From Flaccisagitta enflata (taxonomy: Eukaryota): DNA of 64,000 nt. Of the stretch, positions 1 through 64,000 are shown in pieces. The translations under genes were made by a program, and so were the position numbers. The stretch covers positions 45,570,001 through 45,634,000 of the forward strand of contig OZ231126.1 of the NCBI GenBank assembly GCA_965153355.1. The letters are read 5' to 3'. The number at the start of each line of letters is the position of its first letter. Positions within the stretch are counted from its first letter, which is position 1. The notes beneath the pieces were generated by a model. The model worked only from the letters and a program-made list of their open reading frames with translations. It searched no databases and had not been told where the DNA came from.

Positions 1-63
<63 letters not shown>

Positions 64-1343
64 TTGAGAGACCTGTATGTGAAAAAAAGGGGATTTGAAG
101 AAGTTCAACCATACCTCTCTAGTATCTCATCTATCGTCCATTAAGTCAAGGCTGAAAGGTGTATCTGGAAAAATGTTTTAAAAAGAGATGAAAAGCGGCT
201 GAATAGAAGAAGCAGTTTATTATCGACCTTTTGAAAACGGAAAAAAGGCGCGGACCTGATGAAGCTCCCACGTGGAGTGTATTGGATTCTTTTTATACTT
301 CACTCAGATACTGTGTGTGTGTGTGTGTGTGTAGTTGATTTTAAACTATCGATATTTTTATCGTCTGTCAATTACTGGTTATGAAACACGTAATGCTCAG
401 GCTCGCGCTGGCCATGGAGTTTCGGCACATCTAGTGTTTCGAGAAACTTACGAAATCATAATTCAGGCAAATGATATCCTGACGATGGCAGCAAGATTTT
501 CCTACATACATTTCCCTTCCGAAATTGCACGATAAAAAAAAAAGTCTGAAGCCAACCCTCGTGTCCAGAACGCACATTCGTTCATTTATAATATTTCTGA
601 AATCAGTGGAGGGTAATGTTTGGAATTTTTTTTATGGCATGATATGACTAAGCGTGCCATGCAATTTCATTCTGTACCAATTTCATTCTTGAACTTGTCC
701 CCGTTGAATCAGAAAATGACTTTTGGTATTTGCTTTAGTCACCCGATGAGGAATTTTGTTTTCATGCCTATCACGGCAGTGTTACAAGAAAAGTTTCATG
801 CGTGGTACCAAACGAAAGGTAATGACATGGATTATCACCTGGGAGGGGCTGAAGCTTGGGAAGCCACCCTATCCCACAAAAAAAGCACCAAATTGCGCTC
901 CCACATGTTTCTAGCGCTCTCAGTTGAAATGGTAAAATTTGGTAAAAATTTTGGCTTGTTTTCACGATTCGGGATATCGATGGTCGTTGTCTGGTGGAGT
1001 CATTTTCGCTCGCAACTCAACGCGTTTTGAAAAAAATGAAAACGGAAAAAATCAGTTCCCGTTTTTTGGCGGGAAAATGACTGGTGCCTTTGCTACCAAG
1101 AATTCACTTCTTCTCTGTTTTAGCAAACATTTTTTACCCGTCAGGCCAGAAAATGAAGAAATCGCTTACGTTGAGTCATCGTCTTAGCATTATGTCTAAA
1201 GATAAAATGTTGAATCACACAAAAACATTAAAACTTATATTTTGAACTGAGAAGCTTAAATCGAAAATTTTAATTGTCCCATAACATAACATAACAACTA
1301 CAACTACAACTACAACTAATACAACAACTACTACAACTACTAT

Positions 1344-1430
<87 letters not shown>

Positions 1431-3796
1431 AACTACAACACTACTACGTTTCGCTTTTTGGGCAGCGGCCTGAAGGGAACGAAGTTCTGTAGAACACAGG
1501 GGGACTTTCGTTTGTTTGTGCATTCGTCTGTTGGTCCGTTTATTCGCTCTCCCCCCCCCCCCCCGTCAGGCCCCTCGGACCTGAAACCTGCCTTCCCGAG
1601 ACTGAAATCTGCCCTTCAAGGCCCAAAATCTGCCCCCCAGGCCTGATATTGGCCCGCGCTAGCCTGAATTCTACCCTCTCTGGTCTGAAATCCTACCTCT
1701 TAGGGCTGAAATCTGCCCTCTCAGGCCTGAAGTCAGCCCTATTTTCAGGGCCAATTAAATCCCATAGAATTATTGGGTGTGTTTCTAGTCTCAGACAATC
1801 GCGTTTTTAGTTGCGGACTAGCGACTGCAAGAGACTTTCTCTGTCCGTCCATCCATCCATCCGTCAGTCTGTCCATTCCACCATGATGATCTAGTTGGAA
1901 AGTGTGAAAGCTCGCATATCCGCCTTTTTAACAATTCACCCGGCTCACTCGCTTTACAGCGTACAACAATTAGAACGATAATAAGAACAACAATTAGAAC
2001 AACAACAACAACAACAACTTCAACAACAACAACTTCAACAACAACAACAACTTCAACAACAACAACAACTTCAACAACAACAACAACAACAACAACAACA
2101 ACTTCAACAACAACAGCAACAACAACAACAACATGTCACCCTCAGTAATCGGTGGAAATACAATGGAGTTTGCAAGTAAACTCCACAAATGCGGTTGTCA
2201 ATTTCTGGTCTTAGGGTCAAATCCGAGTTCTTTGAACACAATTGTAGTTTTTCTTCACAACATCAAAAATCGCAATTAAAAGCATCGACAGACAGACCAA
2301 CCAATGTAAGGACCAAAAACTGAAAAAAAAAAAAAATAACCCTCTTTAAAAGTTGTAAAAATGCTTTTCCAAGCAAGATTGGGTTTCGCGTTTTGTAAGC
2401 CACAGAAATTAATAGACACAAGCATTTCATGACGTTTTGTCTTTAAAATAGCTGCAAGAGATAAATTTTGCTTAAAGAAGGAACTTGTAACCTAAAACTA
2501 CCAAATAAAATCAAAAGACAACCGCATTGACGGAGTTTTCTTCATACTTTGTTCTATTTCCAAAAAAAAAGCCAAATTGAGATGCGTGATGTCCGTTTCG
2601 CTTTTTCAAAATTCACGCGGATGACGCGTTGAGTTGCACATTAGGTTTGTTATGTTTGTCCGACAGAGGTTTTCGGGATTTCAGGTAATGCGCTTGCGAC
2701 TGTATGTCCGTCCATTGGTCTATCAGATAGAATAGGATACACCTCTGTATTTATCCATCTGATGCTTTGTAACTCATTAATTCCATGATCCACACATGCT
2801 CTTTATTTATCGCTCCCACGCAATTCTATGATTACCTATGACAGGCTATGTTAGAAAGTTAGTGACTCTAGAACTTGCGGTGTCAGTCTGTCTGTCAGTC
2901 GGTCTGTCGGTCCCTCCATTGGTCCCTCCGTCAGTCCGTAACCAAAACAAACTAAGAATTTTTGCGCTATTCCGCTCCTAACCACTCATCCGCGACTCTC
3001 AGGTTAAAACAAAGCTGTCCAGATACATGGCCAATAAGTAGTCGCCTAGTCAATAGGTAAAACAAAGCATCATACGCCCTACAGCGTGCTCATTTAAAGC
3101 GAGATTATTTGAACAATCTGAAAGTTTATAGCTTGATGAATACTGGCGACTTAACAGGGAGTTGCCGTCGAAAAATGGACATTTGACCTTTAAAACTGCT
3201 GAAAATAGGGTTTAAGCGCCATTGAGGCTTGAAAAAGAGAATGGTCAATCTAAAAATTTACAGGGAAGTTCATTTCAAATTGATACACTAATTTCAGGCT
3301 GTTGAAAAAATGAGCATTTGACTCTGAAAACTGCTAACAAGCGACGCGGGGTCACAATATTGTTGCGGAAGGGTGGGCAGGGGCATCCAACCCAGATCCA
3401 CACCCAAACTCCCACCCCAAACACAAATATACACAATAGTTGCAATAGCGTTAGATGCTCAGCGGTGCCCGTGCCCTGCGGAGTAGGTTGCACTTGAAGT
3501 TGAAGGGGGAGCAGGGCAGCGGCTCCAAAGGGGCCAATGACCTATGGGCGTTTTTCTCCTTCTCCTAAGACTGAGATTTGGGCCTCAAGGCTAGGATCTG
3601 GGCGTCTTGGCTGGGATTTGCACCTTGAGGCTGAGATTTGGGCCTCAAGGCTGGGATCTGGGCCTCCAGGGTAGAAAATGCTCGTAGTCCTACTTCTCGA
3701 CTTGATCATTACGAACCGATGGATGTACTGATGGACGGACAGACTAACAGACGGACAAAGCCTCTTTTAGAGTTGCGTGTCCGCAACTAAAAAAGG

Positions 3797-5190
3797 CTTT
3801 AAAACACCATTGAGGCTTGAAAAATAGTAGGGCCAATCTGAAATTTTACAGGAAGGTGCATTCTGAATAGATACACTCAATTCTGGCCTCACATTAGGGC
3901 GTTGCCGTTGAAAATACCGGCATTTGACCCTAAAAACTGCTGAAAAATGGCTTTAAAACACCATTGAGGCTTGAAAAAAAGTCGGGCTAATCTGAAAATT
4001 TACAGGAAGATGTATTCTGAATAGATACACTTGATTCTATCCTCAGAATAGGGCGTTGCCGTTGAAAAAATGGGCATATGACCCTAAAAACTGCTTAAAA
4101 ATGGCTTTAAAACACCATTGACGCTTGAAAAATAGTAGGGCCAATCTGAAATTTTACAGGAAGGTGCATCCTGAACAGATAAGACGCACTTAAAGTAAAG
4201 TGAAGGAAATTTACCCAGAGGATAAAGTTACCATTCACTTTACTATTTTTGCTCGAGTTAATGCTTGTGCTTATTTTTTTGTACTTAAATGTGTAAACTT
4301 ACTTGAGAAAACCGATCTGTCACTGTCAAATGACAAACATGCTAAAAGATGGAAGGAAATATGGTTCTGATGAGACTAAAAAGTGAAAAAATAGCGACAA
4401 TCATTTCAGTAACTGCTCACTGAAAATTTTAAATTTGCATAAAAAATCCAAATATCATTAAAATAAGAACATAGCGCCCTCAGTTTATGTTTTAGGAATC
4501 GCGCTATGTTCTTGTTTTGTTGATATTTTGATTTTCTATGCAAATTTAAAATTTTCAATTAGCTATGGTAGATTAACAACAGTAGTTTTCTATTGTATTT
4601 CGCATATTTTTTCAGCTGTAAAATAAAGGATTGGGGTTTAAAATTGGCATACGCAAGTCAATTCATGCAAAATATGGCTATTGACAGTTTTATTGAAAAC
4701 ATAAAAGCAAAAATTGTCATTAAATTTTATTTTACAAATTTCATGACTTATCTAGCTCGGGTAGCAAATTCTATGGTAATTTTCAGTGCGTCATAAACTC
4801 AATTCTGGTCTCACAATAGGGCGTTGTTGTTGAAAATATGGGCATTTGACCCTAAAAACTGCTGAAAAATGGCTTTAAAACACCATTGAGGCTTGAAAAA
4901 TAGTTGGGCTAATTTGAAAATTTACAGGAAGGTGTATTCTGAATAGATACACTTGATTCTGGCCTCACAATTGGGCGTTGCCGTTGAAAAAATGGGCATT
5001 TGACCCTAAAAACTGCTTAAAAATGGCTTTAAAACACCATAGAGGCTTGAAAAAGAGTAGGGCCAATCTGAAATTTTACAGGAAGGTGCATTCTGAATAG
5101 GTACACTCAATTCTAGCCTCACAATAGGGCGTTGTCGTTGAAAATATGGGCATTTGACCCTTAAAACTGCTGAAAAATGGCTTTAACACG
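3797..5190. repeat. ~143-bp tandem satellite, interrupted by a TIR element
   Basis: Repeating unit GCATTTGACCCTAAAAACTGCTGAAAAATGGCTTTAAAACACCATTGAGGCTTGAAAAA...; further diverged units at ~3150-3335. Confidence 0.9.
4183..4792. mobile_element. Non-autonomous DNA transposon with 4-bp TSD (Sola-like)
   Basis: TIR GACGCACT/AGTGCGTC with ATAA duplicated on both sides. Removing it restores the satellite unit length. Internal inverted repeat at ~4415-4560. Confidence 0.7.
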
Positions 5191-6692
5191 CCTCTGAGTC
5201 CTTGAAACCCTTACATTAGGTCAAATGACATCTTCTATCACTTATTGCCATCCTTTGGCTACAATTAGGCTTAGCAAATATATTTTTTTCAAAAAAAATT
5301 TTTTTCACCTATTTTCAAGATGCCCTTAAGGCAATTTCCTTAAGTCACAGACAAATTTAAACATCATCATTGGATTTCCCATGTCTGAAATAGGTCCCAA
5401 TGAGAAAATTGGGATTTTAGTGCACTTTTTATTTTTTTGAACCACTGTGGAACGTGGATATGGAGTTACGGGGATTGGTTATATACTTAATTTTGAAATG
5501 TTCATGCCGCTTGCTTCGACCATTGGAAATTGTCGCAGTGAGAAAACCTCATTGAAAGAGCAGTCTTTAAGCTTAGACGACAGTAACTTCCCTGGAACAT
5601 GTGCGAGATATATACAGAAGTGAGCATACGACGTAAAGTTTAAACTAAGAATGAAGGGAGACCTCTCCCTTAGACTAGCCTTGGATACGTCGGTATCTCG
5701 AGGTTGACACTAATGGACGAAAAATTAGATTTAATTTCCGATGGAGTCTCGGTCGAGAAGAGAACGTTTTACAGGTTCAATTAAATATCAATTAAGGCAG
5801 AAAATACCGAGGAGATAACCTTTTACCGTCAACGTCACTCCGCGTAAGAAGCTTCCCCTACCCTCTGTTCGTCGATCCGTAGGTCCGTAGGTCCGTTGGT
5901 CTGTTCGTGACAGTCATTTTCATCATTGTCAAAGCAATGGTTTGTGTTCTAACCTCGATTAACTTCAATTCTTGTTATCAGTTTTAGCTTCTGTAAAGCC
6001 GACTAATAAGCAAGCATGGCAGACAATCACACGACCAAATGTCACATGAAAATTGTGATGAGTACGGAAAATGTTGGAACAAAACTGTGCAAAAAATCTG
6101 ATTTGCATGATGCAGTAAAATCAACGATGGCCAATAGAGGGACAAAATAGTTTACAATGTATATCTCTGAATATTGATAAATGCAATTTAGACATGGTTG
6201 GAGAGAGGACTTATTCAGGCAACAACTTCGTAAGTATCGGAATGCCAAAACTTAGAATTGAATATTTCACTTGGTCCTCAACTACTAAGATCGACCTGAA
6301 ACCAACATTCAATAACTAATTGCCTGGCTGCCTGAGGCTGTAAAACTTGTAATCCTCGCACATTTTGGCACGTTCTTGCACGATGACTTGCGCGACGAGC
6401 TTCACGCGGAACATTCACGTGGAACCCGCCTAGGCTGTAAGGGTACCACCCTGGCTCGAGGAGCGCTTACGTGGACACTCAGGCTAAATAAGTTACCGTC
6501 AACCAATATGCCCCCATCCACGCCCTCTACCCCGTTTCCCTATTCTCCCGATTTTCATTTTTCTCAATATTCACATCCATTCATATTTCTTCTCCATCAC
6601 CGTTAAGCAAACAGACTCGAAACCTGGCCTCAACGTGGAAATACCAGAAAAGGTAAACTTTCATCTACGGGGAGTCGATCTCCACTGTGAAG

Positions 6693-6782
<90 letters not shown>

Positions 6783-9700
6783 TGGAGATATGGCCATGTG
6801 TGGGAAAGCCACTCCTTCACCTAATTTTCAATTAGCACGTGTTGGTCAGCTTCTTCTCATCGCCGCTGGCCTGGAAAACTGCCACGCCGAAGAAGAGCTA
6901 CAGACTCTCTTTCATTATCTTATTAACTGGTATTTATTTTCATCGCAACCCCTTCAGGGTACTTATATTAATCATCTCAATCGAAACTTACTAGTTCGTT
7001 TTCTGTAGTTTGGTGTAAGTATTGCTGTCAGGTGGTTTTTTTTCTGGGGGGGGGGGGGTAGTCGCGTGTAGCCGGCTACACAAGCCTCTCTTCAGGTACT
7101 CGGTCAATCATTTTGCTGTTCTATTTGTCCAGTATCACTTTGCCGTTTTGATCAGTCGGTCAGGTGGCATCAAATCTTTTTAACGTTCTGAGAATTTTTG
7201 TCAAATCACAGTACATGTGTCCTTCTTGTTCATACCTGTTTCTTTATAAATCGCAAGTAACAAAGGCAAACTGTTTCTAAAACGAGCCAAGTCTCTCATT
7301 CTTACTCTTATAAGTGATTTTCTTATATCCCCCAACGCCCTCATCTTTACCCGGAACCCGACTTTCTAGATCTCCCACCTCGAAATTCCCCATCATCACC
7401 CCCAGCCTCCTTCGACATTTCGCCTCTTTCAGCGTATCAACTCCTTTCATGGCCCCCACTGCTTTTTTTCCATTTATCCAGCGTTTCTGAATCGCTTTTC
7501 TCAGCCACCAGGTGTTTTAATATTTACCTTCTTCAAACATCTTTGAAAAACCGTTTTTATGCGTAGTGAAAAAAAAATTCCCTCTCGTAATGTTTACTTT
7601 CAAAATTTTTCATGCTTTGCTCATATTTTCTCTCACATCTTTGGATTTATCGTGTGGTTTCCACGCATACTAGCATACTGGTTTTTGGGAGGAGGTTTCT
7701 CTTCATGTCACGTTAAACAGACGGGAATTTTTTCATTACGCTTTTTTTTCTTTTGCCCCTTAGCTGTTTTATCACGTAATATGACTGATATATTGCTTTC
7801 AGTATTATCTTAGTCCATAGAAAGTTAATCACTGAAGGTCTGGAATTCCCTAGAACTCCCTTTGGTGATCACACGTATTGAGCACCATCTGAAGCTTCAT
7901 GTTTTCCATAACGCTGGAGTTAAATCGTTATTAATAAGGCCGGATACACGGCAGGACAGTCGTGGACGGTTGGGCAGTAGCAGTAATGCAAAAAAACGCT
8001 CGAAATTCTAAAATGTCACCTACCGACGGACCGACACGGCGAGATGCAGAGTCGCGTGTCCGCGATTAAAAATGTTTTAACAAATCCGATGATGTTCATT
8101 TTTTTATTATCATACCAAAGCTTGGTTGGAATACCGTGAAGGTGGCAGATCTTTCACCAGGCTTATACTTATAGGGGTGATCCATTACTCATATGGGGCA
8201 GAAAGCAAGCTGCAAAATTGATCTCCAATACTGCAAAATTACTCCACTTTATGTTATGTTTTAAAAATTTAAACAACGCAGGGTTACAATAATGTGAGGG
8301 GCGTATATCCTCAACCTTACCTCCACACTCACACACTCTTACACTTACATACAAACACACAAACACCCATACAATCACAACCGTGGCAACTCAAAGTCTA
8401 ATTGGGTTTTTAGTCGCGGACACGCGACTCTACACCTTGCCGTGTCGGTCGGTCCGTTGGTCCGTCGGTTCGTCACATTTCTGAATTGCGATCGGTTTTT
8501 GCATTACTGCTCCTGCCAAACCGTCCGCGACTGTATTGCCGTGTATCCGGCCTTGTTCAAACGGCGCGGCCTTGTTCAAACGGCGCGGCCCAGAACTGCT
8601 TTTTTAGTGGCGTGCTACGCGACTCTACACCCCGCTATGTCGGTCCGTCGGTCGGTTGGTCGGTCCCCTTTTTTACCCCCAAAATGGCAAATGCAATTAA
8701 TCAGCCTTACATTTAAGATCCTCGATGAACAATATTTAATGATAACAAAGCAACCCCGAGATGAGAATCGAGGGGAAGAATCGTAGTTTAGAATCGGCAG
8801 TACAACACGACCAAAGTAGAAATAAGAAAAGTTGTGTTTATTCAAATGGCCCCAAATGTCGATGTCCCAAAGGATGGCAAAGCCCGAAGAATTTGATCAT
8901 TTCAGGTAATCCGTTCGTTCTATTTATATTTTTTTGTTTATGTAACGAAATGTTTATATAAAAGAAGATAATCGATCCACGTTTCGAGACGCGACTCTGG
9001 GGAACAAAGGGGAAAAGGAAGAAATGAACCCTCTTTTCGGGAAATGTAGATATATCAAGATTGAGAGGACGAAGGAGACAAAGGGGGTAGGCGGAGGGCG
9101 ATCAGAAGTATAGTGTATACTCGAAGTGATAAAGAAGAAATGTGTTGGGAAGACGGCTAGAATCTGGGATGATTTTAAGGGGTGGGATTCACAAAACCGT
9201 AAAAAAAGTATGCCCACGCCAACTGACTTATTGGGTATAAAGTCTGACTGACTTATTGGGTATAAAGTCTCTAATCTCTAAGCAACTAACAAGAGTTAAA
9301 CTTGACATGGTTATATGCTACGTTGGAGGCGTTAAAACCATTAGCTTCTGGGTCCTTGTCTATGTTTCCCGGTGGCATGCAAGTCATCTATTCGCCTACT
9401 TCTGCACAATTCTCATTGTTCACGTTGTGCTTCCGTTCTTCCGTCTCTCTCTCTCTCTCTCCTTGCCTACTTTTCCTCTTTGATGTCTGACTCTGTCTCC
9501 GTCTTTTCCTTTGCCTCCTCTCTGCGACTCTGAGGCCGTAAATTCGTGAGATTATGTGATTTCTCCCCGGGAAGAAAATGGCCGTTCCAAGGTGGCGGAC
9601 AACACGGAGGAGGTGGAATGAGGAGGAGGAGGAGGAAGAGGAGGAAATGGAAATGATGGCAGGAGGGTAAGGAGGAGTAAATGGACGCTCAAAGGTGGAC

Positions 9701-10405
9701 TCTATTTTCTACGTCTAACAACTTCTCTTTTCTATTTCTGTCCACCCCCAACCCCGCGTTAAAAGAGAAGATTGACTGAGAAGGAAAAGGACGGTGATAA
9801 TGACATGAAGACGGGTGGATGTGGAGGTAGAGAAGGGACCAAGTTTGCGAGAGACTTAGAGGAGGCAGATTGAAAAAATGTATACTGACAAAGCAGGACG
9901 CAACGACTTGTAATTGTTAAGAGCTAGTTTAGTTGGCGACAAAGAAATCATGCGCAAGTCATGATGATTAAAAAAGCAAACACTCTTATCCAATATTTTG
10001 TTTTTTACTGATCAACATGTATACGCAACCATGTTCCTTCCCCGCGACAGGAGAGATTCACACATCAAGCTTTATACTTTTATCTCGATCACTAGCCCAA
10101 AATGATACCCAATTTATTCAAAGTCACACCACCTTTAACCCCAGACTCCAACATCTTCAATCTCCTCATGTTCCTTGTTTGCCCCCCCCCCCCCACCTCC
10201 ACTCCCCGCCAAGTTCATCCTCGGTGGATTGGCTGTCTTCCATATTCTGCATGTTGCTGCCTCACCGGGATTCTTTGACGCTGCGGGGGTTCCAAGCTTA
10301 AGAAGGTGGATCTTTTATGGGCAGAGAGAGTTGGTGTCCGACGTCCCATTCAAATCGCACCATAGAATCGCAGCCATGAAACCATGAAAGAAGATCAAGA
10401 CAGTG

Positions 10406-10606
<201 letters not shown>

Positions 10607-12329
10607 AGGACAGACAAACAGACAAACATAGACACAGACGCAGACACAGACACAGATATAAACACAGACAGAAAGGTAGTCGGAAGGCAAATAAAGACAA
10701 ACAATAGGCAATCTGACTACCAGATTGACATCGAAATAGACAGTTGTATATTATCATATACGTATAAAAACGAGGAGAGTAAGACAGTGAAATCACCCAA
10801 CCAAAATAGAAACGGTAACAGAACCAGACAAAATGTAAAATGACATACAGATAAAAAAATAAACATACTAAATGATGATTAGATCGAAAAACAGACGGAC
10901 TGGTAGACAGGCTAATAAAAGAAGACAGCAAACAAAAGAAGACAGATTAAATGCGTGACAGAAAGACCAAAACAAAAAGAGACAGACAACGAAGAGGAAG
11001 GGGTTTAAAGCGATGTTGTCTCTACGGGGGTTCTGAAGCAGTCAAGAATTGAAGGAGAAAGGGACTCTAAAAGCCGCTCATCCACGCAAGAAATCGAAGA
11101 CCAAGAAACAAAGAAACAAGGCCGAGATACAACAGTAAAAGAACGCGTCCTTAAAGATACTCAAGCTTATCCAGACATGCAAAGATTCGGACAACTATAT
11201 TGCAGGCGGTAGGAATGGACATTTGACAAAACAAACGACATAAACTCTCGCAGAGTTTTCAAAACACACTTACGAAAGATTTTACTCCTGAACAGTTTGT
11301 TGATTCTGCCCCCTTTTCAGTTTTACTTTGGATTCTGCGTTCTGCATATTTGTCTTTGTCTTTCCCGTCGTCTGTAACTTTGTCTTTTAAATAGCCTATG
11401 TCTCCCTGCACATTTAATGTTTTCTCCAATCAATTCAGGCGTTTAAAAAAATGATTAAAATTACGCTTTTCATCATTCCTTTGCGTTGTTGTTGATAAAT
11501 CTTACACGTTGGGGTCTGAAAGCGATTGACCGCTACTAATTTGATGAGTGGGATAGTTACTAGTGTTTGTATTGGAAAATAGGGGAGCAGCAGAGGTAGT
11601 TGGAATGGTATGAAAATCGTCCACACCCCTACTTTTCTGCCTCGTACGTCGTTGCCCCTGCCCACACACACACGAGAATAAAACAGCCTTAGATGTGGAA
11701 TTTTAAAACTCAGTCGAGAGTATAAGTTACCTAAAAGTTCTCATATTGCAAAAAAAGCAGGTCTGTGAAAAATCCTAAGCGTTAGAAAATGTTTTTGTCT
11801 CTCCGCCGCCTACCCTTCCCCAATTCAAGAAATTGGTTTAACCGCCTTTATTCAAAGTGGAGACGATATAAAGCTGTCATGGTCATTTTGGTCAAAATTG
11901 CTCAAAAGAAAATTGCCGAGGCCCATTGTGGAGGCGTGGACACCGAAAGAGGTCTTACGAGCGAAAGTGTTTTAACCATTTTATCTCTTTCTCCGTCCCT
12001 CTTTACTTTATCCGTCCTCTTCATTTTTAAAGCCCTTTGAAAATGGTTTCAAGAATGGTCTCAACTCAATTTTATTCTCGGGTTTTAAAAGTTTGTGGCA
12101 CGTCAGCGACGTCCACGCGCGGGAGGGAAAACAATGACGACCACGCCAACGAGCAAAAACCCACGGTAGGGTAGCAGAAGTAACGACGTTACCATCACAC
12201 CATGGTGAACGCTCTCACCACATTCAACATAACCACCCACAGTAGGGCAACGACAGAACTACCACTACCTCCTCAATCATGAAATAAACACAATGACCGA
12301 ACCACCTCAACTATCAACAACCCACCATG

Positions 12330-12437
<108 letters not shown>

Positions 12438-13381
12438 CGACGACGACGACCGTGACCACGACCACGACCACGACCACGACGACCACGACGACCATGACGA
12501 CCAAGACGTCCACGACGACCACTACTTCAACGACGACCAAAACTAGCGTCCTCTTACTTTTTCCATTTTTCAGGAGAGAACTTACATGAAAGGAAGCACG
12601 GATAATGTTTCTCCCTGGGGGGCAGCATTTATGGTCCGATATGTTGGATATGAAATTGGCTTGGGGACAACAACAAGAACGAGGATATAAACGGATTCAA
12701 GAGGTGCGGAAAGAAGATGTCGAAAGAGACGCGAAAGACGTCATCGCTTCCTGAAAAAAAAAAAGATGCGTACTGTTAATGGTGCGGTTGGTCGAATCGT
12801 TAGTCCATATTCGCGATGATTGCATTGAGTTGATTGTGATGCACTCATTGCACCGCACTGCCGGAAAATACAGTGGAAACCTTAGCTTCTATTATCAGTC
12901 GCATGCACGCGACTCTATTACCCGCTTTGAGTGTCGGTGTGTTGGTCCGTTGGTAACATTTTGTTTGTTTTTTGTTTTTGGCATTACCAGTTGCTTCTGC
13001 ATCACTGTCCCTACTCAACTGCTTAAATGGCATCTTTCATTACATCCCACACATACCCAAGTGCAACATGGGTAGCCGTCCACCCGGCCTTGTTTGTTAA
13101 TCCCTGGCTAAGCGACTCTATAAGAGGTTGTATCTGTTGGTAGGTTTGTAGGTCTGCCCGCTGCCCACTGCCCACTGCCCACTGCCCACTCGCATAACTG
13201 CCCACCCCCAAGCGACTGCATATTGGTCCGGTACCCAGCCTTGTTTTACTGGTAATCCTTCATGTTCATTCTACAGATTTTCTTTTTACAAAGATTTATG
13301 AACCAATATCATATCTAATTTCATTTCAGTGAACGGCAGTTTGAGCTGATAGCTGAGGTATAATGTTATGACGATGGTAAC

Positions 13382-13729
13382 TACGCCAATTGCATCCCGG
13401 GACCTTGCTGAATCGCTCATATGCGCCTCCTTCATAATGTGATACTCACAATTTCATTTCAAATGAGCCAATGCGCAGCTCTCTAGCTTGATGGGAACCT
13501 TTTTTAGGGTCCGTTTAAAGTTTATATTGAAATCAATGGGAAAAAATCCCCTTAAGAATCCCCTTAAGAAAATCCTTATATTTTCTTTAATTTCAAATTG
13601 AGCCTAAAAAAGCTTCCCATCAGAGTAGCAAGCTGCGCATTGGCTTGTTTGAAATGAAATCGTGAGTGTCACATTATGAAGGGGGCGCACAGGAGCGATT
13701 CAGCAAAGTCCCGGGATGCAATCGGCGTA
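13382..13729. mobile_element. Palindromic MITE with ~130-bp TIRs
   Basis: TACGCCAATTGCATCCCGGGA... / ...TCCCGGGATGCAATCGGCGTA. TGGTAAC is present on both flanks but the TSD length is ambiguous. Confidence 0.85.
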
Positions 13730-14038
13730 ATTGGTAACCGTAGTGTTGTGTTTTTTAGCTAAAAGACTGAAATGATGGTAATGGTAGTTATGGGATTAAG
13801 GACTGGTTTTATATAAGGTTTCCTAATTCCTTACTGTTGGATCCCCCTAAAAACGGGAGGGAGGGAAGTGGTGGGTTCAGAATTTGGGGCTGATGATTGA
13901 GGTGAGAGTCTTCGTAGTGTTGGCATTTTGGGCTGTTAACGTCGTCAGAATATTTGATTTTCGGGGTCAAAGTTTCAACAACGACAAAATGCAATTGAGA
14001 AAAGGAGGAAATTCGCCGTGAGACAGAGGAAGAAAAAA

Positions 14039-14089
<51 letters not shown>

Positions 14090-15819
14090 GACAGTGAGGG
14101 ACATGGAGTAAACGAGGCAAAGACAGTAAGAGACAAGGGCAAAGATAGACAAAACGGAACGAAAAAGATAGTAAGGGTAAGGAAATTGATAGATATTGAT
14201 TCTGGAGTTGGCATTGTGAGTTGGAAGAGATCGACCTTTGGTGGAGGATGCATGAGATGATAGAAAACGAATGGTGAGAGGATTGTTGTTGCGGGATGAA
14301 GGGTGACAAAGTGTTTGGGGGTTGGGGGTTGAAGGATCTTTACATAAGTCATCAGTCAATTTTTTTTTTCTTTTCGATCAACCTAGTAATGACAGAGGCG
14401 ACTTGTTTCGGTTCCAACATGTCTGAAAACCTTCATTTTGAGCCTGATCCAATAATTTTCCAATGACTTTTCTTCATGTCCGTCAGCACCTTTCTATTTC
14501 CGTCTCGCCGTTTTTTCTAAAGAAGCCATCACAGGATGCCGTGTATTTTCCCTCCCTAAGGCGCACCTCATCCTCTTGTCTCCTTTCGTTTTGCCGTCCT
14601 TGAAAAACGCTGCTGCGCTTCGTTTCAATGGACGAGAAAGAACGAGTAAATGGGGAAGGAAGATGAGAGAAGGGATGAGAGCAAGACGAGTAGATGACAA
14701 TGGTGGATGTGTGAAGAAGGTACGTACATCTCATGATATCATTCATGAAATCATGAGGTCTGGTCAACATATATAGTTGTTGAATTTGCTTGCAAATGTT
14801 ACAAATGAATTAGATATAACCAAGTGAAAATAAGAAGGGACGTACGAAATTTTGTTCTTAAAGATGAAAAGAGGAATGAGGTATCAGCATGGAGAATGAT
14901 GAGATAAGAATGATTTAAAAAATTAGGTACAGAAAAGCATTCTTTGAAAAGCCGACAAATACAGAATAAGATAACAATGCGCGAATAGGAAAGAAGATAA
15001 AGGCCCGGAGATTAAGCTAGGAGCCACATGGTTGAGCGATTGGTCTAAGGAGGATCTAAAGAAATCACATCCGATGGAAGAGGGGAGAAAACCGGAAAAT
15101 GGGCAATGAGCAGGGAAGAGGCCAAAGCTATGATATAAATTTGAAAGAGTTTTGTAGAGAAATGTTACTTTCTTACAAGTTGAGACGAAATAAACATGAG
15201 GTAAAAGTGGGTGAATAGAAGGGGGGGATTGGGAATGTTCGCTGAGGTAGAGGAAAAAGAAGGTTGTCTCTATTGCCTACTGTCTGGATCTGGACCTGGA
15301 GAAACAAATCACGGCGGGGCTGCTGAGTTGTCTGATTCGAGACCCTTGACGCTCAAAGAAGATAAAATGCGAGATGAGACCATGGAGGGGGTAAAAAGGA
15401 AAAAGTGAGAGCGCAGGCGCGCGCCGGTGGAGAAAGAGAAAGAGAAAGAGAAAGAGCCGAAAGAGAGGTAAGCGCATTCCGCGGAGTGACGTTGGACAGA
15501 AAGGTTTCCGGTAACGGAATGTGTTTGTATTCGCATGTTACAATTCGCAAAAAATTTGGTTGCTGATAAAACATATGTCTAGACAAAGTAACCAGCGCCC
15601 AGCGTCACCGCGTGTGATTTCTCTGTCTGTCTTATACTCTCTTTATTCACTTGTTCACTCTCTCTCTCTCTCTCTCTCTTCTCTTAAAATACTCCTCAGG
15701 CGGGCGAAAGGAAGCTCAGTGGTGGATGACTTGTTTATTGTTTCGTGTGGATGGAATTTTGAAAAAGTAGCTAAGATTATTTCTCTCCGATTGAACTTTT
15801 TTCTCAAACGCAGAGAGAA

Positions 15820-16002
<183 letters not shown>

Positions 16003-17131
16003 TGTATTCTAACAGTCAACGAAATCCATCTATGCCTTTTCAAATAGTCATTTCCCGATTTGATAATATCGACATACACTGAGCGACAAATCTAGCATTA
16101 TAAAAACGTTTCACAACGCCATTTTGCTTCGATCAGTTACTACATTCAGTATTATTCCCGATCCAATTGGAAATCCGCGCTTAAAAAATGGCTAAGAACT
16201 TATTCGTCCCCGGCACCTCACGTCATCTTCAGGAGAAAACGCTTGGCGCCATCTAGAGCTTAAAACCTCAAGTGCCCTCTTTTGGAAAAAAACAAAAACA
16301 AAAAATATCCATGTCTCAAAAACATTTAAGAAAGGAAAATTTTTCATTTCTCCCGACGCGCCATTAACTTGATTTCCTGCAGTCTTGTGAGCCGATGAAA
16401 TGATCCGATCAAGCGACGAATGGACAGACCCACTTGTACAGATGCGATGGAGCATCTGAAAAAATAGAAATTTGATCAACTCCGAAATTCAATGTTGAAG
16501 CGACGAAGTAGAAGGGTTTTGATCCACTATTTCTTGAATCCCGACTCCTTTACACCCTCACCATCTCAAACTCTTCATGAATTTAGTTATTTGGGCAGGA
16601 TTCTTTATTTAGTAACCGCATCAGTCGGTCGATCGGTATGTGGGTAGGTTTCATATGAGATCACATTCACCATTTACGAATTTACGACAGTTTACGAATC
16701 AGTGTCCATGCTAAACGCAATAAGGCCACTTTCTTGCTGTCTTTGATGGAAGCATTCTTGCATACGTTCTTGCAAATAACAGCCCTTCGAACAGGTTCCT
16801 GTCATTCCTTCAACCATGCATAGCCTCTAGTCTTGCCCAATCATTTCTCACTTCTACAGAAATCAGAAATCAGTACAGCAGAACAGAAATCAATACAGAA
16901 ATTGATCTCCCGTTTCACAATCAATCTACCACCATATTTGCTAAACCTTTCACGTCTTCCTTCCAAAGCATTTCTCCCCCCCCCCCCCATGACAAAAACC
17001 CTAGTTTGCAACATTGCAATGGGTAAACAAAGGAAAAGCTGAGGAAAAGAAAGAAAGTAAGGAGAATAAAGAACGTATAAAGAAAGAAAGAAAGAAAGAA
17101 AGAGATGAAAAGAGAAGAAAAGAAAGAAAGT

Positions 17132-17311
<180 letters not shown>

Positions 17312-18192
17312 AAAAAAAACAAATAAACAAAGAAAGAAAGAATGAAGCGTCTTGAAAATCAATTTGGTTCAATTTGAATCTCAAGGAATCTAAGAGGTCA
17401 GTGAAGGTTTCTTCTTCTCCTTTCCAAATAACTTTTCTTCTTTACTTTTTCTTTTTTTCAATTCTACTTCAATTTCTTTTTTGCTCTCTTTTTTCTCTCA
17501 GAATTTTCCATTCTTTTTTTTCTTCGCCGGTTTGAGTTTCGATGAAAATGGCGCCGGCGTTTCGCCAAAATGACGCCGCAGCACCGCAGAATAGCGATAT
17601 TGACGCCGCCGATTTACCGCCGCCGATTTGCCGCCGCCGATTTGCCACCGCGCCGATTTACCGCACTCGCTGCCTCGATGTTGCCGAAGGCGAACTACTT
17701 ATACTAGTAAGAGGATACCTAAAACTGCGCTGTCACTTAAAAAGGAAAATTTTGTTGAAATAGACTTCATTAAACAATTCTAAAAGTGTATGTTTGATAT
17801 AATACTAACCGGGTTCACTTTTTATACAAATTAGGCAATGATTACTAAACAGAAACTGGGTTTAAAAAATTGTTTGTTGCTGCGAACTTCCTTCTGAAGC
17901 TGTTAAGCTGCGCAGTAATTTTCATGCTTGTGCGCCATGTAAACATGCGATTGGTATATAGTAGAAGGGGAGCGCAGCAGAGAAAATATTTTTCAAAAAC
18001 AGCCTCAGATTGTATTTTGTATCTTCTATCATATGTGTGTGAACCTCGCAGACACAAACAAATTGAGACCCCATTCTGCAAGTTCAAAGTTGAGAGAATT
18101 TTTGGCAATTTCTACGGATTGCGTTTCTTGATTTTCATCGCTTTTTTTAACATTTCCTGATCGTCTGAGGTGTGTTCTGGTATGCCTCTTCG

Positions 18193-18766
18193 TTTTTGGG
18201 CAGCGGCCCCAAAGGTCCGATGTCCTGTAGGACACAGGGGTGAATTTCCTTACGTCCGTCCGTACGTACGTCCGTCCGTACGTACGTACGTACGTCCCCC
18301 CCCCAGAGCTTCCCAAGCCTCTCAGGCCTCAAATCCAGCCTCTCAGGCCTAAAATCCAGCATCTCAAGCCTCAAATCTGGCCTCTCAGGCCTTAAATCTG
18401 GCCTCTCAGGCCTCAAATCCAGCCTTTCAGGCCTCAAATCCAGCCTCTCAGCCCTCAAATCCCACCTCTCAGGCCTCAAATCCAGCCTCTTGGGCCTCAA
18501 ATCCAGCCTTTTGGGCCTTAAACCCAGCCTCTCAGGCCTCAAATTCCCATGGACAAACAATTGAAAAAAATGCAAAATTTTCGATGAATATCACGGAAAA
18601 TTACCCCAAATATGCCCTCTCAGGACGTATGAAAATTCACCCCTGTGTCCTACAGGACATCGGCCCTTTGGGGCCGCTGCCCTGCTCTCACTCCACTTCT
18701 TCAGCTAATCACTCCAAGCAGGGCATCGGGTACCGCTGACCATGTGCGATCCTTGGATGACTTGTT
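18193..18766 (+). mobile_element. Family B non-autonomous element, complete copy (probably Helentron-type)
   Basis: TTTTT start, ~43-bp subterminal inverted repeats GGGCAGCGGCCCC...TCCTGTAGGACACAGGG, (CGTM)n, 21-bp CAGGCCTCAAATCCAGCCTCT array, 3' tail ending CTTGTT. Confidence 0.85.
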
Positions 18767-18963
18767 ATACATGAATATTGCTAAAAATGAGCAGACACCA
18801 GTTAAGCTATGTACATCAAACTCATTTTGGTTTAGAGAAAAGTCGGGTTTTCAACAATAGATTTCAAGAACTTGACAAGTTACGTGTCTGGTTACTACTT
18901 ATACACATGCCGCAACCACGTCCATGGTAAAACTCGCAGGGTGGTTTTAAACGCTTTCTAATG

Positions 18964-19107
18964 CAGTCAAATACCGCTCTAACGGATCACAGGGACCAAA
19001 AAATTTTATCTGTCATAGGCGGAATTCTATTATAACCAATTGAGATTTAGTATCTGTTACAGGCGGGATTCCGTTAAAAGCGGAGCCGTTGGAGCGAGTA
19101 CAACTGC
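18964..19107. mobile_element. Small pogo/Tigger-like MITE; relatives at ~54820-54890, ~63312-63470 and ~63474-63659
   Basis: CAGT...CGCTCTAACGG / CCGTTGGAGCG...ACTG termini. Confidence 0.55.
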
Positions 19108-19706
19108 ACGACTAATCTGGGGTCGGTGGTTCATTTTGTGAAGGATCAACACTCCGTTTCAAAGTTTATGCTTTTCTTTTCAGGCTGGTAGAATTTTTTA
19201 GAAAAAACTACATATCATATAACTAGCAAGTATTTTCAGTGAATCACGACCACCTACAGACCTAAAAAGAAAATGAATTTATGGTAGATTTCGACCGAGT
19301 TAAACAGTTGATACAAACTTTATATCTACAATAACAACGATCAGGAAATTATGACGATACTGACAGAGTAGACTATTTACATTATCATTATCCATTTTTC
19401 TTCGCCATCCGGTCGCGTAGTTCAGTTGGAGGTTTTCGGCCGATGGATCTTCTTCACTGCCTCTCCGCCGGTTTTCCTCGCAGTTTTAGCGCCTGGTAAG
19501 TATTTTGCCGGAAAAATATTCAATGATTTACCGCTGCGGAATTCGCGCGCAACCGTGGCTGCATGTTATTAAAACATTAAGAAAAAAAATCACTGACCCA
19601 TGTTTTTTTTCTTTCTGATATGACTGTTAGAACCAGTTATCAAAGAGATACACAAGAATTGGATCAATCAAATCAGGGACGGGGATCTTAGAAAGACTCT
19701 TCCTAC

Positions 19707-20117
19707 CTTTTTTGTGATAGGTGGTTCACCAAATGCCTCGAGGACTCTATTGATGTCAATATTGTTCGGATTGAGATCCACTTCGGGTGGAATACTGGGT
19801 GGGGCAGTGCAGTCGTACAATGTGCAACCATTTTCATCTTGGCCAATCGCTACTGGCGCGGTTGGGGGATGACAATAGAATTTCTCCATCATCCATGCAT
19901 CATCCATGCATCCTTTGATACAGCCTCTGATCATGCAGTCACGTTCAGTTCTGCCTTGGAGTCTGTAGACATAGCCAACGGGACATCTGATGGTGGGTGG
20001 ACCCGCACAGCCAGGTCTGAGAGCCTCTGGATCTTCGGTAATCCATTCCTCCGGCCACTCATACTTGACCTCTTCCTCTTCCTCTTCCTCACCCTCTTCC
20101 TCTTCAAAATGAATTTC
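19707..20117 (-). CDS. 411-nt phase-0 Cys-rich exon (copy 2)
   Basis: Duplicate of 20869-21267 with an in-frame 12-nt insertion. All 8 Cys and both splice sites are kept. Confidence 0.85.
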
Positions 20118-20309
20118 CTGAAAGGTGTTTATGTTTATCATACTCATTTATCAAAATGATATGGAATTATGCCCACATTGGACACTCTGAATCACTCTTT
20201 GGCTATATCTGTTGGCTAGTGTCTTTGTCCGTCTGTTTGTGTGTGATACAGAAATAGTAAGATTGGACTTATAATTTGAATAATTAACTCAAAAGCCAAT
20301 CCAACTCAC

Positions 20310-20405
20310 CTTTTTAAGGATCGGAATCTCAGACAAGGCTTCAAGGCTGCTGTCAAAGTCAATTTTGGGTATGCTTAGTGGGACCTCAGGTACAGCACGC
20401 AGTTC
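20310..20405 (-). CDS. 96-nt phase-0 exon (copy 2)
   Basis: Duplicate of 21460-21555 with intact splice sites and the same peptide. Confidence 0.8.
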
Positions 20406-20868
20406 CTGGTAAGAATTTTTTGTGGGTCAATAAGATTTCAGAAAATGCTCCTTTGTACAAATTATAGCTCGTCAAATCTAATTAGTTTGTATAATTAACT
20501 TAAGTGACCTGATATTACTTAATATGACTTAAAATGACTTAGAATCATTAAGAGTGACTTAGAATGACTTAAAATGACTTAGAATGACTTGGAATGACTT
20601 AGAATGACTTCTAATGGCATTTGGGCAGGAGCTGTGAGTCCAAGAAAGTTAAAATCGCTGAAAAAGTACAGTACGATGGGAGCAAAGACGACCTAGACTG
20701 GAGGATAGATTTTAGGTATTTTAATTTCATTTGATTTATAAAGGAAATTGAGATCTATGCTAATTAAAGGTTGTTTGAATATGTTAGTTTTTCTCATTTT
20801 TCAACTTGTGACTTGACTTCATCGGAACTTCAAATCAGGGACGGGGATCTTAGATAGACTCTTCCTAC

Positions 20869-21267
20869 CTTTTTTGTGATAGGTGGTTCACCATATGCCT
20901 CGAGGACTCTATTGATGTCAATATTGTTCGGATTGAGATCCATTTCGGGTGGAATGCTGGGTGGGGCAGTGCAGTCGTACAATGTACAACCATTTTCATC
21001 TTGGCCAATCGCTACTGGCGCGGTTCGGGGAGGACAATAGAATTTCTCCAAATTCATGCATCCTTTGATACAGCCTGTGATCATGCAGTCACGTTCAGTT
21101 CTGCCTTGGAGTCTGTAGACATAGCCAACGGGACATCTGATGGTGTGTGGACCCGCACAGTTAGGTCTGAGAGCCTCTGGATCTTCGGTAATCCATTCCT
21201 CCTGCCACTCATACTTGACCTCTTCCTCTTCCTCTTCCTCACCCTCTTCCTCTTCAAAATGAATTTC
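20869..21267 (-). CDS. 399-nt phase-0 exon: poly-Glu spacer plus two C-x7-C-x15-C-x4-C modules (copy 1)
   Basis: TTTCAG| acceptor, AAG|GTAGGA donor, 8 patterned Cys, DENGC motif. Confidence 0.85.
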
Positions 21268-21459
21268 CTGAAAGGTGTTTATGTTTATCATACTCATTTA
21301 TCAAAATGATATGGAATTATGCCCACATTGGACACTCTGAATCACTCTTTGGCTATATCTGTTGGCTAGTGTCTTTGTCCGTCTGTTTGTGTGTGATACA
21401 GAAATAGTAAGATTCGACTTATAATTTGAATAATTAACTCCAAAGCCAATCCAACTCAC

Positions 21460-21555
21460 CTTTTTAAGGATCGGAATCTCAGACAAGGCTTCAAGGCTGC
21501 TGTCAAAGTCAATTTTGGGTATGCTTAGTGGGACCTCAGGTACAGCACGAAGTTC
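21460..21555 (-). CDS. 96-nt phase-0 exon ELRAVPEVPLSIPKIDFDSSLEALSEIPILKK (copy 1)
   Basis: TTCTTACCAG| acceptor, AAG|GTGAGT donor, open frame. Confidence 0.8.
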
Positions 21556-21828
21556 CTGGTAAGAATTTTTTGTGGGTCAAAAAGGTTTCAGAAAATGCTC
21601 CTTTGTACAAATCATAGCTCGTCAAATCAAATCAGTTCGTATAATTAACTTAAGTGACCTGATATTACTTAATATGACTTAAAATGACTTAGAATGATTA
21701 AGAGTGACTTAGAATGACTTAAAATGACTTAGAATGACTTGGAATGACTTAGAATGACTTATAATGGCATTTGGGCAGGAGCTCTGAGTCCAAGGAAGTT
21801 AAAATCGCTGAAAAAGTACAGTACAATG

Positions 21829-22580
21829 GGAGCAAAGACGACCTAGTCTGGAGGATAGATTTTAGGTATTTTAAATCTATTTGATTTATAAAGGAAATTG
21901 AGATCTATGCTAATTAAAGGTTGCTTGAATATGTTAGCTTTCCTCATTCTTCAACTTGTGACTTGACTTCATCAGAACTTCATTTTTCAACATTTTGACC
22001 TAGCCTATCTGATTAGGCAAAAAATCTTATATAATGTTTAAAAAAGGGCCAGATACACGGCTACCGAAGTAGCATGCGGGCGGGCAGGGGGCATATTTGA
22101 GGTCACCAGGCCATTTGGGCTGGAGCAGTGAGGTCAAAGAAATAAAATCATAAAAAAAGTAAAGTGTGACCGACCGACCAACCAACCTACCAACCAACGG
22201 ACAAAGCAGGTTGTAGAGTTGACTAAAAATCAGCTAAATTGGAATATTTTCACAGGTTCTACAGCTATTTGAAAAAAAAAAATTATGTAAATTGGTACCC
22301 AGGCAATGCTTAAAATAGGCATAAACCTGTAAAAATGGTCCAATTGAACTAATTCTTTTTTTCTGAATTATATAAAATCTTCTGCCCGATCTGATGAGCT
22401 AGGTTAAAACATTGAGAAATGACGTCTTGATGAAGTCAAGTTGCAAGTTGAAAAATAAGAGAAGCCAATTCATTCAAGCAATAGAGCAATATTTAATTAG
22501 CATAGATCTCAACTTTTTAATACTTCAAATGAAATTAAGATACTTAAACTCTATCCTCCAGCCTAGGTTGTCTTTACTCC
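21829..22580. mobile_element. Fold-back/MITE-like element with ~200-bp diverged inverted arms; family A copy nested at ~22045-22229
   Basis: 21829-22033 is the diverged reverse complement of ~22370-22580. Confidence 0.7.
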
Positions 22581-22604
22581 TATCTTACTTTAAATAGTCG
22601 CAAA

Positions 22605-24804
22605 AGGGTTAGATGATCAGCGGTACACATTGCCCATATGTAAGTATATGTATATATGTGATGGTAAGAGGGGCAGCAGCACCGAAGGGGCTGATGACCT
22701 ATGCTCAGTAAGTTTTGAGGATCAAGGTTCGAAAGTGAGCATCAACAATGAGATTTGAGCCTTGAGGCTGTGATTTGAGCCTCAAGGCTGTGATTTGAGC
22801 CTTGAGGCTGGAATTTGGGGCTTGAGTTTAGGATTTGAGCCTTGAGGTTGGGATGTGAGCCTCAAGGCTGGAAAGTTAGCCTCGAGGCTGGAATTGTTCA
22901 AAACATTGTATCCGTGACATCTTTAGTGAAAGATGGTTAGTGGTACCCATTGCCCCTGATATCATGCATTAATCTATTTTTCATATCAGATTCAAACTTG
23001 GTGTTAAAGGGATAAAGTAAGGGAGGTTGATGATTGAGATTTAAGGTAATGATCATAGGTCAGCAGGCCCCGAAAGCTCTGATGACCTATGAAAATTCAG
23101 GTCATATGCCTAACAGGTCACCCAAGGGCAACATGTGGTCAGCGATACCCATTGCCCTGCATTGCATGATTTTGAATTGGAGTAAGAGGAAGCAGGGCAG
23201 CGGCTCCAAAGGGGACGAAGTCCTGTAGAACACAGGGGGACTTTTGTTCGTCCGTCCGTCCATCGGTCCCCCCTAGGCTCTCACAAGCCTGACATCTGCC
23301 CTTTCAGGCCTGAAATCTACCCTCTCAAGTTTGAAATCTGCCCTCTAAGGCTTTGAATCTGAGAGGGCAGATTTCAGGCCTGGGAGGGCAGATTTCAGGC
23401 CTGAAAGGTCAGATTTCAGGCCTGAAAGGGCAGATTTCAGGCCTGAGAGGGCAGATTTCAGACCTGAGAGGGCAGATTTCAGGCCTGAGAGGGCTGATTT
23501 TAGGCCTGAGAGGATAGATTTAAGGGCTGAGATGCCAGATTTCAGGCCTGAGAGGGCAGATTTCAGGCCTGAGAGGACAGATTTTGGGCCTTAGAGGGCA
23601 GATTTGAGGCCTGAGAGGGCAGATTTCGAACCTGAGAGGGCAGATTTAAGGCTTGAGAGGGCAGATTCAAGGCCTGAGAGGGCAGATTTCAGGCCTGAGA
23701 GGGTGAACATCAGGTCTGAGAGGGCCTGGGGGGGGGGGGACAAACGCACGGAGGGACGGACAAACAAAAGTCCCCCTGTGTTCTACAGGACTTAGTCCCC
23801 TTCGGAGCCGCTGCCCAAAAGCTAGGATCTGAGCGTCAAGGCTGTTGTTTGGGCCCCAAGGCTGGATTTTGAGCCTCAAAATCGGGATTTTGGTCTCAGA
23901 GTCAGGATTTTGACCTCAAAATTGGGATTTGAGCCTCAGTGCCGGGATTTGGGCCTCAAGGCTAGAATTTGGGCCCCAAGGCTGGGTTTAAGGCTGGGAT
24001 TGGAGCCTCAGAATTGGGATTTTCGCCTCAGAGTAAAGGTTTTACTATTTGGGGTTTGGGCCTCAACGCTGGGTTTTGAGCCTCGAGGCTAGAGTTTGGG
24101 CCTCAAGACTAGAATTTGGGCCTCAAAGCTAAAACTTGGACCTTGAGGCTGGGATTTGAGCCTCAAAGCTTGGATTTTGGCCTCAAGGTAAAAATTAGCC
24201 TCAAGGCTAGAATTTGGGCCTCAAGGCTAGAATTTAGGCCTCAAAGTTAGAACTTGGGCCTGGGGCCTGGGCCTTGAAGCTTGAGTGATGGGACTTGAGC
24301 CTTGGGGCTGTGAATGGAGTCTTAAGGCTTGGATTTGAACCTTTGGGCTGGGGTAGGGGTCAGCAGGCTAGGCTTGGTCAGCAGGCCCCAAAGGACCCGA
24401 TGACACAAATCCCAGTCTAAAGATTCAAATCCTAGCCCCAAGACTCAAATCCCAGTGTTGTGCCTCTAGGCTTGAGCTTGAACTTGGGCCTGGAGGCTGG
24501 GATTTGGGCCTGGAGGCTGGGGTTTTGGTCTCAAGGCCGGGATGTGGGCCTTGAGGCTGGGATTGGGCCTCAAGGCTTAAATTTGAGCCTCAAGGTTGGA
24601 AATTAGGCCTTGAGGCTGGGATTTGAGCCTCAAGGCTAGGAAGCCTAGGATATGGGTCTTGAGGCTGGGATTGGGGCTTCAATGCTGGGATATGGGTCTC
24701 GAGGCGGGGGGGGGGGGGGCAACAAAGAAGAAGAAGGAGGAGGAGAAATTTCTGCTTATGTGAAAGCATACGTCATCGGCCCCTTCGGGGTCGCTGCCCA
24801 AAAA
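22605..24804 (-). mobile_element. Nested family B elements (outer B2 subtype, inner copy 23111-23820) with 21-bp arrays
   Basis: Paired IRs at ~22671/~24800 and ~23194/~23816. GAGCCTCAAGGCTGGGATTT and CAGGCCTGAGAGGGCAGATTT arrays. Confidence 0.8.
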
Positions 24805-25233
24805 GGGACCAACCGACCGACCAGCCGACCAACCGACCAACCGACCAACCGACCAACCGACCAACCGACCAACCGACCAACCGACCAACCGACCAACCAA
24901 CCGACAAAGCGGGGTGTAGAGTCGCGTAGCACGCAGCTAGAGAGAAAGGCTTACATTTGTTACAATATGCAAACGCATGTGAACAGTAAGTTTAATAGAG
25001 GACAACACAAGGCTGGATATACAGGTTAGCCAAGTCGCGTGCGGGTGGGCAGGGGCAGTGATATTAAAGATTAACCAAGCAATTGGGCAGGAGCAGTGAT
25101 GCAAAAACAGCCCATAAACATAGAATAGGTGTCACCGGCCAACTTACCGATGGACATATCGGGTTATATAGTCGCTTGCATGTGACCAATTTTTTTTTTA
25201 CTTTTAACCAGACCCATCAATTCATAGTTTTAC

Positions 25234-25344
25234 CCTCTCAGCAAAATGACCAAATGCTTCCAAGACGGAACGTAGGTCAGTGCGAAGTACCGCGCTTTGG
25301 GCGCCAACGCCGAGCAAAACCAAAATGAAAAGAGACGCATACAT
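25234..25344 (-). CDS. Exon 1 of secreted Cys-rich precursor: MYASLFILVLLGVGAQSAVLRTDLRSVLEAFGHFAER (signal peptide)
   Basis: AAAATG start, hydrophobic core ending AQS, phase-0 donor AGG|GTAAAA. The VLEAFG motif recurs in the downstream exons. Confidence 0.75.
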
Positions 25345-25846
25345 TTTGAGCTGCGCGAGATGTTTGACGCACGTTTAGACATACAGATGTGTACCGTGAA
25401 TGTCTGATAGCCAAGACTACATTTCGCTTTTATACCAAATCTCAATACGAATAGGTTCCCGTGTTTGCTCGAGGAAATGATTAGGATTCATTTCGCGGTT
25501 AAATGCCGGCTATTTAGCAGAATTCGTTGATCCAAGGATATGAGACATCTAATGTGATTTTGGTTTTTTCGCTTTGTTTACTTGGTAACTTCATCCGTAG
25601 AAGTTATTTTGACCAACTGATCGCCGAAGAGTAATTTTTTTTCTTAGACTGGAAAAGAAAATTTGTGCATTCGTTGAGAGGCTGATCCGACGCTCAAATA
25701 GAGGCGGCCGGCCCCAATTTTCGCGTTGTTAAGTCAATAAAATGCAACAAAAAATACAAGACTGTTTGACCATTTCAATTCTTTGCATACAAAGGGTTAT
25801 CGTTGATACCACAACTAATGTTGCTCTCCAGCTTTTTTTCTTATTC

Positions 25847-28800
25847 TTTTTGGGCAGCGGCTCCAAAGGGGTTGAAGTCCTGTAGAACACAGGGAGAATC
25901 TGTCCGTATGTACGTACAAACATATGTCCGTCCGTCTGCCCGTCCCCCCCCCCCCCGCCGCCCCTTCCTCAGGGCTTCGTCTCCTTTGGGGCCTATTCTG
26001 ACCCAAATTCTGCTAAATAGCTCAAATCCAAGCAATATGGCCCAAATCTAAGCAAAATGACCCAAATCCAAGCAAAATGGCCCAATTCTAGCCAGAAAAC
26101 TCAATTACTATCTTTGCCAAAAGAAACGCGACACCCTAGCAATGATATGATTTATTGACCATACTCCTACAAAATTAAGTAACTGAGAGAGTTTGGAGGT
26201 CAAGTAAGTTATTTTCATAAGAAATAAACGAGACTGTGAGTCTAAGATGCAATTTATATCGCATTTCTTCATTAACAGAGGCGATAACCTTTTCTCATTT
26301 GTCCACAATTTTTGCAAGCCTATGATTTTTTAAAAAGGTTTACTCTTTTGCTTGCCATTTCTAAACGGCTTGAGCTACAGAATCCAGATTGCGCCCACCT
26401 TTTAGATTTTTTAATGTAGATTAATTTGCTTTTTTGGAAAAAGTATCTAGCTTCTCCAGAAGCTAAGATAACAAAAGTTGAAGTCATATGAAATTTGATC
26501 TATTCTTTTATTTCACAATTTTTTATCAATTCTGAAAATGACTATTTTCCTTCTTCTGCTTGCCATTTTTAAACACTTTAAGATACAGTGACCAGATTGG
26601 ACTCATTTTGTAGATCTTTAGAAGAAGAATAATTCCTTTTTGGGCAGCGGCCCCAAAGGGGCCAATGACCTATGCTCTCATATATGCAGAAATTTCTCCT
26701 TCTCCTTCCTCTTCTTTGTACCCCCCCCCTCGAGGCCCAATTCATAGCCTCGAGGCTCAAATCCCAGCCCCGAGGCTCAAATCCCAGCCTCAAGGCTCAA
26801 ATCTCAGCCTCGAAGCTCAAATCCCAGCCTTGAAGCTCAAATCCCAGCCTTGAAGCTCAAATCCCAGCCTCAAAGCTCAAATCCCAGCCTTGAAGCTCAA
26901 ATCCCAGTCTTGAAGCTCAAATCCCAGCCTCCAGGCTCAAATCCCAGCCTCCAGACTCAAATCCCAGCCTCCAGGCCCTAATCCCAGCTTTGAGGCTTAA
27001 ACAAAATCAGCATAGGTCATCGGCCCCTTCGGGGCCGCTACCCCACTAACTTCTAACCACCCACATACACTCATATACGGGCAACGGGTACCGCTGACCA
27101 TCTAACGCTTTTGCGACTATTTTTGGGCAGCGGCCCCGAAGGGGACGAAGTCCTGTAGAACACAGAGGGAATCTGTCCGCCCGTCCGTACGTCCGTACGT
27201 CCCCCCCCGCCCCACCCTCGGCTTCGTCTCCTTTGGGGCCCAATTCCAAACTGTATGGCCCAAATCCGAGCAAAATGGTCCCAAAATTGGCCAAATCCAG
27301 TCAAAATGGCCTAAGACCAGGTAAAATGGGCCTTATGTGGCTAGAAAAGAGATAGTCCGCCAGCGAATTTGGGGGTGTTCATCAACGGGGAATGAACGCA
27401 TGTTGCTGAACAATGCCATAGAGCTGTTCATGAACGACTAAAAAGAGGCTCTTGGCAAACAATTTTGTTCATGGAGGGCCTAAAAAAACATGTTCATGAA
27501 CGACCGTTCATTGAGGGGTAAAAAAAGCCATTGCTGAACAAGTAAAAAAAAACACTCCACCAATGGTTTTGTTGGTGGAGTGGGTTTTTTACCTGTTCAT
27601 GAAAAATGCTCATCTGGCTGTTAAAGAACAGCAAAAAAAAGTTTTTTGATGAACAGTTTTCAGCATCTAGTTTAATCTAACAAAGAGTTCATTAAGGAAA
27701 CTTTTTTGACTCTGCATGAATGGCTGGGTCAAAAGATATTTTGTTAGAGATGAAGTGATCTTGGGACTATGTTCATCAATACTGCTTCTTGGCTGTTCAT
27801 GAACAACAAAATTTCATTGAGTGGATAAAAATCCAGTGAATGAGTGAACCTTTTATGGGCACATATGAAGGAGATTTTTTTTGCCATAACTTGACACTAT
27901 CTTCATAATTCTTAAACCATAAATGATGCTCATCTGGCTGTTCATGAAATACCAAATTTTACCTTTTGATGAACAGCTTTGTTCATTGATTAGATAAATG
28001 TTACAGTGAAGACTGAAGATGATACACATTGGGTATGAAGATATTTTGTCATAAGTGGAGTTAATTACCACTCAACCAACAAAGTTATTTATGGAGTGAA
28101 TTTTTAGCAATTCATGAACGCGTTTTTTATGGCCCTCTCTGAACAAAATTGTTGGCCAAAGGTCTCTTTCATTGTGTTCTTCAACACCTGTATGGCATTG
28201 TTGCTGAACAGGCGTTCATTCCCCGTTGCTGAACGCACCCAAATTCGCTGGCGGACTACCTGCTAGAAAACCTGAATTCTGGCCTGAGTTCTATCATCTT
28301 GGCCCCTTAAACTTAGATTCTGGCTCCAAAAACCCACTTCCAAGCCTTAGAGACCCAGATCCTGCCCTTTGGGACCCAGATTCTGACCTCCAAGACCTAG
28401 GTGCTGGCCTAAAAGACCTGAATCCTAGCCTCAGAGGACCAAATCCTGACCACAGAAACTGAAATCCTTGCCTCTGAGACCAAGAAATTGGTCTCTGAGA
28501 CCCAGATTCTGGCCTCAGAGACCCAGATCCTGGCCTGCTCCTGCCTCAACTTAACCTACAAACTATACAAAAATGGCAAGGGTACTATTGTCCATATGCT
28601 GCCTTTTGTCAGTTCTCCTTGATATTCAATGAAAATTTGAATAACAGGGCATCCTGGACAGAAGGAAGGCAAACAGGACGGATGGACGGACGAACAGATG
28701 GACGGAAGGACAGATTCCCCCTGTGTTCTACAGGACTTTGTCCCCTTCGGGGCCGCTGCCCTGCTCCCTCTCAACCTTCATCACTTCCTACTCAAGCAGG

Positions 28801-29253
28801 GCACGGGTACCGCTGACCACTTACTGCCTTTGGGCTGCTATTTAAAAGTATCTAGCTTTTCTAGAAGCCAAGATATTCTAGATAGAAGGTGTCGCGTTTC
28901 TTTTGACGAAGATAGTACTGGCCTGAGGTCCATCATTTAGGCCCAATAAACCTATATTGTGGCTTCTAACACCTAGATTCTGACCAGATTTGGGCCATTT
29001 TGCTTGGATTTGGCCCATTATGCTTAGATTTGGGCCATTTTGCTTGGATTTAGGTCATATTGCTTGGGTTTGGGCTTATTGGCAGAATGGACGGACAGAC
29101 AGACAGATGGACAGACAGACGGACAGATTCCCTCTGTGTTCTACAGGACTTCATCCCCTTAGGGGGCCGCTGCCCTGCTCTCCCTCAACTTAAATCATAT
29201 ACTACTTAAGCAGGGCACGGGTACGGCTGACCATTTATCGCCTTTGGGCTGCT
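25847..29253 (+). mobile_element. Russian-doll cluster: outer family B element containing B2 (26637-27120) and B (27120-28843) copies
   Basis: IR arms at 25852, 26642, 27125 pair in nested order with arms at ~29170, ~27043 and ~28761. The outer arms carry inverted GGCCCAAATCCAAGCAAAAT arrays. Confidence 0.75.
27355..28256. mobile_element. TA-flanked MITE with ~150-bp imperfect TIRs
   Basis: TA|GTCCGCCAGCGAATTTGGG ... CCCAAATTCGCTGGCGGAC|TA. Confidence 0.85.
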
Positions 29254-29760
29254 ATTTTTTCTTGGCTCTTTTTTTCTTTTTTTACTTTTTTTTGTGTTTT
29301 TGAACGTTTTGAGCTCACTGATTCTGCCCACCCGCACGCGACGAGTGTAGCCGTGTATACGCTTGTTACTTTCCACTTGAGAATCCATGGATCTCTGAAA
29401 AACAAGGACAACCCTTTACAGTCGCGTGCGGTTGTTAAAACCTTTAGACCAAAAGACTAAGATACTAAATGTAAATTGACTTAAATCAACTTTAAATAAC
29501 TTAAAAGCACTTAAAATGACTTAAAATGGCGTAAAACGTCGAAAAAAAGCTTAGCGTTACCGACCAACCGACCGACCGACCGACAGACGGACAGAGTGGG
29601 TTGTAGAGTCGCGTGCACGCGACTAAAAAAACCGCGGCCCAGGAATAAGAATTGATTCATATTCTTTAAAGAATTGAAATTTTTTTCTTTTTCGATTTGA
29701 ATTCGTTTTTTAACTGATATGAGATTATTGCAAATAATCGCCGATATGATCGCCGCTGCA

Positions 29761-30847
29761 ACAGCCAAGGCAACTGCCAATGAGACTGCCAATGCAACTG
29801 CCAATGAGACTGATTATGCAACTGCTAATGTGAAGGATGATGTAACTTCCAATGCAACTGCCGACGCAACTGCCAATGTGAAGGATGATGAAACTGCCAA
29901 CAAGAATGCCAATGCAACTGCCAATGCAACTGCCTATTTGACTGCCTATATGAAGGATAATGAAACTGCCAATGAGACTGCCAATGCACCTGCCAATGCA
30001 ACTGCCAATGTGACTGCCAATGAGACTGCCAATGAGACTGCCAAAGCAACTGCCAATGCAACTGCCAATGTGACTGCCAATGTGACTGCCAATGCAACTA
30101 CCAATGCAACTGCCAATGTGACTGCCAATGCAACTGCCAATGAGACTGCCAATGCAATTGCCAATGTGACTGTCAATGAGACTGCCAACGATGCTGCCAA
30201 AGCAACTGCCAATGTGACTGCCAATGCGACTGCCAATGTGACTACCAATGCGTCTGCCATTGTATTGGTAAGGAAACTGCTAATGCGACTGAAAATGCGT
30301 CCAACGTTTCCGCCGTTATGACAGCCAAGGCAGCCAAGGCAACTGCCAATGAGACTGCCAATGCAACTGCCAATGAGACTGATTATGCAACTGCTAATGT
30401 GAAGGATGATGTAACTTCCAATGCAACTGCCGACGCAACTGCCAATGTGAAGGATGATGAAACTGCCAACAAGAATGCCAATGCAACTGCCAATGCAACT
30501 GCCTATTTGACTGCCTATATGAAGGATAATGAAACTGCCAATGAGACTGCCAATGCACCTGCCAATGCAACTGCCAATGTGACTGCCAATGAGACTGCCA
30601 ATGAGACTGCCAAAGCAACTGCCAATGCAACTGCCAATGTGACTGCCAATGTGACTGCCAATGCAACTACCAATGCAATTGCCAATGTGACTGTCAATGA
30701 GACTGCCAACGATGCTGCCAAAGCAACTGCCAATGTGACTGCCAATGCGACTGCCAATGTGACTACCAATGCATCTGCCATTGTATTGGTAAGGAAACTG
30801 CTAATGCGACTGAAAATGCGTCCAACGTTTCCGCCGTTATGACAGCC
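29761..30847. repeat. 12-bp minisatellite (ACTGCCAATGCA/GAG/GTG) arranged as two ~520-560-bp higher-order copies
   Basis: Visible 12-bp units. The second block duplicates the first, including its unique tail. Confidence 0.95.
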
Positions 30848-31218
30848 ATGCGGCACTGCTGCGGCATGCAGTTAAAGTCAATGTACCCGCCGAGGTAAGT
30901 TGGTATTCACAATTGTAAAACACCCTCTACTATATTGAGACAAAATGAAATCTCATCATTCATCATTCATCCATAACGACCATACGTCCTAAGTTTTACA
31001 GGTTCTTACCACCTTTCTTTATTCGCGTGCACGCGAATCTACACCCCGCTTTGTCTGTCCTTCTGTCGGTTGGTTGGTCTGACTGTCGGTCCATCACACT
31101 TTACTTTTTTATCAATTTTATTTCCTTAAGTCATTTTAAGTCATTCTATGTCATTCTATGTCATTCTAAGTCATTATGTGAGCCTTGCACGCGACTTATA
31201 GGTGTTGGCCTTGCTTTT

Positions 31219-31306
<88 letters not shown>

Positions 31307-32007
31307 TCATTCTTTCTTTCTTCTCTCCTTTCTTTCTTGTTTTCTTTCTTTCGTTCTTGTTTTCTTTCATTTGTTTTCTCTCTCTCTCTTTCTTTCATTA
31401 TCTCTTTCTTTCTCTTCTTACTTTTTTGATTCCTGCTCGCTTGCTCGCTTGCTTGCATGTTTTCTTTTTTTTTTCTTTCATTCTTTATTTCTTTCTCTTC
31501 ATTTTCTTCTTACGCTTTCAATGTCTTTCTTTCACTTTTTTTCCCTTTTTACGCCCTCCTCACTTTTTCCTGTTTTTAGTTGCGGACACGCAACTCTATA
31601 AGAGGCTTTGTCCGTCCATCCGTCCGTCCGTCGGTCCGTCACGCTCGAGTTGAAAACGCAAGAAACACGCATTTACAATGCTGCAGTTGTCATTGAATGT
31701 GTGTGGTTGTAAGTTAGTGTGTGGGAAGGGGGTTTGGGTGAGGCTGGGGGTTGGTTGCCCCTGCCCACCCGTCCGCAACGATATTGTGACCCCGCGTCAC
31801 TTGTTGATTTCTCACTTCCTTCTCCTTTTCTTCCTCCGAATTTCAAGCCGTCAGCGCGGAATTTTCGAGATTGACGCTTCTTCTGCGCCGCTGGTTGCTT
31901 TCCGCTCATAAATGACCTCTTCACCTTCATTATCATACCTTGGCAGCAACGGAGAAACACACATGGAGAAAGCGAGAGGAAAACAGTGAGAAACCTTGAA
32001 AGAATGA

Positions 32008-32091
<84 letters not shown>

Positions 32092-32147
32092 AGGAAATAT
32101 CAATATCGTGGCAAAATTGAAATGCAAAAAGAGAGACAAACAGAGCA

Positions 32148-32236
<89 letters not shown>

Positions 32237-32362
32237 CCCTGATTTTCGATTTGGAAAGTGTGCTGTATTCTATTTTCATAAAATGAAACAGATTGCTGGT
32301 GCTGTTTTTGCCTTTTTTAACAACCGTCATGTCAGTAGAATTCGAAATTTAGCGAGCTTATG

Positions 32363-34567
32363 TACTACCTTGGAAATGAATATACGGACAGCTGGAGAAA
32401 AGTTAGCCTTTTCGCTCACTGAATGAAGTATATGCCCAAATCATTAAATTTCTAGTCATTATATGGTATTTTGATTTATCAAGAGGTTCTGTTCTGACCT
32501 CTTATGGGATTCGTCTATGATTTTTCATCTTGAATCCGTGTATCCTTTGCCTCTCAAAAAGCAGCAAAAAAATCAAAAAATCAGTTTTGTTTTCTTTTAT
32601 TACTAGATAATTTCAGGGCATTATGATTGACTGCATGCATCAATTTTTTCAACAATCAAAAAATGTGTCAAAAATGTGATCCATTGAGATCAGGCAGAAT
32701 GATTTTGCTCAATCCGTTTGGATTTGAGAGCTATTTTAATGTAGGTTGTCCTATGAAGATATGAACTGAAAACTATAATACGGGAAAAGAGGGGGTCAGT
32801 GGAGAATGCCCAAAAGGGAACAAAACAGAAAGTCGCCTGCCAAGATGACCCTGCCCTGCCTAATGAAGGAAGACCTGAGAAGGGCCCGCGGGTAAAAGTG
32901 TCCTGCCAAACCTCAGTCTAGGCGAAAGGGAAATATATCAAGACCTAGAATCCTCATGAAATGAGCTGACTTAAGCAGAGCAAAGGCAGCTCGCTGTCAT
33001 GACTGCCAAAGGGAAGGGAAAGACTCAAGGGATGCCCTAAATGCTCAAGGAGACCTGAACACCTGGTCCACCGGTCCCTGTAAGTGAGCAGGAGAAGTAA
33101 GAGGTGTGTCCTAGGAAATGGGTGGGGAAGCCTCTCCCAGATGCTAGACCAGAGATGCAAAAGTCAGGGAAGAAGAGCAGAGCATAAGGGGAAGATGAGG
33201 CAGGTAGCAGAGGAGAGAGGGAGCAACAACCAATCAGGAGGAAGGAGAAGCAGAGGAGGCAAGGTAGCGACAGCCAGAGCAAGAGAGCAGAAGGACCCGT
33301 AGCAGTGAGCTAGCTAGAGGCAGAGGTCCCCGTACTACAAAAACCTCTAAATTAGATTTTGGTAAAATGACAGTTTTCTTCAAAACGCTCTCATTTGAAA
33401 ACGGATTGAGCTACCAAGCTCTGCTTGGTCTTGAATGGAAGATTTTTTTGCCATAGTTTATGGATCTGCTTTCATTGTTTTACTGGATATGACGCAGAGC
33501 AGAATCCGGCCGTCAGAGTTCAGTCGTCTCAATTTAGGGCCCTTTACCAATCTTTTTGTTTCCGTGTAATGAATTGGCCCGTCGAATTACACTTGGTACA
33601 CCTACTTTCAGATATATTATCCATAAAAAAAACAATATTGAGCCGAGGCAATGGCGCTAGGCAGGTCTAAACTGCTTAGAAATTGAGGAATTTTTAAGGA
33701 AACTGAGTGCCAAGGCCTAATTGTGCCATTGAGTAAACCACATGGTACAGCAATGCCAATACTGCTGACACCCAAATGATCAGACCTAGAACCAATTATA
33801 GTATATTTTGTGCTACAAAAAAAGTTTGACGGCTCTCGGACTTGCATCATGTCCGAAAGCTAATTCCGCAAAGCAGAGGTCAGGATGACAATGACTTTTT
33901 AAGTATTTGTGAAATTTGAGTATTATAATGTAAAATGGCTATAAAATCATAAGGGAATGGGTGTGTTTGATAGGTTATAGTGTTGTTACATGCTAAACAG
34001 CATTACTGGTCGGTTTGCACCTTGTGAGACTTATCTAACTAGGTTTACAAGATTTTCAAGAAGATTTTTGATTGATTTTCACATTTTCGAAAATACTATT
34101 TTCAATCTTGAGAATTTCAAATCTTTAAAAGATATAAAAATTTTGCATTTTTGAAAACATACCGGCCTCCGTATTACAAATGGCTAGCCCGGTATGTTTT
34201 TGTTTTTTTGAAATACTCATTTTCTATGCAAATTTGAAATTCTCAGTGAATTAGTTATATCACAGTTCTATATTATTTTTTCTCTGATTTTCCTTAGAAA
34301 GTAACTAAGTTCACAGGACATGGTAATGATCATTTAAACAACATACTGATCGGCGCGGTTGGGAAAGAAAACAGGGCTGGATACATAGTTCTCCAAGTCT
34401 CGGGCTAATGGGCAGGGGCAGTGACATAAAAGGCCACTTAAGCACTTGTGCAGGGGCAGTGATATAAAAACCGCGAAAAGGCCTTAAACTAGGCCGAATA
34501 CACGGCTATCCCCCCAGCTCCACGTGTCTGTCTGTCAGACAAACTCGATCTTTCTTTCTTTCTTTCC

Positions 34568-34613
<46 letters not shown>

Positions 34614-34743
34614 CTTCTGATTTTTTTCTTTCCTTTTTGTTTTCTTCATTCTTTCCTTTTTAATGATAGAGTTGTGACTACACGTTTCTGCGTAATTCCG
34701 TCGGTCCATCCCTCCGTCCCTCCATCCGAATGTTTCTTCCTTC

Positions 34744-34818
<75 letters not shown>

Positions 34819-36090
34819 TCCTTCTTTCATTCTTTCTTTCCTTCTTTCTAGACTGACTCTCCAAGAGGGTGTGTCCCTTGTGAGGTAGCTCCATCTGAAA
34901 ATTTGGATGACGCTAAATCGATAAAGGTTTTTTTTCGAGCGTTACTGCCCCTAAACAGCTACAAAACAGCTCCCACACTCTCTCATACTGCCCCTGCCAA
35001 CCAGCATCACTGCCCCTGTTGACCCGAAAAGCGACTACTCATTGGCCGCGTATCCGACCTTATCATTAATCATTTATGCGTCATTATTTTTTTTTATGGA
35101 TTTTAAAAATTCCAAAGAAACAAAAATTGCAGCTGATTTTCTTAGCGTTTGACTCCTGGTATGTGGGTTTGTCTTCTGCTCCTCAAGATTGATTTTTCTG
35201 GGTTAATGGATAAATTATCATTGTTAATGAGTTATGACTTTCGGACGAGATCTACACTTTAATGTATAAATGAAATGACATGAATGAATTTTACATGTGG
35301 ATAGACCGTCTCAATGATTTAGTCAATGCATGATTGTAAATATGAATAAATTAATGAATGAATGAATGAATGAATGAATGAATCAATGAATGAATGAATG
35401 AACGAATGAATTAAATGATGGCAAATACAAAAGTACCTGTAATAATGTAATATCTGATACGGTTTTCATAGCTTTAGAAAATTATGACATGACGAAAGAT
35501 ATGATTGAAGAATGGATTCATAGATGAATCAATAGAATAATAAATAAATAAATAAAATTAATGAACTAATGAATAGATAAATTAATAAATGAATAAACAA
35601 GTTATACAACTGATATTTCATTGTTATAGAGCAAATAAAAGATACCAACACTTAACTTTAGTTTAAAAGAAAAAAAAACTTTAAAATTTCTATTTATACA
35701 TGACTCTATAAATGATGATTAAATAAATTTATGGATAATAGACAAATAGTAATTTCATACTATGCTACATCCATAGTTTTAGAAATTGATAAAATAATGA
35801 TAAATTATAAATAAAATTTTTGAATTTCTTCCGACAGTTTATCCTTCTTTAGTAAATTAGCCTTTTTAGCAATAAATAGCAAAAAAATCAATATTTTGCA
35901 TTAATTTTTTTTGCAATGTAATAAGTATGCATTGCCTAATGGTAATTTAATATTGGTTATCTTCAAGTTAGTGTTCTATTTTTTGACCTATATGAATGGG
36001 ATCTGCACGGCTGATCTTGCTCTGCGTCATATGAAAGTTAAGCTGCTATAATCATGGTTAGGTGTCCGTATATTTATTTCCAAGATAGTA
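32363..36090. mobile_element. 3.7-kb non-autonomous TIR element with nested repeats
   Basis: TACTACCTTGGAAATGAATATACGGACA matches the reverse complement of TGTCCGTATATTTATTTCCAAGATAGTA (2 mismatches in 28). The TSD could be TA or TG. No transposase ORF seen. Confidence 0.75.
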
Positions 36091-36826
36091 TGTTTACTTT
36101 CTTCAGCAGGTTCTAAAGTCAGCACAGAACTTCCTGCAAGCCCTTTCATGCTGATTATCTTTTTCCCTTATGTTTATGTTCTGTGAAAAGGAAACTTTTG
36201 TTTGCACGTCATTCCGTTCATGCGTGCACTCCCCCTTAGACCTCAAATCAGCACTCTAGAGGCTTCTCAAACTGCAAATCAGCCTTGAATAGACCTTCCC
36301 TCCCATTCAGTACCATATAAACACCTCCGAAGTCCCTATGTGTTCTTGAGCTCGTTAAACACATGTCTCCTTCTGCGCTGCTGCCCTGCTCCCTCTCATT
36401 CATGAAAACAATCATACAAAGCGGGGCAATAAGTATCCACTTCTTGTTCTTGGGCGACCAGCTTTATGTCACATTTTGCCATAAATACCATTTTGATAAC
36501 TTCACATCGAATTGTGGACGTAAAAGATAAAAAGAGATGAACGTGAAGCTACGGATTCATTGAAGACAAAATTCACCAAAGCTGCTGTGTGAGATGGAAA
36601 GAATAGACGAGCAAATTGGAAAAGAATGGAGGAGGAAGAGGAAGAAAGGGAGGAAGAGGATGTGAAGATTAAGCAAGAAAAAGATTGAGAAGCAAAAGTG
36701 GAGGCGGGAGGGGGAGTAGGAAGCGAGTGTAAGCAGGAAAAGGTGCCCCAACTACCGATCGGTAGATAAACCTTCTGCACAATCAGCAGAACTCTTTCCA
36801 AATTGTAAGGAGAACTGACGCCTAAC

Positions 36827-36915
<89 letters not shown>

Positions 36916-38221
36916 GAGACACAGAGACACAGAGACACAGAAACACAGAACCACAGAGACACAGAGACAAAGAGAGCTAAAAGTAAGCTTACAGATAGAC
37001 CGATAAACAGAAAGTGATAGAGACAAAGCCAGGGAGAGGCTGGGTTTCTGGTTCATTATTGCGAAGAGGGAGGATAATAGGTGTCCATTGAAGAGAGGGA
37101 AAGAAAAGATATTCATCGGAAGGAAAAGTAAGCAAAATTTTCGCTTGACAGAGAGATTGATCATGTCAGAAGCGTTTAGGCCGGAACAAACGGTAAGCAT
37201 GGTACGAGCTTTGACAGCTGACGCCTCTTATTCCTTATGATGCTGTTTCCCAACTCGAAAACCCTGTCACGATTTCTTTTTGTATCTCTATGAACCCACT
37301 ACTTCGTATATTTTACCCACTTATCCATTTTCAATCGCTGGTAGCATTGCCATCTTGTCTCTTCGATTTTCACTTACGGCGCTCTATATCACTGTACTAT
37401 GGTGTGAGTTGATAAAATTTTCAACCAGAAGGTATCGCTTAGGCACCCATGAATCATGAATAACAAAATAAAAAACATGCGAAATTCCAATTGGATAACA
37501 TAACAAATCGACAAATGAATGATCAGAATATGAAATTCCTATTTAATAACATAGGCCCTCTTCCAGTTATTTTAGTTTGGGTATAGTGAGGGATGTTGTT
37601 CCACCTATCATAGAAAATTGACAAGAAATCAAGTAAGAGCTAAACTCCCATTGAATATCATGGAAAATTGCTCAAAAAGCCCAAAAAATGCATATCCTGG
37701 ACGGAAGGAGGTACTTAATTTTTGCTCCTGTGTTCTACAGGACATCGGCCCTTTGGGGGCCGCTGCCCTGTTCTCACTCTACTTCTTCAGCTAATTACTC
37801 CAAGCAGGGCATCGGGTACCGGCTACCATGTGCGATCCTTTGATGACTAGTTTTCAATTCTTACCCCGTCCTAAAGCAGTAAGCATCCCATCTCGTTGCC
37901 CCCCGTCGTGGGCGCTTTGATCTTCCCCCAAATTCTTCGCGTTGAAGGGTGAAGGATTGACAGTAACGAGATTCTGACGAAGTCGTGAATCAGCAAACGG
38001 ACAAAACTTCCATGAATGACGAACGAAACTTCCCCCCCCCCCAAAAAAAAAAAGAAAAAAAGAAAAGAAAAAGCAACCCCAAATTTAATGGAAAATCAAA
38101 AAAGTTGTGCATCTCATGGTTCATGCTTCACGTGGGTATGTTTCTCTCCAAGGCAGTTTCTACGCTTTTAAGGTTTTGTTGGAAAATGGGAAAATTGCAG
38201 AAAAACATACTAGTCCAAGTA

Positions 38222-39528
38222 CCGTATTTTTTCTAAAAAGCGCCCCGGGCGCTTTTGAAATTGAAATCTGACTTTGCTTTTCAACCCTCCAAAAAGCGCC
38301 CCCTTTATATTGTAGATGAACTGTCATTCAGTCTATCTTTTTCATGGAAGGCTACCAAAATGCTTAATTTGACTCAAAATGGAGATATTCATTGCATATA
38401 TCTGTTTGAAAGTTGTTGAAAATAGCTAATTGTGTTGTATTATATCATCATTTTACTTAATATTTCTCTCCATATGACATCATGAAAAATCTGGTGCCGT
38501 TTGCTATTCACGAGAGGTCAAAACTGAAATTTTTTTTTGCCAAATTTGACTTTTTCTAGTCATTAACTATGTTAACACAACTGATTTAGTAGAAAAAACA
38601 ATGCGAATTTGTACTCCAAAAAAAAAAGAAGTTATAAATGATGATGTAAAACAAACAGAATTTCCCTGAATTATCTCTCAATTTAGCATTACTTGTGTTA
38701 CCCTAAATTTTAAATTCGCATGGAAAATTAAAAAATGAAAAAACCAAGAACATCAGACTCAAGCAAAATATCATAGTAAAGATCTTTGAAAATGCGATTT
38801 TGCTCTTGATTAAGCCGTAATAAAATTTAGGGGGCCAAACATGTATCTTTCAAAAAATGTTAAAAACTCATTCTTTGACAAAAAAATCAACAAAAACCGT
38901 ACTTCCTGTCGTTCAATTCCTATGAAATTTGATATGCATACAGCTGAGCGCGTCCCCAAACTACAGTAAAAATTTCATGGAGCTGCTCCAACAGGAAGAT
39001 GGGTAACTAGGGAATCAAAGTTGTTTTATAAAAATTTTCCTCCTCTTTTTCTCAACTGACAGTTGACTTGTTTTTTTTTTAGTTAGTGTTTAAGATACTA
39101 ATATCAAAGCCTGTCAGAATTTTTGTATGTTATGTTTGAGCATATCAGTGGATAACCCTCATGGAATCAATCAAAATTAAATACTTTATTACGATTCAAC
39201 TACACCAAAGTTTAAATTCAGAATTTTTTCTTCTCTGTTTTTAGGGTTTATTGGTGCTGCTTTTAACTTTAAGATACATTTCTGGGCATCAATCCACGTC
39301 AAGTGGTCTTTTTTCTTAAAAGAGGCCTATGTTGGGATGTTGTGGAGAAAAATGATTTTTTGTCCAATCCAAAATTTTAGTTTTAAAGCTTTACAACAGT
39401 GTCAAAGAGCTTTAATAAGAAACAAATAAATACTCTAGATCATGTCATATCTCTTCTGAAAAGTGTGATGACAAGACAAAAGAGGGGGGGGCGCTTTTTG
39501 GAGGGGGCGCTTTTTAGAAAAAATACGG
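38222..39528. mobile_element. Non-autonomous Tc1/mariner-superfamily (pogo/Tc2-like) element
   Basis: TA|CCGTATTTTTTCTAAAAAGCGCCCC ... GGGGCGCTTTTTAGAAAAAATACGG|TA. Confidence 0.9.
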
Positions 39529-40062
39529 TATTAAAACAAGGCCGGATACACGGCTACCCCAGTCACGTGCGGGTTGGCAGGGGCCATGTTTGAGCACACC
39601 AGAGCATTTGGGTAGGAGCAGTACGGTCAAAGAATAAAAAACATAAAAAAGTAAAGTGTGACCGACCAACCGACCAACCGACGGACAAAGCGGGGTGTAG
39701 AGTCGCGTACCACGCGACTAAAAAATGATCGCCCTCATAACGTTCGAAATTAGGATATGAGTTATCTTCAGTCCTATCAATACAACCGAATTTTTCGTAA
39801 TCTTTTAGCTTTTTACGCGTCCTATTAGATGACCTTTGTTACATTTGACTCGCTATTAATGTACCCTTTGAAACCTGGACGTTAAAAAAAGGATAATAAA
39901 GGGGCAAAAGGAAAGAAGAAAAAAAAGTCATCTGATGTACCATACTTAAGAAAAGGTCGAGCGCTTTTGCAAGTGACCAAAAGTGGCCAAATTGAGGAAT
40001 TGATTAATCATTAGGTGGAAGATAAGGAGGAAGAGAAATGAAGAAAACGCAGAAGAAACGCC

Positions 40063-40197
<135 letters not shown>

Positions 40198-40480
40198 AAG
40201 ATAAAATGAAAAAAAGAAAGAAAACGAAAGAATGAATGAATGAATGAATGAATGAATGAATGAATGAATGAATGAATGAATGAATGAATGAATGAATGAA
40301 TGAATGAATTAATGTATGAATTCCAGCAAGACGGAAAACGACAGCCTAATAAATCAACATAACCATTAGTTGTTTAGCATTGCGACACATTTATGAGAAG
40401 GTTGTTGCGGTCAAAACCCTCTATCGGTGCTTTTGAGGAAATGGGCGGGCATGGTGACCATTCTACACACAGTGAAAAGG

Positions 40481-41622
40481 AACCAGTCGCCCAAGGGTAA
40501 TATCCTATTTCAATATGTGGTCAGCGATACCCATTGCCCTGCTTTGTATGATTGTTAATGTAGGTGATGGTTAGTAGGGCAGCGGCTCCAAAGGGGACAA
40601 TGTTCTGTAGAACACAGGGGATTTATGCCCATTTGGGTTTGAGAGCACCATTGACGCATTGAATGATATGGAAAATTGACGAGAAAATGAAAAAATGTAG
40701 AATTCCCATTGAATAACATGGGAACTTGACAAATAATGTAAGAATAAAGGATTTCCATTGAATGATAAGAACAAGGCCGGATTCACGGCAATCCAGTCGC
40801 GGACGGTTGGGCAGGAGCAGTAATGCGAAAACCGCTTGGAATTCAAAAATGTGACGGACAGACCGACAGACGGACCTACCGACCGACACGGCAACAAGGT
40901 GTAGAGTTGCATGTCCGCGACTAAAAATTGATGAAGATTGAAGAATGAAAAAAATACAAAAGCTTCCATCAAATAACATAGAAAATTGAATAACATTAAA
41001 CATTAAATAACATAGGAAATTCAGAAATAATGGAAAAATATGGAATTCCAATTGAATGTTATGGAAAATTGATGAAAAATGAAAAAAATGTAGAATTCTC
41101 ATTAATGAATAACATAAGAAATTGACTTAAGACTAAGTGGCGGGGGGAGGACGCACAAATGAACGCAAGAACAAACAAACAAATGAACAAATGAACAAAT
41201 GAATGAAGGAAGGAATGAAGAAACAAACAAACAAACAAACCAACGAATGAAAGAACGAATGAACGAACAACGAACGAACGAACCAACAAACAAACAAACG
41301 AACGAAGGAACGAACAAACAAATGAACAAACAAACAAACAAACAAACAAACAATCAAACAAACCAACAAACAAACAAACCAACAAACGAACAAACGAACA
41401 AACAAACGAACAAACAAACAAACAAAGAAACGAAAGAACAAATGAACGAACAAACAAACAAACAAACGAACGAACGAACAAACCAACAAACCAACAAACC
41501 AACAAGCCAACAAACCAACAAACCAACAAACCAACAAACCAACCAACAAACCAACAAACAAACAAACAAAACTCCTCCTGTGTTCTACAGGACATCGTCC
41601 CCCTCGTGTCCACTGCGCAAAA
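40481..41622 (-). mobile_element. Family B element with nested family A copy (40770-40927) and an expanded (AAAC/GAAC)n tract
   Basis: IRs at ~40577-40620 and ~41577-41620, tail TGGTCAGCGATACCC. Confidence 0.75.
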
Positions 41623-41959
41623 AGGGAGCGTTTACGCGTAATCGGGAAAAAAGTCGAAGTCAGTCTTTGACTTTTTGACATGTTTGAGAGAAACAGGGTT
41701 TTCATTTTCTTGTTAGAAAGTTAGAAATCTCCACCGACTGAATGGGCCTTTCAATGAAATTGATAGGGTAAGTAAATTCAATAATTCTCTTTCATTCGGC
41801 GTCAAACAGAATGCTCTACAACAAATATTTTTCGCGTTATGATTTTTTAAAGATCTTTTTACAAAAATTGCAAATCGAATTTTTTTGATTTTTTATGATT
41901 TTGAGTAGGATCAAAAAAGGAGTGTATTTATGTTTGTTTGAGCATGCAAATACACGAAA

Positions 41960-42320
41960 ACATGTTTATGAGCATAGCTGCTCATCTGTGAGGGTGTTTT
42001 GGAGGATTCTAGCTCATTTAGCTCATTTAGCTCAGTTTTTTCTTTTATTTTAAATGTGATAAATGAATAAATATTTTGAAACATGTTTAAGAAAGCAGAT
42101 ACAAAAAACCGTATCAGTGAGCATAACTGCTCATCTGTGAGGGTGTTTTTAAGTATTTTAGCTCACTTAGCTCATTTAGCTTCAGTTTTTTTTCTGATTT
42201 TTAATGGGATAAATAAATGTTTTGATGGGAGCATGTGAATACAAGAAAGCATGTCAGTGAGCATAGATGATTGTCTGGTTGAGTGATTTTGAGCATTTTA
42301 GCTTATCTAGCTCATTTGGC
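41960..42320. repeat. ~150-bp diverged tandem repeat x3
   Basis: GAGCATARCTGCTCATCTGTGAGGGTGTTTT...TAGCTCATTTAGCT recurs at ~41969, ~42119 and ~42259. Confidence 0.8.
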
Positions 42321-42993
42321 TTTTTTTTTTCTCTGATTATCAGTGCAATTATTACATACAATTGCCCTTGATTTGATTTAATAGATCAAAAGATTTGCAG
42401 TGACTAAAGACAAAAGCTTAGTGAAAAGTGATCAATGCTTACAACTTTTTTCCTCACGGCGACAGCCGCCATTACTGGTACATTGTTGAAGAGGCAATAA
42501 GTGTAAATCACTAAGATGGGTGCTGATTCAATCAGTGATTGGCAATTTTACAGGTACTGAATATCGCTGTACCAGTGAAATGGTGTGCCAGTGAAATGGT
42601 CAATGCTTTCTTTATCAAAACTGATGGAGGTTATCAAGGAGGGATGCAAGAACAGAGAGAGAGGGATGAAGGCGCAATGGTTTAGAGGGAGGGAGGTGAG
42701 ATGTGGTGTTGAATTTGATAGTGCCTCGAGACTCTCGAGTTGAAGGGAAATGGTCAACCTTTGAAAACGCCGAAAACGCGAAGACGAGAGAAGTAAAGAG
42801 GCAAAACGTCGGAACCAATCGAGATCAACTGGGATGCCGAGAGGCCTAAAGTAGGCGAGATAGGGGGATGAAACGAATGAGGAGGAAGAGGAAGAGGAGT
42901 AGGAGGAAGAGATGGAGGAGTCGAAGAAAAAGATAGGAAAGGACTCGTGGGTGCCCTGATTAATTGAACTGTCAGCAAGGATACTGTTACGTA

Positions 42994-43116
<123 letters not shown>

Positions 43117-43327
43117 GCGCGAAAGTAAAAGAGTCAGGATGGGTTAAGGTTGGATTAAAGAGAAAATGATGATAAAGAGATTTTGAGGTAAAGACAAGAT
43201 GAAGGAAACGAACTTGATTAATTGTTTGATGAGGCTGAGAAAACGAAAACCACTGTGCTGGGCAGGGAGATAAAGAGGGAGACGGAGTGGGAGAGGATAA
43301 TGAAATAGAAGACGGTGTAAAAGGAGA

Positions 43328-43364
<37 letters not shown>

Positions 43365-44511
43365 AAAGAAAAAGAAAAAGAAAAAGAAAAAGAAAAAGAA
43401 AAAGAAACAGAAACAGAAAAAGAAAAAGAAAAAGAAAAAGAAAAAGAAAAAGAAAAAGAAAAAGAAAAAGAAAACGAAAACGTGACGCGAGGTCACAATG
43501 TTGTTGCGGACGGTGGGCAGAGGCGGCCGACTCCCATCCACACCCAACACCCCACCCAACCCTCTTCCCAACACAGATACATACACAAAAACTTCTATAA
43601 CGCTCGTATTCTCACTTTTCGACTCATGTTCACGGACGGACATAGCCTCTTATAGAGTTGCGTGTCCGCAAATAAAAAGAAAAAGAAAAACAAGAAGAAA
43701 AAGAAAAACAAGAAGAATATGAAAAAAAAAGAAGAAGAAAAAGAAGAAGAAAAAGGAAAAGAAAAAGAAATAGAAAAAGAAATAGAAGAAGAAAAAGAAG
43801 AAGAAAAAGAAAAGGAAAAATGAAAAAGAAAAAGAAAAAGAAAAAGAAAAAAGAAAAGAGAATTGGACGTGTGTTTTTAGGTAGAACCAAGAGGCCAGAA
43901 GATGGAAGGAAGACGAATAAAACGGAGGAAACACGAAGCTGTGATACTGGGTAAAGTAGGCTCCTTCCAATGCCACTTTTAATGAAGGTGAATGGCGTTT
44001 GATGGCAAAGGATCGTCTAAGATTATCAGCGGAATTGGCTGAAGATGGATCATGGGGGCGAGAGATCCATTGACTGATAGACTGGTGGATCATGATGGCC
44101 GGGATACCACGGACTGATGGAATAATATAAATGGATGAATGTATGGAAAAATGAATACAGTTACGGATTTAACACATGGTCCACATTAAAGACGAACTGA
44201 CACATGATTGCCACACTTCTTGCTGGACTTGTGTGATAAGATTTTTACCATAGTAGGCCAAAGGTGCAAGGACTCTTCGGTTAAAACTTCATCTTGCCAG
44301 CACAGCTAGAAGTACGCATTTCATACATTTTATTCTCATGTGTTAGTTCGCCTAAATGTGGACCATGTGTCAATAATGGATCGATGGATGGATGGGTCAT
44401 GGGTGGAATGGTGCATGGATGGATGGATAGATAGGTGGATGGCTGGATGAATGGTCGGATGGATAGATGGATGGATGGATGGATGGATGGATGGATAGAT
44501 GGATGGATGGA

Positions 44512-45573
<1,062 letters not shown>

Positions 45574-45967
45574 TGGATGGATGGATCATGGATGGAAGAA
45601 TGGATGGATGGATGGCAGCTTACTTGCACAGGAGCTAATTAAGAAATGGGTTGATCATAATTGAGAACATTTCGTGTATTGCGTTGATTTATATGCGGTT
45701 GTACTTTGCAGTGGGCGTGATCCACCAACCGACTTCTTAGCGTAAAAGAATGAACGATCGTCTGTCTTTATCAAGGTAAGAAAACAAGGCCAAGTAGGCC
45801 AATAAGGTGCGACGTGTGGATCGAGATCGTCGAACGAATGCGTTACCCGACCAACCGACCAACCAACGGACATAGCCAGTTATAGAGGTGCTTTGTCGCA
45901 CCTAAAAATAGGGAAGAGAGTATTAAAAATCCGTAGCACACGCGATGAATTGGAAGGAGAGCATCTA

Positions 45968-46038
<71 letters not shown>

Positions 46039-46148
46039 ATTGTGTGCGTAGTATAATGAAAGAGAGTGCTTAGTGCTTACAGTAAAAGGACGTTGAATAA
46101 GACAGCTTAAGGCAAGGGAACGCCCTTTTTCTCTCGCAAAGGAAAAAA

Positions 46149-46242
<94 letters not shown>

Positions 46243-46466
46243 CCGCGTCCCGCTTTGATTCCCATACCTTCAAGCCACCCTTTAGTTAATTAGGACTCAA
46301 TCCCTCATTTTACTTTGTCACTTGTTCTCGTCATCCCTTCACCCATGCCGCGCACTTATTCTGACATTCTTCATCCAATGATTCATTTGCCTTTTCTAAC
46401 ATGTCATGTCCAAGTCATGTTTAAAGTGTCACAATTTTGTTAGTCAATAGTCACTGGGTCCCCATT

Positions 46467-46974
46467 TGTGCCCGCTCGCTCCCTTTCTTACTAACCGGAG
46501 TAGTAGTGACGACGCAATTAACGGTCTGAAATAATTTATTAGCAATCATTAGTAATCATTAACAATGAGCAGTAATAATTGGCAATCATTAGTACATCAA
46601 TTTACTTCTGTACAAAGCTTAGTACCTGAAACTTCAACTCATTTCGGCATTCAGGGAACCAGAGGGTAAGTAATGCTAATCAATTCATCATTAATCTGCA
46701 AAGGATGGAAAAAGAGTAACATTAGTAGGCTTATTTACTCCTAATCGCGAATAAACAATGAGAGCGAAGGAATAAAGACGAGCGAATGGACTAAACAGCA
46801 GGTAAACGCTCTTATAAGGAAATTCTCTTGGCATGTATCATCAATTCCAGCTTAGTTTCCGTTCGCTTCGAAGCGGTGAACTATTAATAGAGGGCGCTAC
46901 TAAAAGGTAAGTTTTTAGAGGCAAAGTAAGGTCTTAAAACAAATGAACAGTGCTTGCTCACGCGAGCCCGCACA
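46467..46974 (-). repeat. 3' LTR (508 bp)
   Basis: Copy of 51834-52341, preceded on the minus strand by the PPT at 46975-46983. Confidence 0.95.
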
Positions 46975-46983
46975 CCCCCCACC
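46975..46983 (-). promoter_or_regulatory. Polypurine tract (PPT)
   Basis: Minus-strand GGTGGGGGG immediately 5' of the 3' LTR. Confidence 0.8.
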
Positions 46984-47002
46984 TGGACTGTAAAACATGT
47001 CC

Positions 47003-47786
47003 AGCGCAAGCATGAGAAATCGTAAGCGCAAGCATGAGAAATCGTAAGCGCAAGCATGAGAAATCGTAAGCGCAAGCTTGAAAGCGTGAAAGTCAAAGGC
47101 CAAACTTGAAAGCATGAATGCAAAAGGCCAAACTTGAAAGCATGAATGCAAAAGGCCAAACTTGAAAGCATGAAAGCAAAAGGCCATACTTGAAAGCATG
47201 AAAGCAAAAGGCCAAACTTGAAAGCATGAAAGCAAAAGGCCAAACTTGAAAGCATGAAAGCAAAAGGCCAAACTTGAAAGCATGAAAGCAAAAGGCCAAA
47301 CTTGAAAGCATGAAAGCAAAAGGCCAAACTTGAAAGCATGAAAGCAAGGCCAACCCTGAAAGCATGAAAGCAAATAAAACTTGAAAGCATGAAAGCAAAG
47401 ACACAAACTTAGCAAAAGGCCAAACTTGAAAGCATGAAAGCAAAAGGCCAAACTTGAAAGCATGAAAGCAAAAGGCCAAACTTGAAAGCATGAAAGCAAA
47501 AGGCCAAACTTGAAAGCATGAAAGCAAAAGGCCAAACTTGAAAGCATGAAAGCAAAAGGCCAAACTTGAAAGCATGAAAGCAAAAGGCCAAACTTGAAAG
47601 CATGAAAGCAAAGGCCAAACTTGAAAGCATGAAAGCAAAGGCCCAACTTGAAAGCATGAAAGCAATAAACTTGAAAGCATGAGCAAAGGCCAAACTGAAA
47701 GCATGAAAGCAAAAGGCCAAACTTGAAAGCATGAAAGCAAAAAGGCCTAACTTGAAAACATGAAAGCAAAAGGCCTAACTTGAAAG
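47003..47786. repeat. Minisatellites in the LTR element's 3' non-coding region: 22-bp unit x3, then 28-bp unit AAAAGGCCAAACTTGAAAGCATGAAAGC x~25
   Basis: Directly visible tandem units. The 28-aa periodicity of the ORF translations confirms the 28-bp unit. Confidence 0.95.
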
Positions 47787-48641
47787 GTAGAGCATCGCAA
47801 TGCCTGAAATAATTCTCTTTATCTTATCAAATGTTTTTGAGAATCATTTACCCATCCTACTTTAAAATGAAAAGATGGCGAGGGAAAGATTGGGGCAGTC
47901 ACGATTTTAAAGAGGGGAAAATTCCATTCAAACAAAAGAGAATTAACCAAAATCAAATTCTTTAACTTGAGTAGTTGTTGACTCAAAATCTTTGTCAACA
48001 ATAGGGAAAAGATAAATGTAAGCATCGTAAACTTCAGGGTAGTTGTTGACGCAAAATCTCTGCCAACAAGAGTAAATGTACATGAAATCTAATCCTTTTT
48101 TTTCATGAACGTAAGAAAAAGCTTACAAGCATCATTAACTTCAGGGTGGTTGTTGATACACAAATCAACAATAGAAAATTACTCGGGATCGTCTCATGGA
48201 TAGAGTAATCGTCAAAAGGGGAATAATGAAAATTACATTCAAAAATGATACTCTCTTGAGCATCAAAACGTAAAAATTTAAAGCACCTCTAACTGCATTG
48301 TGTAGTAGATGCAAAGAAAAAGCTTGAAACTTAAAAATGGAAAAAGTAAGCGTCATTAATCGCAATGTAATTGTTGACACAATCAAGACTTTTCCCCCTC
48401 CTACCCCCCACGTCCTTCATTCCATGTAAATCTAACCCAAAGAACCAATGCCCGACGGCGAGTTGCAGTTGGAGAGAGTAGGAAAAGGTCGTAGGAGCGG
48501 AGGTGTAGCAGAATCGTTGACGCGTAAACTCGTACTAGAGCAGCGTGCAGGAGCGTCGAATTGTATCATATCATCAGGGCTTATCACTGAAGCCATATTT
48601 CTTATCATAACGGCGTTGCTCTTTTATCACTAGAGCAGCTT

Positions 48642-48839
48642 TCATTGAGACTTGAGGCACATTTCACGTCGGCAAATTCGAAGTATAAATGCAAAATCAA
48701 TGAGAGCATGAACTAACTGACGAGAAAGAGCTAAAAAGAGTGAGAGTATAAAGAGTAACAATCTAAATGTTATCACCAAAACGGCGTCTTCTTTTACGTC
48801 GAATTGAGCGAAGTAGCTGAAGATAAACATTGGACTCAT
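48642..48839 (-). CDS. Small hydrophobic ORF (65 aa) overlapping the long ORF's stop (ATGA)
   Basis: ATG overlaps the TGA of the long ORF. Hydrophobic stretch AVLVITFRLLLFILSLFLAL. Confidence 0.3.
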   Translation of the reverse strand: MSPMFIFSYFAQFDVKEDAVLVITFRLLLFILSLFLALSRQLVHALIDFAFILRICRREMCLKSQ

Positions 48840-50558
48840 TTCTCACTTTTTCTCCCAGCGTCGGTAGCGTAATCGGAAGGCCCGTGACATCGTTGTCGCG
48901 GGAAAAGGCTTGGGGTGGCGGCCGGGAATCTCGTAGGGTGGCGGCCGGGAATCTCGTGGGGTGGCGGCCGGGAATCTCGTGGCTGTGAAGCGTGATTGAG
49001 GCCCGTAGAAGCGTGATTGAGGCCCGTAGAAGCGTGGTTGTGGCCCGTAGAAGCGTGGTTGTGGCCCGTAGAAGCGTGGTTGTGGCCCGTAGAAGCGTGG
49101 TTGTGGCCCGTAGAAGCGTGATTGATTTTCGAGTGGAGACGGAGAATTCTTTTCTTTCTTCTTTTTCTCCTCCTGGACTCGAACTCGTAACGTCGAAGAC
49201 GCGGCTTTTTCTTTTCTTTTCTGGCATAGAAAAGTTGAAGGCGTAAAAATCTTTTCTTTCTCTTTTTTGCCCTCGCGTAAGTCTTCTCGTCGCAAAAATC
49301 TTGACGATGGGTCCCTCCAAAAAAGGAGAGAAAAGGAAAAGCTTTGCAGTTTCCAGATGACGACGGACGGCCGTCAGATGAATCTTTGCCGTCTGCAGAT
49401 GAATCTTGACAGTCTGCAGATGTTCGACGGTCGAAAGAAGAAGCTTGGTAGTCTGTAGATGACGTCAACAGATGATTGACGGATGTTTGGCAGTCTACAG
49501 ATAACGACCGACGATCGAAGGTGAAAGCTTGTTCATTCACAGATGATACTTGGTGGTCTTCAGATGATGACTGAAGATGAAAAGAAGAAACTTGGATGTC
49601 TTCAGATGACGACGGACAGTCGTCAGATGATTCTTGAGGGTCTGCAGATGATGACCGGCGGTCAACAGATGAATCTTGGTAGTCGGCAGATGTTCGATGA
49701 TCGATAGAGGAAGCTTGGTAGTCTGTAGATGATGTCAACAGATGATTGACGGAGGCTTGGCAGTCTACAGATAACGACCAACGATCGGAAGTAAAGGCTT
49801 GTTCATTCGCAGATGATTCTTGGTTGTCTTCAGATGATAACTGAAGATGAAAAGAAGAGACTCGAGTGTCGTCAGATGACGACAGACGGCCATCAGATGA
49901 TTCTTGGCGGTCTGCAGATGATGACCGACGGTCGACAGAATAAGCTTGGCGGTCTGTAGATGATGTCAACGGATGATTGACTGAAGAAGCTTGGTGGTCT
50001 ACAGATGATGTCGACGGACGTGGACGGTCGATCAAAGAGGCTTGATAGTCTGCAGATAAATTCGTAACAGATGTCGGCTTAATCTTGGCAGGTGCCGGCG
50101 GAATCTTGGCAGGTGCCGGCGGAATCTTGGCAGGTGCCGGCGGAATCTTGGCAGATGACGGCAAATTTGTGAGAGATGCCGACAAAATCAAAAACGTAGA
50201 TGAGGAAGAAGATGAATCGTAAAGAAGAGGCTCGTCAGAATGATGAACAGGACGTGAAGGAAGAGAAAAGTTAGTGGCAGTGAGAAGCTGATTTTCTTCG
50301 TTGATCGATGGACATGGGACTGGAGGCACTTCCGGTTGTGAGGCGGTCATGCTTGAGACGTCGAAGGTTTCTTTTCCTTCCTTCTTCCTCTCTTTCACTC
50401 CAGATCTTTCTTTTCCCTTTCTCTCCATCGTCAACATGAATTCGTTCATCTCCTCCTTAATCTTGATCATAATGTTGCCAATTTTCTCACTATCTCCGTC
50501 CATCATGGCTTCGAAGATATCGTCCAATTCATTTTCCGTTGCCTCTTCCAATTCCGAT
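48836..50558 (-). pseudogene. C-terminal part (~573 aa) of the orphan ORF: charged helical region, Ser/Asp-rich ~90-aa repeats, basic NLS-like clusters, HASTGHN repeats
   Basis: 1.7 kb stop-free frame, in frame with the upstream part once the 50559-50937 insertion is removed (F-T-M-K|S-E-L-E-E). Confidence 0.7.
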
Positions 50559-50937
50559 TTTTAGTCGCGTGCACGCGACTCTACAACCCGCTTTGTCGGT
50601 CCGTCCGTCGGTCCGTCGGTCCGTCCGTCCGTCGGTCCGTCCGTCCGTCCGTCACACTTTACTTTTTTGTACTATAACGTCAACTCTTAGGTCATTTTAA
50701 GTCATTTTAAGTCATTTATAGTTATTCTAAGTCATTTTGAGTCAGTCTAAGTCATTTTAAGTCATTTTAAGTCATTTTAAGTTATTTTAAGTTATTTTTG
50801 GTTTTTTGTTTTTTTAGTCATTTTAAGTCAATTTTGGTCATTTTAGGTCATTCTAAGTCATTGAAAGTCATTCTAAGTCATTCTAAGTCACTCTTTGTCT
50901 GAAAGTCTCGCACGCGACTTATAGGTGTTGGCCTTGT
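50559..50937 (+). mobile_element. Helentron/DINE-like non-autonomous element (family A) nested in the LTR element's ORF
   Basis: TTTTT plus 18-bp palindrome AGTCGCGTGCACGCGACT, (GTCC/GGTC)n, 10-bp AAGTCATTYT array, subterminal GCACGCGACT and GGCCTTGTT end. Confidence 0.85.
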
Positions 50938-51698
50938 TTCATCGTAAAACGGAAATTCATTTCTTCATCCAATTTCATAATTTCTTTTATTTTTCTTTCT
51001 AGTCTTTGAAACAGCGACTCTCTTCTTTCTTCTTCGTCGTTGTTCAAATTGGATTCCAAGTGAGTGGCAAGGAGATCCAAATGAAGAGGACGATGTTGAT
51101 TTTCCGTCAATGCCTTGTGCGCGACTCGGCAATCGACATCACCACCGCCTCCAAAGCTTTCGCCGCCACCATCAACACCGCCGCCTCCACCATCGAGAAC
51201 GCCGCCGCCGCCGCCATTTCTCAGACTGATGTCAACACCACCGCCACTTTCATCCTCCTGGCCATTCATCGTCGTAGTGGCATGAGGCTCTTGCTCAGTG
51301 CCGAAGGCAGCGTCGTAGAGGAAAAGTTTTGGTAAATGCATCAAACAAAATGGCGACTGTCCATTAATAAAACGGCGTGTCTCTTCTAAAAGGAGGCGAT
51401 AAGGCTCGATGATGACATAGAAATATTCCCACAACGCGTAGGAAATGTCTTGAAGCTGCAGCGTTACAACGGCGTAGCTGATGGCGTTGTTAGCTGCGCA
51501 AAAAAGCTGATAGATTTCTTGGGTTGTCTCCGGCGATCGCGTAAATGCGGAGAGGAGAGAATCGTAAAGTAGTTGATAGATGGCAGGAAGCTGATGCCGA
51601 TCCATCGCTTGGTGGACGTGACTCTTGACGCCCATAGTTGAGTCGGCTGTAATCGGTTCCGACTTTGAAATTCCGAGGACGTGACTCTTGACGTCCAT
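50938..51698 (-). pseudogene. N-terminal part (~254 aa) of the LTR element's orphan ORF, truncated by a nested insertion
   Basis: Non-repetitive helical-looking protein (LPAIYQLLYDSLL...LWEYFYVIIEPYRLLLEETRRF), then a Gly-rich linker and charged segment. The last 5 residues of the ORF-track call (QGQHL) come from the inserted element. Confidence 0.7.
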
Positions 51699-51820
51699 CG
51701 TTACGTCGGCGGGAATCGGTTCCGACGTTAAACTTCAGAGGACGTAGCTCTTGACGTCCATCGTAACATCGCCACCAATGACGTCAGCGGGGCTCGGCGC
51801 CGACGACGATCAGCGAAGCG

Positions 51821-51833
51821 ATGAGTTGAAGCT
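51821..51833 (-). promoter_or_regulatory. Primer-binding-site position holding a non-tRNA tract complementary to the element's own LTR
   Basis: Minus strand reads LTR|AG CTTCAACTCAT with no TGG. It is the exact complement of minus-strand ATGAGTTGAAG inside the LTR (51999-52009). Confidence 0.65.
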
Positions 51834-52341
51834 TGTGCCCGCTCGCTCCCTTTCTTACTAACCGGAGTAGTAGTGACGACGCAATTAACGGTCTGAAATA
51901 ATTTATTAGCAATCATTAGTAATCATTAACAATGAGCAGTAATAATTGGCAATCATTAGTACATCAATTTACTTCTGTACAAAGCTTAGTACCTGAAACT
52001 TCAACTCATTTCGGCATTCAGGGAACCAGAGGGTAAGTAATGCTAATCAATTCATCATTAATCTGCAAAGGATGGAAAAAGAGTAACATTAGTAGGCTTA
52101 TTTACTCCTAATCGCGAATAAACAATGAGAGCGAAGGAATAAAGACGAGCGAATGGACTAAACAGCAGGTAAACGCTCTTATAAGGAAATTCTCTTGGCA
52201 TGTATCATCAATTCCAGCTTAGTTTCCGTTCGCTTCGAAGCGGTGAACTATTAATAGAGGGCGCTACTAAAAGGTAAGTTTTTAGAGGCAAAGTAAGGTC
52301 TTAAAACAAATGAACAGTGCTTGCTCACGCGAGCCCGCACA
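51834..52341 (-). repeat. 5' LTR (508 bp)
   Basis: No differences from 46467-46974 on manual comparison. Imperfect terminal IR TGTGCCCGCTCGC/GCGAGCCCGCACA. Minus-strand TATAAG near 52178-52183 and AATAAA at 51902-51907. Confidence 0.95.
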
Positions 52342-53418
52342 CCATTTCTGGACACTGGACACGTCCCTCACCTCCTTAACTCTCCCTTTCATACTCCCAG
52401 AGATTCCATCACTGCTTATTCCTCAACACTCCTAAGTACACCTCTACCTTTTCTTTACCACAACCATGATAATCCCACGCTTTCCCCCTTCCCCACTTCG
52501 TATCTTTAACGATTGTAATTTTTAGACGTGGGCACGCGACTCAACAACCTGCTATGTCGGTTGATAGGTCGGTCGGTCAGTCGGTCAGTCGGTCCGCTCT
52601 GCGACCCCTCTTTGCGGCATTCTATGAAAAGTGGAACAATATCCCTCACTATACTCAAACTGAAATAAATGGAAGAGGGCCTTGTGAACCCTAGTTCATG
52701 GGCGCACCACTCCTAGGTTCCCATAATCTGAAAAACATTCTTTGTAAATATAACCCAAAAAAACAAACTGCTTATCAAAACTGAGACAAAAGAAATTAGG
52801 GGCAAAGGATTGATACCTGTGTAACCAGTGCACCACTATATACCCTTTTCCGTATCTTTGTTTGGTCGTTGATGGTCTTCTCCTTCTGCAGCATCCTGTC
52901 GTCAGCCTCCCTGAACCCTCATCCTCCCCATTCCGCACCTCTACGCCGTCCTTGATGATTTCCCCTCCTGCGGCACCCTGTCTTTGATCCTCTTACATCT
53001 AACACCTCCACCTACCACGTTCCACAGTTCTGCTACGTCGTTGAAGGTCTCCCATCTTTGCAGCACCCTGTCATAGACCCCCTTTCCTCCCGATCCACAT
53101 CTATCCATCTCGTTCCGCACATCTACCCCGCCGTTGATGTCCTCCCCTGTTCCGTGGCACCCTGTCTTCGACCTCACGTGACTGTGACCAGAAATCGGGG
53201 CTGAAATGGTTGAATCACGTCATCAGATCCCAATTCGCCAAAAAGATCAGTTTCACCCTTCACCCACATTTTGCCGCTTCCGTTTACCTCCTCCTCTTTC
53301 TCCTCCTCCTCTTCCTCCTCTTCCTCCTCTTCTCGTTGTCTCCCTCGTCCGACGCCTCTCATGAAATGCCTATGATGCATCGACAGTAAATCCGACTAAG
53401 TCTGCGACGTACTGCATT

Positions 53419-53529
<111 letters not shown>

Positions 53530-53580
53530 ACTGACTGACTGACTGACTGACTGACTGACTGACTGACTGACTGACTGACT

Positions 53581-53618
<38 letters not shown>

Positions 53619-54368
53619 TAGACAGTCGGACAGTTACACCGACAGATAGATAATCAGAAAGAACGACAGGCAGACAGACAGACAAAGAGAGGCTAGGATT
53701 AATGAAAAAGAAAAGTACAGTAATAAACCTGCGCGGCACACACAAAAAAACTTACAGCCCGTGCCCGATGGCCCGTGGTTTGGTTGATCAAATGACAGAG
53801 ACGCGTGGACAGACAGGCAGACAGTAAAAGTCATGAATATGATATCGTAAAAATCTGGAATAGCGATCATTCTGCATGCCATTTTTTTCTGGTGGTCACA
53901 AAAAGGGGGCAAATCGGAGCTTAGCAGACAATACATGAAAAAGGCAACGGAAAAAAAAGACCATCACTTTCCGTGGTTCCACTGTCGATCATATTTCTGA
54001 CAAAAAAAAGTGCTTTTTTTATCATTGCCCGTCGGTCGTCCGTTCTTGTTTGTCTTTTTTTTTTTTTTTTTTTTTTGTCTTGATTTTTTGCCATTCCATT
54101 ATTTGAGATGGTAGATTTTTTGGAAAGAAGCGTCAGATTTCACTATGCGAACGTTCTTTGTCACCCAAACTCTGAACAGCATTATACTGGACTGCCAACT
54201 CATTTCGACTGTTTGTCTTTTTTTTTAAATGTGTATGCCTGTTTCTCCGTCAGCCGCATAGTCAGTATCTTGTTCGACTGTCGATTTGTGTGTCTGACTG
54301 TCTGTCCGTCTGCTTGTCTGTCTGTGTCTGTCTCTGTCTGTCGGTCTGTTTCTTTCTGTCTCTGTCTG

Positions 54369-54464
<96 letters not shown>

Positions 54465-57110
54465 ACAATCCGATTATCACACAAATGGTCCCTGTGAAAA
54501 TCTGCACAAAAAAGTAATCCTGAGCCATTTCCAGTACAAATCTTTTTTTCTGGCCAGAAGCAGTGACATTGATCATGGCTCTTCCACGTCTCAACGCCCG
54601 AACGGCTGCCAATGAGGGATCTTCACCCATTCTGCTGCAACGTACCATGCCGCTTCTTCGTCTTTTCATCAGCTCCGTTTCACAACCAAATGCCACTCCA
54701 CCACCATCTACGATTATTCATCTTCAAGTATACACAATAACGGATGTCGAGGGATCATTACACTTCATCCATTTAGCCAGATTTCTATTATTGCAATGTG
54801 GAAATTAAAAGAAATTGACATGTAGGGACCAAATATATCCCTTATAGGCGGATTTCCATCACTGTTGGATTCGTTTTAGCGGGGTGTAAATGTATCACTT
54901 CTTCTTTACTTATTCTTCACTTAATTCTGAAAAAACATTCCTTCTCTTACATATTCCATGTCAACACCAGACGGTTATCTCCCTAAACCCTCACAACCAT
55001 TCAGTACTAACCGCAGCCAACACAGCGTGTAGTTCTCTCAAGTCTTTTCCGCACTATCCTTTCCTTAACAAATTTCGAACTGAGGAGAAAGGAAAAGATG
55101 TCTGACATGGAAAGTAAGCCAACCGGTAGGGTTCGTCGTATAATTTACTTGAAAATTGTAACATAATGCATATTGTCTTATTCAACCACTGTTCATGTTG
55201 GGAAATAAACTTGTTTGATTTGATTTGAAACCGTGGCAAAAGGTTGGAGGTTCTGTGGCATTATCATTTATCAAGGAGCATCATTCTAATCCTATCACTA
55301 CCAAAGGCATAGATTCGTGTTTCTGCCTTATGCCAGCTTTCGATAATTTGAATTGGCTATCTGAACAATTCAATGCAATGCAATGCAATTCGATTCAATG
55401 CAGCGCGTTGGTTCACTTGACAAATGATCTTTGCAGATTTCTACGCTCTTATTCTGTCTTTCCTCCGCAGAGACAAAAAGTGCACTCGAAATTGGGTGAT
55501 CGTTCGTCGACATACCGGAGCATTTGGCTATATCCGTACAAAATGCGCGTGTTGACTCTCTCGCCTTTTTAGCCTCATGATTCTCTGCTTACTCATTAGA
55601 AACCCATTTCGGCGTTTGAATGAATTATCTGTCGAAGTCGTTATTAGTAAATTAGAAACAAGATGCAACCTTCCAGAAGTCGTTAATCTACTATCAGTGG
55701 AATGCAATTCATACAGGCCGAGAAGCGCGATGTACGTTATAAATGATTGATGCAAATTTTCCCTTGCCTCCCTTCTGTCCCCTTCCTTTCGATGGCAGCG
55801 TCGAAAAGAGCGATCGAAATTGGGTGATCATCCATCCGCCTTTTTCTTACAATCTTAGGAAGGGAGTCATGAATTCATTGATGAAACCTTCGTCAGTTTC
55901 TTTACTTAGGTTTTTAGTTCATTTTCAATGATTGTAAATGACATTCGCTGTCACTATCATTATTCGTCATTTGTCATCATCTGTAAGCAATTAATACCAG
56001 TCGGAATCATTTGTCATCATCTGTTGGCAATTAGTACCAGTCGGGATCATTTGTCGTCCCGTCTTTTTTCCGCCTTTACGCCTCATTTTCTTCACCCCTC
56101 CTTTACTATCTAGAACAAAAGTATGTCGGCAAGATAAGAATCAGGTTGCATATCCATTAAATCATTAAGAAAACATCAATGAAACACATGTGATACTTTC
56201 TTTTAGTCTTGTGGACATCAAAACATTTCATCAATTGCATTGATATGCTTTTTTAGATGTATTTTGTTGTAGAACGACACGATCTCCTCTCATAACTTGA
56301 AAGCAGATTGTTTTTAAGCCCATGCTCAACGGTGTGAGCTCCCTTCTCCGCAGCTGTCTTCCAAACACTATCTAACATGACACTGGGTTAAGAGGGCGTG
56401 AGGACGTGACATGACTTCCGTTTGGCATCACAGAAGCAGCAAAAATTTCCTCAAATAACTGAAAAAAATTGTTTAGTCAAGTGTAGTAACTGATAGGAAA
56501 TAAAATGCAATTTTTCTGTCATTTTGCTTTTGGAGTAGCAATCTTGTTTTACTTGCCATTTCTAAACGAATTGAGATATAAGAACGCGGTTGGTGGCCTT
56601 AGCTCAGAAATTCGATGTAGTTTCAGAATCTCACCAATTTTTATGTGAATTTCTTGTTTTAAGCGGAGTTATGGTCCATAATGCTTGCCGACAAACATAT
56701 GTTCTAGATAGTACCGTCAAATGCTGTAGCCAAAGGACACGCGAATGCCATCAAGGATCATCTCTCTCTCTCTCTCTCCCTCTCTCTCTCTCTCTCTTAT
56801 AATGGTCAAGCCGGGTGCACCCAATTTTTTGTTTGATGAAGGCTAGAGGGACAGCGAAGTACTGTTTGTTCATCGTTGTCGTTAAGCGTAGAGAGCCTCC
56901 TCGCGCCATCTGTGGTGGCAATGGGGGAGACTCACGACGAAACAAATGACCTGAGGCCAGCGAATGGGGTCACTTCATGTATTACATTAAATGTCATTAA
57001 GATGTGAGTAAGAAGTGATTAATGCCATTCACTTACTAACCGTTGTACAAATAACGATGAACGAGTCCTAACTACGTTTAGGTGGAGGGCAGGGGTGTAA
57101 AGCGCCCATT

Positions 57111-57313
<203 letters not shown>

Positions 57314-58141
57314 GGCAAAAGATGATTCAAACAGAAAAACGGGTAGTCAGATCAAAGCTACATATAAACCGAGAAGCCATGTACCTGTATGTACCGCAAC
57401 TCGTTTTTCAAAATATCACTACTGATTTCCCGTTCGGGATAGAGTGAGTGACAGAGGAACAACATGTGATTTAGACTAAAGCACTAAAGAAAGACTTTTC
57501 GTATTTGTGTAAAAAAAAGAAAAAGAAAAAGAAAAAAGAACAAAAAAAAGACATTGCTGATGGAACCACATTACCCTCGTCTTCTCTATGAAATTCCCCT
57601 CCATCTCTTCATGGATACGTGCAAGCTATCCTGGTGGTCAGTTTTTTAGCCATCAGCCAAAATCTCTCTCTCCGGTCGGGTCTTAACCTGGATATGGCGG
57701 GGATAGAAAAAGACCCTACCACCAGGCAGTTGTCGGGCAAAAACTCGTAATTATGGAAAAGAGAAGGAGTTGGGGAAGTTTATGGAGATAAGTGGGGGAG
57801 GGGCGGGGTAGAGAAAAGGAAGAGAGGAGGGGTTGAGAATCGATTACGGGGTGGGAATGGAGATGGGGGTAGTGGATTAGGGTAGGGTGTGATGGACGCG
57901 GGGGAGGTAAGTGAGTGGTGGTAAGGGTAATGCAATGAGATATGTTCACAGAATTGAAATGGGGGATGTGGGGGTAGTAGAGGTTGATGGGGATGGGGAT
58001 GGTGTGTGGAAGAGGCAGTAGTAAGTATGGTCAGTAAATGGTGGGGGGGGGCGGAAGGGAAGAGGAGGCGATGGGTGAAAAGTGACAAGGGAAGCAAAGG
58101 TCGTGACAGGAGACTTGGGGGCAATTGGATTGATGGGACGT

Positions 58142-58253
<112 letters not shown>

Positions 58254-58352
58254 CATCATATTTTTTGCCCCAAAAGCAAAAAAAAAAGTGTTGAGAAAAA
58301 AAATGAGAGTAGATGTTAGTAGCTCGAGGTGTAATGGAGAAGCGGAAAGTGG

Positions 58353-58448
<96 letters not shown>

Positions 58449-58484
58449 CAGAGAGAAAGAGAGAGAGAGAGAAAAGAAATAAAA

Positions 58485-58564
<80 letters not shown>

Positions 58565-58595
58565 GGTCGTCCAGGGGCAATATGAGGATAGCGAT

Positions 58596-58667
<72 letters not shown>

Positions 58668-58698
58668 GGTCGCCCAGGGGCAATATGAGGATAGCGAT

Positions 58699-58774
<76 letters not shown>

Positions 58775-58782
58775 AGGAAAGA

Positions 58783-59128
58783 AAGAGGTCGCCCAGGGGC
58801 AATATGAGGATAGCGATACCCGTTGTCCTGCTTTGCATGATTGTGAATTGGAGTGAGAGGAAGCAGGGCAGCGGCTTTAAAGGGGATGAAGCCCTGTAGA
58901 ACTTTCATTCATCCGTCCATCCATCCGTCTGTCCGCCCCCTCCAGGCCCTCACAGGCCTGAAATCTGCCCTCTCAGGCCTTGAATCTGAGAGGGCAGATT
59001 TCAGGCCTGGAATGACAGATTTCAGGCTTGTGAGGGCCTGGGAGGGACTAACGGAAGAACCAACGAACAAACGAACGGACGAACGAAAATCCCCTGTGTT
59101 CTACAGGACTTCATCCGCTGCCCAAAAA
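58783..59128 (-). mobile_element. Family B element; its terminal ~35 bp is repeated twice more upstream
   Basis: IRs at ~58866 and ~59092-59123. GAGGTCGYCCAGGGGCAATATGAGGATAGCGATA occurs at ~58563, ~58666 and ~58784. Confidence 0.8.
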
Positions 59129-59142
59129 GAAAGAAAAAAAAG

Positions 59143-59175
<33 letters not shown>

Positions 59176-60096
59176 ACGAGAGGAAGAAAGAGAGAACGAG
59201 AGGAAGAAAGAGAGAACGAGAGGAAGAAAGAGAGAACGAGAGGAAGAGAGGAAGAGAGAAAGAGAGAAAGAGAGAAAGAGAGAAATAGAGAAAGAGAGAA
59301 AGAGAGAAAGAGAGAAAGAGAGAATAGAGAGACGGAAAAGAAGAAAAAAGAGGAAAAAAGAAGAAAGTGAGAAACTACAACCTTGTACAATAAAAATGAC
59401 AGCGTTGACGTTGAATCGTACGTAAAACTGAAAAGACGATTGCCGTGACACCTAGGGAACGACTCCATATAGATGAATTGGCTCAAGATGACGGTGACGA
59501 TGACGACGATGACGACGATCAAGGCGTTGACGACGACGGTGACGACGATAAAGACCACGTTGTGGACTTTGGCGAAGGCGGCGATATTTTGGCGGATTTA
59601 TATCGGTGGTGGTGGCGCCTTGGCTGGGATTCTGCCGACGTCAGCTTCCCCACAAGACGACGCACTTTGGAATCGAAATCTACAGTCCAACCCCGATCTT
59701 TAAATTCAGGAACTACTTACTTTTTTTTCTTTTGTTCTTTATTTTTTTTTCAGAAGGGGCACTCAGGGCATTCAAAAATCATACCTACAAATTTGGGGAT
59801 TGGACATCATATTGCATTTCAAAAAACTGAAAAAAAAATGCAAAGAAATGCAAAGAAATGCAAAAAAATGCAAAAAAATGCAAAAAAAACAAGGCCAAGA
59901 GATGTCCAATAGATGCGTCCTCCTTAGATATTTTATATTTCTTTTTTAGATACAAATTATTAAGATATAAAGATATTAGGATATAATGATATGAAGATAT
60001 AAAGATATTGAGATAAAGAGAAAAATATAAACTGATTCCTACCGCCCCCTACCCCCCTGCACCCCCAATCCCCCCCCCCATTCCCCACCACTGCTG

Positions 60097-60642
60097 TCTC
60101 ACACTAGGTTTGAGACAAGAATGATATAATATGCAGTTTTGCATTTTGCATAATTATGAGCATACAAAATAACAAGAATAAAATCTTTTCGCTTTTTGAA
60201 ATAAATGAAATTAATATTTTTACTTATAAAATTTTTCAGGCTGGTTTAACTTTTTTGATAGCATAATGTTAATCCTGATACTTTGATTCATTTGAGACAT
60301 ATGGTTTTTTCATAAGAAAAAATTTCATTTTCAAACCACCACAAAGTTAGAACGGTGGCCTAGAAAATGAAAAATTTATTTCTTATGAAAACCATATAGT
60401 GCGACCTATCAAATGAATCAGAATTTTATCAAGATTAACAATATACTCTCAAACAATAGATTAAACCAGCCTGAAATTTTTTTTATGAAAAATAAAGCTA
60501 AAAATAATGAATTTTTCATTTATATCAAAAAGCGCCTCTGGAAAGATTTTCTACTTGATAGTTCGTGGTTTGTACGCCCATGACCTATGCAAAAATGCAA
60601 AAAACCGCATAGTTATGTCATTCTTGTCTCAAAATGTGTGAG
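60097..60642. mobile_element. Fold-back palindromic element (~250-bp diverged arms)
   Basis: TCTCACAC..TTTGAGACAAGAATGA / TCATTCTTGTCTCAAA..GTGTGAGA; CAGGCTGGTTTAA / TTAAACCAGCCTG. Confidence 0.75.
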
Positions 60643-61709
60643 ATAAAGAGAATATAAACTGATTCCTATCGCCCCCCACGCCCCCTGCACCCCCAACCCC
60701 CAACGCCCCCCCAATTCCCCACCCCCCCCCCCACCCCCACTCCCCACGACTCCCCACCCCCCACACCTTGTCGCAAAGAGACATGAAGAGACTTGGAGAG
60801 ACATGAAGAAAATGAGGAAACATGAGGAGACATGAGAGACATGAAGAGACATGAAGAGACATAAGAGATATAAGAGATATAAGAGATATGAGTGATATAA
60901 GAAAAAAAAGAAACATAAGAGAAATAAGAGACATAAGAGACGTTAGACATTTAAGAGACATTTAAGAGACATATAAGAGACATATAAGAGACATATAGGA
61001 GACAAAAGAGACATAAGAGACGTAAGAGACATAAGAGACATAAGAGACATAGGAGATATAAGAGACATGAAGAGATTTGAAGAGAAATGAAGAGAAAACC
61101 CTAAAATTTGCCTTCAGAAAATTTCCTATCACGGATCTTCATACATACATACGGACAGAGCCTCTTATAGAGATGCGAGGACGCATCTAAAAAAGCAAAA
61201 AAATGCAAAATATTGCAAAAAAAAACCTCTCTCATGGCTTGTAGGCCGTTCTTCTTGACTGGCAGGTTCCCAGAGATAAACGCATTTGTACATGACATGA
61301 CTAAAAAAAATCTTTAGAAATTGATCCACCAACCGCGCATGGTTCATTACTGAAACAACCATGCCAGGGTGGGACGCCTCTTTTGACCGAAGGCGCGAAA
61401 GATGTTACGACCTCGGATTGGTCAGCGATTTTATCCAATCAAGTAAGCTTTGGTCCAATGGCGTTACTAAGGATGTTTCCTGCCTTCGGTTTCACCGGTG
61501 TTACGACTCTATGATGCCATGGTCAGCGGTTTTTCAGGCTTACTTCGCGGCAATAAGGCTTGCAGATTCAAGGCGGGTGTGTGTCCTCCAGTCCCCCACA
61601 TACCGGTGGGATTTGAATGCTGACCAATGTCTTTCAAGCAAACCTTGCAAATCTTTTGAAATCAAGTTTTTATTTTGCCGAACATCTTGAAAACAAAAAG
61701 TCTTCTATG

Positions 61710-62025
61710 CAGGCCTGTATATAGTTGCATATTCCCCCCCCCGGCAGGGGGGGGGGAATAAAATCAAAGGATTTGGACATGGGGAAGAAATTCAAAGGGT
61801 GGAAAAATGAAAAGATGTAAAATATAGAAGATTTTACACTTTTGGCAGTACTAAAATGTAATATTTAGTTACTACAACACTATTTTACACTATTCAAATC
61901 AATATATTACTATATAGGGGGTATATAGGGAACAAAATCATATGTAGATTGGCCCTGCGGGGAAGAAAAACAAAGGACCAGGGGGGGGAAAGAAATCAAA
62001 GGTCGTGCAACTATATACACCCCTG
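61710..62025. mobile_element. hAT-type MITE
   Basis: CAGGCCTGTATATAGTTGCA / TGCAACTATATACACCCCTG, with 8-bp TSD CTTCTATG/CTTTTATG (7 of 8). Confidence 0.85.
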
Positions 62026-62413
62026 CTTTTATGTACAAAAAATTCCTTATTATATCGGTTTTAAGAACTGGAACGCTCCTGGGGACACTCTCAGACAAAG
62101 GCTCTGCATTTTCTATACAAAATCATTGATAACCATTTTCTCTCTTTTATATTCATTCCAGAAATTTTTCATGATTTCTTTCTCGTTTTCGTTCTTCTTT
62201 CAAATTCTTTCAATGATTCGCTTTCTTTTTTTCTTTTTCATTTCTTTTCCAATTCTACAACTGCAGGATGCGCTATTGTGATTGTGCAGCGGTCCCAAGC
62301 GACAAAACGAGGAATTAATCACAAAATGGACGAAACAAAAAGGCAAACGGCGATTGTTCGCTTTCATACGTTGTTGTTGTTGTGCAGCTTCTTTTTCTCT
62401 TCTTCTTCTTCTT

Positions 62414-62631
62414 TTTTTAGTCGCGTGCACGCGACTCTACAACCCGCTTTGTCGGTCCGTCCATCCGTCGGTCCGTCGGTCCGTCCGTCCGTCCGTCCGT
62501 CCGTCACACTTTACTTTTTTGGGTTTTTGCGGTCTTTGGCCTCACTGCTCCTGCCCAAATGATGGAGTGGTCTCAAATATGGCCCCTGCCCACCCGCACG
62601 CGACTTGGGTAGCCGTGTATCCGGCCTTGTT
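62414..62631 (+). mobile_element. Family A Helentron/DINE-like element, reference copy. Others at ~1804, 3336-3792, 7935-8073, 8405-8557, 12895-13095, 22045-22229, 29420-29629, 31020-31215, 31573-31806, 39535-39725, 43478-43675, 45782-45908, 62651-62822
   Basis: 5' palindrome, GTCC microsatellite, 3' subterminal GCACGCGACT plus GCCG..CGGC hairpin, T-rich ends. This matches the established DINE-1/HINE layout. Confidence 0.85.
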
Positions 62632-63715
62632 CTTTTTCTTTTTCTTTTTCTTTTTTAGTTGCGGACACGCAACTCTATAATGGGCTTTGTCCTGGTCGGT
62701 CCGTCCGAGGTCCGCTGTCCGTCATCCATCGGTCCGTTGGTCCGTGAGCACGAATCAAAAGGGAAACGCGCATATCCGCCCCTGCCCAGTCAGCTCCTGT
62801 ATGCAGGTGTATGGCCTTGTTTCTTTTTCTTTTCTTTTTTTTCTTTTTTCTTTTTTCTTTTTCTTTGTTCTTTTTTCTTTTTTCTTTTTTCTTTTTTCTT
62901 TTTTCTTTTTTCTTTTTTCTTTTTTCTTTTTTCTTTTTTCTTTTTTCTTTACATCTTCTTTTTCTTCTTTTTCTTCTTCTTCTTCTTCTCCTTCTTATTC
63001 TTCATCTTCTTCTTCTTCTTTTTCTTCTTCTTCTTTAGCCCATTTGATATTTTGTCCGTTTGTTTTTCTATTTTGCACGCCAAATACAATCGTCCCTTGG
63101 AATCCCTTCCATTTTTTTTTGTTCTCTTCTCTCCGATGGTTTTGATTCATTTATCCCATTCAGAAATAGAGAACGGCCGCTTGGACAATCGTTCTTAGTT
63201 TTTGTCGTGGACAATTGTAAGAATTTGAATAGCTCCTGGGTCTTGTCTCTCCTCTTTTTCTGCATTCATTTGTTTATTCGTTTGCCGTCTGCTTTCAGCG
63301 GACAAAAGAACTACAGTTATACCCCGCTTTAACGGGTCCTAGAGCAACTATAACAGGTATGAGTTTTTGGTACCTTCATGTCATTTTTTTTTTTTTTGAA
63401 TATTTAAGTTGGCAATAATGGAAATACGCCTATAATGGATGAAATTTGTTGGTCCCATGACAGCTGTTATTGTAGGTTAAACCTCGCTCCAAGGGAACCG
63501 CTTTTAACAGAATTCTGCTTGTAATATATGCTAAGTTTTTGTTTCTTCAACTTGTTTTCTTTTATTTCATATCACATATGTTTGCTCAAACACAATGCTC
63601 TTTATGACAGATAAGATTAGTTTGTCCCTTGAAATCCATTGGAGTGGGATTCAACTGTAGCATTTTTCTTTCTCCTAGTTTTTTGTGTGATTATAATTCT
63701 TGCTGTTGCTGTTGC

Positions 63716-63751
<36 letters not shown>

Positions 63752-63777
63752 CGTTGTTGTTGTCGTTGTCGTTGTCG

Positions 63778-63889
<112 letters not shown>

Positions 63890-64000
63890 CGTTGTTGTTG
63901 TTGTTTTTTTTGATGATAATAGGAGATGCCTTGTTGCCTTTGAAATTCTGCGAGGTCTCATGACGCCCCTTATTAGGCCATGGCATTGATATTTTTTTCA

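Follow-up and report, generated by a model that had tools for sequence, protein, structure and literature searches.

A multi-copy LTR element without recognisable gag or pol that carries its own conserved reading frame in a marine eukaryote

We located a 5,875-bp LTR element on the minus strand of the 64-kb window, the whole stretch of DNA analysed here (element at 46467-52341). Judged by its sequence, it is a multi-copy element whose own gene is conserved in frame across a family and belongs to no known protein family. We hold the anatomy described below with high confidence. Its best explanation as a whole, a recent, self-primed, non-autonomous LTR retrotransposon with a Gag-like adaptor ORF, has in our estimation about an even chance of being correct. 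The element is an unusual, not an unprecedented, kind of parasitic mobile element.

Boundaries, LTRs and primer-binding position

The element is bounded by two 508-bp LTRs with TG..CA ends that are 100% identical (5' LTR, 51834..52341; 3' LTR, 46467..46974; both minus strand). Identity between the LTR regions is 100% over 511 bp (46466-46976 versus 51833-52343, 5,367 bp apart), and a 13-nt terminal inverted repeat (85%; 51834-51846/52329-52341) falls exactly at the inferred LTR ends. Comparison of the outer flanks reveals a 5-bp target duplication, AATGG, on both outer sides, the five bases before TG being the five bases after CA (minus strand; upstream copy 52342..52346, downstream copy 46462..46466). 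A short polypurine-like run, AGGTGGGGGG (46975..46984, minus strand, 9/10 purines), adjoins the 3' LTR, and TATAA and AATAAA can be read in the 5' LTR at 52183-52179 and 51907-51902 (minus strand). A plus-strand sense was considered and rejected, since only the minus strand accounts for the G-run, the position of TATAA ahead of AATAAA and the direction of the ORF. The LTRs, their TG/CA and inverted termini, the 5-bp duplication and the polypurine run are the structural marks of an LTR retrotransposon, and the element is a recent insertion.

The internal region measures 4,859 bp, 2,484 bp of which are filled by the ORF. It is followed on its 3' side by a non-coding part with no Pfam match in any frame (47787..48835, minus strand) and by 22-bp and 28-bp minisatellites (47003..47786, minus strand; 28 bp x26.4). 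The element is multi-copy, and its host is a marine eukaryote seen in marine metagenomes. Contig depths, when summed, stay level across the ORF and the 3' non-coding part and reach 3-6 times that level in the LTR. A 334-nt contig from run X1 spans the LTR/flank junction of the present copy with 0 differences at a depth of 96; the flank itself is repetitive (depth 8,984). Were the junction contig single-copy, the depths would translate into internal regions numbering in the tens and LTRs in the low hundreds, and we make no such claim, as summed depths are not a copy number.

The primer-binding position directly 3' of the 5' LTR (51821..51833, minus strand) lacks TGG and hence is probably not of the tRNA 3'-end type, and no tRNA genes were found within the 64-kb window. 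Its 13 nt pair at 13 of 13 positions (12 Watson-Crick, 1 G-U) with a segment inside the LTR (51997..52009, minus strand), which is a candidate for both self-primer and start of R. This pairing was reached by 0 of 5000 LTR shuffles and by 1 of 4846 internal 13-mers, namely the primer-binding 13-mer itself. The stem is present in MFE and centroid folds; the fold of the whole 223-nt leader is unexceptional (z -1.86, with 9 of 200 shuffles as good). Since the primer-binding position pairs with an LTR-internal segment in this way, we infer that reverse transcription may be self-primed as in Tf1/Sushi elements, a proposal for and against which we see similar weight. The paired segment lies ~170 nt downstream of the sole TATAA, and a transcript start at the segment is only a candidate.

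The 828-codon reading frame and its insert

In the present copy the minus-strand ORF is split. Its two open frames, 51698..50922 (259 aa) and 50560..48839 (574 codons; 556 aa counted from the first ATG), flank a 376-bp insert (50561..50936), in agreement with the sequence-only reading, which had assigned the insert to a repeat it called family A. That reading had also predicted that an empty site of TTT would join the frames exactly into a protein of 827 aa. We find that the frames do join: the protein P0001, encoded on another contig, is insertion-free and reads through the junction (...NFRFTMKKSELEEATE...), and in each of the runs X1 and X3 a DNA contig connects 50560 to 50937, skipping exactly 376 bp with 2 bases that fit either side (seen among the 15 of 404 joints listed). 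In nature the empty site consists of six consecutive T that encode two Lys codons, not of TTT, so that the ORF has 828 codons, one Lys codon more than predicted. Because the insert interrupts it, the present copy could not make more of the protein than its first 254 residues, followed by 5 that the insert encodes.

The first half of the ORF (50937..51698, minus strand, 254 codons) is predicted to contain a helical bundle (~residues 18-121), a Gly-rich linker and the start of a long helix, which is completed in the second half (48836..50560, minus strand, 574 codons plus stop). The predicted helix spans residues 202-254 of P0001 and crosses the junction at 233/234. It is followed by PAKIPPA repeats (21 bp x3.9), Ser/Asp-rich 90-aa repeats (270 bp x2.0), a C-terminal basic block at about residues 655-734 with 30 Lys/Arg in 80 residues, HASTGHN repeats (21 bp x6.6) and a tail of 23-bp repeats. 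The layout read earlier from the sequence (Gly linker, PAKIPPA, 90-aa repeats, basic clusters, HASTGHN) is thus present, as is the repeated motif noted on either side of the junction. The start codon lies within in-frame 63-bp repeats (2.5 copies, 51614..51771, minus strand), the first copy of which has an in-frame TGA at 51737-51735; the related protein P0002 has three repeats of the 63-bp type in frame.

Pfam returned no family for 43 segments in six frames, made up of the two ORF halves and 41 further stretches between stops in the internal region, nor for nine members of the ORF family. An ordinary Gag capsid, which the earlier reading had named as the match that would overturn it, was likewise found neither by Pfam nor by fold searches including Foldseek, and a zinc knuckle is absent. 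To our knowledge, Tf1 Gag has no zinc knuckle. The predicted fold of the N-terminal domain is a generic helical bundle: the best hits are unrelated helical bundles (VIA Z 9.3, with a tool bar of ~13 for helical folds), and Foldseek gave no match at E<=0.001 in PDB or BFVD. The best ESM Atlas score, 0.89 to helical tethering-complex clusters, is below the 0.9 bar and is a lead only. A sequence profile search of the PDB yielded one match, a lectin (E 0.058), which we dismissed, and a two-copy complex prediction of P0001 residues 172-289 scored 0.00 and has no bearing either way.

Missing enzymes and possible roles of the protein

Pfam and a six-frame motif scan revealed no protease, reverse transcriptase, RNase H or integrase encoded by the element; the CCHC, YxDD, protease D[ST]G and HHCC patterns are all absent, as the sequence-only reading had stated for the CCHC, protease, YxDD and integrase motifs. 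Reverse transcriptase and integrase of the Tf1/Sushi clade are not in the element, and scans of metagenome contigs did not find a partner element. A peptide-pattern scan of JGI metagenome contigs gave 117 pattern matches and 0 relatives, a 19-nt LTR-end word hit 6 loci that share that word only, and a search for a longer protein found none among 7,999 scored candidates. Rfam at gathering score gave 0 matches in the 64-kb window.

We propose that the element would have to borrow protease, reverse transcriptase and integrase from another element, which would be a Tf1/Sushi-type Ty3/gypsy element. The transcript would begin with the paired LTR-internal segment, and cleavage of that segment would yield the primer. 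The ORF product would serve the element as a particle or RNA adaptor of its own, Gag-like in its working and unrecognisable as Gag, and would give the RNA of the element access to the particles of its partner. In this model, the N-terminal bundle and the long helical hairpin would provide self-association, the long acidic disordered stretch a spacer, and the basic block nucleic-acid binding. We regard this Gag-like role as possible, at somewhat less than an even chance. The product may also be a very diverged Gag.

A rather unlikely alternative is that the ORF is an accessory or captured gene, retained from an autonomous ancestor or acquired from the host, that acts on the host (nuclear import, silencing or chromatin) and not in particle formation. 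The missing Gag, capsid and zinc-knuckle signals would fit such a gene, as would the long disordered acidic and basic repeats with their NLS-like Lys/Arg clusters and the lineage-specific extra ORFs described for plant and rotifer LTR elements (PMC7264820, PMC5408684). The extra ORFs reported there adjoin gag-pol, however, whereas the present one is the element's sole ORF and takes the place of gag, immediately behind the leader; moreover, the simplest way to envisage selection on a protein encoded by a non-autonomous element is that the protein helps the RNA of that element.

It is unlikely that the ORF is functionless and has stayed open through recent amplification from one open master copy, combined with in-frame repeats that rarely make stops. 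Over half of its second half is tandem repeat, much of it low-complexity. In the last 60 codons, one 23-bp unit is read in three frames. In addition, the present copy combines identical LTRs with a disrupted ORF, and an intact ORF may therefore be dispensable in cis. PolyA RNA reads have a depth of 0 over ORF and LTR in 12.2 million reads of organism A (~6% of one run). The metatranscriptomes contain few contigs (depth 2-6), one of which starts upstream of both candidate start sites and so may be DNA or read-through.

Against a functionless ORF, its frame contains 0 stops compared with 4-28 per segment in the other five frames, and this holds for the 394 non-repetitive codons (254 + 140) as well (0 versus 4-19). 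Every tandem-repeat period within the ORF (63, 21, 42, 270 and 21 bp) is a multiple of 3 except for the 23-bp repeat at its end, and those outside are 28, 22, 10, 4 and 2. Relatives of the protein were found at 87, 75, 73, 73, 66, 42 and 33% identity, those down to 33% still aligning as protein (E 1.4e-7 by profile), and copies that are 33-91% identical keep the frame, in a set of ORF-called proteins that is biased toward open copies. P0008 (57% identity) has a 12-residue gap in frame, and the KIKE..EEMN..TM motif shows, by eye, differences at synonymous sites between its two copies. Among the 12 of 29 indels listed, the sole one in the ORF is +3 nt, and ten, each of 1-2 nt, fall downstream of the stop, in 47790-48838, as do 18 of the 40 substitutions listed of 215. 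Only 8 of the 21 listed ORF substitutions are synonymous, a weak signal that is compatible with a functionless frame; as only these parts of the substitutions and indels are listed, the selection signal is that of a sample.

The interpretation offered by the sequence-only reading stands as regards an LTR-bounded, multi-copy element with no gag or pol and a conserved gene of its own. The functions it had suggested (Gag substitute, nucleic-acid binder or silencing modulator) meet with generic helical-bundle folds, no capsid and a polyA RNA depth of 0. We consider it improbable that a retroelement which discarded gag and pol has evolved or captured an unrelated protein of its own and uses it, as a private non-Gag packaging or defence gene, to hijack the particles of a self-priming Tf1/Sushi-type partner or to blunt host silencing. 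Finally, the locus might not be a single retroelement. A segmental duplication, or a host gene that happens to lie between two separate LTRs, could account for the apparent lack of a tRNA-type PBS and for the missing pol and partner, but is very improbable given a 5-bp duplication confined to the outer ends, TG..CA and inverted termini at the same bases, PBS-position complementarity and a G-run at the inner LTR edges, and an internal region that is multi-copy at even depth.

Relation to known elements

Non-autonomous LTR elements are either non-coding (TRIM, LARD) or keep Gag (TR-GAG), and TR-GAG-type elements have rarely been described outside plants. A family in which a conserved protein not recognisable as Gag is combined with a self-priming signature would mean that parasitic retroelements are able to keep or invent an adaptor of their own, and the LTR ends and the PBS pairing are a handle for finding the enzyme donor. 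Should the protein turn out to be Gag in a very diverged form, what is left is a TR-GAG-type element whose host is a marine eukaryote. Plant TR-GAG elements, as characterised in the part of PMC13570524 devoted to them, are 'semi-autonomous' and resemble the present one in having LTRs around a single ORF in gag position and no pol enzymes, but our ORF has no detectable GAG domain by Pfam or fold, comprises 828 codons with long repeats and resides in a marine eukaryote. With LARDs it shares the status of a non-autonomous LTR element of >4 kb (PMC13570524, same part), and a LARD is reported in a chaetognath, a marine animal, in a portion of PMC2997562. LARDs are, however, described as having lost their coding region, whereas this family keeps a conserved ORF; the element thus has the size of a LARD and lacks the non-coding internal domain.

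As in Tf1/Sushi Ty3/gypsy elements, the PBS position pairs with a stretch of LTR that lies upstream of it, and a tRNA-type PBS is not apparent; self-primed pairing of this kind is documented for Tf1, Tj1 and related elements in hosts that range from fungi to vertebrates in the pertinent sections of PMC4600332, PMC6317226 and PMC6934838. These known elements are autonomous, whereas the present one has no pol. Additional ORFs of LTR retrotransposons are likewise lineage-specific, without an assigned function and kept in most copies (PMC7264820, PMC5408684), but they accompany gag-pol, whereas this ORF stands alone.

The insert is HINE/Helentron-like and non-autonomous (minus strand, inferred from the palindrome end). 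At least 10 further left ends of its family in the window all follow a T-run (TTTTTAG.CGCG), which upholds the T5 assigned to this side by the sequence-only reading; the TT it assigned to the right rests on very few copies, as the window holds only 1 further right end. The insert has 10-nt subterminal inverted repeats, a 16-nt terminal palindrome and central 10-bp tandem repeats with a (GTCC)n microsatellite, and it sits in a T-run with T-run ends, confirmed by the empty site. The same combination, with boundary T-runs and insertion in a T-run that leaves no clear duplication, is given for HINE/DINE-1 elements in the corresponding passages of PMC4067079, but the subterminal inverted repeat of the insert is 10 nt, not 13.

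An LTR element carrying an interrupted gene

Self-BLAST of the window revealed a single long direct repeat (46466-46976 versus 51833-52343, 511 bp, 100% identity) that contains two 508-bp LTR units with TG..CA ends on the minus strand (52341..51834 and 46974..46467). Both units carry the identical five bases AATGG on their outer side, and an independent inverted-repeat scan places a 13-nt terminal inverted repeat (85% complementary) exactly at the LTR ends (51834-51846 and 52329-52341). AGGTGGGGGG directly precedes the 3' LTR, and TATAA (52183-52179) and then AATAAA (51907-51902) can be read in the LTR on the minus strand. Taken together, these features define the region 46467-52341 as a single inserted LTR element, 5,875 bp long and oriented like its ORF. 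The two LTRs show zero differences, which suggests that the element is very young. Minisatellites of 28 bp (26 copies) and 22 bp occupy its interior at 47003-47786, nearly reaching the polypurine run, and three minus-strand frames are open across them. In X1, a DNA run that carries the organism's label, the upstream flank of the 5' LTR (52344-52450) is repetitive as well (bin depth 8,984), which means that the element lies inside another repeat; further out, 52620-52682 resembles 37553-37615 (90%).

The ORF is found in two halves on the minus strand, an ATG-started 259-aa ORF (51698..50922) and 574 codons in a different frame that are free of stops (50560..48839; 556 aa when counted from the first ATG), with 376 bp of repeat between them. 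Searching 5.8 billion proteins by word index returned four relatives of the first half on contigs of ∼1.1 kb, one of which (P0001) crosses the junction and extends 56 residues into the second half. When public-run contigs were compared with 47790-52450, one contig in X1 and one in X3, a marine metagenome, joined 50560 to 50937 and skipped 376 bp, which places the insert at 50561-50936; two bases at the joint fit either side. P0001 and these contigs all read through the junction, and the two frames thus form one gene of 254 + 574 = 828 codons, as the sequence-only reading had proposed. Its reconstructed empty site was right in that the frames join, but the uninterrupted natural form has two Lys codons there (a six-T run on the plus strand), one more than it had guessed. 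In the AlphaFold model of P0001, one long helix (residues 202-254, pLDDT 65-80) spans the junction at 233/234, and the insert thus cuts a single predicted structural unit.

The insert belongs to a repeat family (family A) and has perfect 10-nt subterminal inverted repeats (50563-50572 and 50910-50919), a 16-nt palindrome at one end and a middle of (GTCC)n and 10-bp tandem repeats. T-runs are found at family A ends in at least 10 window copies, and the empty site of the insert lies within a T-run. HINE/DINE-1 elements, which are non-autonomous Helentrons, share the subterminal inverted repeats, palindrome, central repeats, terminal T-runs and T-run empty site, as described in PMC4067079, and we regard family A as HINE/Helentron-like. 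Further fragments of the family lie at 62414-62521, 31018-31216, 29567-29629, 8601-8666, 8407-8474, 8025-8073, 39684-39724, 24900-24927, 12897-12929, 31605-31640 and 52518-52596.

Coding potential and predicted structure of the ORF product

The ORF frame is free of stops in each of the three segments counted, and the other five frames contain 4-28. Tandem-repeat periods within the ORF (63, 21, 42, 270, and 21 bp) are all multiples of three; elsewhere in the element they are 28, 22, 10, 4, and 2 bp. The sole exception is a 23-bp repeat (48911-48982, 3.1 copies) in the C-terminal tail, one unit of which is read successively in each of the three frames, and the last ∼60 codons are therefore probably not under protein constraint.

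Among the 12 of 29 indels listed between compared contigs, the ORF shows only +3 nt, whereas ten indels of 1-2 nt fall within 1 kb downstream of the stop and the remaining one falls in the LTR. Of 404 joints, 15 were listed, and those within the ORF come to a net 36 nt and 376 nt, with a third one skipping 96 nt that may contain unknown letters. Among 40 of 215 substitutions listed, 18 fall in 1,049 nt after the stop versus 21 in the 2,484-nt ORF (codon positions 1/2/3 = 7/5/9; 8 synonymous), three adjacent ones co-occurring as one codon change. Together with the stop counts, the repeat periods and the relatives described next, we take this as moderate evidence for purifying selection on the ORF, the listed differences being a sample and contig-called proteins being biased to open copies. 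When 1.84 billion cluster representatives were searched exhaustively with a profile, only four came back at E up to 0.001, among them P0007 (33% identity, E 1.4e-7), and another relative, P0008, shares the frame of the second half at 57% identity, has a gap of 12 residues and carries extra PAKIPPA units. The family is narrow, yet old enough for far divergence while still alignable as protein.

At the ORF start (51614-51771), each of the 63-bp in-frame repeats has an ATG in a favourable context; an in-frame TGA (51737-51735) is present in the first copy, and the relative P0002 has three open repeats. Just upstream, TGACGTCA forms a perfect palindrome (51779-51786), which we take to resemble a cAMP-response element.

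The protein is predicted to start with a four-helix bundle (residues ∼18-121, pLDDT 66-81), followed by a Gly-rich disordered stretch, a helical hairpin with a duplicated KIKE..EEMN..TM motif, Pro-rich heptads, a Ser/Asp-rich region of ∼250 residues, a basic block (30 Lys/Arg in 80 residues, net +24), His/Ser/Thr/Gly heptads and a Pro-rich tail. Fold searches returned common helical bundles only (VIA matches to Mrs2, the CNOT3 N-terminus, GAT, syntaxin Habc, spectrin, and BAG), the best VIA Z of 9.3 falling below the caution line of ∼13 for helical folds. In PDB and BFVD, Foldseek found no match with an E of 0.001 or lower, and the PDB sequence profile and ESM Atlas gave nothing usable. None of these searches gave a positive sign of a capsid fold; they are nonetheless compatible with the protein being a diverged Gag.

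Absence of enzymes and a candidate self-priming site

With Pfam matches accepted up to E 1, the two ORF halves yielded a single sub-threshold low-complexity match (E 0.051, 14.4 bits, cut-off 28.1), and the only rows for 41 further stop-to-stop segments (at least 45 aa, covering the internal region in all six frames) were two at chance level (E 0.017 and 0.022). In nine family members, Pfam recognised neither a GAG nor a protease, RT, RNase H or integrase family, and a pattern scan for CCHC, YxDD, protease D[ST]G and HHCC had zero matches.

The sequence that follows the 5' LTR lacks an initial TGG; its first 13 nt (51833..51821), at the primer-binding position, pair instead with LTR positions 333-345 (52009..51997) in 13/13 positions (12 Watson-Crick pairs and one G-U). 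This pairing was reached by 0/5,000 shuffled LTRs, and no other of the 4,846 13-mers in the internal region achieves it. The stem is present in the MFE and centroid folds of a 223-nt stretch, whose overall fold energy is unexceptional (z -1.86). Such pairing between a primer-binding site and upstream RNA of the same element is characteristic of self-primed reverse transcription, which PMC4600332, PMC6317226, and PMC6934838 describe for Tf1, Tj1 and the Tf1/Sushi group in hosts ranging from fungi to vertebrates; our element resembles that group in that this position pairs with its own upstream LTR segment. Self-priming would predict a transcript start near 52009 and an enzyme partner from the Tf1/Sushi group. 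The sole TATAA lies ∼170 nt further upstream of this predicted start.

Following the definitions in PMC13570524, the element is like a LARD by size but has a conserved ORF, whereas LARDs are non-coding; it is like a TR-GAG by layout, but GAG is undetectable in it. A LARD is noted in a chaetognath in PMC2997562, and LTR elements of plants and rotifers are known to carry additional ORFs alongside gag-pol. We place the element as a variant close to LARD and TR-GAG, on a non-exhaustive literature search that makes no claim of absence from print. The earlier view, a parasitic LTR family that has a non-canonical gene of its own, holds; what the protein does we can only infer.

Abundance, RNA and the rest of the window

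Part of the stretch is present in 20 runs from 10 studies, mostly marine metagenomes. Summed contig depth in X1 is ∼3,600-17,000 over the ORF and 3' non-coding part, 12,000-31,000 over the LTR and up to 19.3 million over the insert family, versus thousands for the LTR element. The element is thus multi-copy with extra LTRs, and the insert family is extremely abundant in this run. Among ∼12.2 million polyA RNA reads from this organism, about 6% of the run, none matched the ORF or the LTR at 90% likeness; reads touch only the microsatellite, (GTCC)n, part of the insert. The metatranscriptome X16 contains few contigs (depth 2-6), including one of 562 nt (51740-52274, depth 5.8, 17 differences, 7 gaps) that runs from U3 through the leader of a diverged copy. 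These contigs may represent DNA in the library or read-through RNA.

The window overall is repeat-rich and gene-poor: 17 tandem arrays score at least 300, 20 other ORFs have low-complexity Pfam matches only, and Rfam and ARAGORN found nothing in it. At 19671-21306, two units ∼1,162 bp apart form a tandem duplication, with ORFs of ∼150-159 aa open on both strands and zero Pfam matches. A 154-bp repeat forms two arrays ∼1 kb apart (3789-4181 and 4793-5186), with 2.6 copies each.

Follow-up and report, generated by a model that had tools for sequence, protein, structure and literature searches.

The self-primer of the LTR retrotransposon Tf1 is said to be 11 nt long, a length attributed to Levin in 1995. 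That Tf1 starts reverse transcription from a 5' segment of its own mRNA is established (PMC10085805, PMC4600332), and self-priming is described as common in the Tf1/sushi chromoviruses of fungi, vertebrates and non-seed plants (PMC10085805, PMC6317226). A survey of plant elements predicted it for 12% of them, including the copia lineage TAR (PMC6317226). The account of Tf1 given in PMC10085805 describes a pretzel of three duplexes as required for self-priming. For Tf2, the choice among alternative transcription starts is reported to determine which transcripts can self-prime (PMC5341516).

We analyzed a window of 64 kb, by which we mean the whole stretch of DNA under study, and found in it a complete LTR retrotransposon of 5,875 bp, lying on the minus strand from 52341 to 46467. 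The element resembles a Tf1-type self-primer in the features that can be seen from sequence alone. It has no pol gene by which it could be placed in the Tf1/sushi group. It shares with Tf1 the fold-back polarity of the primer and, if the figure reported for Tf1 is right, the primer length of 11 nt. Like Tf1 and Tf2 of Schizosaccharomyces pombe, and like Tj1, Tosmo1-3 and Tcry1 as these are described in the sources cited, it has no tRNA-type primer binding site (PBS), and it has a PBS just past the terminal CA of the LTR that is complementary to its own LTR (PMC10085805, PMC4600332, PMC5341516). Unlike the Tf1 group, this copy has neither gag-pol nor a chromodomain. It also differs from Tf1 in that the primer segment is here a putative 5' end of the RNA, and in having a marine eukaryote rather than a fungus as its host. 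Taking the evidence below together, we consider it likely that this young non-autonomous element starts minus-strand synthesis by Tf1-like self-priming.

The two LTRs are each 508 bp long, with a G+C content of 39%. The 5' LTR (52341..51834, minus strand, as for all features of the element) starts with TGTG and ends with CACA, forming an imperfect terminal inverted repeat, and it is identical to the 3' LTR (46974..46467) at 508 of 508 positions (100%). A 5-bp target-site duplication, AATGG, flanks the element, with its upstream copy at 52346..52342 and its downstream copy at 46466..46462. Between the LTRs lies an internal region of 4,859 bp, the 3' end of which is filled by a 28-bp minisatellite (family D4, 46980..47703). 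The minisatellite adjoins a polypurine tract (PPT), AGGTGGGGGG (46984..46975), that sits directly 5' of the 3' LTR. Since the LTRs are identical and the target-site duplication is intact, we take the copy to be young, the product of recent reverse transcription and integration, and so the priming device that it carries should be a working one.

We searched four internal ORFs, part of a set of nine proteins, and a further eight internal ORFs against Pfam and found no family at an E value of 0.01 or better. Gag, protease, reverse transcriptase, RNase H and integrase were all unrecognizable in the internal region by this search, which bears out the preliminary description in treating the element as non-autonomous. 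The paired LTRs, target-site duplication, PPT and interior of several kilobases without gag-pol domains are those of a LARD-like element. As judged from this content the element is non-autonomous, and its enzymes must come in trans.

Of the internal ORFs, ORF1 (50919..51698) encodes a mostly helical orphan protein of 259 aa, and ORF2 (48836..50506) encodes a Ser/Thr-rich protein of 556 aa with 270-bp tandem repeats inside its coding sequence; neither has a Pfam family. They are separated by a repeat-rich segment (50507..50918) made up of a dispersed repeat, a GTCC-type run and a 10-bp tandem repeat. In a relative, P0001, the ORF1 frame runs uninterrupted into the start of ORF2 and this segment is missing, so the copy in the window carries an insert at 50507..50918. 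The AlphaFold (AF2) model of ORF1 had a mean pLDDT of 44.5 and was too poor for use. Structural look-alikes of ORF1 in the Atlas were CATCHR-type helical proteins with scores of at most 0.87, which we regard as leads only.

Four relatives of ORF1, with 60 to 91% identity, were found among metagenome proteins. A representative library of 1.84 billion proteins gave six matches, one of which (P0009) is a distant relative with 37% identity. The ORF1 relatives are short, and none of them, nor any of the six matches from the representative library, is fused to pol. Two of the six, P0007 and P0008, were rejected as translations of tandem repeats. The sole match to a small ORF that spans U5 and the PBS, P0010, tracks the LTR as far as its last codon and diverges from there on; it therefore represents a solo or 3' LTR with its flank and is uninformative about the PBS. 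No autonomous partner with gag-pol was found in the public protein and contig collections. A scan of metagenome contigs based on the ORF1 alignment matched 117 pattern stretches, none of which was confirmed, and a scan of metagenome contigs with the 20 nt of the LTR end gave one match, rejected as a chance hit in an unrelated G+C-rich contig. Three scans of viral contigs yielded no relatives of the element. The 64-kb window as a whole has no tRNA genes and no Rfam matches, and ten candidate host ORFs elsewhere in it had no usable Pfam match. What can be said of the host is that it is a marine eukaryote whose genome is very rich in microsatellites, which falls short of the invertebrate-like genome of the preliminary description.

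In the standard retroviral model, the 5' edge of the PBS is where minus-strand DNA begins, and the sequence upstream of that edge becomes U5. In our element, the minus strand continues past the CA that ends the 5' LTR with AG (51833..51832) and then CTTCAACTCAT (51831..51821), so that this 11-nt tract begins 2 nt past the LTR. There is no TGG in the first 56 nt past the LTR (sequence AGCTTCAACTCATCG...), and the first one lies 57 nt downstream, at 51777..51775. Because the PBS must abut U5 and no TGG occurs within those 56 nt, the 3' end of a tRNA cannot be the primer; by the same model, the PBS must abut the LTR, and the TGG at 51777..51775 would therefore be irrelevant.

The tract CTTCAACTCAT is the exact complement, over all 11 nt, of ATGAGTTGAAG (52009..51999), a segment inside the LTR at LTR positions 333-343 that we propose as the self-primer. 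At the edge next to U5, the primer's 3' G (51999) is paired to the C at the 5' end of the tract (51831), so that a 3' OH made there would point into U5. With a G-U and an A-U pair added, the pairing reaches through the 2-nt spacer as far as the first base past the LTR and spans 13 nt. The perfect block ends on that side at the AG spacer and on the other side ends sharply at 52009, beyond which an A-C and an A-G mismatch follow. The 11-mer occurs three times in the 64-kb window, once in each LTR and once as the complement at the PBS, versus 0.06 occurrences expected from shuffled sequence. The element has no PBS for a tRNA 3' end and carries at the PBS position a significant, correctly oriented complement of its own LTR. 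The preliminary description had reported the missing TGG, the exact 11-nt complement 2 nt past the LTR, its extension to 13 nt with one G-U pair and a primer whose 3' end faces U5, and each of these observations held when we repeated it.

We looked for other copies in public sequencing runs by aligning the contigs of four runs to the stretch at 80% likeness or better. The stretch is present in 20 of the 24 runs listed, which come from 10 studies and comprise marine metagenomes and DNA runs of one coded organism; 8 of the 20 are recorded as RNA. The family is highly repeated in the coded organism, with 236 contigs of run X5 aligned. The variants listed cover 40 of the 82 substitution rows and 12 of the 26 indel rows. 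Among them, neither the PBS tract with its spacer (51821-51833) nor the primer segment (51997-52009) contains any, and 7 of the 12 indel rows together with 4 substitution places fall in 51807-51818, just past the PBS. A diverged copy in an RNA-library contig, X10 (51740-52274), has all 12 of its 12 substitution places outside both tracts; about 4 of its 7 gap letters lie outside the variants listed, and an indel in either tract is possible. The X1 contigs, which may share a population with the window and are not independent of it, show two differences over the PBS region (51808 and 51810) and none over the primer. In every copy that is fully visible, both tracts are unchanged, as would be expected under any primer. 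The constraint stops at the edge of the PBS, as that on any PBS would; this is not covariation.

How readily could such a match arise by chance? In 20,000 dinucleotide-preserving shuffles of the LTR, an exact complement of at least 11 nt starting in the first 8 nt past the LTR was found 22 times (0.0011). As a check on real sequence, we took the 62,932 minus-strand 11-mers that lie outside the LTRs; the LTR contains the reverse complement of 14 of them, which gives about 0.0018 for 8 start positions. The primer/PBS duplex has an energy of −16.4 kcal/mol, versus −3.6 ± 2.0 kcal/mol for the shuffled PBS tract, and none of 1,000 shuffles reached it. The match is well above chance for one element, yet at a probability of about 0.001 to 0.002 a scan of many thousands of LTR elements would still yield a few such matches, and the conclusion therefore depends on the geometry as well. 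The polarity, the 2-nt spacer past the CA and the 11-nt block all fit the Tf1 type, and self-priming is our preferred explanation.

These estimates also bear on the idea that the tract is a PBS for some host RNA and not for the 3' end of a tRNA, with a 5' tRNA half or another small RNA as candidates (for example, one complementary to AGCTTCAACTCAT(CG)), with the match to the LTR arising by chance. PBSs that use half-tRNAs and have no TGG are on record, and they make up about 2% of the plant elements in the survey cited, the tRNAs named there being 1/2 tRNA-Met and 1/2 tRNA-Ile (PMC6317226). The tract is conserved among copies, as the PBS for a host RNA would be, and a primer from outside that offered a perfect 13-nt complement, with no G-U pair, would fit slightly better than the LTR segment does. 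Against this, a host primer needs a coincidence of about 0.001 to 0.002, and that coincidence must in addition mimic the canonical geometry of 11-nt block, 2-nt spacer and polarity. We consider a host-RNA primer unlikely.

The motifs of the LTR suggest where the transcript begins and ends. The only AATAAA in the LTR (51907..51902, LTR positions 435-440) lies 92 nt after 51999 and is probably the polyadenylation signal that marks the end of R. The only TATAA (52183..52179, LTR positions 159-163), which is a motif match only, is followed 27 nt downstream by an Inr-like CCATTC (52156..52151). An AATAAA about 100 nt downstream of the primer segment and a TATA/Inr-like pair in the LTR had both been noted in the preliminary description, and the coordinates given for the pair there proved correct. 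The pair offers weak evidence for a candidate alternative start near 52154, some 145 nt 5' of the primer. At 52009 itself neither a TATA nor an Inr motif is present, the sole TATAA being 174 nt upstream. The best reading of the sharp pairing edge at 52009 is nevertheless that the productive transcript begins there, because the PBS would be copied anew from the primer in every cycle. A start at 52009 would give a U3 of 332 nt, an R of about 120 nt and a U5 of about 55 nt, which are the usual proportions of an LTR. The RNA-library contigs cover the LTR. They may derive from DNA and hold no information on transcript start, end or strand, and stretches that they leave uncovered carry no weight. 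Assemblers can join U3-R to R-U5 through the R that the two have in common, and the contigs therefore cannot fix the start; one of them, X12, runs from one LTR end to the other, as expected of a contig assembled from DNA.

The preliminary description had suggested that the primer might lie inside R. This is a less likely variant of self-priming, with a transcript that would begin near 52154, under the TATAA, and a primer that would be excised about 145 nt from the cap. The 27-nt distance from TATAA to CCATTC is the classical spacing, the centroid fold of an RNA that starts at 52155 retains the primer/PBS helix, and the alternative starts of Tf2 make it conceivable that two starts have different roles. 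The evidence for the upstream start is, however, a single motif pair in an AT-rich LTR, and it would make R about 270 nt of the 508-nt LTR and leave a U3 of just about 187 nt. A primer of about 155 nt would also, in the retroviral model, let plus-strand synthesis read through past the 11 nt unless a second cut were made, whereas the pairing stops at 52009, and the minimum free energy (MFE) structure of the long RNA does not contain the helix. The pairing edge at 52009 argues against the earlier suggestion, and we think an internal primer improbable.

We folded the leader RNA, a check that the preliminary description had proposed. With the start set at 52009, a 14-bp primer/PBS helix that encloses some 165 nt of RNA is seen in the MFE and the centroid structure alike. 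With the start set at 52155, the centroid retains the helix, and the MFE structure has a local hairpin instead. The helix is thus present in the centroids of both folds, but the stability of the leader as a whole is ordinary, with z scores of −0.47 and −0.27 for the starts at 52009 and 52155. The side duplexes of a Tf1-type pretzel, which we scored against 1,000 shuffles in a comparison that leaves room for weak helices, were not above shuffled sequence, unlike what is described for Tf1. With the LTR downstream of the primer they reached −13.5 and −11.4 kcal/mol (p 0.56 and 0.80), and with the sequence upstream of the primer they were again no better than shuffles (p 0.33 and 0.15). Self-priming, as first proposed for this locus, is upheld as the best available explanation by the match and the geometry. 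That the complementarity was selected as a long-range helix between R and the leader (for packaging, dimerization, translation control or PBS presentation) while another primer is used is the least probable reading and one we hold very doubtful: the helix is predicted in both leader folds, an RNA with an upstream start can place the segment in the loop of a local 6-bp hairpin, and the pretzel side duplexes of Tf1-type priming were not found, but such a helix would occupy the exact site of primer annealing and leave no free PBS, no TGG or other candidate PBS abuts U5, and the local hairpins around primer and PBS do not outdo shuffled sequence (z −1.14 and +0.11).

Self-priming from the 5' end of the RNA would proceed as follows; the geometry is what we observe, and all of the steps are inferred from it. 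The genomic RNA would start at or very near 52009 and end past the AATAAA at 51907..51902, giving an R of about 120 nt and a U5 of about 55 nt. The 11 nt at the start of this RNA (52009..51999) would fold back onto the PBS (51831..51821) and close the domain of about 165 nt. A partner element would supply the reverse transcriptase whose RNase H then cleaves after 51999, and the 3' OH freed in this way would be extended over the AG spacer and U5-R to yield strong-stop cDNA, which would transfer to the 3' R. Plus-strand synthesis would run off at the end of the 11-nt RNA primer and so re-create the PBS as an exact copy of the primer. That the perfect block is exactly 11 nt long and has sharp edges may be explained in this way, because the PBS would be retemplated from the primer, and in so young a copy the block should delimit the primer precisely. 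The AG past the CA would be the 2-nt overhang that integrase removes in the retroviral model. All of the enzymes would be supplied in trans by an autonomous relative.

The element may also be compared with self-priming systems beyond the Tf1 group. Butler and colleagues are said to have inferred self-priming in 2001 for sushi-ichi and the vertebrate Tf1/sushi elements from an LTR segment complementary to the PBS, work that is cited in PMC10085805 and PMC4600332. Our case is like theirs in that self-priming is inferred from sequence, on the sushi side in an animal genome. Sushi-ichi and its vertebrate relatives are autonomous chromoviruses placed by pol phylogeny, and the present element has no pol. 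For the plant elements Tcn1 (Ty3/gypsy) and TAR (Ty1/copia; Houba and Osr-1), too, the prediction in the survey cited comes from complementarity between PBS and LTR, and together these elements indicate that the trait is not confined to one superfamily; unlike our element, they are autonomous (PMC6317226).

LARDs and TRIMs resemble the element in overall architecture. They have LTRs, a tract at the PBS position, a PPT and a target-site duplication without pol, and they are mobilized in trans; the identical LTRs of our element point to recent activity. Most of the LARDs and TRIMs described keep a tRNA-type PBS, whereas here the PBS matches the element's own LTR. The relevant passages of one report describe bivalve TRIMs with no recognizable PBS and propose no mechanism for them (PMC6934838). 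Skipper of Dictyostelium likewise lacks the TGG signature, and the account cited identifies no tRNA primer for it. Unlike our element, Skipper is described there with a polypyrimidine tract and with no complementary LTR segment (PMC5006619).

Our search of the open-access literature found no report of self-priming in an invertebrate or a marine planktonic host. The comparison could be taken much further. The element might belong to a self-priming LTR lineage of marine animals that is independent of the Tf1/sushi chromoviruses, that does without the pretzel side duplexes, that excises its primer from inside R (from a hairpin loop, by two cuts) and that has kept its cis-acting apparatus in a highly amplified non-autonomous element. 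We regard this larger proposal as improbable.

On the features of its sequence, the element is probably a further example of the known mechanism of self-priming, and the understanding of that mechanism would be unchanged unless the primer proved to be internal to R. If self-priming is confirmed here, the host range of self-primed reverse transcription would be widened. It would also follow that a non-autonomous element can carry the full cis-acting requirements for self-priming and so constitute a natural minimal substrate. Finally, with a family as highly repeated as this one, the co-evolution of primer and PBS might then be read directly from genomic copies.

In the long terminal repeat (LTR) of the element, contigs from metatranscriptome libraries, in run X12 (positions 51846-52343) and run X10 (51740-52294), covered both U3 and R-U5. 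A contig from X12 stopped at the LTR borders. Either DNA carry-over or an assembly that passed through the shared R region would be expected to give this pattern, and therefore the X12 and X10 libraries do not locate the start of the element RNA.

We also looked at the sequence surrounding the primer segment, the stretch of the 5' LTR proposed to serve as self-primer (52009-51999). In an RNA that started upstream, positions 51992-52022 would form a hairpin with a 6-bp stem (CCUGAA/UUCAGG), and its 19-nt loop would contain the segment. This hairpin was not more stable than shuffled sequences (fold z score of −1.14). Outside the element, 12 nt at 54196-54207 on the plus strand were identical to plus-strand positions 52001-52012 of the LTR and so overlap the primer segment by sequence. 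The number of such matches to the LTR was at the level expected by chance.

The element itself contains tandem repeats. A leader repeat with three units of about 60 nt (51600-51770) encodes the repeated N terminus of ORF1 (MDVKSHV...), and the number of units varies among relatives. The repetitive Ser/Thr-rich portion of ORF2 corresponds to a 270-bp tandem pair with 83% identity (49347-49886), and a 28-bp minisatellite of about 25 units (46980-47703) adjoins the polypurine tract.

Elsewhere in the window, a tandem duplication with units of approximately 1,165 bp and 95.8% identity occupies 19668-20832 and 20830-21982. Each unit carries one minus-strand ORF of 155 to 159 amino acids with an acidic N terminus; the single ORF of the pair that was searched (19671-20147) had no Pfam match. 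None of the 27 ORFs searched in the window contained a convincing Pfam domain: a glycine-zipper match fell on a repeat translation, and an AChE_tetra match was below threshold.

The whole window is very rich in microsatellite and low-complexity sequence, with GA/CT, GTCC, and AAGG-type runs every few kilobases. One dispersed repeat, roughly 90 nt long, terminates in a GTCC-type microsatellite and is present in three copies: one within the element, between ORF1 and ORF2 (50558-50649), one a short way upstream of the 5' LTR (52519-52610), and one 10 kb away (62414-62505). This repeat possibly represents a SINE- or MITE-like element whose tail is the microsatellite.
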